Counted from the whole stretch's first letter, positions 1 to 63,990 are shown. The stretch: DNA of 63,990 nt, filler included, from Basidiobolus ranarum (GCA_040143965.1; 5 parts of 5 records of this genome joined end to end with filler, not necessarily neighbours in it), one strand, 5' to 3'. Notes: generated from the sequence alone by a model not told the origin. Translations and numbers: made by a program.

Positions 1-357
1 AGTGGGAAGAAATCTGTGCACTACAAATTGACAACATGCCTGCAGGAAAGAGCAGGAGGGGCGTGAGGATCCAATTAAGAAATGTGACGGGGCGCGGAAG
101 GCCAGTAGGGTGTTTTAATTATGATTGAAGCGCATTCAACTCTGGTCAGAAATGCTACCCTGATTCGTTGAGTAACTTTGGTGATATAGATCAACCATCA
201 TGGAATCTACTAAGCGGAGTGACTTTGTATTCCCGTAATGCACTTGAAGCGATGTCTCAGAAGAGATTTACTCCTCCGGCTAGGCCTTGATTTATCCAGA
301 TAGGGTACTGATCTAAAATATAAATATGCCATTACATCATCGACTCGGCCAACTATA

Positions 358-1260
358 TTAAGAGTGGGTTCCATAAATAAACGTAGCCAAATGAGTGGCC
401 AGACTCTCCCCAACATTATTTAACGATTCGCATCTGCAGAGACCTCATCTTGACGGATCTTAGCAGCTTAGGATCCACTCTACCAGCGATGTCAATCGTG
501 GAGGCCCTGATCTAAGATAGCAAGTTAGATGGGGAGCCATAATGAATGCCATTGCCAGATGGTGCTGTTGTAGCGTATGTAGTATTGAGCTTTGAGACAT
601 CTGAGAAGTGAGTGGTATTGACACTGGACTCCCACGCTAAAATAGGATCACTCACACCACCGCGCATGCCAATTCCCAGTGAGCTTTTTCTGACATGTGT
701 TGTACGCACAAAATAGCAAAACACTACTTCGTTCGGCAACGCTAATCTCGTCATCTTAGATAACACTGTATAGAGTCTTCTCTCCTTCATTGTAGGTTTG
801 TTGAGGAAATGATTATCAGTCAATTGACATTAGAATGAGGACTTTTTGGGGTATTGTACCTTCGCATAATCCAGCGAATGACTTCAACCCTCATCATGTG
901 AATTGATTATTGACAGGCTCACTGGACGGGGGATTTCGGATAGTGAAATATTTGCTCATCCGGGACGTCTTGCCTCCATGAAATGTTTGAGACAGTAATA
1001 CTTGCTGGTATATTAAATTTGAAGACTAACTGATCAGATTTCCATCTGGTGGCAAAAAACTCAACTCAATGATAGCAGTGTAGTTAAAGGTTCCCTGGAA
1101 ACTCATCATGTCTACTCCTTGGATCATTTGGAGCCTCATATCTTACACTTGAAACCCTGCCAAGGAGATCCTGACTGAGTCTACTTGATTCTTAAGGACT
1201 ATGAGTGTGGTACAGTTTAGTAGGAAGATCCATGGATCTCTCAGCACCTGTCAAGTAAAC
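358..1260 (+). pseudogene. Possible highly degenerate non-LTR (LINE) APE-endonuclease relic
   Basis: Broken motifs resembling APE signatures: LRVGSIN at 358, ILAA*DP at 457 (cf. DILAxQEP), VILAGILN at ~995 (cf. ILAGDFN). Many stops, and the spacing is longer than expected. Confidence 0.25.
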
Positions 1261-1899
1261 CTAGAATGGGACAGAGTTGCTTATACTTAATATTAGTGGA
1301 GTTTATATTGCTCGTCGAGGAGTCACGGGGGGAATAGAAAAGAAGAGAATTCAATTGAGTCATCTTCAAAACTTTTATTTGGTCCAAGTCTGTCATGATA
1401 TTTGATTACATTGTTGAATGTATGTAATTTGAATAGCCTGACTCATCTCAGCTTGAAGGTGGCCTCTCACTTAGTGACTATATCAATATGCGCATGTTAG
1501 TGTATATCATCAATTGACCTCTGAGGGTAAAGAACATACTGTTTGCCATTATCTCTAAAATTATATATCGAATTCGGCCATAAATCAAGTGAGTACTCAG
1601 CCAAATAACTGGTACAAGTATAAGTCTATTGAAATATTAGTAAGTTAGGCAACCAAGTATTCATAAATCATACGTGGCTTACTAAATGATTGTTTACTGA
1701 ATGTTCCATAAATCACAATCGTAACATATATATGGGAACTATTCAGCCTTACTCAACTTTCTACACTCGCATGAAGCTCTCCAAACTTTCCCCTCAATAT
1801 CTTTAGTGCTCGAGCATCATATTTCTGGTGCTTTACCTTTAAGACCAAGAATGCTGTAATTCTGAACATTAAATATGGATCTTTCCAGATTAAAACAGC

Positions 1900-2469
1900 T
1901 TCAGTTGTTAATAGCACTTCCACAAGATTCATCATATCAAAACATATAGGAGATAGAAGAAGTTGAATTTGCATCACTGGTTATTGTTGAAAGATTGCAG
2001 TTAAGCAGTTGATTATTCTTATAGAAAACATGATTGATGATATATTAACCAAACCATTAGCTAGGCAGAAATTTGGGAAATTTAGACCTTCCTTAGGATT
2101 AGTTTATGTGACTATTTAGTTGAGGGAGAGTGTTGAAATTAGCATTGCCTAAACACCTATAGAGTAATATATAGCTTAGTACTTAGTTATCCTATATTGA
2201 ACTAAGATATCACCCATTATTCAATATCAGAATTTACTTAGACTATTGACACCAACTTAGAAGTTCTCGTATTTCAAACTTGTGCTAGAAGCACCAAACT
2301 TTTCACATATGTTTCCGGGACCTTTTTTAACACTTTCTACTCATTAGTCTGCTTACACCCTGACAAAACTATAAATGTCAACTCTCAACTCAATAAATTA
2401 ATAAGTGAAAACCACCGATTTCTCTAGTTCTCCAAACCACTTCCAACAGGCTCCCAAAACACTTTAACA
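1900..2469 (+). mobile_element. Ty1/copia 3' remnant: degenerate RNase H end + PPT + 3' LTR (LTR 2131-2469)
   Basis: Translates ENMIDDILTKPLARQKFGKFRPSLGL (copia pol C-terminus), then purine tract TGAGGGAGAG (2121-2130), then LTR TGTTGAAATTAGC...ACTTTAACA with TG..CA ends, homologous to other LTRs in the window. Confidence 0.9.
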
Positions 2470-4444
2470 CCAGCTTACATGTACCCACTGGTTCCTTTAT
2501 ATGTCAGAATCATAATGTATTTTTTTGTATACATATCCTATATATAGCAACAAAAGACAGCCCTTTCAAGCATGTTTCAAACGCATAAACTAATCCCCCT
2601 ATATACCTATGCAGGCAACTAATCTATGCTTCTTTTTTTTCAACCAGAACTTAAATGCTTAATTTCAATCCAACATACTGTCAGTTCAATACCTATGCTG
2701 TTACTAATTATCTTACCATATCTAATTCTTTCCTAATACTTACAACTATGATCAAATGCCATACTCTAGTGCACATATTGTGATATTAGGAATTCTAGCA
2801 CTGAATCCTTATCATTGTGTTTCTTTATTAGCAAACAAAGTACAAGTACTAATTTCTAATCAATAAAAAAGTTCAAATGTCATATTTCTTCTAAATATCC
2901 TAAACACTTACAATTTATCCCAAATTCCTACATTACCAATATCAGGCATCATGCTCTAATCATCCCATTAAGTTTGAAAGTTGAAAAAGGTGTCCAACAT
3001 GCTAACATACCAAAAATAGTGGATACTTCTCTAGAATATACTTTTTCCCTGTTATTGAGCTAGAATACTTTGTGCAGCTAAATCTGGCACTACCATCACT
3101 CAGTGTGATTATCAGTTTTAATCAGTTCTATTATGTTATATTATGTCAATGCCTGATAACCCCGGGCGTGATGGAACAAATCCAGCATGTACTATTTCAG
3201 ATTATTGGAAATGCAGCTCTCTGATTCAAGATTAATCACTGGTGGATCCTTCTTTTCCAAGTTCAGCATTGCTAAAAGATAAGCATGACTGCTTTAATTA
3301 ACAAGCTAACTAAATTAGATTCTTGAATCTCTAGGTATCAAAGCAACACTCGCCCAATCTAGAGGCTAGGGACATGGCAGGTTGGGCGTATGCATGGATA
3401 TCTCGGTATGGACACGCCTTTCAACAGTCAGTGAGAATTTCTACGCAAGCCACTAAGATAGATGTAAAGCTCAGCGATTTTATTGCACATGAGTGCAATG
3501 TACACAGTGGAGTGTGGTCCTCATTAGAAATGGAGTATTCAGAACATAGAGACTTGCTAACAATCGAGCTCGAAGAACGAGTTATCTGATCAAGAGTGGT
3601 GATTAGATGAATAGATTCGATGTCTAGCAAGCAGTTCTACACTGAGGTTTCATTTGTACATTATCATTTCTGTACAGCGGGATGCAACTCCGAGGTATAA
3701 TTTTTAGTAGCATATCACTGGGAAATGGAAACCGATCGTATATGGGATTTTTAACACCATCCCATACACATACTCCTGAGTGACACCATGTTGAGTGCTG
3801 AATTCTCCTAAATCAAAAGAGTCTGGACAACTCTTTTACCATTTCATATCACTCCAAATTATGGTATATCTCAGGGGAGACGGTTAAGCGGCTAAAAAGA
3901 AACAAAGTAAGTTCTCTGTAGTGATAATGCTAAACCAATGCACCAGGCTTATACCTGGACCAAAGTTAGTTTACAAACCAGTTAAATCGCAGTTGGTTAA
4001 AGCGATTGCTTTACGCATTGAGGATACTGAGATCATCAATCCGACGGAGTATCTAGTGAGACGAAAGTGGATTTATGTATGTATGGTGAAACGTATGCTT
4101 ATGTAAATGTGAAAACTTTATGTTAATCTCTTTATTAAAAATGGGACCATTGTACAGTTGTTCGAGATGGGTTCGAGTTGTCACAGTCATGATAGCCTTA
4201 TTATCGAACTAATCGAAGTAGATGCCTTCAATGCTTATGCTTCGTTGAAGTAGCTGGATACACATGAACACGACTTCAACATGCGTAAAGTTTGGTAGGT
4301 ATCATGAACTCTGCACTAGGTAATCAAGTTTTCATGTAGACCCAGGTCTATGTTTCAGGGATATCGTAAAAATCTAACGAACAAGCAGGCTATATAAATG
4401 CACGAAGTCTTCGGAAACAATTCAAACCAACATAGTCTCTTATC

Positions 4445-4732
4445 ATGATATCGAGCTCAGTCCGTAGGATTTCAAAAAGACTAAGTTTTAAGCCAACCGA
4501 CCCTCTTCCCAACAACGATTGTGGATTCTGCCACGGAGATCATGTATCTTCGGAGTGTGCTGAAGCGGTTTCTGAATTGGAACGTTATGTAGTGCACAAC
4601 TCCTCACATATGTTACAGGATCAACGGGTGGACTTCTCGGAAAGTTGGGAGCTAAACATGGATTTGGCCCGAATCAGAACATCCATTTACCGTCTTTCTT
4701 GCCGCCGTCTGGTCAATCAGGTATATACCTAA
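4445..4732 (+). CDS. Hypothetical 95-aa protein with CX2CX3HX4C zinc-knuckle-like motif
   Basis: TATATAAA at 4391, ATG 54 bp downstream, uninterrupted ORF with CGFCHGDHVSSEC. Confidence 0.45.
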   Translation: MISSSVRRISKRLSFKPTDPLPNNDCGFCHGDHVSSECAEAVSELERYVVHNSSHMLQDQRVDFSESWELNMDLARIRTSIYRLSCRRLVNQVYT

Positions 4733-6463
4733 AGTATAGTGAATAGTATCGAGTCTTTATTAACCAGCTCTACCCTAGGATTTCACCTTTAAGCCATAGG
4801 CCGTAATATTCAATTGCTAAGTGACAGAAATGAATTCATGTAAATATATTAACTCTATGCTAGTAGGCTAGGACAAAATAAACCCACGAAAATTCAGATG
4901 TACATTGAGCTTCACTCTTTTGGCTATACATTTATCGCTGTCTATTACAAGTGCTTTAACACCACTAACAGGGCCACAATATATGTAGTGGACGTAATTC
5001 ATAATTAAACATGCTCCTCGATCACGCCCCCGTTACGCATCAAAACGAGAAACAGGACGACTGGGAAACGGGATAAAATGGCATTTTAAATGTCTCTGGA
5101 AAATAATCACCAGGCAAATGATAAAAGGTTGGGCAGAAACCAGGACACGTATATGTCACAGATCTCGCACATTCACTTCGATCCGATGTGTTGGACACTG
5201 GACCATCGGAAACCTTACAAATCAACGTTACCATATTGAGATCAATGTTTAAGATGAGAGGGCTAAGGTTTGTTCCAACGGCTATACGACACTTCCTACC
5301 TCGGCTATCTGATATTCCAATGAATGGATCGGATCTGAATGTCTGAAATGGTTTGGAAGCCACATTGAATTTAGCACAATGTGGTTCATAAGGGCTAAAG
5401 TTTCGGAGAGGGTAGTCACTCATCAAATCTAAAAATTCAATGTCTAAAACATTCATGCATGAACGAGATTCGTTTAAGGTTGGTCTCGGTTTGTAAAGGG
5501 TATACCTTGAATGCATGGGTGGATGGTATTCCCATTGATACTATCCAAGTCTAAGGATCTTGTTCAAATTGCCAGCTTAGTAGATATGCTTATCTCCCAC
5601 CCGAAAGAACCAGGGAACCGTCCAAAAACGAAATTATATCAAGCATGTCCTATCTTCAGTACTTTATATTTCTTAAAGGGGCCTGATTAAAGGGCGGTTG
5701 GAGGGTTAGGGTTTCTAAAGTGAACTCCAAAAGGCCTCTTTTGAAGCCAGTAATCATCACTTTAAGCAGTGTGCCACTGATAGTTTTATCTTGTTGAAAG
5801 ATTGGATTTCGAAGACTTTGAGCCTCTCAAGAAGTGTGTTTAACACATTCTTAATGACATTTTAATGCCCTGCTTTTGTATATGGACTCCAAATCTATTT
5901 ACCAGTGCGCTGTTATTAAGGAAAATTTCCACTCACTAACTCTGATAAGGAAACATGTACATTAGATTACATGGTTTCTGGTAACGAACTTCCCAAAGTG
6001 AGATGAAAAATTGATGTCATATGGACAGTTCTGTAGGCCAATAAGCACCAACTAGTCCGGTGACCAGCAATCCATATCACTCCGGTAAGTTGGCCAGGCT
6101 AATTAGTAATTCCTCGTTAATTAAATATCCGAACTTCATCTCGAAATGGCCCAATCTCTTCGACGCGGGTATCTATTCTCGAATCACCATGGAATGCCAA
6201 ATACTTGAACATTATCGATTGTAAGGAAAATTTATCTGAGGAAGTCATAATAATGGACTAACAGAGTCGTGTAAAGTTTAGAAATATATTGTTATTTGAG
6301 TCAGGTGAATGAATGTTAAAATTGAAAGGTTTCTGTACTAGTGCTATATTACATATACTGGCTGTAAAAAGTTCGATAGTCGGGGTATACTATTAGTCTC
6401 TAATCTAAGATAAATACATGGAGGTATTACAATGAATCCGTTTGCTCATATTGATCGGAGCAT

Positions 6464-7559
6464 TTAGGCCGAGATAGGTGCATATGTATAGGATGGTGGC
6501 GGCAGATCCGTGTACGAGGGTAAGGTTTGATACCTAGGAGGAGATATATCCAATGATAATTGTTCGCTGGACCTCACTATTACTGGTAAATCCTTTTGTA
6601 GAACGATTCTCTCTCCCTGTCGTTTGTCATTCATTTGAAATAGAATACAGAGTTCATGCTTCACTTGAATATATTCGGTGTTCAACGTGGGATAGACATC
6701 AAGAGGCAATATCAAGTCTGGGAGTAATCTTCGCGTGTTCTCACTGCCGACCATTGCATTCCCAAAGTTATCAAATTTGGCGCTTTTTAACGGATATTCC
6801 TGGGTGCGAAAGTCCCAACTACCCTCAGGGCCGGAATAGTGCGTAGTTTCAATAAGATAGAATCGAATTTTGTGAATGTCTAGATCATCCGTCAGCGATG
6901 TAAGGTCTAGAACAATGGGTACACGTTGGTTGATTATCAGGGTTGGTTCACTCACTGAAATGTGGTACCGAAAGCGATCTTGCCAGGTGCCTAGTGTCTC
7001 GCTGGAATACATCAGTGCGTCATTATAATAGGAAGAAGAATTGCGTTGGATCTCTATGGAGCGTCTAGCTTTCAGATCGAAATGAAGACCAGGTCTTTCT
7101 ACAACGGCAATCATTCGATACTCTATACGACCGTAAGGAAGGTCAGTGGACTCGGGGGTACTTCCATCCAAAGCTATCTCAAAAGGATAACGGTATTGAT
7201 CGTTTTTGAGAGTGTAGAAACCTTGTGTACGAGTTAGAATCTCCAGTTTCCGATTCACGATGATATGTTCTCTGCATGTAATATCTATAAAGGAGAAGAT
7301 TAATAAAAACTCTAGAAACGCTTTCATGATGAAGAAGGAACTTACTGTCGTTTTCATTTAGCCTAACCTTGCCCACAAACTTGGCCCAGATCGATTTCAC
7401 TTTTAGCGGATTATTTACAGTGAGAATAACGCTACCTCTAAGGACGCAGCCGACGGACTCTTGTGGAGTTCCCTGTAGGGTTAGGAGATCGTTTTCAATC
7501 TCGAATTCTAGTGAGGCATTCTTACTTAGGAAGGGGAGATTCTTGGAATGCTTAAACAT
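6464..7559 (-). CDS. Alpha-arrestin (ART-type ubiquitin ligase adaptor), paralogue 1; exons 7559-7346 and 7284-6464
   Basis: Arrestin-N motifs (GTPQESVGCVLRGSVIL; YPFEIALDGSTPES; GRIEY), C-terminal PY motifs PPRY/LPSY/PPSY. A 61-bp GTAAGT..TAG intron joins the two ORFs in frame. Confidence 0.9.
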
Positions 7560-8977
7560 GCTACGACAGTGCAGTGTTGGATCAAGCTGAGGGGTTTAAA
7601 TTTTTACAAAAAGGTAGGATAAACGAAAGCAGACACTTAGAAGTACGAACACTAAAATTTCAAATAATACGCCATGCCAGGAGCCCGGCTTCTTTTTATA
7701 GTTGATGGAAAAATTGGATGTGTTGATTTTGAAGTGACTACCTCGTGTAACTGTGTACCTTCAGATTATGGTATGTGGTAATCCCTGAGATACCCGAATG
7801 AGGAGAATATACTATCTTGAGGTGAATCGAAGATCAATCAAGCAAATTCCATTTAGTGAGTAGATTTTGTGGGTCTTGCATTATTACAGGTTGGGTATAC
7901 ATACTGTTTATGGCAAAGAGAGAAAAAGGAAGATAAGATTAATGCTGTAGATTGGTTTGTTTATTAGAGGCAAATAATGATGATGCAGTTATGACGCAAT
8001 TACACTAGCATTCTCCCTTTTTGGCGGCAACTGCCCAGGCAAATATTTAGATTAGGAAACCATCCAAACAGGGTAGATTGTCTTCATTGGTTACCATGGA
8101 TTGAGAAGTATTATTGAGCATGAATTTGTCAAGCCTACATGCACTCTGTGCATAACTTATCCAAGATCCCTCGCTGTTTTATCTTGAGCCGAAGGGTAAA
8201 CCACTAGCTCAGCAACACTACAGAAGCATCGTAGAGCATTGCAATCTCCTCTCCTACCACGAGCAAATGCGACTAATCGAAAGTAAGATGCCACTGATGC
8301 TAGCCTACATACTAAACCATGAGACTTGATGATAGCTGGCTCGAGTTTTAGCTAACTAGATTCTCTTTCCATCCGGTCTTACTGATTACACAACTCACTA
8401 AATTCCAACTACCTTTAGTACTTGATGGAGTTAAGATAATCCGCACCTAACTTGATTAGGCCAAGTTCAATAGATATGACAAACCTATGCAATTCACTGT
8501 TCCCGGTTGACTTATGACACCAAGATAAGCCAATCCTTAGTATGTTCTAACAGCCTCATGTCTCTACGATGCATTTCTGCATTGCCTTTCATACTCTTAA
8601 TATACTATTCGGTCTGGAACCCTCAATCGGGGTATTTTTACGGAGAATGGATTCCCCCAAAATATCGATTCAAGAGCTTAACCATAACGGTATTCACGAT
8701 GTGACGTTTGTTGTATATAAGCTATATATATTGAGGATCTGTGAAATTGATTTTACATAGTGAAGACGTATCATCTTCCATAATGGATATCGAACCGGCC
8801 TCTTTCTCATTTGAAGTTTATAGATGTGCGAAACTTAAAAAGGTATATACTAAGGAAATGCAAAGGCTTATTGAGTTCAAGTACCGCTATTCGATCTTTG
8901 AAACGAGAGCTGCAAGTATGATGTTGACAGCCGGCAAAGTTTTACCTAAACATGGTATTTCTAAGCATTATCAGGCA

Positions 8978-10047
8978 TTAAGCTTGGATGGAAGTCGATG
9001 TATATTCGGGGGGTGATTCCAGGTTGGTTGTAGCTGGAGTTACAGAACCATATTCTGGAGGGGATGCATCTTGATCGATGCTTGAACGAATAGCAATAGG
9101 AAACTTGCTCTCAAGTACGCGCTTTTCTTCATTGTGCTTATCAATGATATGGAATAGTACCTGGATTTCATGTGTAATTTGAATATAATCCGTGTTCAAG
9201 CTCCACCTGACATTGGGAGGAAGAACAAGTTGTGGACATATCCTCCACTGCTTATTATCCTCAACGATTGTGTCATGCTTAATTTCTGACATAGGATGTA
9301 CTTTGGTTTGTAGGTCAATGGTACTTCCAGGGGTTCTACAACAGATGGTCTCAAGTAGACAAAACTCAATCTTGACAAGGTCAAAATCATTGGCGGTGCG
9401 AGTCAGATTCAATGAGACTGGGAACGGTTGGCCGATAATCACTGAAGGTTGAGGTATTTCTATGTTGTAGTGTAATCTCTCATCCCAATTTCCAGAAGAT
9501 TCAACCGGGACAGAACTGTATGTATAATCCGAGCTACGACGTAATTTAATTGTGCGCTTATCTCTTGAATCGAAATGAAGCCCAGTTCGCTCAGCGACAG
9601 CATATATCTTATAGCCAATCTTACCATTTGGTAAAGTAACAGATTCTGGCAAATTGCCTTCCAACGCAATTTCAAAGTTATATCGATATTGATTTGGCTT
9701 CAAATGGTATGGTCCTCCTTCAGCAGAGAGTAATTGAAATCTCCGCTCAACGAAAACATACTCCCTCCAAGAAACGTCTGAAAAAGCACGGTAAGATTCG
9801 AATTGATGCAGTGACTTACTAGCGAAGGCTATAAAAACTTACTGTCATTTCCGCACAATCTCGCCCTACCTATAAGCTTTCCGCGTAGGGATCTTAACTT
9901 GATTTCATCAAAAATAGTTAAAACTATTGATCCGCGAAGTACACAGCCAACAGAGTCTTCGGGGTTACCACGTAAGATGAGTGTATCATTTTCTAGCTCA
10001 ATACTCAAGAATTCTCCAGTGGTGAAATGGGCTGAAGTTGGAAACAT
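8978..10047 (-). CDS. Alpha-arrestin, paralogue 2; exons 10047-9843 and 9777-8978
   Basis: LRGNPEDSVGCVLRGSIVL, FEIALEGNLPES, two PPEY motifs. 65-bp intron at the same position and phase as in paralogue 1. Confidence 0.9.
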
Positions 10048-11100
10048 TATGTAGGTGAGGCAGATGTGCAATCAGGAAGTATGGGTTCACAAATGACCTA
10101 TTAGGATTATTTACCAGGAATTGCCATATATATAAATGTGTGTAGGGTTATAGAAAAAAAGTTCTCATCACTCAGAGTTTAGTGCACCCAATGGCCTCAG
10201 CAATTTCCGAAATTATTAGCTGAGATGATTGTACTTAATGGTTCATTTTTATAGATAATCAACTGCCTTATAAGGACATGAAGGCTGTATTATAAGAGTG
10301 GCCATTGTATTGATTAGAATGAGCCCAAAGGTGAATATGTATGCTAATGACATGTCAAAAAGCAACTTGAAACAAGCACTCTGATGTGATATATCAGGAC
10401 TGGTAAGTATTGCGTATGTATGGTTCAGTTGCAGAGAATGAAAATCCGATGAATGGTTATCGTGAAAGATCAGGGTATTGCGGTTATATTGACTGCAAAA
10501 TACCGATATTTGTTTGCCTTGTAATTGCATAAAAGATCTCAGCAGTGAATCATCCCCACATAGTGTTATATTGTGCTAATCCAAATTCATTGCCGACATC
10601 AGGATGATTTCGAATGCAGAACAAGATTCGTTATCGATATATCTGACCAATAGAGAGCACCCGACTCTCACACTTCTTCGGAATCCCCAATACATCTTAT
10701 CGGTTCAGAGCAACATAACCGCATGAAAATAACCTTTATTGTTTTTTACAAGTATCTATAATTTGCAGCCTACCAGAATAATGACAAAATGGTGGAATTT
10801 CTGGGATACTGATGAAAATGTACTGAAGGTTTGGGGTCTGTTGCGCCCCAATATTCAACTTGCATAAGTATTTGCTTTGCTGTACTCACTATGAAGCCAT
10901 GTGGCCCAATCATAGATCTTCTATTACTGCTATCAGAGCACGTATCTGAGCAAAAGCTATCATCCCATTTACTACTCAGTATATCACTACAAATCCAACT
11001 TTCCCCTCTTAGTTTCTCTCATAGTTGTCTAACACTCATGGAACATCATATAGCTATATAGCAAATCAACTCATTACTGTAACACACTAAATGATGAAAC

Positions 11101-11493
11101 TATTAAAGTATTTTGGGAGCCTATTGGAAGTGGTTTGGAGAAATAGAGAAATTGGTGGTTTTCACTTGTTGATTTATTGGGTAGAAAGTTAACATTAATG
11201 CTTTTGTCAAGATATAAACAAACTAACATAAAAGAGGCGTTAAGAAAGATCCTAGGAACATGCGTGCAAAGTTTGGGGCTTCTAGCACAAGTTTGAAAAG
11301 TCTATATATCTGAGAACTCCCAAGTAAATTCCAATTGAGAAGAATGGTTGATATTGTAGTGAAATATAAGATAACTAAGTACTAAGCTATATACAACTAT
11401 GTAGATGTCTAGACAATACTAATTCCAACACTCTCCTTCAATTAAATAGTCACATAAACTAGCTCTAAGGAAGGTCTAAATTTCTCAAATTTC
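11101..11493 (-). mobile_element. Ty1/copia 3' LTR (11101-11430) with PPT and last ~60 bp of pol, minus strand
   Basis: Reverse complement matches 2068-2469 (GAAATTTAGACCTTCCTTAG...TTGAAGGAGAG-TGTTGGAATTAG). Cut at 11493 by the opposite-strand element. Confidence 0.85.
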
Positions 11494-13033
11494 GGTTGAA
11501 ATTAGCATTGCATAAGCACCTATATAGCTATATATAGCTTAGTATTTAATTATCTTATATTTCACTAAGATATTATCCATTATTCTCAATTGGATTTTAC
11601 TTAGAATATTGACACCAACTTAGAAGTTCTCAGATATATTGATTTTTCAAACTTGTGCTAGAGGCCCCATACTTTGCACACATGTTCCTGGGATATTTGT
11701 TAACATATTATATATGTTAGCTTGTTTATATCTTGACAAAACTATAAATGTCAACTTTCTACTCTATAAATCAATTAGTGAAAACCACCAATTTCTCTGA
11801 TTCTCCAAACCACTTCCAACAGGCTCCCAAATACTTTGAAAGGTTATGAGCCCCAAGCTTGCACTCTCTGTTATGTCTACTCCTCAAATCTCAGAAACTT
11901 TTCATTTTTCCAAAAAATTGGATGGAGCCAATTATCAAGTTTGGAAAATCAAAATGAAAATGCTGCTGCAAGAAAAAAGACTTTGGGACACTGTTGTAGG
12001 AGAAGAAAACAATGCAAAACTATCTGAGACCAAAGTATTACTCCAGGTTAAAAAAGAACCAAGTGCCCTTAACACAAATTGTCTTAATGTTAAAGACAAA
12101 TTGCTAATTCAATGTTCAAGAGCTAAAACTGCCAAGAAGGTATGGAAAGCCTTGGAAGACACCTATCAAACATATTCTGTTGCCAACAAGATGTTTCTAA
12201 GAAGACAATTCTTCAACTTAAAGATGAAGCCAGGAGAAGATATTAAATCACTAATTAATAGAGTCACTATTTTAGTGGATCAAATGGAATGCATTGGAGT
12301 ACCTACCACTGATCAAGATATTGTAGTTACAGTTCTGAATAGCCTGCCAAATAAGTTTCAGAGCCTAGTAATGGCTCATTATATATTTGGCAGACTTTTG
12401 AATGAAGATTTACAAAAATTAGGATCCAACCAAAAGAATTAAGAAAATGCTATAATAGACTCTGGGAAACCTTCCTATAAAGGTCAAAAGCACTTTAAGA
12501 AGAAAAGTAACATATTCTGTGATCACTGTAAAAGAACTGGCCATTTAAGCCAAGATTGCTTTGAAGAATTGCAAAGAAGCAAAACATACTGAATTGGAAT
12601 ATGTGATTATAACAGAAGATCACTTGTTCATATCTGATCTATCTATGACTACCAACAAGGACTTTCAGACATGGTATATTGATTCTGGAGCTTCCCAACA
12701 TTTCACAAATGAAAAACAATGGTTTGTGGATTATGACAAAATCCCAATTAGAAAGGTTTTCATTGGAGATGATTACACATTGGATGCCATTGGAATGGGA
12801 ACAAATCAAGGAAATTTAACTGGAGCTTCTGAAGAGAAAGTGTATACTGTTAGGGATGTACTACATGTTTCAGATATTGCCAAGAATTTAGTATCTGTAT
12901 GCAAGGTCACCTCAGAAATGCTAAAATTCAATTTTGATAGGTCAGGATGCACCATCTCTGATCACAATGGGAATTATTTAGCTTTGGGAGAAAAGGATCT
13001 GAACTTATACAAACTTACAAACAATCCAAGGTT
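11494..13033 (+). mobile_element. Ty1/copia 5' part: 5' LTR (11494-11841), PBS, disrupted gag-protease; truncated by contig end
   Basis: LTR followed by GGTTATGAGCCC PBS. Gag KLDGANYQVWKIKMKMLL...LNSLP (11846-12442), zinc knuckle CDHCKRTGHLSQDC (~12518-12559), protease WYIDSGASQH and LHVSDIAKNLVSV. A stop and frameshifts split the polyprotein. Confidence 0.95.
11842..11853 (+). other. Primer binding site, internal tRNA-iMet fragment type
   Basis: GGTTATGAGCCC directly after the LTR; resembles the Drosophila copia-type PBS GGTTATGGGCCC. Confidence 0.8.
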
Positions 13034-13133
13034 NNNNNNNNNNNNNNNNNNNNNNNNNNNNNNNNNNNNNNNNNNNNTTAATTAATTAANNNNNNNNNNN
13101 NNNNNNNNNNNNNNNNNNNNNNNNNNNNNNNNN
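13034..13133. other. Artificial contig linker (N44-TTAATTAATTAA-N44)
   Basis: Six-frame stop linker flanked by Ns, identical at four places. Confidence 0.98.
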
Positions 13134-13424
13134 GCGATCGGTGGTAGCAAAAGGGAGCGTACGTGCCCTCCGTACGAGGATCGCACCATCATCCGTTGTG
13201 TAAATGACGACTGGTTCAAGACTATGTGTGGCGAAGGAACTGTCTGTCATGAGAAAGACCACACTGGACCATTCTGTGACCATGCTGATGACCATGAAGA
13301 ATGGGATCATGATGGAGACTGGGAAGGCGACCACGACGAACACAACGACTGGGAAGATGAACACCAACAAGATGGCCACGATGATGACTGGCATAATGAT
13401 GAAGACTGGGAAGGGGATCACTAA
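13134..13424 (+). CDS. His/Asp/Trp-rich secreted CBM19-like protein, copy 1 (5'-truncated by contig start)
   Basis: DRTIIRCVNDDWFKTMCGEGTVCHEKDHTGPFCDHADDHEEW...; the first ~40 bp are divergent, possibly low-quality contig end. Confidence 0.8.
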   Translation, partial: AIGGSKRERTCPPYEDRTIIRCVNDDWFKTMCGEGTVCHEKDHTGPFCDHADDHEEWDHDGDWEGDHDEHNDWEDEHQQDGHDDDWHNDEDWEGDH

Positions 13425-13960
13425 GGCAACCACGGTCATAATGATCATTTAACCAAAGTTCATACCTCTCGATGGCCTAGATTTAAGTTCATGTAGCGTC
13501 AAACCCAAATAAATTCTTTTTACATTATTACACAATATGCATACTGATGGGCCCCTTTTGAATTTTTGGATTGCAGTAGCGCGATGACTCAATGTTGTGT
13601 CATTAATGTTAGCCATATTGGGAAATATGGTGCTAACTACGGCAAGATCGGAGAAACCTATTGTGGGACTAGGTATATATGAGCTGCATGTTACTTGGAT
13701 TATGAAAGGTCCATTCTTTTAATTTAGTTTAAGCTTATACAAAATTGCATTGGAGATGGAATGGATTATCTTTATTTGGTGCGATATATTGCCTGGGTAT
13801 TTGAAGTTGACCAGAGCATAGATTTAATATCACTTGTTCAAGTTTATGCGAAAAGCGGGGCATGTATATATTGTATTATTTGATTTGATTTGTAGGGTAT
13901 ATTACAATACGGTATTATAAATAAATAACGAAAAGATAAAGCCGGAATAGGATAAGCTAC

Positions 13961-14244
13961 CTAGCGGTCATCCTCGTTATCGCTGTCATCGTGGTCTTCT
14001 TCCCCATCCTCATTGATATCCCAGTCTTCGTATTCATCCTCATCATGGTCGTCAGCAGAATCACAGAATGAACCTATTTGAACTAGTATATGCCATTACA
14101 AATAAATACATATGAGGATAGTGCCCCTTCTGATAAGTAGGGGAATTCATCAGTGTACCGTAAGAATCTTTTTTAAATACGCTTACCTTGAGTAAATTAA
14201 AGTAGGATCAAATATCTAACTGGGGTTAAATTAGTATACTTCAT
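13961..14244 (-). pseudogene. Inverted divergent family fragment (GSFCDSADDHDEDEYEDWDINEDGEEDHDDSDNEDDR*) with possible upstream signal-peptide exon
   Basis: 14073-13961 translates to an FCD+acidic tail after an AG. 14244-14187 reads MKYTNLTPVRYLILL*FTQ followed by GTAAGC. The Cys core is missing and the putative first exon has an in-frame stop. Confidence 0.55.
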
Positions 14245-14475
14245 AACCCTGAAAGAAACTGCGCTTGGCATTGGGATTCGGATGTAATGTAAGATGGCCT
14301 TTTCTTTTGGTTAAAGATGCAAATGCTACAGCGGCGAGCATATGATTTCAACTGTGCAGAGTCTATTTTAAGGACATTCTCCCATTTTGTGGTGTAAAGA
14401 CAAGACTTAAATATGATTGCTCAGTCACACTTAATTTTCAAATTACTACATCCTCCATAGATCTATCCTAAAACA

Positions 14476-14808
14476 ATGAAATTCTACACTATTCTGTTTG
14501 TACTCGCTCTACTGAGTCAGGTTGTGATCGGGTGTAGCAATATGGAGAGTAAGTGCTCTTCTGATGATGATCGCACCATCGTCCGTTGCGTCAATGACGA
14601 CTGGGTCAAGACCATGTGTGGTGAGGGAACTGTCTGTCATGAGAAGGACCATACTGGACCATTCTGTGACCATGCCGATGTCCATGATGGAGATTGGGAA
14701 GGTGACCACGACGAACCCAACGACTGGGAAGATGGAGACAACCACGATGACTGGCACAATGATGAAGATTGGGAAGGGGATCATCACGAGGATGAAAATG
14801 ATCACTAA
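14476..14808 (+). CDS. His/Asp/Trp-rich secreted CBM19-like protein, copy 2 (110 aa)
   Basis: Signal peptide MKFYTILFVLALLSQVVIG, C-x6-C-x10-C-x9-C-x5-C-x9-C, DWE/H-rich tail, AATAAA downstream. Confidence 0.9.
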   Translation: MKFYTILFVLALLSQVVIGCSNMESKCSSDDDRTIVRCVNDDWVKTMCGEGTVCHEKDHTGPFCDHADVHDGDWEGDHDEPNDWEDGDNHDDWHNDEDWEGDHHEDENDH

Positions 14809-16017
14809 ATCGGCGCCTAGATATCACGTTTTAATAAAGCCTGCAATGACACATTTTACATTAAATAAATGTGTTTTCACCACCTTTCTATCTAAATAGA
14901 GTATGTAATCATTACTGAACTTTATTTCTAAAGACTAAAGTGATGCATATAATGTGATAGAACTTTTTTTCTCTATACTCGCCATACCTAGATACCGGTA
15001 GCCATTTCCAAAATATCTGAGCTTCATTGGATGTGGATTGTGCGTCAGAGAGGTACTTGAGGTTGATAGTAGTTCAATAATCACGTTGTGATGATATAGG
15101 TAGAGGCAAGCAGTAAGTTATATATATACTGAAGGTATTCGACTTAACTGTACGATAGTATGACTACTTTGAATGATCTACAAATAACTCCCTTTACCTT
15201 TATTTGAAGGAGAATTTTGACTAGTTCAAGTAATATGTAACTTGAGCGATCCCTATAAAGCATGTCGATCTCCGTAGACCATAGCCTCACCCTAAGTTTA
15301 CTCAGGGCACTACATTCATAGGAATGGAAAATCCAAGAATCTCACTTGTTTCAGTTAAGACTTCAAGTTGTAGCCTAAACGCGTTGAGTATTTCACAATA
15401 GACCTTTCCCTCAGAAAATCTATGCTCATTTGTTAAACTTTTCTGCTATGGATGTTCACTTCCGGTAATACTTCAGAAGAATATATACATGATCAAACAT
15501 TGATTTTAATTATGGGTTTATTTAAAGCTTGAGCAACAAACTATACAGAATTTTTATTAGAGCACCTTGCTTGATTGAAGAGTAATAAGTTAAAGCGCTA
15601 CAATTTTGATATTTATATATTTCTGCCTCGTCCGGAAATCTAGTAGTATTTAAAACGTTTAAAACAGGGAAACAAGGACTGCAGTTGGCTTATAGCTGAA
15701 AATACTACTTGAGTTTCTGGATGTAATACACAAATTTATTTCTATGAATTTGATTCCTTTAGTAATCTCAGGGTAAGATTATAGTCTACTGCGATCGATG
15801 TTAGGCACATATTGCCTAAGCCAGTCAAATTTCTTCTACAAATAAAGGGAACGGGAGATATTTGTAGATCATTCAAAGTAGCCATACTATTGTACAGTTG
15901 AGTCGAATACCTTCAGTATATATATAGCTTACTACTTGCTTCTACCTATATTATCATAACGTGACTATTGGACTATTATCAATCTCAAGTACCTCTGTGA
16001 CCCACAATCCACATCCA

Positions 16018-16326
16018 ATGAAATTCTATACTGCTGTCTTTGCTCTTTCCTTCTTGAGTCAAATAGTGCTAGGATGTAAGCATATGGAGAGCAAATGCTC
16101 TTCCGATGATGATCGCACAATCATCCGGTGTGTCAACGATGACTGGGTCAAGACTATATGTGGTGAAGAGACTGTTTGCCGTGAGAAGGATCATACCGGG
16201 CCATTCTGTGACCATTCTGATGATCATGAGGAATGGGATCATGATGGAGATTGGGAAGACCACCACCAGGAACATGAAGAATGGGAAGGCGATCACCACG
16301 AAGATGAAGACGTTCACGAAGACTGA
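16018..16326 (+). CDS. Family copy 3 (102 aa; tail cut by TGA, repeat continues to TAA at 16377)
   Basis: MKFYTAVFALSFLSQIVLG-CKHMESKC...; TATATATA ~100 bp upstream. Confidence 0.88.
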   Translation: MKFYTAVFALSFLSQIVLGCKHMESKCSSDDDRTIIRCVNDDWVKTICGEETVCREKDHTGPFCDHSDDHEEWDHDGDWEDHHQEHEEWEGDHHEDEDVHED

Positions 16327-17402
16327 CGTCATGATGAAGATTTGGAAGGAGACCATAATGATCACCACGAAGATTAAGAGAATGACCATTTTATTTCATC
16401 AACTTACCACATTAATTCTTAATACTTTGAATGTTCCTTACTCTCACAGCACAAGGAGTAAACAACTTGAAATTATATATATTCCTAGTTACCTTTACGT
16501 ACCGTATTAGGTTCAACATATATACTCTTCTGTCCAGGGATTAAGAACTATCCAGTGAGCCTCCAATAAGAAAATATCGTTTCAGTAAAGAACTTTTATG
16601 CCTGCTTAAACTATAGTTGTAATTACGTGACCGGATTAACGAATCCATAATATGGATCTTAGTTGAACATTGATTTAACACGTAAGGAGATTATCTCCTA
16701 AAATAATTGTTATTGTGTGAATATGGTATAAATATAACTCGCAAAGGGTCAAGTAGTTTACAATCACAATCTAATGCACTAACTGTTTTAGGCAATCAAC
16801 TAACCCAAATATGAAATTGATATATGTGATACTTGTTTCAAGTTGTGTTGATCGTCGCTGTCTCACCAATAATAGTTATCAAAATGCTTATTATTGTACT
16901 TTTAATCTATGATCATTGCTGCATTGCCTACATTCGTAATACAGATGGACGTAATGCACGGTTTGATTGCACTAAAATCCAGCAAACTGCAACTGAAGGA
17001 TTGTCCGATATAACGTCTTTTAACCTTGGCTAAATAAAATAGATATGCAGCGAGGTCTCATCAGCCACTTACCTCTAAGTACCAACTCCATTTGAACATG
17101 TATCTTAGTGGCTTTGTTTCCAGTTTCTCAAGCAACGCTCCTATATATCCCTTGAATACATCCTAACTCCCCCTTATCCAACATATTATCAACCACCACA
17201 TCCTAACTTCTCTCATTTAATAGCGTAATTGATATGCACTTGCTGCAAAGAAACCTACACTACCTAGTTATTCTCGTATTAGTTTACATTAATAGTTGAC
17301 TCTGTCAAACTAACATGTTCAAAGCTATAAAACGAGGACGAATGCGTGGATAATGCTAAAACATTAGCACTTTTCGAATATCCCGCAATTGAATTTATAG
17401 TC

Positions 17403-17762
17403 ATGAAATTCTACGCCACTCTATTTATCCTCGCTTTCTTTAGTCAGGCGGTGATCGCGTGTACACATATGGAGAGTAAGTGCTCCTCGGACGATGATCG
17501 CACCATCGTCCGTTGTGTCAATGACGACTGGGTCAAGACCATGTGTGGCGAAGGAACTGTCTGTCATGAGAAAGAACACACCGGGCCATTCTGTGATCAT
17601 GCCGATGACCACGAGGAATGGGATCATGATGGAGATTGGGAAGACCATCACGAAGGACACGATGACTGGGAAGATGAACATCACGAAGATGGAGATAATC
17701 ACAATGACTTGCACCATGATGGAGACTGGAAAGAAGACCATGAAGATGAGAGTGATCATTAA
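17403..17762 (+). CDS. Family copy 4 (119 aa)
   Basis: MKFYATLFILAFFSQAVIA-CTHMESKC...; TATAAAA at ~17327. Confidence 0.9.
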   Translation: MKFYATLFILAFFSQAVIACTHMESKCSSDDDRTIVRCVNDDWVKTMCGEGTVCHEKEHTGPFCDHADDHEEWDHDGDWEDHHEGHDDWEDEHHEDGDNHNDLHHDGDWKEDHEDESDH

Positions 17763-18269
17763 GCTGGCTGTTCGACAAACTCTTTAGTAGAAATAGATTT
17801 TTCTTCCTAATTTACACTTCGGATCAATAAATATTTAATGTTATCTTATTCGTGTTGCGTCCTTACTAAATATAAATTGTCTCTATTTGTAAACTCTTAA
17901 TCAGTTAATTGTAGAATTTAGTTTCATGCTAGCTTATAGTTTGGATTCGGTAAGTTCGTCACCTTAATACCTTCAAGAATCATCTTGAGTGATGATCTCT
18001 GGTGTCGTCCAAGCACCTTCCTGAATGTTCTACTTCCTGGCTTGTAATTTTACTAGTAACTAGATGTAGAAAAACTTACTGCACATATACCCATATAATA
18101 TAGGTCTCTCTCGGTTGCTGCTACAAAACATTGAATAATATGAGCCCTCGTTTCAATGATATAAAAAACCAACATAATTACTGATTATTGCACCAGTGAA
18201 TTCATTAGCTATACACTCATTAATCATCTAGACAACAATACTCATACATCAATGTAATTATTAGCATTA

Positions 18270-18641
18270 ATGAAATTTTAAGCTACTCTTATCACTCTTG
18301 CTCTCTTTAGTCAAGCGGTGATGGCATGTACATATATGAAGAGCAAGTGTTCCTCTGAGGACGACCGTACTATTTTTCGTTGTGTCAATGACGACTGGTT
18401 TAAGACTATGTGTGGTGAAGAGATAGTATGTCGTGAGAAGGAGCACACTGGACCATTCTGTGACTATGCCAGTGACCACGAGGAATGAGACTATGATGGA
18501 GAGTGGGAAGACCACCACAAAGAACATGATGATTGGGAAAGTGATCATCAGGAAGATAGAGATGATCACAATGATGGAAACTGGGAAGATGATCACGAGA
18601 ACCATCACGACCATGGTGAAAACTAGGAAGATCACCGTTAG
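18270..18641 (+). pseudogene. Family copy 5, pseudogene
   Basis: ATG AAA TTT TAA (stop at codon 4), further in-frame TGA at 18486 and TAG at 18624; otherwise collinear with paralogues. Confidence 0.9.
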
Positions 18642-19773
18642 GTAGACCTAAACATTTGTTGAAATTGAGGTTCTTTCAAAGCACTAATAGTATAAATAAA
18701 CAACTTCCAAATTAAATTTAAATTTAACAAAAATACCTTTGGACGAGTTATTTCATTAATAGAAGTACCAAATTACAAATTATGCTCACAGGATATGTAT
18801 GGTATCTCTAGATTTTCTATTTTCTTAGTATACTTGCAGAGAAAATTAGGCAACCATGCTTCTCGCAGTCAACTAGAGACATTATGCCCATTTTTCCAGG
18901 AGCTTTTTTACTGTATGCCATTTGGATCTTCGTGATCTTCGATTCAGGGCAACATAAAAGTAAATAAAGAGTTCAGAACCACAATGTAATGTCGTTGAAC
19001 GTTTCGTATTACAAAGCATTTAGTATGTTAATTGTCTCCTAAAGATCGTATTACCTTTTATTGCGCGAGTGTGGTATAACTCGCAATGGATCAAGTAGTG
19101 GCCAAGTATACAATAATAATCTAATACACTAACTGGTTTAGGTAGTCAACTAACCCAAATATGAAAATTGATATATGTGATACTTGTTTCAAGTTGTGGG
19201 AAGATTGAAAATAATACTTGTTTCAAGTTGTAAGGGTATATTGATCGTCACTGTCTCACCAATAATAGTTATCAAATGCTTATTTTTGTACTTTTAATCT
19301 ATGATCGTTGCTGCATTGCCTACATTTGTAATGAAGGCGAATGTAAACGCACGGTTTGATTGCACTAGAATCCTGCAAACTGCACCTATAGGATTGTGTA
19401 ATATAACGTCTTTTAACCTTGTCTAAATAAAATAGATACGCAGTGAAGTCTCCTAAGTCATTTACCTCTCAAGTACTAGCCCTATTTGAATGTTTATCTT
19501 AGTGGTTTTGTTTCAAGTTTCTCAAGTAACCTTCGTTTATATCCCTCGAGTACATCCTAACTCCTCTTGATCCAACATAATATCAACCACTACTTTTCAG
19601 TTGCTCCTATTTATTGGGATATCCAAAAGTATTTACTGCAAGGCAACTCGCACCACTGGTTTTTCGTGTTGGTTCAGGGTAACAGTTAAATTCACATAAA
19701 CCTATAAAATGGTCACGATTGTGTTGGTAATATTAACAAAATATCAGATTATTCTGCAACTAGATCTACAGTC

Positions 19774-20133
19774 ATGAGATTCTGCGCCACTCTAATTCTG
19801 CTCGCTTTCTTTAGTCAAGCAGTGATGGCATGTACGCATATGGAAAGCAAGTGCTCCTCTGAGGACGACCGTACCATTGTTCGTTGTGTCAATGACGACT
19901 GGGTCAAGACCATGTGTGGTGAAGAGACAATGTGTCATGAGAAGGACCACACCGGGCCATTCTGTGACCACGCTGATGACCACGAAGACTGGGATCATGA
20001 TGGGGATTGGGAAGACCACCACGAAGAGCATGATGACTGGGAAGGTGATCAACACAAAGATGGAGACAATCACGACGACTGGCATCATGATGAAGACTGG
20101 GAAGGAGACCATGATGATCACCATGAAGATTAA
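19774..20133 (+). CDS. Family copy 6 (119 aa)
   Basis: Signal peptide, 6-Cys module, His/Asp tail; TATAAAA at ~19703. Confidence 0.9.
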   Translation: MRFCATLILLAFFSQAVMACTHMESKCSSEDDRTIVRCVNDDWVKTMCGEETMCHEKDHTGPFCDHADDHEDWDHDGDWEDHHEEHDDWEGDQHKDGDNHDDWHHDEDWEGDHDDHHED

Positions 20134-20880
20134 GAGAACGACCATTAGATCGTTAGACTGGTTCCTTGACAAACTCATATGTAGAAATAGAATCTTTTTC
20201 ATAATTTACATTTCAGATCAATAAATATTCTCTGTTATTATATTTGCGTTGTGTCCGTGTTATACATAAATCATTTATATTTGTTGACTTCTAATTAGCT
20301 AACTGTAGAACTTGATAACAGAACAGTGTAATTAATTTATCAATCATTATTTACTTAGCACGCCTGCCGTGAACTCTAACTTTGTGTGCCGGTATCTGAA
20401 ATGCTGTAACGACTCCCAACTTACTATATATATATACTTCCATGTGCTCAACACTTTACTTCTCTGAATAAATCGGATATTGAACTTGTTGACAGCCAGG
20501 ATCTATCGACACTACTTAAACCTGTGGGTAAATTGCAACACTCAATATCAAATCATTTAGCCTCTTAATTTGGCATTTTAATTACTACAAGAGTTATCCA
20601 GGGTGATATCTCTGGTGTCCTCCAAGCACCTCCCTGAATGATTTACTTCCTCGCTAGGAAATTCATTGATGACTAGATGTAGAGGCACTTCATGCACATA
20701 TACCCGCATAATATAACTCTTCTACAATTGCTACTATAAAATATTGACAAATTGGGTCCTTGAACCTAATAGTATAAAAGGAAGGAAGCATTACTAACAA
20801 TTACAACAGTCAATTCATCAACTTTACATTCTTTAATCATCTAAACATTAACAATATAGCATCACCACTTGTTAGTAATC

Positions 20881-21279
20881 ATGAAATTCTACGCTACTCT
20901 CATGACTCTCGCTCTCTTCACTCAGACTGTGAGGGCATGTACGCATATGGAGAGCAGGTGCTCCTCTGAAGATGATCGTACCATCATTCGTTGCGCCAAC
21001 GACGTCTGGGTCAAGACTAAGTGTGGTGTGGAGACTGTCTGCCGTGAGAAAGATCATACTGGTCCATTCTGCGACCACACTGATGACCACGAAGACTGGA
21101 GTCATGATGAGGATTGGGAAGACCATCACGAAGAGCATGATGACTCGGAAGGCGATGATCACGAAGATGGAGACGATCACGATGAATGGCACAATGATGG
21201 AGACTGGGAAGATGACCACCGGGATAATGACGATCACGGTGATGGACATGAAGGAGATGACCATCATGATGAAGACTAG
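20881..21279 (+). CDS. Family copy 7 (132 aa)
   Basis: MKFYATLMTLALFTQTVRA-C...; TATAAAA at ~20773; ends at TAG with repeat-like codons continuing to 21300. Confidence 0.9.
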   Translation: MKFYATLMTLALFTQTVRACTHMESRCSSEDDRTIIRCANDVWVKTKCGVETVCREKDHTGPFCDHTDDHEDWSHDEDWEDHHEEHDDSEGDDHEDGDDHDEWHNDGDWEDDHRDNDDHGDGHEGDDHHDED

Positions 21280-22145
21280 GAGGATCAGCATGAGCATTAA
21301 ATCAGCAACTTAGACATAAGTATTTGTCAAAATAGACGTTTCTTCATGAATAATCCCTATTTTAGCATTAATAAACATTTTCGTATATTATATCTGTGCT
21401 TACCAGGTAGTCTGATGTCTTTACCAGATTTTAACACTTAAAATACTCTATATACTGGAAGTCGATAGAACCTGACAGGCTAATAATATTCTTAGACAAG
21501 ACTAAGTTTTCTGGCGAGACGATCGGTGTGTAAAACGCCCTAACGTAAATACTAGACTACAGTCAACTTTAAGGTTAAGATGAGAAGGTCCACATCAGAC
21601 AATATTGAGATTACTTGCACTGTATCTCCTAAACTTACGGTACGATCAATGCTTTTCTCTGTCTTGCAATCACAATTTAACGCATTATATATTCTTTGAT
21701 ATTTATTCTCATGTTGTAAAAGAATTTCAAATATGAAAACTACGTATATGTAATACTTGATTTAAGTTTTGAGGGAATTCGATCTACGATCATCATTACT
21801 TGCTAATAAGGAAGAACTCCCTAGCAAACCTTTATTGTACTAAATGCGATAAGCTGCAACGGCAAAATTGTGTGCTATAACATCTTTACAACTTATATAA
21901 AGGCATATAGCGAGATCAAATTCATTGGTAACTAGATGCAGAGACACTTCATGCACACATATCCATACAATAATAAAGCTCTCCTACAGTTGCGGTCACA
22001 AGACCTAACGTTATAGGAACCCTCATCCTAATGGTATAAAACGAAGACATAATTGCTCATAGTTGCAACAGTCAATTCATCAGCTTTACATTCTTTAATT
22101 ATCCAAACATTAACACTCATATAGCATCACCACTTGTTAGCAACC

Positions 22146-22544
22146 ATGAAATTCTACGCTACTCTTATTACTCTCGCTCTCTGTAGTCACGCTGTAATGG
22201 CATGTACACATATGGAGAGCAAGTGCTCCTCTGATGATGACCGTACCATCATTCGTTGTGTTAACGACGATTGGGTCAAGACTAAGTGTGGGGTGGAGAC
22301 CGTCTGCCGTGAGAAAGATCACACTGGGCCATTCTGTGACCACGCTGATGACCACGAAGACTGGGATCATGATGGGGATTGGGAAGACCACCACGAAGAT
22401 CATGATGACTGGGAAGGCGATCATCACGAAGATGGAGACGATCACGATGAATGGCACAATGATGGAGACTGGGAAGACGGCCTCCATGAAAATCATGACC
22501 ATAATGATGAACATGAAGATGTCCTCCATCATGATGAAGACTGA
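22146..22544 (+). CDS. Family copy 8 (132 aa)
   Basis: MKFYATLITLALCSHAVMA-C...; TATAAAA at ~22035; proximal flanks very similar to copy 7. Confidence 0.9.
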   Translation: MKFYATLITLALCSHAVMACTHMESKCSSDDDRTIIRCVNDDWVKTKCGVETVCREKDHTGPFCDHADDHEDWDHDGDWEDHHEDHDDWEGDHHEDGDDHDEWHNDGDWEDGLHENHDHNDEHEDVLHHDED

Positions 22545-23653
22545 TAGGGTCATCATGAAGAAAGTCATGAGAATTAAACCTGTGACTTAGGCATAAGCAT
22601 TTGTCGAAATAGACGTTTCTTTAAAACAAAACCCTATTGGCATTAATAAACATATTTTTATATTATATCTGTGCTTACCAGACAGTTTGATGTCTTTGAT
22701 AGATTCTAGTACTTGGAGTATTCTATACACCGAGAGTCGATAGAATCTGAAATAACATTTAAGAATGCCTGTAGTATATGTGTTGCAACACATAATGCCA
22801 ACCATTTTCTCGAGGCACAACCTTGATTTAGCTATCCCTTGCTTAACAAAAACCAAGATGGTGATCAATATGAGAAATACTTTGCTGGAGTACCGGAATT
22901 GAGCTCATCATGCTATTTTTTTGGAAGAGCAGATCATTTTCAATAATTACTGCTTCTAGCCGATCTTTTATGCGCTACCTGATTCTTCTAATGATATTAA
23001 TGCGTGTAGGTATCTCTTTAAGTTCTGTTTTCTTCATATACTAGTAGAACAAGTCTGGGAATAATGATTTCTTAAGTCAAATGATACTACACTTGATTTT
23101 CCTGAAATGGGCCTCCTAAATATAGTGGCAGCACGTAAGTTTACCTACTGAAGCGTCGCAGATGATCGGGAATAGCTCTTAATTTCATAATTTTTGAAAA
23201 GGACGAGTTTTTTGATTGGTATAGTAATTGGTTCTTTGTGATCTCCAATGCAGGGCCTGAATCTTTTAACATAAAGGCAAGTAAACCAGTCTTCAGGAAA
23301 CACAATGCAGGGTAATGTAGTTAAACTCTGATGCGATATTACGAACTTCTCTTGTTGATTGACTGCAATCCTTCAAATTTAGCATGTACTTACTGAAAAC
23401 AATCATTGATAGTATTCCGCGCCCCTAGAGCACCACCCTTAGAGATCAACCAAGAATACTGCATCACGAATGTGATTTCAATAGATTTTATAGGTAACTC
23501 GATTTTGCATTCCCGCACAGCTAGAACCGCCAATACTGGAGTAAGGGGTTCGTTCTCTTTAATGGTATAAAATGAGCATAGGATTACCAACCAAAACATT
23601 CAATTCATCGACTTTAACTTCATTACTACTATACAATATTCCTCATATATCAA

Positions 23654-24063
23654 ATGAAGTTCTACGCTACTCTTATTGTCCTCGCATTTTTAGTCAGGCT
23701 GTAATGGCATGTACGCATATGGAGAGTAAGTGTTCCTCTGAGGATGACCGTACCATTGTTCGTTGTGTCAATGACGACTGGGTTAAGACCAAGTGTGGTG
23801 TGGAGACTGTCTGCCGTGAGAAGGACCATACCGGGCCATTCTGTGACCATGCTGATGACCACGAGGAATGGGATCATGATCGAGATTGGGAAGACCACCA
23901 CGAAGAGCATGATGACTGGGAAGATGATCACCACGAAGATGGAGATGATCACGATGACTGGGATAATGAAGGAAACTGGGAAGATGACCACGAGAACAAG
24001 CACGAGCATGATGATGAACATGAAGATTGGGAAGATCACCATGAAGATGGTCACGATCATTAA
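23654..24063 (+). pseudogene. Family copy 9, 1-bp frameshift in signal peptide (pseudogene or homopolymer sequencing error)
   Basis: ATGAAGTTCTACGCT at 23654; span is 410 bp (one short of 411). T5 run at 23687-23691 where paralogues have TTC TTT. The rest of the ORF is intact. Confidence 0.8.
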
Positions 24064-24855
24064 ATCCGCGACTTAGACATGAGTATTAATTGAAATAGAC
24101 ATTTCTTGAAAACACAACCCTATTAGCACCAATAAACGCGCCCTTCAATTATATTTAAATTCTTTGTTTATGTTTGATTCCTTCGACAGCAGATTTCGTT
24201 TATTGTAATATTAAATGACTTGATAGTCAAGGTAACTTGACAGACACATCATTATTAGCTCAACCTGTGAAATGAGCACGCCAACCTTTAACGTACTGGT
24301 CTCAGTATCAACCGTTTAAGTACATTGAGCATAAATCAACGCGATGATCAATTTGTTTATGCGCTGGTTACTGTACAAGAATTACGCTCAATTCATCTTC
24401 ATGTTTTATATTCTTGGAAAGGACAAATATTTTTAGATCTTTAATGGCATTCTTTCAACATGCATACGATGGAGTAATATGTGGTTGAATTTTGATGCGA
24501 TAATACACATTTATCTCGTCGATTGGCCATAATCATGCAAGTTTACCCTTGCAGTAGTATCTCGCGTTGTCAGAGTATACCACCCTGAAAGATTTACCAA
24601 GTACATTGCATTACATACATCAACTTCATTGATTTTATTGGTCACTAGATGTAGATGCGCTTACTGTGCACATACTAACATAGCATAACTCTCTCATAGT
24701 GGCAACCACAAATTATTAGATAATAGGAACCCTTATCTCGATGCTATAAAATGAAGGTACAATTACTAGCTATTTCAACAATCTATTCATCAATTATACA
24801 TTCATTAATCATCTAAACGATAATACGCATATATCATTGTCATTTATTAGCAACT

Positions 24856-25260
24856 ATGAAATTCTACGCTACTCTTATTACTCTCGCTCTCTGTAGTCAG
24901 GCGGTGATAGCATGTACGCATATGGAGAGCAAATGTTCCTCTGAGGATGACCGTACCATTGTTCGTTGTGTCAATGACGACTGGGTTAAGACTAAGTGTG
25001 GTGTGGAGACCGTCTGCCGTGAGAAGGATCACACTGGTCCATTCTGTGACTATGCCGATGACCACGAAGAATGGGACCATGATGGCGATTGGGAAGACCA
25101 TCACGATGAACACAATGACTGGGAGGATGATCATCACGATGATGAGCATGATGACTGGCATAACGATGAAGACTGGGAAGATGACCACGAGAACAATCAC
25201 GGGCATGATGATGAACATGAAGATTGGGAAGATCACCATGAAGACAGTCACGATCATTAG
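24856..25260 (+). CDS. Family copy 10 (134 aa)
   Basis: Signal peptide + 6-Cys module + 70-aa tail (hand count ~17 His, 6 Trp, ~38 Asp/Glu, no Lys/Arg). Confidence 0.92.
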   Translation: MKFYATLITLALCSQAVIACTHMESKCSSEDDRTIVRCVNDDWVKTKCGVETVCREKDHTGPFCDYADDHEEWDHDGDWEDHHDEHNDWEDDHHDDEHDDWHNDEDWEDDHENNHGHDDEHEDWEDHHEDSHDH

Positions 25261-25937
25261 AGTAGCTACTTGAATATACACATATGCTTAAACAGACATT
25301 TCTTAAAAGATATTATAGTTGGCATTAATAAACATCTTCAGATGCACTACTTATTTTTTACCCAATAATCTGATTGTTTCGACAGTACATTTCATAGATA
25401 GAAATAATAACGGACCAAGTAGTCCATGAAATCCTGCGTAGAACATCAATCCCTATCTCAATTATCAAAAACACTTTGTTCTTACTTTGCCTCATTAAGA
25501 GTCTTCAAATTATCCTTGTATTCAATATCTTTGGAAAAAGTAAATCCTTTTACGTATATACTAACCGTCACTTGAGGATCAGCAGTGCCAGGGCCTCCAA
25601 TGCAGTATAATGTAATTAAAACGGATACAATAGCGTGAGTTTCATCTCGTGTTTTGCAGCCCTCCTGGTTCACATTGTACTTAACAAATAGTGATTTCAA
25701 ATAATGTTTATTGGAAACGCGATGTATGTACACTTACTGTACACCCATCCACATGGCATCCCTCCCTCGCAGTTGTAACTACTAGTAATTGAGCAAGATG
25801 TTCCTTTTCTTCAATGATATAAAATGAGGATACAATTACTTTAACAATATCAATTTATCAATTGCATTTTCATCAATCAGCTAAAAGACACTACTCATAT
25901 ATCATTATCCTTTAATCATCATCCTTTACAAGCAACC

Positions 25938-26144
25938 ATGAAATTCTACGCTACTCTTATTACTCTTGCTCTCTGCAGTCAGGCGGTGATAGCATGTACG
26001 CATATGGAGAGCAAGTGCTCCTCTGAGGATGACCGTACCATTGTTCGTTGTGTCAATGACGACTGGGTTAAGACCAAGTGTGGTGTGGAGACTGTCTGCC
26101 GTGAGAAGGATCACACTGGACCATTCTGTGATCATGCCGATGAC
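25938..26144 (+). CDS. Family copy 11 (3'-truncated by contig end)
   Basis: N-terminus nearly identical to copy 10; sequence runs into Ns after FCDHADD. Confidence 0.88.
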
Positions 26145-26244
26145 NNNNNNNNNNNNNNNNNNNNNNNNNNNNNNNNNNNNNNNNNNNNTTAATTAATTAA
26201 NNNNNNNNNNNNNNNNNNNNNNNNNNNNNNNNNNNNNNNNNNNN
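26145..26244. other. Artificial contig linker
   Basis: N44-TTAATTAATTAA-N44. Confidence 0.98.
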
Positions 26245-28702
26245 AGATATCAACGCGAAGATCAAGTTACTAGGCTTGGATATTAAAGCCGTCGTGTGTC
26301 TCAAGGATGGTATTAAAGTCTTAGTTAATGTCAAGTGAAGTTGATTTTAGCAGGTAGCTAGCAGGTAGCCTCACCAGGCATAGAATACACTCCAATATGT
26401 AGTTTACATCATAATAAGAGAGCTTCATCTAATAAAGAAATTATAATGGAGCAAAACCGCTGCTCCAGCAGTCAGATCAATATATATATGTATATTTGAA
26501 TTAGTTTCAACTTCTATGTATTTGGTGAAAGAAGTCAACAAGAAAATTCTATTACTCCGGAGTATGTTCCGCTCGAAATCTTCTACAATGAGAATTTCGA
26601 CGGAATAATTAATACAAATTCGACTACAATATTGAATCACATTAGGGATGTTACTTAGCCAATGATATAGATTCTCACTTAATTGAATTAACCCAAAATC
26701 TACTTTATCCTTTCTCATTTGAGCTTTTAACCCTAAGATTTTATCTGGAAATCAAATATCTCAGATTCGTGAAGATCATCCAATTGAATGGCTAGTTAAA
26801 TACTACTATGGAACACTAAAGCATTTAAACCGAGCTGCAAATTGGTATAATTCCGGATCAAGCCACCGACAAGTGATAGAAACGTGACGAGGTGACAAAA
26901 GATCCGGGTGCTTCAGTAAAGGTTAAGGTTATCAATATTATAGTACAGTTATTGTAGACATCACTACGGACTCTAACCACAGAGAAAGGCTCACCTGGAA
27001 ACATGCACAAATTACTTACATCTGAGAATTATCAAATTCATTCGGGTATAGATATCAATATTTTATTTTATGCATTTGTGACGACCTTAGAGAGATCAAC
27101 TTGTCAATTCAAGTTACACTGTCCTTTTGTAGCACCTCAAATCGTTTTCTAGTTTCAAGAATTAGAACGAATTAACAGCCAACAACTATCACCATATTGA
27201 TGCCTTTAACTCGCGGCCCTGAAAATATTCTCATCATCTCTCACGGCTATTCTAGTGGATACGTAGTTGCAACATGACTGTCCGAGAGCGTATCAGCACG
27301 TGTCTGTTCGTAAACCTTTAACCTTGTCAGAACCACAGTTCATCAGAGTAGACAGCATATTATGACTGCCCTCATGGTACTGTGCGTGGTAGTTTTAGAA
27401 TCGTTCTATCCAAAGCTATAGTACACCATTACTAGGTGATCTACAACACTTGGCATCCTTATTGCTTCACTTTACTGTTTACACATCCAAAGGTGACCTC
27501 TTGGAGGGATTGGAATTATCTCAGACTAGATACAGATAGGTCAGCAGCAGACGCGAAGATGAAGGGACGATGGTTATCACCGGAGGGTTCTAGAAGCCCC
27601 ACTATGCTTACAAGGGTTCTGGTCATACAATCCCTTCAAATGTATTATTGATTTGGAATATGTTCACCATGTGGAGCGGCACCTTCAGTGCATTTTGTAT
27701 CTGACATAGTCAACTATGGAGAGATCAGTATTAAATCAGGCGGACAAAATATACGTAATCCTAGCGAGTTGAAGTGTATACTTGCGATTGCCGCGATAAA
27801 TACCATTTATGGTTACCAAACCATTTGATAGGTCAACAGGTTTGGTCTTAGTTTATCCCGATCTTTTGATGCTAACCTAGCCAATTCTTGCGGTTTCAAA
27901 TTCACTTACACCTACTGATTCTGCTATTCAGGTTCAAAGTTTACATCGGATCTACCACAGTCGAACCATGCTGGTGTACTGAAGAAGGCCACTCATCAGG
28001 AGTGTTCATAATTTGACATCAAATTGAGCGGTTTCAACAAAGCAAAACAGGAATGGGAATGACGATGCAACGAAATTGGCTCACTACGATCATGTGTACA
28101 TGATTTGGTCCTTGTATATAGTATGTATGGTTTTGATAGTCATTACCCCGAAAATATGATCGTACCATTGAAGCACAAAAAGAATCACTTTGTAGCATCT
28201 CGATTTTCTGGTGGATTGAAAAAAGTTCCCTGGTTGAATGAGTAAATAACAGGCTCGAGCATCAATACATTACTTTTACTATGCACATAAGGAAATCACT
28301 GAAAGGCTTCACTTTGTTATTTATATTGATTATTGAGGAATATGTTGGTGTCAGGCCAAGTGTAGAAATGCAAAAGAGCAAGTATATACCTGAGGGAGTA
28401 TTCCTACCATGAACGTCCCTCAAGTAGAATGCTTCATATAATGGGATTGTCAATAAAAACAAATGCGGAAAAGTAGTGATAGATCGTGTTCACCCACAAA
28501 TGTATATACAGTAGAGATCAAGATTGAGAGAAGCAGACCAAGGATCCAAAGGAAAAGGGTGAATTAGAAATACCGAAAGGTGTACTTGTCATCAGCAACA
28601 GGAGCAAAAGTTATACTTCGTTTGCGGAGTTCCGTAGTTTAAAAGAGATTAAACTAGAAAAAGCTTCTGACAGAGTGATTGTCAACATGTGGATGACTCT
28701 AT

Positions 28703-29501
28703 TTACTGCAAGTCCTTGAAACACTTTCGACATTCTGCATTATTACTCAACTCGCTACGAAGAGGAATGTAAAGGCAGTGCTTACAGTAAACCTTTGTTT
28801 TGCGATATCTAATTAAGAGGTCGGTTATTGCACTGGAAGTTAGTTTTTGATGAGTATTGTTCCACTGAATACCTTAATCCACAAGAATTACAAAGAGGAA
28901 CTTGGTCAGACCATCCAGGACGCCAACAAGGAGTATGCTTTACTCCGCACGAGGCACAGCATTTTTTAAGACCCGCTGGTCCTGGACTGACGGAGGAGGA
29001 TTTTCTAGGCGAGGTTATTTCATGAGAGTGATGCACAGGCTCTATTTCACCATGAGATACACTCTCATCATGCAAATTTGAATGTGACACAGAATCAAGT
29101 AATAATTGCGTACTGGATCTTCTTTGCTTATTTGCATTGGCTGTTGAAGATTTTGTCTTGGACGTCTTGGGTACCCCAAAATCTAAAGATTTGGCACGCC
29201 TCTTTCTGGCGACATGTGACAAGAGTACTGGATAATGTAAAATGATGCTACCTTCCAACTTATCTTTTATCTCATCCTCACCAGTAGAGCTAGAAGAAGA
29301 GATTGGGGATCCGACTGGACTCGGCAGGCTCTGTTTCATAGGTGAGGGAGGGAAGAATATTGGGAATTTGAATACTACACCAGGAGATGTCTCTAGATCA
29401 AACCTACTGGGCGACTTTACTGGGACCCCTTTACGTTTATTTCTGCGCATGGGGTTGCCGGATTTTGGAAGAATAATATCAATTTCGGTAGCAACGGTCA
29501 T
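28703..29501 (-). CDS. Ash1-type GATA zinc-finger transcription factor; exons 29501-28873 and 28808-28703
   Basis: CASC-x18-CNSC with [17 protein letters not shown] 64-bp intron gives [21 protein letters not shown], the second Cys cluster typical of Ash1-like factors. Ser/Pro-rich N-terminus. Confidence 0.88.
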
Positions 29502-32500
29502 TGTGTCAAGAGAATATTGTACCGGAGGATATGAAGATGAAAGATCAATAGAGGTAGCTATGATATCCTAAAAAACACAGATCACAAAATGATAGCGGGT
29601 AAGCATCAGAATAGTGAAGATTGAAGACGTATCATAAAGGCTTCATGTTGAGAGAATTGCTTTTGTATCAGTGTAATGAAAATGAGCCTGTATACAGTCA
29701 ATACTCACAAATTATATCAGAATGGAATAGTCTTCGACGATCGATCAGTATTTGTTGTGAAGGTGTATTGTGCAGGCAAGCGGAAATGTATTGAAGGTAA
29801 AGTGGCTGTTCAGAAGCACAAATGTAGTATCTAAACTGTATGTAAGGGGATCAAAGAAGGCTTGATCTTCAGAAATACTCGTTGCAAAAGGTGAGTTACA
29901 AGTCACAGGAACGATGTTGACAAGAATCAGCGTTTGTATCCAACTAATATGATCCTACAGAGTGTAAGAACGTAGCCAAGTAACGACAAGATCAACGAAT
30001 ATACCGGAATATAATCCAAGTCCTGCAAAGTGAACGAAGGATATAAGAGAGAGAGAGAGAAAGATAAGGATACTAACAAAACCGAACCAGAGGAGAGCGC
30101 GCTTATATAGTTGCCTACTCCTCACCTGCACTAATTGGACTCCTGTGCCACTTCACTTACTTCCGAGCTTCTCACCTGATTGCCTGATATAGTCCAACCA
30201 GGTCGATGGAGTTTCCATAATAAATTATAAGGAGATGGTATCGATTCTTCCAATCATGTAGCGGCGAAGCGATTTAACAACGAAATATCAAAGCCTCACA
30301 CAGCCGAACTGTCTGTGGTATAAGAATGCTAGAGGATCTTGAGTGCCAGGTAGCTACACACGCTGTCAATACACACAGTTCTTCTAGAAGATGCATACCA
30401 CTTTGCTGTCTGGGTTGACACGCTGATAAGGGCGTTGTGGACAATTCAAGAGGTTTGATGCTAAGTTCGAGCCATACAGAGGGAACGGTCGATAGCACGT
30501 ACCAAAGTAATAGACAATTTGAGGAGTTGGCCTTTCATATGGGATATTGCATTGTAGATTAGTGATCAGGAACGTAAGCCTAATGAGTGATATCCATCAG
30601 TATTTTTGCAGACAGATGGAGGCAAAGTGGATTGTTTCAAGATGCAATAAAGGGTGAATATGCTCGGATCATAATGTTTTTCAAATCAAGGAAGGTATTG
30701 TATACCATGGAGCATCAGATCTGAAGTCAACGCCTTAAAATGGAATCCATTCATGCACTGAACATCCAAATTCCCAGCTTGCAAACCTGCAATCGCTTTC
30801 CTTGAGACCCCATCATTTCCTAAAATTTTCATTTTTCATCCTCTTGTAAATCTCACTCGTACAAAATATCCTTGCCTGTTGCTTGGCTTTGTGTTCTATT
30901 TTATTGCCTATTCTTAAGAATTCTGGAACATTTGTACTACCCCATATGCACACCTTGACCCATCTGCTAAAAGAGTGATTTAGCCTTATAGTTCTCTGTA
31001 AAAAGAGTACAGAATTAGGACAAACATTATGGGCGCTGTTCTACCAATCTACTCTCCTATATGACCCAGCATGTCTTGACCGTTAATGATCTCTAAGGGA
31101 GGAGCTCAGTGACAGTGCTGATACCATACTAGTGTAGACGACTAGGGGCTCTGTTCCATTTTCCCTTAAAAGAGTAGCTTGCTGTTTTTGCTCAGGGCAA
31201 CATGAATACCAGGTAATGATCGGTAACATATGACGTATCCATTTTTCAATCACCTGTTGGTAAATTGAATGAATGAGCTTAATTTCTTCTATCCACACAG
31301 TGTTTGTATAAATAACATCATGTATAGTTTAGCATGAGCTATTATCCAACACCATGCCGATCTATACCTAGAACGAGCCCCAATGGGCACAATTTAAACT
31401 CACAGTCTGGTGTGAGAGTATCAGATCGGCACTACTTCCTAGCTCTAAGGCTGTACTGGTAGTTCCTGCGCTTCAGAGATGTGCTAGTAGTTGCCAGTAT
31501 AAAGCCTTCAATGGATAGCATTATAACGTCAATTATTTCGAGCGGAAACTCTGGTTGAGGTCTCTCTACCGGGGTTTGATCATTACTATGTGGTTAAGGT
31601 TTTGGAAGGTATGGACTGTGTATCAATGAGTTTGACATCATTTATTCCAGTCTCGGAAGTATTTTGTCCTTATCCAATAAATCATGGAGGCTTCACTTAG
31701 CACGATTGTTAGGGGTTTCAGGATAATGCGGATTATCCTTCATTTATTTGCTTAAACAAATTTGATTTTTCTAAAATTCCATTTCGAGCAACCTCCTCAT
31801 ATTCGTTTGTTAATATCAAAATGCAAGGATGAATCACATCTATTTTAAGCGAAATTCTGCAACTCTTTATTCTGTAGAAGCCTTTGTGGAAATCACAGCT
31901 GAGATCAGAGCACCAGCGTGGTCATTGAAGCTTGTGCTGCTCGGGACTCTCATAACAGAGTGGTGTTTCTTCTGTATGGATCTAACGCTTCATGCCTCTT
32001 AATTTGTTCATGTCACAAGTCTTCTTAACCTTTGGAATCTACATACGCCTTCTAAAACACGTTGACTCATCAATGATACACATTGGGTCAGGAGTTCGGC
32101 ATGCTTAAACAGGCTTGTATTTCAATGATTTGATATCGATTTTCTCATTGCAACACATTAGTGACTTGAATTGGCGCGCATCTGATCGAAATCACTCTCT
32201 GTTGGCAATACAATTACTCGAAAGAGATACCTAACAAGATGGTGATTTTGGCAGTAGATCATTATCTTCATTAAAATTCTTCAACTATGGCCTATCCATT
32301 TCAAACAAACAGGATTCTCCGTACTATTGCGCCTGAGATAAGACTCCCATAGAGACGGCGCAGTAGTATACAGGCAAAGAACAACGGTACGAGGCTCTAG
32401 TTATATTGACCTAACATACCTGCATCTAAGATTAGTAGAAACTAAGTGAAATGACTCAAACCATTCTTGTCAATATATAGAGACATTCGGTCGTTATTCA

Positions 32501-33869
32501 TCTCTTGTAGTGCTGAAATCTGCTGGTTGTACGTTTCAGGGTAATCGAAACTTGTCATGTAAATGCAATATGTTTGGGTGTGTCTATTGGATGAATCACG
32601 CATGATAGCCAAGCTGTTCATCATGTTATCTAGCAGAGTGGCCTAGCTAAACCTATTTTGGAAGATATCACCTCAATTGAAAACTCTCTATGCAACTTGA
32701 AATATGCTGTGCGAGTATCTCGGTCTGTCTTGATGCTTCTGAGTGCTTATGTTGTTTAAATAACTGTATGTTTCGCCAGCATGAATATTTATTGTTGGAT
32801 AAGACACAACAATAATGCCATTACTTCCATCCAATCACTATCACGCCTCTTTTCCACTATAGAGGGTATCGCACATGATCTAGAATGCAAACCTCTAGGA
32901 TAAATCAAATAATTCCCACAATGCTACACTCCATCAGTATACTTTTATACTACAAAGGATATTAGTAGCTTTCCATACACGTGACACGCAGGACTCCCTT
33001 TCTCGCAGACTAGAATTTTTAGGGTGAAACTTGGCCTTCAGTCATATAGTTTATCAAGCAAAGTTGGTCACAAAGGAGCTGACTGTCAAGTAACCAATGT
33101 GGATAATTCATCTAGTGTAGACTTGATTGGTGGGATCATCTATTGGAATGTTGAGATCCGATAATATAGCTGGAGAGCTCAATCAAAAGCATGTTCAGAA
33201 ATCATATATGCTAAATTGTGAGAAAGATGTAGTTATGAATAGTGTCGTGATAAGGTTTCCTTGGGTTTTCTCACGAGCCATATGTCAAAGTCTGTTTTAC
33301 ATTGAGTTATTGTGTAATTTTAGGTTTCTTAACCAAATATCTTATTGGTATTATTTGACTAAAGGCGTAGAACTCCGTAAATTCTTGATTGTAGAAGTAT
33401 CTATCTTAATATAGTACATATGGTTATGGCATGAACTAAGAGGAGTCCAACTTGATATTTTCGAGCGTCCTAGGCTATATCCTCTCAAGAAAAGTTCACT
33501 CTTCTCATAATAGAAGGAGCCGCAATATTAAGCCCGAGAAGAAGACGGAGGAGGTCAGTCAGTAAACAATGACAACACAATAAGTAATAGCTCTTGATGC
33601 GAATACCGGATGGAAGGAAACGTATGAAACGCAGAACGATTTGACCTTCACGAGACTGAGTTTGTATTTCAAAAATGACAGATATCAAAAATAACGTTGG
33701 AAGTGATTTTCGATTCAAAAGAATGATACAATGACATGGAAAGTCATAGTTGATTCACTATTTCTTAGCACTATAATATATTTGTCAGGTACGGCAAAGA
33801 TTGAAAAGGTCAAGTCTAATTTCCATTAAAATCCTGTTTGATATGCTCCTAGATTTTCCTGGTTCGTCA

Positions 33870-34160
33870 ACTCACTAGATCAGAAATGTCCTAACTAGAG
33901 TCAGATATCAACCAATTATTGTAGATTTCGGAGTTGCTACCTATTTATGTGGAACAATGCCATAAATTGTCTGATCGAAACATTTATCTCATTACTAGAT
34001 TATCCTACTTGATGGCGTTATACTAACTGACAATCATACACAACCCTGGATATTGAAAATGCACCATACTTAAATGTAACTCAACTAGACAATGTAAAGG
34101 AAATTCGAATGGGCAACGGATAGTGTTTCTGGAAGTTACACCTGGATGAAACGGAATGTA
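33870..34160 (+). pseudogene. Possible protein kinase relic
   Basis: RNVLTRVRYQPIIVDFGVATYL (33882-33947; subdomains VIb-VII) and GSYTWM (34131-34148; subdomain VIII-like), surrounded by stops. Confidence 0.4.
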
Positions 34161-37100
34161 TAAGGTACCGTATGAAGCAACGTATCTAACAACATTGCTG
34201 GTTGGTAGTTTTATCTTTATCCATGCACTCTATTACCAGCTACATATTCATACTTGCCAGATATTCAGTGTTCCATCATAGTAGTAAATTTTGGTAAATT
34301 GAACCCAAAGTGATGGAACTAAAACAAGTAGAGGGGTAAAGTGATCCCAAGTTTAATTATTTTAGCGAGTATTAGCAGTATTAGTTACATTATATTCGTT
34401 GACGAATCCACACGGTAACATAATTGTAAATCTCTAACTTAACCTTACAGTAACCCTGGAAGTTTCATTTGGTTGGATATATTACAATATTACAACGAGG
34501 ATCATATGAACCTATACGAAGGTTTTCTTTCAAACTAATTAAGTCACGCAGTCAATACCGGAAACCTCCTTTGACTCACTTGTATTATTGAATGTAGTCT
34601 CTCGTTGCTTTCTGTGAAGATTGACACCTGAATTAATACCAAGTACAGCCATAACAAGTATAGTACTTTTGAAGCATTGCACACTAGTTGCTTCAAAGGC
34701 AACTTAGATATGATGCAGTGGATATTTAAGTCAATGACGTCACATATCACTATCCCCATATTATTGTGTTTCCTATTATTATCAAGTTATATCTAATTTA
34801 CTATGTTAATAATAATAAACCTTATTTACCAGATCATATTCTTGAGTTAGATGCAGGCTTCACAAGTGACTGTGCCTTCCTTTATATGTTACATACATTA
34901 TTGCATTCCTGATAATCTGAATCATCATCAAAGCTATCAGTTGAGTGGCTGTTATCTGACAGTCAAAGATGATTTACTCTCTTGGTAGTAAAAGAAGTTA
35001 CTATAATTCGAACATTGTGAAGTTTGAAAAATCACTCCAGTCTCATAATATAGCTCTGATATGCTTTCAATTGTATTGAAGTGAACTCCTGACGGACCCA
35101 AGTATTAGATAAATTAAGACATGATATTGCTAAACAAAGCTCAAATAAAGGTGAATGTAAAATAATTCTTCAAGATTCAGATGTAATACGTTATTTTTGA
35201 CGAAAAAAAGTGTTAACCAAAAACAATATAACTTTCCGATTCTTGTTTATCGTACATATAATGACGTTACCAGTCTGTAAAAGTATAGACAACATTACAT
35301 CTCTTCTTACTACAGATGGAGTGTTGTATGGCGGCACCAGAATGCAGTAGGTCTCCCAGTAAATAAGCTTAAATGTCCGTCAATACTCTTGTTAATTTCT
35401 CTTTTGCTAGCATAAGGTTGCATTCGAATGTACTCAATCGTACTGATGCCCAATAATAAGCCGTAAAGAGGTAGTGTATCAGCAAAAGACACACTAAGAA
35501 TTATTGCAGCATGCAATCATTGAATAACAGGATTATACTTGTTCATTTGTCAATATGACTTATGCAACAGCTCAAAGCCTAAATATCGCTAAAAGATGAA
35601 ATTATAGCTCAATCGAATATAAGAGACGATTCTGTACCTACTGAATTATATGGTGCATGTATTACAGTTGAGCTTCTAATATTTATCCAACTTCCTATTT
35701 ATCTTCAACTGATGTAGACCTGATAATGATTTCAGCAGCTGTAAAATTTGCATCACAATTAACTAGTCTTTCCAAAACGACAAGTAATCAGGCTGATCAA
35801 TTACTATTTCCAAATACTCACTTTGCCATGTCGTACAACCATTGCGAGACAAAACATTATCCACATTGACTATGAGTCTTTTAGAAGTCGGTATTCACCG
35901 GCCGCAAAGACGCATCCTTTCAAAATTCGGTAGGAATCATCGCTTTAGGTTATTATGCATTGCATTTCTACGCCGATTTTAGAAAATAACTGAATTTCGC
36001 CCTGGTGTAATTTACATGTGATTTTAATTATTTTACATGCGGAGATTTATTCGGGTTTCTCGGAAATTTCCATCCCGTATTATCGCATCATTCCTCTTAG
36101 CTTATAGATTGCCAATATTCAATCACCTAGCAATGCTGACCAAAATTGTGACTGAATTGAACCTGGATGCCATACTATTGCCTAAATCTATTTGATATAG
36201 ATCATGCCATGCTATTGGTATCTACATTGTTATAATAAAGATAGATAAATCGTACAGCCCTTAAACTTCTAGATTTTATTTTGAGTGGGCTTCATTAGAC
36301 ACAACACAGCCCTAACTCTGATCCAGATGAACCCTTCAATAATGTAATGACAATTAAGAATTTGGAAATCGGTTTAGTCCACCGCCATAAAGAGGTCAGT
36401 TTGTGACCAAAAAGGCAATTATTTGCGTGAATGATAAATATACTGTTGGCGAGGCTGGGCGAATTGAGATGAGAAAAGCAATGTACTATTGTTCCTGGTG
36501 GCTTAGGTGCTCATCGGGGGTCAAACCAGCCTCCAGAGTACTATGACGACTCCATACAATTACCCTAGAGCGTTGAATCGCCATGTGGAATGCTATTGTC
36601 GGGTTGTTCAAAATATAGCACCACAACTGCCAAGAGTTGGGATCATCACTGTGAAACAGATATCAAAATGAATTTACTCCTTAGGCTTCCCAAAAAGGAG
36701 GGGGTTATATATAAATCGGGATCTCAACTCTCCGTAGAGAATCTTGGCAGTTTCTAAATAAGGCTTTTTAGTAATGTGAGCGACCAACAGGGGAATGTAC
36801 TTTGTTTTGATTTGTGCAGGAGTAAGCATGCGAGTTAGGTTAAAATTAAAATAGAATAGGATTTCTGATTAAGCTGTTGGTCACCTGATTCTATGGATAA
36901 TCAACGCATGCATAAACATACTCTAGTTTTCCGTAGCCTCCTTAAGAATGACAACCCGCAGGTCACAACAACTCCTGCCAGGCTTGTATTGTTATTTCTA
37001 ATATGCCATCAACAGTCTAGGAAGTGCTAGTAAGTGTTGATCGTACTCAGGATACGTTTCATGGATTGCTAAATGCGAAAACATCAGTTTAGGTACTGGT

Positions 37101-38145
37101 TCAAAGCCTTTAGCAAGAGTTACTAAACTAATTAAGCCATGCCTATTAGTGGTGTATCTAGGTGATGCACCACCGATTAATTACTATTATCACGGCATTG
37201 CACACTGCCGATATTTGTTATCAGAGCGCCGTTGTGATTATTTTCCAAACTTGGCAACTAACACAGTGCTTGGCTTGGATTATCAGGAAGTGTGCATAAT
37301 TGCCGTCTGCCAGTGGTGTGATCGTTTTGAATTAGCAATCTGGGATTATTTCAATTCCACAAACCAATTGGCCATGGCCCTGGCAAGAATTACAGGCTGA
37401 TAAATTGGTTCCTGTTTACTTGCATTATTGTAAATCTCATAAGCCCCGGGCTACGGAAATTAGATTTAGCTTGCATGATCGTAATCATACAATTCTATGA
37501 TTCCCAACTTTCCCAACTCCTCGGCTTCTAAGGTCTACTGATGAACGGTGTTACGAGTACTACTTACATCACCCATGACCAGAATGTTGTCTTCATTACA
37601 GAGCGCTGGTCTGACAAAATGAATTCAGGAATTCTGCTTGACATGATTCAGTGAGTTGACTGATTGGTCAATATATACGGCGAAATTTGTGAATGGTCAT
37701 TGGTAATCCGTATTGAATTGGGGTTTCTCGGCAATATCAATCACCGTTCTCTATAAATAATTTAATAAAGCCCTGTGCCATTCAAAGCCTTAAGTGGCTG
37801 CTAACAAATTGCTATATTTATTGTTGGCGGAGCAAGTGTCATCACTATCAATGCCATCGATCTTTTAGCCTCCTTGATAGGCAGGAAATTTACATTGGAG
37901 TGTATTTTATTCCGTACTCCCGAATCGGCCAAGTTGGCATTCCTTACTTTTTCTTATTACAAACATAGTTGCGCTTCTACATAAATAGGAGAATTTCCCC
38001 GTACCAGTATCATAATCATTTACTACTCAACCACGACTGACAACATCAACTTCTTCTAGTACTAGACCTCACAAAGGCTGAATCATCACCCTTTCACAAA
38101 GCTCCTATCGGATCGTGTTCTTGAAATTTACATAGAAACATCATC

Positions 38146-39237
38146 ATGCTCAAATTCAGTACTCTTTCTGTACTACTCTTGACTCTAACTCCATCCCTCT
38201 ACGCTCAAGATCCTGTGGTCGTTCCAAATCCGACGTATGTCGCGATCTTAAATGATTCTCTCTGGTTCTATGAAGCTCAGAGAAGCGGTGACTTAAACGC
38301 AGGCGGCTATCAGTCACGAGTTTCTTGGCGTCGCAACTCAGGTATGGATGATGGAAAAGATGTGGGAGTAGACTTGACTGGAGGATACTACGATGCTGGT
38401 GATTATCTCAAATTCCTACTTCCAATGGCTTACAGCTTAACTATCAGCGCCTGGGGTGCAATTGAATTTTGGCCAGGTTATAAACTTGCTTCTCAAGATA
38501 ATTACCTCAAAGATATGCTCAAATGGGGAACAGATTGGATTATAAAAGCAAATACAGACGCAAACACTCTCTATGTGCAAGTAGGTAAAGGAAACGTTGA
38601 CAATAATTATTGGGGACCTGATACAGGTATTCCCACTCCTCGCCCATCCTATAAAATTGACGCTGACCACCCAGGCACAGATGTAGCTAGTGAGTCGGCT
38701 GCTTCACTCGCAGCTGTTTCGATAGTGTTCCGTAATAACTTTGGGGATTCCACCTATGCAGATACTTTGATTAAACATGCCCGTGACCTCTACAACTTCG
38801 CAGATACAGCTCGTAAAACTGAATACCAAAAGTCTGTCACCGACGCAAAGGAGTTTTATGCTTCTACTGGATATAGTGACGAGTTGGTTTGGGGAGCACT
38901 ATGGTTATACCGTGCCACTAATGATACCCAATATCTTAATACCGCTCTAAAATATTTTGATCAGTACAATCTGGCCGGAAAAACTGCGCCCATGGATTGG
39001 AATGAAAAAACCCCTGGTGTCTATGTATTGGCATCAGAAATCCTTACAGATAGTAATGCAGCAAGATTCCAGAAGGAGGCAGAAGCATGGTTAGAAGGTA
39101 TTGTAAGTGGAACAAAGGATGCAACTTACACAAAAGCCGGTTTGGTCTGGTTCCAAGGCACCAGTGAAATGGCATCAACAGTTCCGGCCAATACTTGCTC
39201 ATTGTTAGCCAGCATTTATAACACTGCAGTTTTATCA
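38146..39237 (+). CDS. Secreted glycoside hydrolase family 9 (endoglucanase-like), 3'-truncated
   Basis: Signal peptide; FYEAQRSG, DLTGGYYDAGD, YVQVG, PGTDVA, DELVWGALWLYRAT GH9 motifs; no intron in 1.1 kb. Confidence 0.93.
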
Positions 39238-39337
39238 NNNNNNNNNNNNNNNNNNNNNNNNNNNNNNNNNNNNNNNNNNNNTTAATTAATTAANNNNNNN
39301 NNNNNNNNNNNNNNNNNNNNNNNNNNNNNNNNNNNNN
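39238..39337. other. Artificial contig linker
   Basis: N44-TTAATTAATTAA-N44. Confidence 0.98.
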
Positions 39338-41896
39338 GCTGTTAGTTACGTTGTATTGTTATTAATATCGTCTAGAAGCTGCTTCTATACCTCACCACTG
39401 GCTTTGCTGAGAGTTAGAATTTCCATCGAGTAGATTAGAGAAGGAATGGTTGGGAATTAGAACACGGACAATGGCTTATATATATCAGAGATCCTCTTAG
39501 CAGCGCACCCTTACCAATCATCGGTCATAGTATGGCCACTAGCTGTCAAATGTACAAAATCGACTCGATGCTCAAACCAAAGAAATGCCATTGAAACTGA
39601 CTGTAATTGGTTACACAAACGTCCTATAAAAACATTAATATTACAGTGACGATCGAGTATAAAAAGTGACAAATCTAAGTAGCACACTTCCCATTCTAGG
39701 AGCTCTGATGCCAATCTAGAAGGGGGTGGAAAGCCATCATATATTTATATTTGGTATAATCTAAAATCTTATTCACGGTATTGCCACTTTTGGCCATCTA
39801 TCGAGGTCACTTACGCTTAATAGAGGATTTCTTATTTTATAGAAATCGTTCATTTATCACCGGGATCATCAGCACAGGCGGTATTCATGATGCAAGTTAT
39901 CACCTCATCACATCATTATTGAGCTGCTGATAATGTAGGCTTCGCAAATACTGAGCCATCTCCGCTGACCGCTGACATCATAGACATTGGGTTCAGTTTG
40001 AATGGATTTTGGAACACTTGGTGTCAATGTATCCACGGTCACGGCCGTAGCCAAGTCCTCGACTAACCTTAACTGCCTATACCTGATTCACGATGTTTCT
40101 AGGAGATCTAAAGATCAACGAGAATCAAATACCCCATCATCCATAGCAGATTTTGGAAAATGGGTTTTCCAACATGATTTCAAGATTACACCTATCTTGG
40201 GGAGTGATGTTTACCTCGAGTAACCTGCATTACAGCATATGGATGGTTATGGATGGTGAGAGCATCGCTAACCATTTTAGCGACAACGGATGCTGAACAC
40301 GGAGCACCTACTTTGGGGGATTTTCCAATGTTCTAATGGAATGTTGCTGTTGGCTTGTCCTTTGGCCCAATTCACGTTTGGTATATGGCTCGGCATGTGG
40401 GCGACAACTACGGCAATCATCGATAATACAGAATTCTCTCTGAAACCTCTAATTAGAAAGCCAAGAATTTTCCCTCTTAGATAGGGTGTTACCAAGCTGT
40501 AGTCCCTCAAATATGGCTAGTGTTATCTTGGGAAATCGATAACGCCAGACAGGTAACATAAATAATCCAAGCCTCGTCCAATCATTTGAATATTCTATAA
40601 TAGCGCTTTCTGGTAAAATGGATGATTCTAAACATTGGCAATCCGAGTCCAAGCCGGACTAGGATCGGTTTTTATCTTCTATAGGCCGATCTACGGCTAT
40701 GTTGCGTCTAGATTTTCTGACGAAAGATATACATAGCGCTGTGTGCTGATTTAAGCAACCATTCACTATTTATGGTAATGTTATTTCACAACAATTCAAG
40801 CTAGTACTGACCTCCTCATCACTTTTGATTCGATCATGACGACCATGTAGAATTTAGGTCATAGAGCAGAATCGACAAACTATGAGGCAATGTAGCATTA
40901 GCGCCAGTGGTGGCTTAGGGGGGAGTTTTTTGCATTTGCCAGCTAGGATCGCATTTTGCAAACTGATAGTTAAAATTCTATTTCTGGATGCCAATATTGC
41001 GTTCCACATCGGATACATTCATGGTGTCAGCCAAATGAATCCTTTCAGGCAGGTTCCCATAGAAGCGTTTTCTAAAGAATACCAGAAAGGCAAACGTGTG
41101 TCAATGTTTGCTATGTGTCCTTGTAGAAATGCAGTATGTGCCATAGAGCAACCAAGTACCACCGTGTCGGGATGATATTCATAATGTGGGCCTAATACGG
41201 CAGATATTGGGAAAGCCATTACTCCAATTGCTCTCATTATTAAGCAACCTAGCATTGAGTACCAAATTGAGTGTATATTGCAGATATCGATTGATTTAGA
41301 CATCAAACTGCTCACAGCAAGTATGACTCCGACAATGTCCCTGAGGCCTTAGGGCCACTTCCGGGTACGTAGCTATATTTTTATCCTATATAGATTATAT
41401 TGTACAAAAGGGTTAACAATCAAACCAAAAGCATAGACATCCGCAAACATTTCAATCGGCATAGGATTAATCACTGGAATGCCACAAGGTGGTGGGACTT
41501 ACATCTATCGATTTAATATTCGACTAACAGCCTGTTGTGTGCAAACGAGAGTTGGGAACCATAGTGATCCGAAACATGCAGGCAATTCGATTACAACAGT
41601 CAACACTATCAGGAAAGATACTTCTCTATAGTAGTCCTATTACTTGGTCATTAGAGAGTTCGATATGGTACAGCTTTGAATGAAGTCCAAGTTAATACTT
41701 TTGTTAGTTTAATCATGGTATGATATGCTCTTTTTTTTTATGACCAATTCCAATCCCACTGACATTCTAAAGCCTGTTGATATACATAAAGATAGTGCTC
41801 CTAAAAATGAACAACCTTGTGGTTTTACTCTGGGCCAACTAAATAAAATCTCTGTGATTGTCCTTCTTGTGAAATTAAATGAATATGGAATGAAGC

Positions 41897-42492
41897 CGTT
41901 GAAATAAGCATAGCCTACACATCTATATGGTCATATATAGCTTAGTATTTAGTTATTCCCCTTGATGTGATATCTTAGTGAACTATAGCATAACTAAATA
42001 CTTAGATGTTCTCAGATTTATAGCTTTTTCAAACTAGTGCTGGAAGCCCCAAACTTTGCACACATGTTCCTGGTGTTGAAATTAGCTTTGCCTAAACACC
42101 TATATAGTCATATATAGCTTAGTACTTAGTTATCTTATAATTCACTAAGATATTATCCTTTATTCTCAATCGGAATTTACTTGAAATATTTTTACCAACT
42201 TAGAAGTTCTCAGATATATAGATTTTTCAAACTTGTGCTAGAAGCCCCAAACTTTGCACACATGTTTTTGGGACCTTTTTTAACACATTCTACACATTGT
42301 TTTATTTATATCTTGACAAAACTATAAATGTCAACTTTTTACTCAATAAATAAGTGAAAACCACCAATTCCTCTAATTCTCCAAACCACTTCCAACAGGC
42401 TCCCAAATACTTTAACACCTGGCACCTTCCTTAACACATGCTACACGCTTATTTGCTTACTTCTTGACAAAACAATAAATGTCAACTTTCAA
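41897..42492 (+). mobile_element. Copia LTR A, interrupted by solo LTR B and 3'-truncated
   Basis: CGTTGAAATAAGCATAGCC... runs to CATGTTCCTGG (42073), resumes at 42423 and ends at GTCAACTTTCAA. Confidence 0.85.
42074..42417 (+). mobile_element. Solo copia LTR B with 5-bp target-site duplication CCTGG
   Basis: TGTTGAAATTAGC...TACTTTAACA flanked by CCTGG at 42069-42073 and 42418-42422. Confidence 0.95.
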
Positions 42493-42822
42493 TGTTAAGG
42501 TATTTTGGGAACCTGCTGGAAGTGGTTTGGAGAAATAGAGAAATTGGTGGTTTTCACTTGTTGATTTATAGAGTAGAAAGTTAACATTTATTGTTTTGTC
42601 CAGAAGTAAGCAAATAAGCGTGTAGCATGTGTTAAGGAAGGTGCCAGGAACACGTGCGCAAAGTTTGGGGCTTCTAGCAAAAGTTCTCGAAATCTATATA
42701 TCTGAGAACTTCCAAGAAAATTCCGCTTGAGAATAGTGGGTGATATCTTAGTTCAATATGGAGTAACTAAATACTAAGCTATATATGACTATATAGGTGT
42801 TTAGGCTATGCTTATTTTAACA
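42493..42822 (-). mobile_element. Copia LTR C, inverted relative to A/B
   Basis: Reverse complement of a full LTR (TGTTAAAATAAGCATAGCC...ACCTTAACA); no matching TSD. Confidence 0.9.
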
Positions 42823-45800
42823 GTTTATTAAGTTGAAACTGAGCGTTTATACCTAAGTTGAAGAAGAAAGTTAGTTATAGGAATGTGTTCCTAGAGTGTC
42901 CAGAAAATCGGAGTTAAAGTTTGGGGAGTTTTGGGCGAGTTTAAGCCTAATTCATTGAATTACGTTTCTACAACAATATTCAGCATTTGCATATAAATTA
43001 TCAATGTTAAAGATATATTTGAAAATGAACCGAAAAGTGCCAGCTAAATAGTAGAGCAAAAACCGCATATTGATAGTTTTTTCTTATTCTTGCAGCCATG
43101 AATGTGGTTTGTAATCGTTTAGGATATTTTATACTGTAGATTATATGCTCCAGTACTATAAGGGACATGAACATGGAGATGTATGGTTCAAAAACTTGAA
43201 TAATATTAGCCCTAAATATAGCAATGTATCTAATTCAAATTCATTAAAGCTTGATAGCCAAATCTCTACTAAACGCTGGCATTTTAGAGAACCAAGTGCT
43301 TTTTGACCAGTGTAGAGGCAATATAATATAGTGTATATATAATAAACCCTAATGCCGACTAAGATAATCCGAAATATTGTTGGAAGTTTTTAGTTTTGCT
43401 ATCAATTAACATGTAGTAACAGTGTTTCATGTCAAAGCTTTGATGTACTTACAGAATTGTGTTTCATAAGCGCCTTTCATAGAAAAACCTGAATACTCAA
43501 TTGCACAAAGCAAAAGTGTCATTCTCCTTAGATTTAGATGCATGTATAATGTCTCCATCTTAAAGAATCCTTTTCATGGTTATTTCTGTCTTTTAGAGTT
43601 CTACCAAGTCTACAGAAATAATCTAATTCTTGCCGATATTTGAAAATGCTTTGGACACGGCGCTTACCAATTATTGCCTACATCGGACTGGTTAAACTTC
43701 TGTTGTATACATTATTTAAGGGTCCAATCGACTAGAATATATTGTATGAGGAATCAAGATCGCAAAATCAGTAGCTACGGCCACCAATTACATATCATAT
43801 TTGCAAAAGTATAGATAATCATTATGGTTGTAGAAGTTGAATAATTCACCAAAAACACCGCCTTAATTACAATAATAGCTATTGTCACTGTTGATTTGTT
43901 TCAGCTCTTACAATACTTTTATGAACCATTCGTTTCTGTTTAGGATACTTGATGCTTGTATTATGAAAACTTAAACAGTACTTGGCGCCTCAATACCGTA
44001 TCCACAGCTTATAATATGGGTGATAACAGACACGCGCCCTATGGACCTTCTAAAGACATGATAGGAACTGGTTATTCGGTGGGATACACCGCAAACAATT
44101 CACAATGTACCCACTAAGTTATCTCACGGAGCTGTGACTGATTCGATCTAATTCCTGTAATCCAGATACTATTACTATGGCTTTACGATTGGATCCACTT
44201 GGAAAAATACTAACTGAATTTAACGATTTCAAGTGGCTTAACCCTGAGCCTGGTGGAGAGTGATGGAGTCATTGGTGTCGAAAAGTTTTCAATTCGTTTT
44301 AAGAAACTAATCTGGACGATCGGCTACACGAAATCTTCTCATCAACCGGGTTGCATTAGTTTGCTAAATCCGAGCTTTTGGACTGAATCCGGTACCTCAC
44401 GCTTGTGACCACGGTTTGGATTCATGCTACAGGCCAGTTGCTTCAGGCGCCACTATGACGGTACATTGCCCCTCAGACATACATTCGAGCTTAGTGTTTT
44501 TGGGTGGATGACAAGGCATATTTCTGAATCCGGAATAATCCCTCTTCGTAGATTAATTACTACAAGTTGAACAGAACATGTCAATTTTTCTTTCTCTAAT
44601 TATAGGTGAGGTATCACACAACATAACGCCCAATCTCCTGGATACGTTTCCACATTTATGTTAATCTGGCGGTACTAAGCAATGTGAACAGAACCGAAGC
44701 CTGTAATTCAGTTGGTATGATAGTCTATACTTAGGATAAATGTAGCCATTAGTTTTGACAACTCGGTAATCAATCAAGTTCTGATATTCACACCCGATCA
44801 GCTTATCCTTCCATGGCCTGTCAAGCTTGACATATCAATTACAAAATATAGTATCATGTTGTTTGGGGCAGTTTGGCCTATTCCTCTAAATGGACGGGAA
44901 AGTATTTTCTGAGTGAAGATCCAGCTTGCACCATTTATCAGGTTGATCATGTAGAGTGCTCATCTGCTCACCTTACTTGGACCATGACTCGCGCTTTTCC
45001 AATCACTCCCCTCCAACCAAAATCCAGGAATTGGGAGGTTGCCTCTTGGCCAAGTCCTAGTCATCATGTAGTGTTGATTAAGGTTAATATCATATGGCAA
45101 ACGTTATAAGATAATTCTCATTGAGTATCCTCTTGAAACCGTAAAATTTGGGATTGCCAAGCATATTCCAGATTCGACAACATGGAGCTCTCACGGTAAC
45201 TTCCCCACCATTGGAGAAAGCAAGCGCCGAGGGAATAACTGAGATGAACATCATTAGCAACACACCTTCACCATATTTTGTGCCCGTAACTCGGCTTCAA
45301 AATGCTCAAGACCCAGTAACTCGAAATAGTTTCACTACTGGTATACAACTTTGGCTCAAAAACCACGTCCCGAGTGAGATTCAACTTGATGTGTTGCTAT
45401 AAATCCACTGAATTATATTTTTGGGATTCTGATCGACTTGCCAACAACTTTAGGGTAACTGCTGCTGCCATGTATGTTAGAACTCATCCCATAATATTAG
45501 GTGCTAGATTAGCATTAAGAGTATATCAGTAAGTAAACTGATAATATGACTTCCAAACAAAGCCCGTTGAAACTTGACTCACATGATCTGAACCTAATAT
45601 GAGGTTGCTCTCTCCGGATTAAGAGGATAACTCTGCCTGGCATACAGCTAAATCCCAACATTTGAAAAATGACATCTGATGGGCGCTTATCGGAGGCAAG
45701 ATAAACTTATGCTAGAATTTTCCCAGGATCGCCCTTGACAATACCAACCTATGGTTATTGAAACAATGTGCAACGTAAATCGTATTGAATGTAGAGTGCC

Positions 45801-46238
45801 GATAGGTAGACGGCTGGAGGTTTCTGCTTTGGATTGTATTTTTGGAATAACACTAAACAATCCTTTCTGATCAATAGACATGATGTCCATTTTAAGCAGG
45901 CTGAATCACTAGCAAGCTCAGCCAATTGTCACCGTACATCATAGATATATGAATCACCACTTGTTTATCATTTCTAACAAAACAAAGCTTACTCGGTTAC
46001 GAACCTGAGTCTCTCCCCCTCACACATGATTGTACTAGCATCATATTTCCTGGACTTGGTATTTTGTAAGTCGAATGTAATGGTAACTGCTTCAGTAATT
46101 CCCATTTTTCTATTTTTGTCATCTGACTACGTGAAATTGCTACTTCAGATAACTTGAGATAGTTAAAAGTATATAATCCTTGATGCCTTCCTCAATTCTA
46201 CTCATTCATCTCTTTCGTGAGTTAACTGACCATTCACA

Positions 46239-48266
46239 ATGGGCAAAATATCTAGTCTTCTTTTACTATCTCTAGCCATCACTAGTAGCTCTGTCTACTC
46301 TCAAGACCTACCACCTAAAGTACCTGCTGCTAATGAAGACTTCTACTTCCATGTCAACTACGATTGGATCAAGAATACCACACTCCCAGCGGATCAAACT
46401 ATATGGAACACCTTCTCCACTCTCAATCAAGCGAACTCAGAGTTTCTCTTGACTACCTTACAAAAGGCCGGGAATTCTTCTGCCCCTAGTGTGTTAGGTG
46501 ATTTCTATGCCTCGGGTATGGATACTAGCCTCATTGAGAAGTCTGGATTAAACCCTATTAGAGCGTTGTTGCGCCAAGTCGGAACCATTCGTACTCCCGA
46601 TGATGTAGCCAAGGCAATCGGTAAACTTCACAGCTTGTCTATCTCGGTGCACGGTGGGAGTCCTTTGTTTGCTATTTCCTCCCAGCCTGATACCAAGAAT
46701 TCCACCTGGACATTGACCTACATGGGACAAAATGGTCTTTCTCTTCCTAGTAAAGATTACTATGTTGAGGAAAGTCAAGCTGATATTCGTCAAAAATACC
46801 TAACTCATGTCGAAAACATCTTTAAACTAGCCCAGTCAACTAATAGCAGCGCTAAAGCCAAAACTGTATTGGATTTCGAAACCGCTCTTGCCAAAAACTC
46901 GCTATCCTCCGTGGAACTTCGTGATGTTTATCGTACTTACAATAAGTTTAACTTCACTCAGCTTCTTGCCATCACCCCTGCTTTCCCTTGGCTTAGCTAC
47001 TGTCAATCATTGGGATGGCAGAAGGGGCATTGCTTCAATGATGGTGATGTCATCATCGACAATCCAGATTTCTTCAAATTTTTCAATACTTTGTTCAAGC
47101 AATTCCGTACTGAGGATTGGAGAGTATATTTAGAATGGCAAGTTTTAGGCTTCAGTGCCACTTACCTTGACCAGAAGTTTAAAGCTCAAGATTTCGACTT
47201 TTATGGTCGTACTCTCAGAGGTCAAAGCGAGCCTACCCCACGTTGGAAGTTCCTTTTAGGAGAAATCGGATCACAAATTCCCGACACTCTCAGTCAGTTA
47301 TTTGTCGCTGAGAAATTTAAGCCTGAAGCCAAAGCACAAGCTTTAGAAATGGTCAAGTTCATTCAGAACGCTCTTGAAACCCGCCTTCAGACTATTGAAT
47401 GGATGGGCCCAGAAACTCGTAAACGTGCCGTAGAGAAATTGAAAGCACTCAATGTGAAAATTGGATACCCCGACAAATGGGAGAAGTATACCGATATCAA
47501 AGTTTCTCGCAATCAACCATTCATCACTAATGTTCTTGATGCCTCTTCCGCAAATTTCAAGAAAACTCTTTCCGCTTCCAATACTCCAACTGACAAGAGC
47601 AGATGGTTCATGACTGCTTATGAAGTAAACGCATACTATGCTCCTGATTATAATGACATTGTCTTCCCTGCGGGCATCCTTCAACCCCCATTCTTCTATG
47701 CCCCAGATGAAAAGAATCCCAAAGGGAATCCTGCAGCCAATTTCGGTGGTATTGGTGCTGTTATTGGTCACGAAATTACCCACGGTTACGATGACCAAGG
47801 CCGTAATTACAATGCCCAAGGAAACCTTGAGGATTGGTGGACTCCAAAAGATGCTGCTGAATTCGAGAAACGCGCCAAAATTGTGATCGATCTTTACAGT
47901 AGCTATGAAATATACGGATCCAAGGTCAATGGCAATTTAACCCAAGGTGAAAATATTGCTGACATTGGTGGTGTTAAGCTCTCTTACCTCGCTTTCCAAG
48001 AATGGCAAAAGAATAACCCAGGTGTCGTTGGTGTTGTCAATGGTCTCACTCCGGAGCAACAATTCTTCACTGCTTATGCCCAAGTCTGGAAGAATATTGT
48101 ACGCAAAGAGGAGGCTTTATACCGCCTTCGTACCGACCCTCACGCCCCAGGTATCTTCAGAGTTAATGGGCCTTTGTCTAATTTCCAAGAATTCTATGAT
48201 GCCTTCGAAGTAAAGGAAGGTAACAAAATGTTCCGAAGTGAATCTGAACGAGTTAATATCTGGTAA
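46239..48266 (+). CDS. Secreted M13 family zinc metallopeptidase (neprilysin/PepO-like), intronless
   Basis: Signal peptide; EDFYFHVN, KIGYPD, VNAYY, IGHEITHGYD (HExxH), GENIAD, DPHAP..FRVNG; TATATAA at ~46170. Confidence 0.96.
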   Translation: MGKISSLLLLSLAITSSSVYSQDLPPKVPAANEDFYFHVNYDWIKNTTLPADQTIWNTFSTLNQANSEFLLTTLQKAGNSSAPSVLGDFYASGMDTSLIEKSGLNPIRALLRQVGTIRTPDDVAKAIGKLHSLSISVHGGSPLFAISSQPDTKNSTWTLTYMGQNGLSLPSKDYYVEESQADIRQKYLTHVENIFKLAQSTNSSAKAKTVLDFETALAKNSLSSVELRDVYRTYNKFNFTQLLAITPAFPWLSYCQSLGWQKGHCFNDGDVIIDNPDFFKFFNTLFKQFRTEDWRVYLEWQVLGFSATYLDQKFKAQDFDFYGRTLRGQSEPTPRWKFLLGEIGSQIPDTLSQLFVAEKFKPEAKAQALEMVKFIQNALETRLQTIEWMGPETRKRAVEKLKALNVKIGYPDKWEKYTDIKVSRNQPFITNVLDASSANFKKTLSASNTPTDKSRWFMTAYEVNAYYAPDYNDIVFPAGILQPPFFYAPDEKNPKGNPAANFGGIGAVIGHEITHGYDDQGRNYNAQGNLEDWWTPKDAAEFEKRAKIVIDLYSSYEIYGSKVNGNLTQGENIADIGGVKLSYLAFQEWQKNNPGVVGVVNGLTPEQQFFTAYAQVWKNIVRKEEALYRLRTDPHAPGIFRVNGPLSNFQEFYDAFEVKEGNKMFRSESERVNIW

Positions 48267-50503
48267 AGTATTTTCGGATCACAGGAACACAAGTATATTT
48301 TTTGTTTAAAGAAAATTACTGATTTTGAGGCACGCGATCAAGTATAATTGACCAATGAAAATTTTAATAAACTACACATGTGCCAACTTCAATTCTTTGT
48401 CTTATTTGTATAAGGCTAGATATATTCTATGAATAAATTAACCAAGTACATGTATCAAATGAAATCAAGCTTATATTGTACATTATTACACCATAAGTTT
48501 AAACAAAAAGCATCTACATCATTCAAGTAATATCGATGCAAGCCTTTATCTCCTACAAAAGATTCGGATATAAACTCAAGGCGCCTTTATTAGCATATTC
48601 TGCTTCTAAAACAATCTACCGAAGTTGTAACATTAGTTGTATATCAATGGATAAACAGAAAGGAAGGAATGTAAAACAACCTCTTCTGCATTTTATTCTT
48701 TCATCGCTTTAATAGCCATTTCAACCAAAGCAGTACCTTAAGATTGATTCAACCATACGTATATATATCTAAAAAGAAAACTCAATAGGGTCTGCTTTCT
48801 ATATTACTGTCACCACTACATAGCTATCTATCCACACCAGATATCTCCATGTTTGTCCAGCTTACAAATGATAATAATATCCCTCTCACAATGATTTTTG
48901 GAAATATAACAACAAAGTTAAGCGCAAGAGTGAAAAAAAACCTCAACAAAAAACCAAGATTGGGCCATCGATGAATAAAACAAGTGTATCAGAATAAGGC
49001 TCCAATGGATCTTTCCCAATGAAGAAAATCAGGTAATCTTAGTTCAGATCTGTAGGGAACATGCTATAATATTTCCTTTGTTAAAGTTGACTAGAAATAG
49101 GCATAGTAGCTACTGGTTTGTAGTAAAAAACCATCAGGATGTTAATCATAATTCGTTAACCCAACGTGATAGTTAATGTTGTACGAGGAATCCTGGAAAC
49201 TTAATATTATTTCGTTATTGTTCAAATTAATTATGCCATTTTCAACCATGTCCCAAATAACAGGATATTAAAGCGCCTTCGTCTGCACATCCAGTGTTCT
49301 TTTGATTTTCAAAATCACCAAAGCCTTACCATATATTTGCTTTGTAATTCAAGCAGCCTCGACCATTAATCGCTGGGGTCTTTCAAATCCGCACAACTAC
49401 CATATAGTGAAATTGAGGAGGCTTCATTATTAGGGCTTAGCAGCCCTAATGAGATTTAGCGCATACCTAAAGATGCATCACTATTCTATAGGTAAGATAC
49501 CCAGCGAGCCAATTATAAAAGGCAATTCACTGCAACATTTGCATGAAAATAATTTCCCTATTACAAAATATCGACTTGTGCATCTTGTGGCAAGAGAGAT
49601 TGTTGCTCAGTCACTTCGCATTGCTTAATGGGCATCCCATGATGCAAATCTCAGTTGATGGTGCTACGTACAAAGCTTCGATAGCCACATTCAATCAAAC
49701 CATTTGCATTCTTAAGGCTCGGTATCATTCATGCGCAGTCGATTCTATTAATAACACGGCGTGTCACTTGGATGAGACCTATCCATGCTGTTTAGTTCAT
49801 CTATGGCATGAGGTGTGCTAATCCAAATAAATTTAGTCCAAGTGACACGATATTTATTACATGTTACGATCACAAAAGAGGGAGACAAATTGTTCCCAGC
49901 GATTCCTTAATCGAGATTTTTCTCTCACTGTTCCTCATTCTTACAGCCACGATGGAATGGGGTTGACGGTTTCTTGGTCAATATTGATGAAACACAAACA
50001 CATTAGGCTTCGTGTGATTGTTTCAATGAAAACATCAACAACTGGTTCACCAAGTTAATTTATTCTGTGATTACTGCTGTTTGAGGCCCGTGATCTCAGT
50101 ACCCAATCCACTAAATCCCCTCTTCTGCTTGAATTGGAAATCGTTAAATTTCTATCCTTATTTGATACATAATATTTCAAATAGTAAACCTGCCAAGTTC
50201 TGGCTCTCAGTTTCCCCGCAAATAAGACTTTTATCGAGAGGTCGTTCGCTGACTCTACATCCTTTCCCTCCATATCTTCTACTCTCAAATTTCTATTTAT
50301 CCTTTCTTCATATCTTACTCCTTCATACCCTTTCATCAAACCTCTCAAGACGTTTAAAGTAATCATTAGTTTTGAGGTCCAAACAGATCTTTGCTAAGCT
50401 CGTCTATACTCAGCCCTGTTTTATTTGGCGGCTACTTGCCCTTCCCATCATCATCATCTACCAATATTTCACGAACTACTATAGTACCTAGTCTTGAAAC
50501 AAC

Positions 50504-52326
50504 ATGAACGAGTTAAAAGTTCTGCATCCCACAGATTTGAGTGGCTTGCAACAGGCTTCTGAGCCACTTTTCCCAACCCGTACTTCTTCTATTCGCCGAA
50601 ACCCTTCTACCAGAAGTGAAAGAAGATGCCACGAGCCTTCAAGCCCTCCCGCTGCTCAGATTTCTCGTAATCCTTCAGGTTACGACCGCACTTCAGCTGG
50701 TCGAAGTAATGGTCATGTTTCTCGAAGACAATATGATTCACCTCCAAGCCCAACTGTTCAAAGAAGCTATTCTTCACGTAGTAGAAAATATATTGGAAAT
50801 TACCAGCTTACAAAAACTCTTGGAACTGGTAGTATGGGCAAGGTCAAATTAGGTGTCCACCATGTTACAGGAGAAAAGGTACTGACATATTATATATCGA
50901 AGCCTGTTGCTTGAGATTACTTATTTATAGCTATATATATGTATAATTGTTATTTTACACCATTGACCTCCTTATTTTTCAGGTTGCTGTGAAAATCATC
51001 TCCCGTATGCAGCGTTCTAACGGTGATCCCGCGCAATCATCTGGAAGCCCCTCCAAAGATGAAAATAAAGAGATCAGAGTCATTCGTGAGGCCTCTATTA
51101 TGTCTTTGTTAGTGCATCCTAACATTGTTAGACTCAAGGATATTGTGGTTCATCCAAATCACTACTATCTATTTCTTGAATATATCAGTGGTGGTCAACT
51201 GCTGGACTACATCATCAGTCACGGCAAACTCAAAGAGAAGAATGCTCGTAAATTTGCTAGACAAATTTGTTCGGCCTTAGGTTAGTACAACTTCGGATAT
51301 ATTTGATAATCAATGAATCTTTGTTAACCAAAAGATATCATCAATATATAGATTATTGCCACAGGAATTCCGTAGTTCATAGAGGTTCGTTGCTGGACAC
51401 ATTTCATTTTACCCCTTGTTACCCGGTTTGTTAACCAATTCATGATTGTTTGTAGACCTCAAGATCGAGAATATCCTTATAGGAAGCGATGGCTCCATCA
51501 AGATTATTGACTTCGGTCTGTCAAACTTGTATTCTCCTCGTTCCCACCTTTCTACTTTCTGTGGTTCATTGTATTTCGCCGCTCCTGAGTTGCTTAGTGC
51601 ACGTGCTTATACTGGACCCGAAGTGGATATTTGGAGTATGGGGATCGTATTATATGTATTAGTATGTGGTAAAGTTCCATTCGATGACAAAAGTATGCCT
51701 GCCCTACATGCCAAGATCAAGAGAGGCTACGTTGAATACCCCAACTGGCTAAGCAGCGGTAATTATGAATCATAAGCTCTATGCTTGGAGTTTTCTCTTA
51801 CTCATCGGTTTTTTCATTCCCATATGATACAATAGAATGCAAGCATCTTTTATCGCGGATGCTTGTTACCAATCCCGTAGAAAGGGCCAGCATGGGTGAG
51901 GTTATCCATCATCCATGGATGAATATTGGATATGATAACCCTATTGAGAATTATGTACCTCATCGCCAGCCGCTTGCACCTTCACTAGATCCAAGTGTAA
52001 TCAAACGCATGACTGGGTTCGACTTCGGAGACGAAGAAAGTATCGGAGTGGAGCTGGAGGAGATTGTGCGAAGTGAAGCATACAAAAAACAATCCGTGTG
52101 CTCGCCACATGGAGAGATCATCAAGAACAACTTCAGCCATCCTCTTTTATCCATCTATTACTTGGTACAAGAAAAAATGGACCGTGAGAAGGAGCTAGAA
52201 TATCCTACCTAACCATCCCCCTCGGTAGCTTCAATTGGTTCCCCACCTAATTACCCTTCACGTACATACCTTTCACCACCACCATCGGTCGAAAATAACA
52301 GTTATGCTGTTGTTGCTGATGAGCCA
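50504..52326 (+). CDS. KIN1: Kin1/Kin2 (MARK/PAR-1) Ser/Thr kinase; exons 50504-50878, 50983-51280, 51352-51384, 51456-51758, 51836-(52212 stop or contig end)
   Basis: [77 protein letters not shown]; four canonical GT-AG introns. Confidence 0.9.
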
Positions 52327-52426
52327 NNNNNNNNNNNNNNNNNNNNNNNNNNNNNNNNNNNNNNNNNNNNTTAATTAATTAANNNNNNNNNNNNNNNNNN
52401 NNNNNNNNNNNNNNNNNNNNNNNNNN
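52327..52426. other. Artificial contig linker
   Basis: N44-TTAATTAATTAA-N44. Confidence 0.98.
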
Positions 52427-53490
52427 GATTTCACCAATGGGGTAGTTCCTGGAACTATGGAGGAGCTTTCTGCCAAGTTTAAGCTTTACAAAGAGGTGGA
52501 AAGTTTAAAAAAGATACTCGTTCCTATGATGAGAGATTCACTATGTAGATATTTTGAACTACTTGGAGAAAGTAAAGAAGAAGCCAAGATAACTCTCATT
52601 GTTTGCTTAAAGGTGGAGTGAATTATTCCTTAGTTTATTTGTATATATGCTAAATATATCTTATAGGACGGTCATCCATTAAGTGCTGTACACGTTTCTC
52701 GATTATCCAGTCCCAAGTCTGGGAGATGCAAGGTGAGAGTGGAGATGATTTATCATATTAATCTCAATATCTATCAACATTAATGCTTCTCTAATACTAG
52801 GTTGCTGTTCATGGAGAGCCTCGTAGCTCACCAAAAATTAAAGACTCTCAGTGGGTAAGGTAAGCGCTACCACTCAATAGCTTCTAATTCATTCAGTAAC
52901 ATATAATTGTTCTCAGAGATCGTCAGTCTATTGAGGAACAACTGCCGTTGGATGTCAACGAAGGCTTACTCTACGATTCAGCCACTGGACATGTGTATGA
53001 GGGACTTAGCTCCAACTTCTTTGCTGTTGTTAAAGATCCTCAAACTGGCCACTCCAAAGTAGTCACTGCTCCTCTCCAACATGTTTTATTGGGAACTATC
53101 ATGAAAGTGGTGATATCTACGTGCGAGAAAACCGGAATTCCCTTAGAATATACTTTTCCCGACCTGAGAGACTTGATATGTAATCAGTGGGAAGGTGCTT
53201 TTATCACAAGTACGTCGATATGAAACTTATCAAATAATTTACTCTTGTATCGACCGTTTATTTGACTTCTCTTTATTAGGCACTTCTAGACTAGTTTTGC
53301 CCATTGAGACTGTAGAATTTGCCGACGGAAGGTCAGTTACTAATAACATATTGACTATCCTAAAGAACATTTCTCAAACTCAACTTTACTTATTAGCCCA
53401 TCAGTTCAACTTGGAGTAAGCCCAACAGTTGAATTAATCCGCAAGGAAGTAGAGAAAGATATTTATACCAGGTCACATAAAATCCTATAA
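52427..53490 (+). CDS. Class IV (fold-type IV PLP) aminotransferase-like protein, multi-exon, 5'-truncated
   Basis: Spliced motifs KIKDSQWVR, VNEGLL, EGLSSNFFAV, VLLGTI, EGAFITSTSRLVLPIE; several short GT-AG introns; stop at 53488-53490. Confidence 0.8.
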
Positions 53491-53811
53491 ATCGTGAATT
53501 CAATAAATCATAGTAATTCAATGAAAGAAAATCTAGTTGTCAATAATATCAAACCTTAGAACTCACCCTAATATTCAGAAATGCCCACCCTAGAATTCCT
53601 ACTTGCACGATAAACGAATCAATATATTACAGCCCTGCTAAGGATGATTTAAATGAATTCCATCCAATCGTTGTTTGACAACCCGAAGTACTAGATATTA
53701 GATTGAAAGAAGTCAACGTTGTCTACTTATCAACGTTAGTACAGACTCAGTGTGCTTTGTTCAGACTCTACTCTTTCGAAGCAAATACTCCCTTGATAAA
53801 GTACTCTCAAA

Positions 53812-54502
53812 ATGTCTATTGTACTAGCCACAGGTTATGTAGCCGGGTGGGCTGTTATGTTTGGTACTTTTGTTGCCTGTTACCATCGTAGAAAGGCTTT
53901 AGGTAAATATATATTATTTAATAACCATTTCTAGGTGTACTTCCGGATGTGTCAGTTTTACTCATACATTGCTTTCTTCGATAGTTAGAAACAAATTGGA
54001 CCCTTGGTTCCCACAGCACACTACCCGTGATCATTACTACGCCCTTGTGGAGCTAAAGCCAGAGGCTGATGAGTTCCAATTAAAGGCAGCTTTATTACGT
54101 CGTGCTATGACCGATGTTGAGCGTATTATGGAGCTTCAAAACAACAAAGGACCTCTTCAACAATTGGTCAAGACAGGAGCCATCGGGGAGGATGTATGGA
54201 ATCAGTTTGAAGCAGCTGAAAAAGATATGGAAGGTGAACTTATGGAGGTAGTCCATGAGGCTAACACCTTCAAGGAAGGTTGGGGTCAACAAATTTTCCC
54301 CCAGGCTTCGGATATGTTAGCACACGAACGTCAAAAGACTTTACGTAAAGAACTTAACGAACAAATGTTGGCCGAACAAGAAGTTAGACTTCGTTTTGAA
54401 GCCAAGGATCAAGTACGTCGTGAACAGGAGTCTAAAAAAGCTTACGAAGAATTGATGCGTGAGGAGTCTAAGGCTGCTGGTAAGATGAAGGCAAAGAATT
54501 AA
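53812..54502 (+). CDS. SEC66: ER translocon subunit Sec66 (Sec71); exons 53812-53902 and 53985-54502
   Basis: N-terminal TM exon (MSIVLATGYVAGWAVMFGTFVACYHRRK), then LKAALLRRA, GAIGEDVWNQFEAAEKDME, EANTFKEGWGQQIF. Confidence 0.88.
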
Positions 54503-55164
54503 GGAGTAAACTACTCTCCCAAACACCATCTTGATGGACCAACCTTTATTAATCACCTTCCTCTACGCAAAAGGAATACATACACTTACCTTAAAATGAT
54601 ATGTAGAATAAGTACCCACTTTCCTTTAGTCATATTTCACTATCTATTTAGTGGTTTCAATCTTGATTCCACTTTATTTAGTGGATGTTATAATTAGTTC
54701 TCACTCACTCTCTCGAAATCATTTACCGACATCTCGTTACTCTACTTTGTTACGTATTCAAATAAATCACCGTTGACTGTGAGATGTACTTTCTTATTCT
54801 CCTACTTGGGACAACTGACTTCAGATAATACATTAGCTTTACTGAATCTCACAAATAAACAATTTTGTAAAGGAAAAGAGCGAGCTAATCGAATATCTAA
54901 GGAAAACTTATCGAACAGTCAATGGAGCTCGCTAAGAGGAATTACGTGAATTACAATTAAAAATGTTCAATGAGGGATCGAGAGTAATGGTGGAAGGTAA
55001 GAGCGATTATTGTTGTATATAAATGTGATACGGGAACTATAAAATACAAGGATTAGAGGGAGGCCATAGTGACGGTATTAGATGGAGGTAAGAAAAGGCC
55101 GATAGAGATGATGGTATGTGAAGCTATTCGGTTGATTTTGGAGGTATGCAGAATTGGGTGAAAT

Positions 55165-56669
55165 TCAAACTTTGACTGGTGGCTCGCCAATCTCTTGCAT
55201 GATTTGAATTAAGTTACCTCGTGGAACGTTTCCCTCATCACGAGGGACAAGTCTAGGCTTGTTTGGATTCTTTACCTAAAAAAATGGAGGATGTTAATTG
55301 AAAACTCCACTTGATTTCTCTTTCTTATGTTAATTACCTCTATTGTGTGTAACCGGTTAGACGTCAAGCTGATTTTCAAAGTTTCTGTGGAATTAATCAA
55401 GGCTTCGAAATTCTTCGCTTTTTCCGGGTCAACCTTAAATTAGAAATATTTAGTACCTTGCATACATGCATATATTCATGCATGAACTTACCGGTGATGG
55501 ACTACCACATCTGGTTCTATTGACTTCTGGTATTTGGAGACTTAAAGGAGAAGTTCCAGCGTCTGGCGACTTGGAGAGGCTAACCTTTGAATTCTGTCGA
55601 CTACTGAATAGAAAATCTTCAATAGAAGAGCGAGGCGAGGTAAAACTAGAGGAGATAGGTATTCCTTTAGAGCGACTCGCTTTAAATCCCCCAAATATCT
55701 TGGCAAAAGCACCACGATCACGTCCTCTAGAAGACTCGTCAGAGCTTCGTGGGCTCATATCTTCATCACAATCAAAGTCAGATAGACTATCAATCTCTTG
55801 AGAATCGACACTTGATTCTAAAGAAAGAATACGTTAAGTCGCTACATCCTCAAGTTATGATCTAGATATGAACTTTACCAGTTGATCTTTCAAATTTGGG
55901 ACCAAAACGTTCAGCTCGCTTAACCTAAAAACCGAAAAGAAGTCAGAATAGTGAAATGACTCAAATGTTACTGTGAGCATTACTTACCTCTATGGAATCA
56001 ACCAAACCCGATCTAGTATAGATACCACGTGTTTCTTGATTATTTTTAATCACTTCTTCAAACATTTTGCTATCCACATATTCTACCTGACCACTTCTTG
56101 CTAATAATATACCGTCAACTATCAAGAACGTAGCAATATGTTCCATGATTCCACAAAGAAAAGCTGCAGTCTTGGAAGTGATCAATGTATGTCCTTTGGA
56201 TACGAAACTACAACTAGTACCCATGGTATTATAGGTTGAACACTGAGCACGAACATATTCCACGATGGTTGACAAGGGAAGTTGTCCTTGAGGGAAATCT
56301 CGAGGATCACTCTTTAAATTCACTTGAGTTAAGAAGCCTTCCCCATGTGCTATTGCGTTGACTGCCAAAGAACCATGGTTACAAAGACGACGTAATGTTG
56401 TAGGAAGTTTTGTGTAGCAAAGTTTATGGTCGGGGGATGTCTTTACCAATACGTATAGAACTTCGTCTAGGAATAGGTTGAGAAGCTGAATAGAAGTTCT
56501 GGAGATTTTGAAGGATCCGTATTTACTAGCCACTGCTCGCGCCGAACGAGAAGAGACAAATAGAAAGTCGGAAACTAAAAGGGATCGAATACATCATATT
56601 AGGCACAAGTCCAATAACGCATTACCCAAAGATGCAACTAAAAATACCTTTCGTATGAGCCACGGTCAT
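55165..56669 (-). CDS. Uncharacterised fungal protein with N-terminal histone-fold-like region, ~6 exons
   Basis: Spliced: MTVAHTK/VSDFLFVSSRSA..LLNLFLDEVLY..AAFLCGIMEHIA; Ser-rich middle; FEALINSTETLKISLTSNRLHTIE; TGA at 55165-55167; canonical introns. Confidence 0.7.
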
Positions 56670-57404
56670 TGGTTATAAGAATATGTTTACAAGCAAGGGA
56701 TAGAATAAAATTGGATGTATAGACAGAGAAGGATATCAACAGGAAAGTTTCTCTCCAAGGATTAATGTTCAAGCCTAGAAATATCAAAAAGCAAAAGGTT
56801 CAAGATGATTGTCTTTTAAAGTTCCCAGCAATTTACGATTCAGATTTTGAAAAGAAGGTTGTATCTCGAAGTCACCTGATTTCCTCCTGAGTCCGAATGA
56901 AGGTTCATGTCGCACAGAATTATATGACCATGACCATATTTGGTGAGACTTTTAATTGGTCCTACCACCTTCTCTATACAAAGACTAGACGGGATGGAGT
57001 GATTGGAGATGGCACTTGTGCTCTACATTTGTATAACCAAAGGGCTAAAGCTGGAACAGTGGGACGCACCATCAAAATTACTCTAGAATATCGAATGGTT
57101 GGCTGGAATGTTATGCGATGGATACGGTATATCAACGGCTCATCCATCAACGATCATTTTCGATTACAACTAGAGCGAACCAATTAAGCATCTGCTACGT
57201 ATCCATGAACAATCAGTGATCTTCACCTTGTCTCGTCATGAGTGATATGTCACCTATTTAGGAATGGTACTGCAAATCTTCAAAATGAAGTGGATATTGC
57301 GGCTAATATCGATATAAAGTGGATATTTTATTACTGCTAATACCGATGCACAGTACAACTTAGTGGAATGCTTCAAAATTAAACTAGAAAGGCCATGATT
57401 ATTG

Positions 57405-60359
57405 TTAAATTGCTTTCGTCTCAACTGCATCTTCCAGGATGCCGAGTTCATGCTTGATCTGAGATGTATGTCGATCTCGTTTGACTTGCACTACCGAGCG
57501 CTTAATGTAAGGCTTCAAAGTAACAAGTGCAGTCTATAAATACAAATCAACTAGTTAATGCACGAACCTAGTTTGAGGAGGTGAACATGATTTTACCTTT
57601 ATCAACAGATCTACTTGGTATGTACTGAAAGTCATCGATTTGAGATAGCCATACATACTAGCACTCGTCTGGCATTTCAATAGGGTCTTCTCATTGATCT
57701 TCAGCAAGGCAATTGCCACTCGAAAGAGGGTAATCATACCCTGAATGAAAAAAATATCCCAAACTCGAAACAGCGTCTCTACCGGAAAACAATCAGTGTA
57801 GATCGATAAGAACCAACTGAATGTCACTGCTCCGAGATCTACCCCCAGTTTATGGAAATGTTCGTCTAAACGAGGTAAAATCTCTTTGACCAGTTCTTTT
57901 AGTACACGTTGGTCAGCTTGTGATACCAGTAGCTGTCCGGTATAATAATCTGGTGGAAGAATATGCTCTATTATACACACTAGCGTCCAGAATGCATCCT
58001 CTTCGTTCGACTGAGTTAGTAATAGTGTGGCTGCAATCAGGTTCATTCCTTGACAGTATCCAATAGATGGATTATGCCTATAGAATACAGTAATGAATCA
58101 ACTAAAAGATCAGCTTCCTAGAGAACGTTTCGAATCTTACCAACTGTAGGCCACGAGGATTCTCCGTAGCTTTTCCACACCGTTCCCATTTTCTCCAAAA
58201 AATACATTGTTGGGAAGCGTTCGATGTAAATCCTTATGATATGAAAGATTATCTTAGTTGATTTGCTATTATATAATCGACTAGTACGAAGAAAAGAAAG
58301 AAGATGGGAGGAGTAAACAGATGGGTACATAGTGTGCCATTGAACATATAATACATACCAACTCTATCTGTTCTAAAAATACGGATTCTTGGTTTTCATG
58401 TCGAACCAAAAGTTCGGAATAATATCCTGGCTCCTTGCGATCATATGCACCAGAGCACTCTCCCCAGACTTTAGCTCGATACACTACTGGGACGCCGGCA
58501 TGAACTAATTTCTTGAATTCTTTGTACTCAACCTCACCCATCCCGGCCAAGCCTAACCCTTCAACTATGACTGTCTCACCATCACCATTGATCTCTTTAG
58601 CCAAAGCTGCTTTTCTTCGCTCGATGAATATTTCCCATTTGTCTTTCTGAGGAGCCTGAGGAGTATCATGAGTATCTATCAATTGTGAAAGTGACACATG
58701 GACGGGCGGGTTATGGGCAACGTCTTTGGTTAAGGTAGTTGTGGTCGGGGAGAAGGTTGGTGAGTTGGGAGGGGGGTGGATGATGGGTCCTGGATTTCCA
58801 ACTGAGCTAGGTAATGAAGAATCAAAATAAAAGCCATAGCAATCAGTAGGATATGTCATTTCTTGTTTGACAAGAGATAGCTGGGAGTATCGGTTGATAG
58901 GCTTCAGTTCCACTAGTGTAGCCTTATCTTGACTTTTTGGAGGGTTGACTGGAGGTTTTGTTGCAGAGTTGACTTCTAGTAAACTCTCCTTCGCTTTTGT
59001 ATGGCCCATCTCCGAGCTTATAGATATCTCATCAACAGTAGTACGATCATCAAGCTCAAAATCATCAAGATATATCGAATTTCTAGATCTTACGCTCAAT
59101 TCTCGACAAAAGGTGGCTTCTTTAACCGCAAATGTGTTGAAAACACTAGGTCTTCGCTTTTTCTCGCCACTTAAAAGGCCTACCGTCCATCTAGCGATTA
59201 GGGCCGATGTACCTTTCGAGTTCGTATAAAGTTTACTAGATGTAGTTCCATCTACATTCAGTAATCTGGCCGCAAGCATAATAGCCTTGTAATGAAGAGG
59301 TTGTGGCATGATTTCTGATGGTGGCAAGTCATCTGGCAATTGAGCTTGATAAGAATCTTCTTTCCAATCTAATTTATCTTCAACTATAGTCGAATAGGGA
59401 TTATGAGAAACCGTAGATTTAGTCTCATTCTCAGTAGGGTTTTGGTATTCGCTTTGACCTGATGAACCGTAGTTTACTTCATTAGTTGCTTTGGTCGTGT
59501 CTTCACCCACATTTTGAGTTTGCTTAGATTTCCAGTGAAGGAGACCTACCGTCCATTTCTCTATAGACGCTCGCACTGGCACTTGAAATCGAGGAGAGCG
59601 AAGTGGAGAAGGTAGACTGTTGAATTTTGGGGAATTTCTTGTGTGAGGTAGTTGTGTGGAGGAGGAAGATAATGAACTAGACCTGCGAGAAGGAGTTCTA
59701 GGCGCTGGTGGTGAGGATACTTGGGGTTGATAAGTTTCTGGCGAGAAATTTTGCGTACGAGAATCAAGAAACCATTCCGAGTCTGTATCAGGCTCAATTT
59801 CTAGTTGCTTTTCAATGGTATCATTAAATGAATGTTTATGGGTGTGTTTGTTAAGGTACGGATCGCTGGTAGAGTGCTTTAATCTTGACCATTCCTCTCG
59901 AAGATTCTTAATTTCCACATCTTTTTCTGCTATAAGAGTATGAGCTCGACGGAGATCGGAACAGCAGGATTTAAAGATGCGTCGAATGAGAGCAGGCGAA
60001 CTTGTTGTTATTAACTTGGTAAGCGTAGCATCGGAAAGTAGATGAATATTCGAAAATGGTAACTGAGAATCTATATCCGATTCATCTTCCAAACTTTGAA
60101 GGTCCGAATCTTGAGTACTCACTGAGAAAGGGCGACTATATCTTTGACTCCTGAAATCTACAGAGCCAGTGAAACTACAACTGTCACTTATAGAGTCAAG
60201 ATCCAAGGGTCTATCACTTTCAGTATCAGACTCCGATAGAGGGTGTTTGTCGGTTGCCTTCGACAACAAGCAGGTTAAAGGAGAAGTTAGCAAGTTAGTA
60301 TTTCCCTCACATGCAGTAGCTCCTAAATTCGAAGAAATAAGCGAACCAGATATGGACAT
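57405..60359 (-). CDS. TBC-domain Rab GTPase-activating protein, multi-exon
   Basis: GVPVVYRAKVWGECSGA, QIELDLHRTLPNN, IGYCQGMNLIAATLLL, EEDAFW, FSWFLSIY, RVWDIFF; long low-complexity N-terminus with a coiled coil. Confidence 0.92.
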
Positions 60360-61480
60360 AACTATTTGCTAGAGAGTGGTATTTCCACAGTCGGACCAGA
60401 GCTAACAGAGTTATGTTTGGAGTATATTGATTATTTCAAAATGTAAAATCCCCCTCGATTACTAGCGCAGCTAAACTACACCGTAGTCAAAATTGATCCC
60501 TTATTTTTTTTCTATACCAATGACTTTGAAGGAAGGAAACTAGTATGCTTTATGGGTGGAGAAGAAAGACCAGAAAAATGCTAAATATTATAAGATGAGG
60601 CAAAACTTAAAGAATAAGAGAGAAGATGGAGAGGAGTTTAATGTCAACTATCGGTGCAAATGAATGTCAAGATTAGAGGCTATTTAGCGACAAGCAGTAG
60701 AAACCAGTAAGGGCAAAGAGGCGAAATGTCCAGTCTAAAATTTGCATACAATATTCATGGTTTTCGTTCTAATTCCTACTGAACGGTTGATATCCGTAGG
60801 GCGTAAGAATACAAAAAAGTCAATATTAACTGAAAGTATGAGAGAGGGTTCGACAAGTACGAAAAGGTGAAAAGGGGCTTCCGTTTGAGAAGTCCCTATT
60901 TTGTGCTTTCAATCTTACATGAGATAAATATTTTGTTAATGCAGATGGAATTTAGAGGGCCTATAACATCATTCCCAATTAGATTAAATATCGAACCTTG
61001 ATCAACGGAAATCAACGGAAAATACTTGAAAACAATCAATCAATGACCGAATCATGAGAACCATAACTACAATCAATCATGTCATTCATACAAACATCCC
61101 ATACACCACACTCCCACACATTATTTCTAAATCGATTGTACCCTTTTTAGAGAGAACCGTTGAACATATTTTCTTCCATTACCAGTGATTGAAAACAGAT
61201 ACTGAGACCATCTGTAAACTGAGATCAATCGTTATAATTCTATAGCAACAGTGGTCAACGAACCTCAAACATACAACAATGAACGTGCAGAGATTTTCTT
61301 GAGTAACAAGAGGATGCTTCGAAATGAGGGGGATTTGGAGAAAGTTGTTGTTCAACATAAAGAATAACACAAGAGAGATATAAAAATAGGAATGCTATTA
61401 ATGTTTAAGGTTGGACCATGTTCGATTGTTTTATTTCAGATATAATAAAGAAGCTAATCTAATTAAAGTACTGGAGTACT

Positions 61481-62972
61481 TTAGAGCTCCAAGGCTTTGA
61501 TTGCCATTTGAAGTGCACCATCCTTGGTTTTATTACCTCCAATAAATCCACTGTGATGAACAAACACACAACCCTATATGTGCATAGTGCCTCGGTTAAA
61601 TATTGGAATGATATACAGATATTCGTCGGTTAACTAACCTCAATTTGTGATCTTTCAGAGAGTTCACTATCACGGTATCCACGCCATGATTCAGGAAGAG
61701 GACGACGGGACTCGAAGGAGTTAGGAGAGACGGGTACAGCTTGAATTCTATAGGATTCATCACGACCATCAGGGAATAATACATACAGAGGTTTGTCTTC
61801 GATGGCTTTTTCTTTCTCAATTTCGAATAAATGCTCCTAAAGAAAGTATGAATATTGAAACCATCCATGGAGAACATCGTCAACCTAACCAACCTTCCAA
61901 GGGCAAGGGCTATCAAGAATCAGAATTTGACCACTGTTGTGAATTTCGAAGCGAGTGTCAAGTGCTTTAACAACAAGATCACGAGCTGGTAACCAGGCAA
62001 GTCCGAGGAATCGAAGTCTATCGATGAACTCTTTTCCTGCTAGCTCCATGGCTTGTTCGAAACGAGACTAGGTTATGTTAGTTAAGATCAAGTTATGAGT
62101 TAAAGATGAAAGGTTCTTATCAGGGCACTTTACATCAATATCGACATCAGTTTGGTTCCACCATGGATTCAAGCGCCCAACACGAGCAGCAAGGCCAGTC
62201 TTTTCTTCGTATTTTGGCGCAATATCTTGAGGGTATTGTGAGATTCCATTATCAATGCCGTCCAAAGCTTCCACGAAATTCTTATTAAAGTTGATAAATA
62301 TCAGAGCATACGATACTTATGAAGAATCGACCAACCTTGTACATCTTCTGATACAAAATTTCCACACTTGGGTTTTCTTTCGATAAATCCAGTTGCTTGG
62401 CAATGATTTCCTTTCCAAAATGCCTGGAATGAAAGAGTAAGTGCATATTTCTTAACAGATCAATTCATACTAAAAGTTTTTACTTGTATATCAAACCGGC
62501 ACTACTCAGCTTGGTTTGGTAATCACTGGAAAATACTTCTAGAAATCCGCGCTAAAGTAAAGGTTACTTCAAGATCATAAAGAATAGTTTCCTTGCGAAA
62601 CTAACCTGGTGATGATCAAAGCGAAGGTTTTCGGGCTTATATTCACCACCAACATCGATGACCGCGTCACATTCAGCTAATACAGCTTGATCACGCGTAC
62701 GGATAATTTCTACGATCCATAAGTAAAATTTCACACTATATAGCTATTAAAGAAACCTACTGGCATCTTCAAAGCCTTCAGTGAGTTTCATCATATATAA
62801 ACCAAGGGCTTCATCACTAAATCCGATAAGTCAGTACAACACAAGGAAGTAACAAGTTAGAGATCAAGTACCAGTGAAAGGATCCATTATGAGTTCCGAT
62901 TGTCTATAAGGAACATTGTTAACTATAAGAACTCGATATTGGTGTTTGATCTTTGAACATTACTTTTGCCAT
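61481..62972 (-). CDS. MYG1: MYG1 (UPF0160) exonuclease/metal-dependent hydrolase, many short exons
   Basis: Spliced [82 protein letters not shown]. Confidence 0.92.
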
Positions 62973-63762
62973 TTTGTATGTATATCTAAAAGGATGAACG
63001 AAGATACTCTCGTGAAAACTGGTGGTTTTGTCAATTTTTTCTTTTTTTGTTTATAATCTCTACTATGCTGGACTGCCAAATCCACAATTTAGTCTAGTGA
63101 TGTCCTTGTTTTTCGCCAATTCTGACAATCTTGATATATATCCTTGCGAGATAATCATTTTAAATGATTTGCTATTATTCAATTAGTGTGATGAGTAAAG
63201 GTACTGAAGGTTGAGATAAAAAACATGATTACAGTAATAAGCTTTATCAAATCTCTGGCAATGCTCAGATTTAAAAATAACCTTCCATTAGATGACAATC
63301 AATAATTATCTAAAGGCACACAATACTAACAGCATATGATTGTTATTCTTGCCTTTGTGATAAATTGATATATGTTGAAAGCATGGGATAGGTTGGATGT
63401 TGCTAGATCAAGTAGAAAAATATATGATTTGCACTTGTTAATACATGATAACAATGATTCACACTCATATTACAAATGAAAATAAATGATTTTAGAGTTA
63501 AGTAGCTAGAGAACTAACCCTACAAAAATTAATTTCAGATGACCTGGATTGGATCCCAATCAAATTGGAAGAATGCTGCCAGAGAAACTTCACAATACCA
63601 TCAACTTGGATTTTGGCTGCTCTTATGTCAATTTCCAATGCTATCATAATGAGATTCCTGTGTTTTTTTGAAGCACATTTATTAACAGCAATTCAATCCC
63701 ATTTCCACAATCCTCATGCTGGATTCCACCTCCTTCTAGCAATAAAATTTTAGCCTTTAGCA

Positions 63763-63990
63763 TGTTGAAATTAGCTTTGCCTAAACACCTATATAGTCAT
63801 ATATAGCTTAGTACTTAGTTATCTTATAATTCACTAAGATATTATCAATTATTCTCAATTGGAACTTACTTAGAATATGTTTACCAACTTAGAAGTTCTC
63901 AGATATATAGATTTTTCAAACTTGTGCTAGAAGCCCCAAACTTTGCACACATGTTCCTGAGACCTTCCTTAACATATTCTACACGTTAGT
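63763..63990 (+). mobile_element. Copia LTR, same family, cut by window end
   Basis: TGTTGAAATTAGCTTTGCCTAAACACCTATATAGTC..., very similar to LTR B at 42074. Confidence 0.92.

Follow-up and report, generated by a model that had tools for sequence, protein, structure and literature searches.

What does a fungus gain from a row of genes for small, apparently secreted proteins that join a cysteine-rich module to a tail of His, Asp and Trp? The question is raised by a contig of 13,011 bp from Basidiobolus ranarum, whose genus is now placed in the Basidiobolomycota (NCBI). This combination of module and tail is undescribed. Our best reading, to which we give a probability of roughly one in three (0.35), is that the array encodes coat proteins that would be anchored on chitin and bind cations (Zn/Cu/Ni), with both binding activities predicted from sequence. 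The window analysed is the whole stretch of 63,990 nt, made of five contigs with N spacers between them; the array contig occupies positions 13134-26144.

The array and its copies

A six-frame regular-expression search of the whole window for the Cys/Trp pattern gave nine matches, all on the + strand of the array contig, and tblastn with c10, the reference copy for searches, retrieved 11 + strand copies there, with none coming from the remaining four contigs. This agrees with the preliminary description, which had reported at least 11 tandem copies; its claim that the whole contig consists of them does not hold, as the copies make up 3,830 of the 13,011 bp (~29%) and the remainder is spacers of 0.5-1.2 kb. 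The contig carries nothing but the array, with no transporter or other neighbour gene. Seven copies are complete and intact, c11 is intact but end-cut, c1 is cut at its 5' end, and c5 and c9 are pseudogenes. Because both contig ends cut a copy, as had been noted, it is plausible that the array extends past them and is larger.

The complete intact copies encode 102-134 aa, within the 100-135 aa originally given. They are c2 (14476..14808; 110 aa, tail 46 aa), c3 (16018..16326; 102 aa, with the shortest tail, 38 aa), c4 (17403..17762; 119 aa), c6 (19774..20133; 119 aa), c7 (20881..21279) and c8 (22146..22544), both of 132 aa with tails of 68 aa, and c10 (24856..25260; 134 aa, tail 70 aa). The closest paralogue of c10 is c11 (25938..26144), which runs for 69 intact codons to the contig end. 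At the other end, c1 (13134..13424) starts at about codon 17; its first Cys has changed (TGT to GGT), leaving five, its 48-aa tail is complete, and it is probably degenerate. In c5 (18270..18626), codon 4 is changed from TAC to TAA (18279-18281) and a tail Trp from TGG to TGA (18486-18488), and module positions invariant elsewhere are also altered. In c9 (23654..24063) one nucleotide is missing from a T run near codon 13, within the signal peptide, which may be a true frameshift and could also be a sequencing error; nothing else disrupts its module or its 72-aa tail. The claim that all copies share one strand is right for these 11 but fails for an inverted, degenerate fragment on the - strand (13961..14095), which retains the module end and tail ('GSFCDSADDHDEDEYEDWD...') without a start or a complete module. 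This relic was found by tblastn without composition adjustment at E 3e-7, was weak in composition-adjusted BLASTP (E 0.11-0.26), and forms inverted DNA repeats with c1 (31 nt at 84% and 58 nt at 71%).

TATAAAA occurs at -71 to -120 in eight of the ten copies having upstream sequence, including c4 (17326-17332, -77), c6 (19703-19709, -71), c7 (20773-20779, -108), c8 (22035-22041, -111) and c10 (24745-24751, -111), while c3 has TATATAT at -101; the whole window contains 25 occurrences of TATAAAA on both strands. The zinc-, copper- and iron-responsive motifs examined, which are ascomycete ones and make this a weak negative, were not enriched upstream. Long antisense ORFs overlap every copy; none has a Pfam match, and they are the expected by-product of GAT, GAC, CAT, CAC and GAA codons.

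Relatives, age and selection

Only seven relatives were found, all of them unannotated hypothetical proteins of Basidiobolus meristosporus (K493DRAFT_300676, 300675, 350425, 309320-309322 and 360630; ORX96942, ORX96941, ORX96939, ORX69839-41 and ORX84725). They belong to the same family: their modules are 63-81% identical, and they share the signal peptide, the six Cys and the acidic His/Trp tail. Their genes are also clustered, with consecutive accessions on contigs of 155,646 and 17,415 bp; two contigs hold three family genes apiece and a third holds one, compared with at least 11 in the array.

Between copies, coding DNA is 75-85% identical and most spacers are unalignable. Copy-to-copy dS ranges from 0.22 to 2.2, the closest pair, c10/c11, having a dS of 0.22 and a dN of 0.006. 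For the module, dN/dS is 0.045 (28 pairs of eight copies; mean dS 1.2), and for the tail it is ~0.11 in the 13 of 21 pairs that were computable, the other eight being saturated at synonymous sites. The copies are old and under strong purifying selection, and they almost certainly constitute a real selected gene family. We give hardly any credence to the array being an artefact of collapsed haplotypes, a faulty assembly or ORFs arising by chance in low-complexity DNA. The shortness of the contig, its ends inside copies and the antisense ORFs over every copy might suggest as much, but this reading is contradicted by the 15-25% divergence of the copies, the differing spacers, the low dN/dS and the homologues in the independently sequenced B. 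meristosporus, and the antisense ORFs are without Pfam match.

The cysteine module and its kinship with CBM19

Each protein opens with a stretch resembling a signal peptide, followed by a six-Cys module and a tail of 38-70 aa. The proposed 19-aa signal peptide fits by its hydrophobicity and its -3/-1 residues, the only basis of this assignment (V at -3 and A or G at -1 in 7/7 intact copies). The mature proteins have six Cys each in the pattern described before, C-x6-C-x10-C-x4-W-x4-C-G-x2-T-x-C-x9-C. The module is itself acidic (pI 4.7-6.1), and the mature proteins (pI 4.1-4.4) have a calculated charge of +15 to +26 at pH 2.5 and of -23 to -39 at pH 7. The earlier proposal of an amplified family of small, non-enzymatic, secreted-type proteins is supported.

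The likeness to CBM19 that had been claimed stands as kinship, but not as formal membership. No family member reaches the Pfam CBM_19 cut-off (PF03427; best score 13.6 bits against 20.1), and the sub-threshold match covers only positions 14-56 of a model of 61. Any CBM_19 match at all is seen in four of ten proteins (c2 at E 0.099 and 13.1 bits, below the cut-off), in one of three further B. meristosporus proteins and in none of three partial or frameshifted copies. No Pfam family exceeds its own cut-off, the only other matches being chance ones, and the tailed family has no CBM_14 match; with only hypothetical proteins as relatives, this bears out the view that no named family applies. In contrast, a family profile search of 1,835,955,588 representatives reached P0008, a protein with four CBM_19 repeats (Pfam E 6.9e-11), at E 3.6e-6, and hhalign gave 89.8% against P0008 and 93% against P0009 (B. 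meristosporus K493DRAFT_373193), which has four CBM_19 stretches (46.1 bits) and also matches CBM_14. In BLASTP the module matched the protein with four CBM_19 repeats at E 2e-7 with six of six Cys aligned, and tblastn with P0009 matched all 11 copies, with no further hit in the window.

The array proteins share with CBM19, P0008 and P0009 a six-Cys core and the signature C..N.xW....CG..T.C, and the similar signal peptide and first repeat of P0008/P0009 align with them end to end. Twelve positions are invariant over 14 sequences (C20, C27, C38, N40, W43, V44, C48, G49, T52, C54, C64 and D65), and N40, W43, G49 and T52 form a core common to genuine CBM_19 repeats. Relative to P0008/P0009, the Tyr before Cys2 is replaced by Ser and the Phe before Cys3 by Ile or Val, and three residues are inserted between Cys2 and Cys3; given the loss of these two aromatics, the sugar-binding face may be altered. 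The array proteins also differ from CBM19 proteins in having a single module of sub-cut-off score and no GH18 domain, and their six Cys contrast with the four disulfides that make up the knot of the yeast chitinase CBM19, as described in an excerpt of bioRxiv 10.1101/2024.02.02.578540. At TM 0.71-0.77, an ESM Atlas model of residues 20-66 resembled CBM_14 domains from chitinases and the CBM_19 of GH18 proteins from Zoopagomycota; we treat these as no more than leads. Every row was 'under the bar', and EGF-like, myxobacterial and giant-virus proteins were neighbours at the same TM. Taken together, we are fairly confident that the module is of CBM19/14 type, and lean slightly towards its binding chitin. 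Among six candidates searched for a His/acidic tail on another CBM19 protein, only the query itself had one.

The tail

The tails are 67-79% D+E+H, with 3-6 Trp, 8-17 His (about a fifth to a quarter of residues) and at most one Lys+Arg, and carry a charge of -20 to -37 at pH 7. This is the composition first described; the length of 40-70 aa given with it needs correction at its lower end, to 38. Trp is always acid-flanked and stands in the anticipated D-W-E unit in 18 of 31 cases, and HxxxH occurs 25 times in seven tails. Across nine tails, column conservation is 0.95 for Trp and 0.91 for His, compared with 0.81 for Asp and 0.80 for Glu, which indicates that the His/Trp pattern is under selection beyond mere acidity. 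Codon use is mixed (GAT 86/GAC 56, CAT 44/CAC 46), so the tail is not a simple nucleotide repeat. The tails of B. meristosporus are built of two to four regular DGDHDDHW units, whereas those of the array follow an irregular 48-residue pattern; besides these 8-residue units, the only repeats seen are two short tandem ones in the c3 and c9 tails. The P0004/P0012 subfamily of B. meristosporus keeps an acidic Glu/Asp tail with only one His and one Trp, which shows that His is not universally required.

Proposed function and alternatives

We propose a family of the Basidiobolus lineage, ~83-115 aa when mature, whose genes form an old tandem array and would each be driven by a TATA-type promoter of their own. 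Its members would consist of a signal peptide that is cleaved off, a single divergent module with six Cys, whose putative ancestors are the CBM19/CBM14-type chitin-binding repeats of a Basidiobolus protein with several CBM19 modules, and a probably flexible tail whose first ~48 residues appear to set His and Trp at fixed positions amid Asp/Glu. The module may dock on chitin, either of the fungus's own wall or of dietary or insect origin in the amphibian or reptile gut, with the tail projecting off the surface to bind divalent cations at high capacity. The combination of His imidazoles and carboxylates would favour Zn2+, Cu2+ and Ni2+, and metal could thus be concentrated, buffered or sequestered at the wall. 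Since the calculated charge of the tail flips with pH, loading and release would be pH-dependent. The number of old, conserved copies suggests that a high dose of the protein, or a graded series of tail lengths, is needed. The proteins probably hold metal ions or charge on chitin; that transition-metal binding is the tail's main role is a more tentative proposition. Basidiobolus is described in an excerpt of PMC7466969 as investing heavily in metal acquisition via siderophores. Against a metal role stand the single His of the P0004/P0012 tail, the promoter result and the missing linked transporter (Pra1 is linked to Zrt1).

The gut of amphibian and reptile hosts contains gastric chitinases, and Avr4 acts as a chitin shield against chitinases. 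By analogy, the module might coat wall chitin and block host and microbial chitinases in the gut of these insect-eating animals, the tail being a pH-switchable brush, cationic in the stomach and anionic in the intestine, and not a metal site. The CBM19/14-type homology, the many copies of a stand-alone, non-enzymatic secreted protein, the charge reversal between pH 2.5 and pH 7 and the herptile-gut habitat of Basidiobolus (as given in parts of PMC9391592 and PMC7466969) all suit such a shield. Two aromatics of the parent CBM19 repeats are gone, however, and the greater conservation of His/Trp over Asp/Glu is left unexplained; we consider this reading rather unlikely. The strong negative charge, the near absence of Lys/Arg, the acid-flanked Trp and the acidity kept by the His-poor subfamily could also be read as a polyanionic decoy held on the wall by the module, with the tail binding cationic partners (host antimicrobial peptides or protonated chitosan of the wall) and Trp aiding the capture of amphipathic peptides; shedding of Msb2 protects Candida albicans from antimicrobial peptides, according to an excerpt of PMC3271078. 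A pure polyanion, however, needs neither so much His nor its positional conservation of 0.91, and we regard this as improbable.

Similarly doubtful is the reading that the module no longer binds chitin, its CBM19 ancestry being purely historical, and that the family acts on some other target as a small, cysteine-rich secreted effector or signal peculiar to the lineage. The acidity of the module, the sub-threshold Pfam scores, the lost aromatics and the Cys2-Cys3 insertion would fit, but the invariant core of genuine CBM_19 repeats is retained, and purifying selection on the module is very strong and maintains its resemblance to the CBM19 parent. Still less probable is a matrix, adhesive or mineral-organising protein, in which an acidic/His-rich part on a chitin anchor crosslinks via Ca2+/Zn2+ or nucleates mineral in a spore wall or adhesive, as mollusc shell-matrix proteins do. 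Many copies suit a bulk material and Pif97 with Pif80 offers an analogy, yet the proteins are very small with few repeats, and the literature searched mentioned neither mineral structures nor metal-hardened ones in Basidiobolus.

Comparison with known systems

Avr4-type CBM14 effectors are likewise small, secreted, stand-alone proteins with a Cys-rich chitin-binding module of the CBM14/19 kind; Avr4 is without an acidic His/Trp tail, and the array family, unlike P0009, has no CBM_14 match in Pfam. Pif97 and Pif80 also pair a chitin-binding domain with a strongly acidic, mineral-binding part (excerpt of PMC11291548), but they come from animals, are much larger and contain other domains (VWA); their acidic part binds calcium carbonate, they lack His/Trp patterning, and no homology to the array proteins was seen. 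For the proposed chitin-anchored cation binder, the counterparts are the zincophore Pra1 of Candida albicans and Aspf2 of Aspergillus, which are secreted, bind Zn2+ by a flexible His-rich C-terminal region and return it to the cell surface (excerpts of PMC9175090 and PMC12663325). The Pra1 C-terminus binds Zn via four imidazoles (PMC9175090, in part) and has been modelled as foraging 'arms' (PMC12663325, in part). Pfam, giving only sub-threshold CBM_19 and chance matches, indicates no sequence relationship with either; Pra1 is built around a large folded core that binds zinc, and it attaches to Zrt1, a transporter encoded by the adjacent gene, whereas the array proteins, with no transporter gene linked to them, would be anchored on chitin instead.

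Organization and age of the array

The gene family spans one whole contig (13134-26144) of the five contigs of ~13 kb that are joined by N spacers. ORF listing, six-frame regular-expression searching and tblastn with copy c10 identified 11 same-strand copies of one small gene, numbered c1 to c11. The six-frame expression for the Cys/Trp pattern gave nine matches, all on the plus strand of this contig, and neither it nor tblastn with c10 detected family copies in the other four contigs of the window. Seven copies (c2, c3, c4, c6, c7, c8 and c10) are complete and intact and encode 102-134 aa. The remainder are truncated or altered in different ways: c11 is intact for 69 codons and is then cut by the contig end, c1 starts at about codon 17 and has lost its first Cys (TGT to GGT), c5 carries two nonsense codons, and c9 lacks 1 nt in a T run of its signal peptide, which is either a frameshift or a sequencing error. 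The preliminary description of a same-strand array holds for these 11 copies, but it missed a twelfth piece between c1 and c2, an inverted and degenerate module end with acidic tail (13961-14095, minus strand), whose protein-level score is weak after composition correction. This relic indicates that an inversion or insertion has happened in the array at least once. The same description had the whole contig consisting of copies; the array does span the contig, whereas the copies themselves occupy only ~29% of it, and the spacers of 0.5-1.2 kb are mostly unalignable. Because the gene period exceeds the limit of TRF, the program reports only short repeats inside tails (30-nt x 2.2 in c3 and 21-nt x 2 in c9). 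Searches for Rfam families and tRNAs returned no matches.

The copies are real genes, and the array is old and kept by selection; it was not amplified recently and is no product of misassembly. Coding DNA identity between copies is just 75-85%, and the module evolves with a dN/dS of 0.045 at a mean dS of 1.2 (28 pairs). Constraint is looser in the signal peptide (dN/dS 0.45), and the tail value is ~0.11, computable for 13 of 21 pairs with the remaining eight saturated. Even the closest pair, c10 and c11, differs by a dS of 0.22 (dN 0.006). TATAAAA lies at -71 to -120 in eight of the ten copies having upstream sequence, and ~220 bp of upstream sequence are conserved among five copies. The copy tree has no supported inner branch (0/8), with a loose split of c1-c4 from c5-c11 at 76/84.

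Long antisense ORFs of up to 144 aa, composed of Ile, Val, Met and Phe, overlap each copy (e.g. 13086-13448, 14509-14805 and 24847-25281, minus strand). They arise because Asp, His and Glu codons are read backwards, and they were rejected as genes; the one tested had no Pfam match. Elsewhere in the window, two neighbouring arrestin-like ORFs (6464-7357 and 8978-9838, minus strand; Arrestin_C E 6.6e-11 and 4.8e-13) both end in PPxY-like motifs, and a copia-type retrotransposon fragment (11840-13033, plus strand; Retrotran_gag_2 E 1.6e-32, Pol_BBD E 3.1e-21) reaches the end of the first contig. The other contigs carry genes that are ordinary for a fungus: a GATA zinc finger (28809-29567, minus), a GH9 endoglucanase that looks secreted and is truncated at a contig end (38125-39237, plus), an M13 peptidase with a signal-like start (46230-48266, plus), Sec66 (53903-54502, plus) and a RabGAP-TBC domain (57555-58097, minus).

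Properties of the encoded proteins

All seven intact copies begin with a hydrophobic N-terminus, a putative signal peptide with Val at -3 and Ala or Gly at -1. Every mature protein has six Cys, none has an N-glycosylation sequon, and the module follows the pattern originally proposed, C-x6-C-x10-C-x4-W-x4-C-G-x2-T-x-C-x9-C. Tails are 38-70 aa long (72 aa in c9) and consist of 67-79% Asp, Glu and His, with 8-17 His, 3-6 Trp and 0-1 Lys plus Arg. The tail goes beyond simple low complexity: nine copies can be aligned over its first ~48 residues, with a column conservation of 0.95 for Trp and 0.91 for His versus 0.81 for Asp and 0.80 for Glu. Trp stands in a D-W-E context at 18 of 31 positions, and HxxxH occurs 25 times over seven tails.

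Cleavage after residue 19 would place the first mature codons of the intact copies at 14533, 16075, 17460, 19831, 20938, 22203 and 24913 (plus strand) and would yield a mature Cys-x-His start in six of the seven. A free N-terminus with His at position 3 constitutes the ATCUN Cu(II)/Ni(II) motif. This putative start recurs in three of six B. meristosporus proteins and is not invariant. Among solved structures, the family profile matched by sequence only 7f3t_A, and there only its engineered FLAG/His8/Strep tag, at a non-significant E of 4.6, which shows the tag-like character of the natural tails, e.g. at 25048-25257 of the window.

Origin of the module

The resemblance to CBM19 noted in the preliminary description turned out to be real homology that falls outside the family's formal definition. 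By Pfam's own rule the module is not CBM19. The gathering cut-off of PF03427 (CBM_19, 61 model positions) is 20.1 bits, and no family protein reached it, with best scores of 13.1-13.6 bits (E 0.067-0.44). Any match at all, within a sub-threshold range of 11-13.6 bits, was found for four of ten proteins, for one of three further B. meristosporus proteins and for none of three partial copies. These matches covered model positions 23-56, 24-56, 27-56 or 14-56 rather than the full model, and the family has six Cys instead of eight. The CBM19 of yeast chitinase is a four-disulfide knot with eight Cys, according to bioRxiv 10.1101/2024.02.02.578540.

There is nevertheless good support for homology between the module and genuine CBM_19 repeats through two Basidiobolus proteins with four such repeats each, P0008 (42.4 bits) and P0009 (46.1 bits). 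The latter is B. meristosporus K493DRAFT_373193, with four CBM_19 stretches plus CBM_14 at 28.9 bits. Their repeats are likewise six-Cys and match model positions 23-60. The family profile retrieved P0008 at E 3.6e-6 among 1.84 billion proteins, hhalign gave 89.8% against P0008 and 93% against P0009, BLASTP linked the family to a CBM_19 Basidiobolus protein at E 2e-7, and tblastn with P0009 as query matched all 11 copies. P0008 and P0009 can be aligned with the family over the full length of their signal peptide plus first repeat, and all six Cys, N40, W43, V44, G49, T52 and D65 are invariant in this alignment. On the simplest history, the family would descend, within the Basidiobolus lineage, from the N-terminal part of a multi-CBM19 protein, the acidic tail having then taken the place of the later CBM19 repeats. 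Compared with the parent repeats, the family carries three extra residues between Cys2 and Cys3 and has lost two aromatic residues; W43 and F63 are invariant, and the loss calls for caution over candidate chitin binding.

No family protein had a Pfam match to CBM_14 (PF01607, peritrophin-A). The ESM Atlas model of residues 20-66 aligned with CBM_14/CBM_19 parts of chitinases at TM 0.71-0.77 (0.71-0.73 for the CBM_14 parts alone), and EGF-like and unannotated proteins aligned equally well, all of these rows being below the tool's bar. Sequence searches of the PDB produced nothing significant, either for the family (rubredoxin, E 3.3) or for P0009 (nanobody and factor H-related chains, E 0.03-0.4). 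The Sushi domain implied by the UniRef name of P0009 was rejected, as Pfam gives CBM_19 and no Sushi match at E up to 1.

Relatives and distribution

A word-indexed search of 5.8 billion clusters returned only the window's own protein and three hypothetical proteins of B. meristosporus CBS 931.73, to which cluster look-up added four, giving seven B. meristosporus gene models in total. These lie on three contigs, two of which have three family genes each. Their tails comprise 2, 3 or 4 DGDHDDHW units, and a subfamily of P0004 and P0012 has a Glu/Asp tail almost without His. P0002, P0010 and P0011 are near-identical paralogues or alleles with 3, 2 and 4 of these 8-residue units, respectively; tail length in B. 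meristosporus therefore changes as repeats are gained and lost.

When 1.84 billion representatives were searched exhaustively with the family profile, six proteins came out at E<=0.001: two family representatives, the genuine CBM_19 protein P0008, two spurious repeat proteins, namely P0006 (7TM, carrying a repeat) and P0007 (a mucin), and P0005 (7,596 aa). P0005, P0006 and P0007 were not counted as family members. Two metagenome scans gave 198 pattern matches each, none of which was confirmed, and a word search with the tail alone found no relatives, the query itself being the only one among six candidates. Within these collections the family is restricted to Basidiobolus, which NCBI places in Basidiobolomycota, and on the same evidence the window comes from a Basidiobolus or a near relative. 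The family is present in public data solely as unannotated hypothetical proteins, and outside supplementary tables we found no published description of the family or of any CBM19-type module that carries a His/Asp/Trp tail, so that the initial impression of no named family stands. Entries for these genes may exist in the secretome tables of PMC9391592 and the expression tables of PMC7466969.

Proposed function and alternatives

A secreted-type, selected, CBM19-derived module is thus joined to a tail in which His and Trp form a conserved pattern among acidic residues. We propose that the module would dock on chitin and that the tail would be flexible and bind divalent cations with high capacity. 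Zn, Cu or Ni would be favoured over a purely electrostatic role because His occurs together with carboxylates, HxxxH is frequent and His is more strongly conserved. We assign this full mechanism, chitin docking plus cation binding, a probability of about 0.35. A bolder extension is less probable still: a dozen genes may encode an unrecognised class of protein metallophore, in which a chitin anchor bears a natural His/Asp/Trp tail resembling an affinity tag and forms a pH-switchable sponge on wall or food chitin. The calculated charge of the mature proteins moves from +15 to +26 at pH 2.5 to -23 to -39 at pH 7, and such a sponge would take up Zn, Cu or Ni at neutral pH and give them off on acid charge reversal, either in the wall of a gut-passaging fungus or on the chitin fed upon. 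The conserved Trp could help coordination or report metal-induced folding. Against metal binding stand the existence of the His-poor subfamily, the lack of any Zrt1-type or other transporter gene linked to the array on a contig that holds the array only, and the finding that zinc-, copper- and iron-responsive consensus motifs are not enriched upstream of the copies, which is a weak test. Enrichment of pH-responsive motifs was not found either.

The same charge reversal would suit a pH-switchable brush on an Avr4-like chitinase shield, in a fungus that passes chitinase-rich guts; we consider this unlikely, and it shares with metal binding the caution raised by the two lost aromatics. That loss fits a derived effector in which chitin binding has disappeared, a reading with rather low odds given the purifying selection on the module. 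Comparably low is the probability of a polyanionic trap for cationic antimicrobial peptides, or of a chitosan binder; the tail charge of -20 to -37 at pH 7 would serve such a role, while the stronger conservation of His than of Asp and Glu speaks for more than electrostatics. A Ca- or Zn-crosslinked matrix or adhesive protein seems improbable, and an artefact is extremely so in view of the selection on the copies. Several of these rivals are mutually compatible. A cationic antimicrobial peptide with an anionic pro-piece was rejected, as the module itself is acidic (pI 4.7-6.1, charge -1 to -5), no dibasic site separates module and tail, and the tails are nearly devoid of Lys and Arg.

Significance and comparison with known metallophores

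Judged from its sequences, the family is a small, putatively secreted carbohydrate-binding-module protein with an unusual tail of conserved residue positions, and it exemplifies how a carbohydrate-binding repeat can be detached and given a new functional tail. If the proposed metal binding is true, early-diverging fungi would gain their first described protein metal binder tethered to wall or chitin; if it is wrong, the proteins still add one to the many small secreted families that are specific to single fungal lineages. The system is testable, with proteins of ~10-14 kDa, Trp residues as built-in reporters, natural tail-length variants (38-72 aa here and 2-4 repeat units in B. meristosporus) and the P0004 subfamily as a natural His-poor control. 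A chitin-anchored natural metal-binding tag could also interest those working on biosorption or protein immobilisation.

Basidiobolus is reported (PMC7466969) to invest heavily in metal acquisition via siderophores. Homology to Pra1/Aspf2, with a folded core and HRXXH-type zinc motifs, is not indicated, as no such Pfam family was matched at E up to 10. The zincophore Pra1 is nonetheless the closest working analogue. Its C-terminus binds Zn via four imidazoles (PMC9175090) and is pictured as foraging arms (PMC12663325). A flexible His-rich C-terminus is common to Pra1 and, by prediction, to the Basidiobolus proteins, and the likeness between them is functional only.
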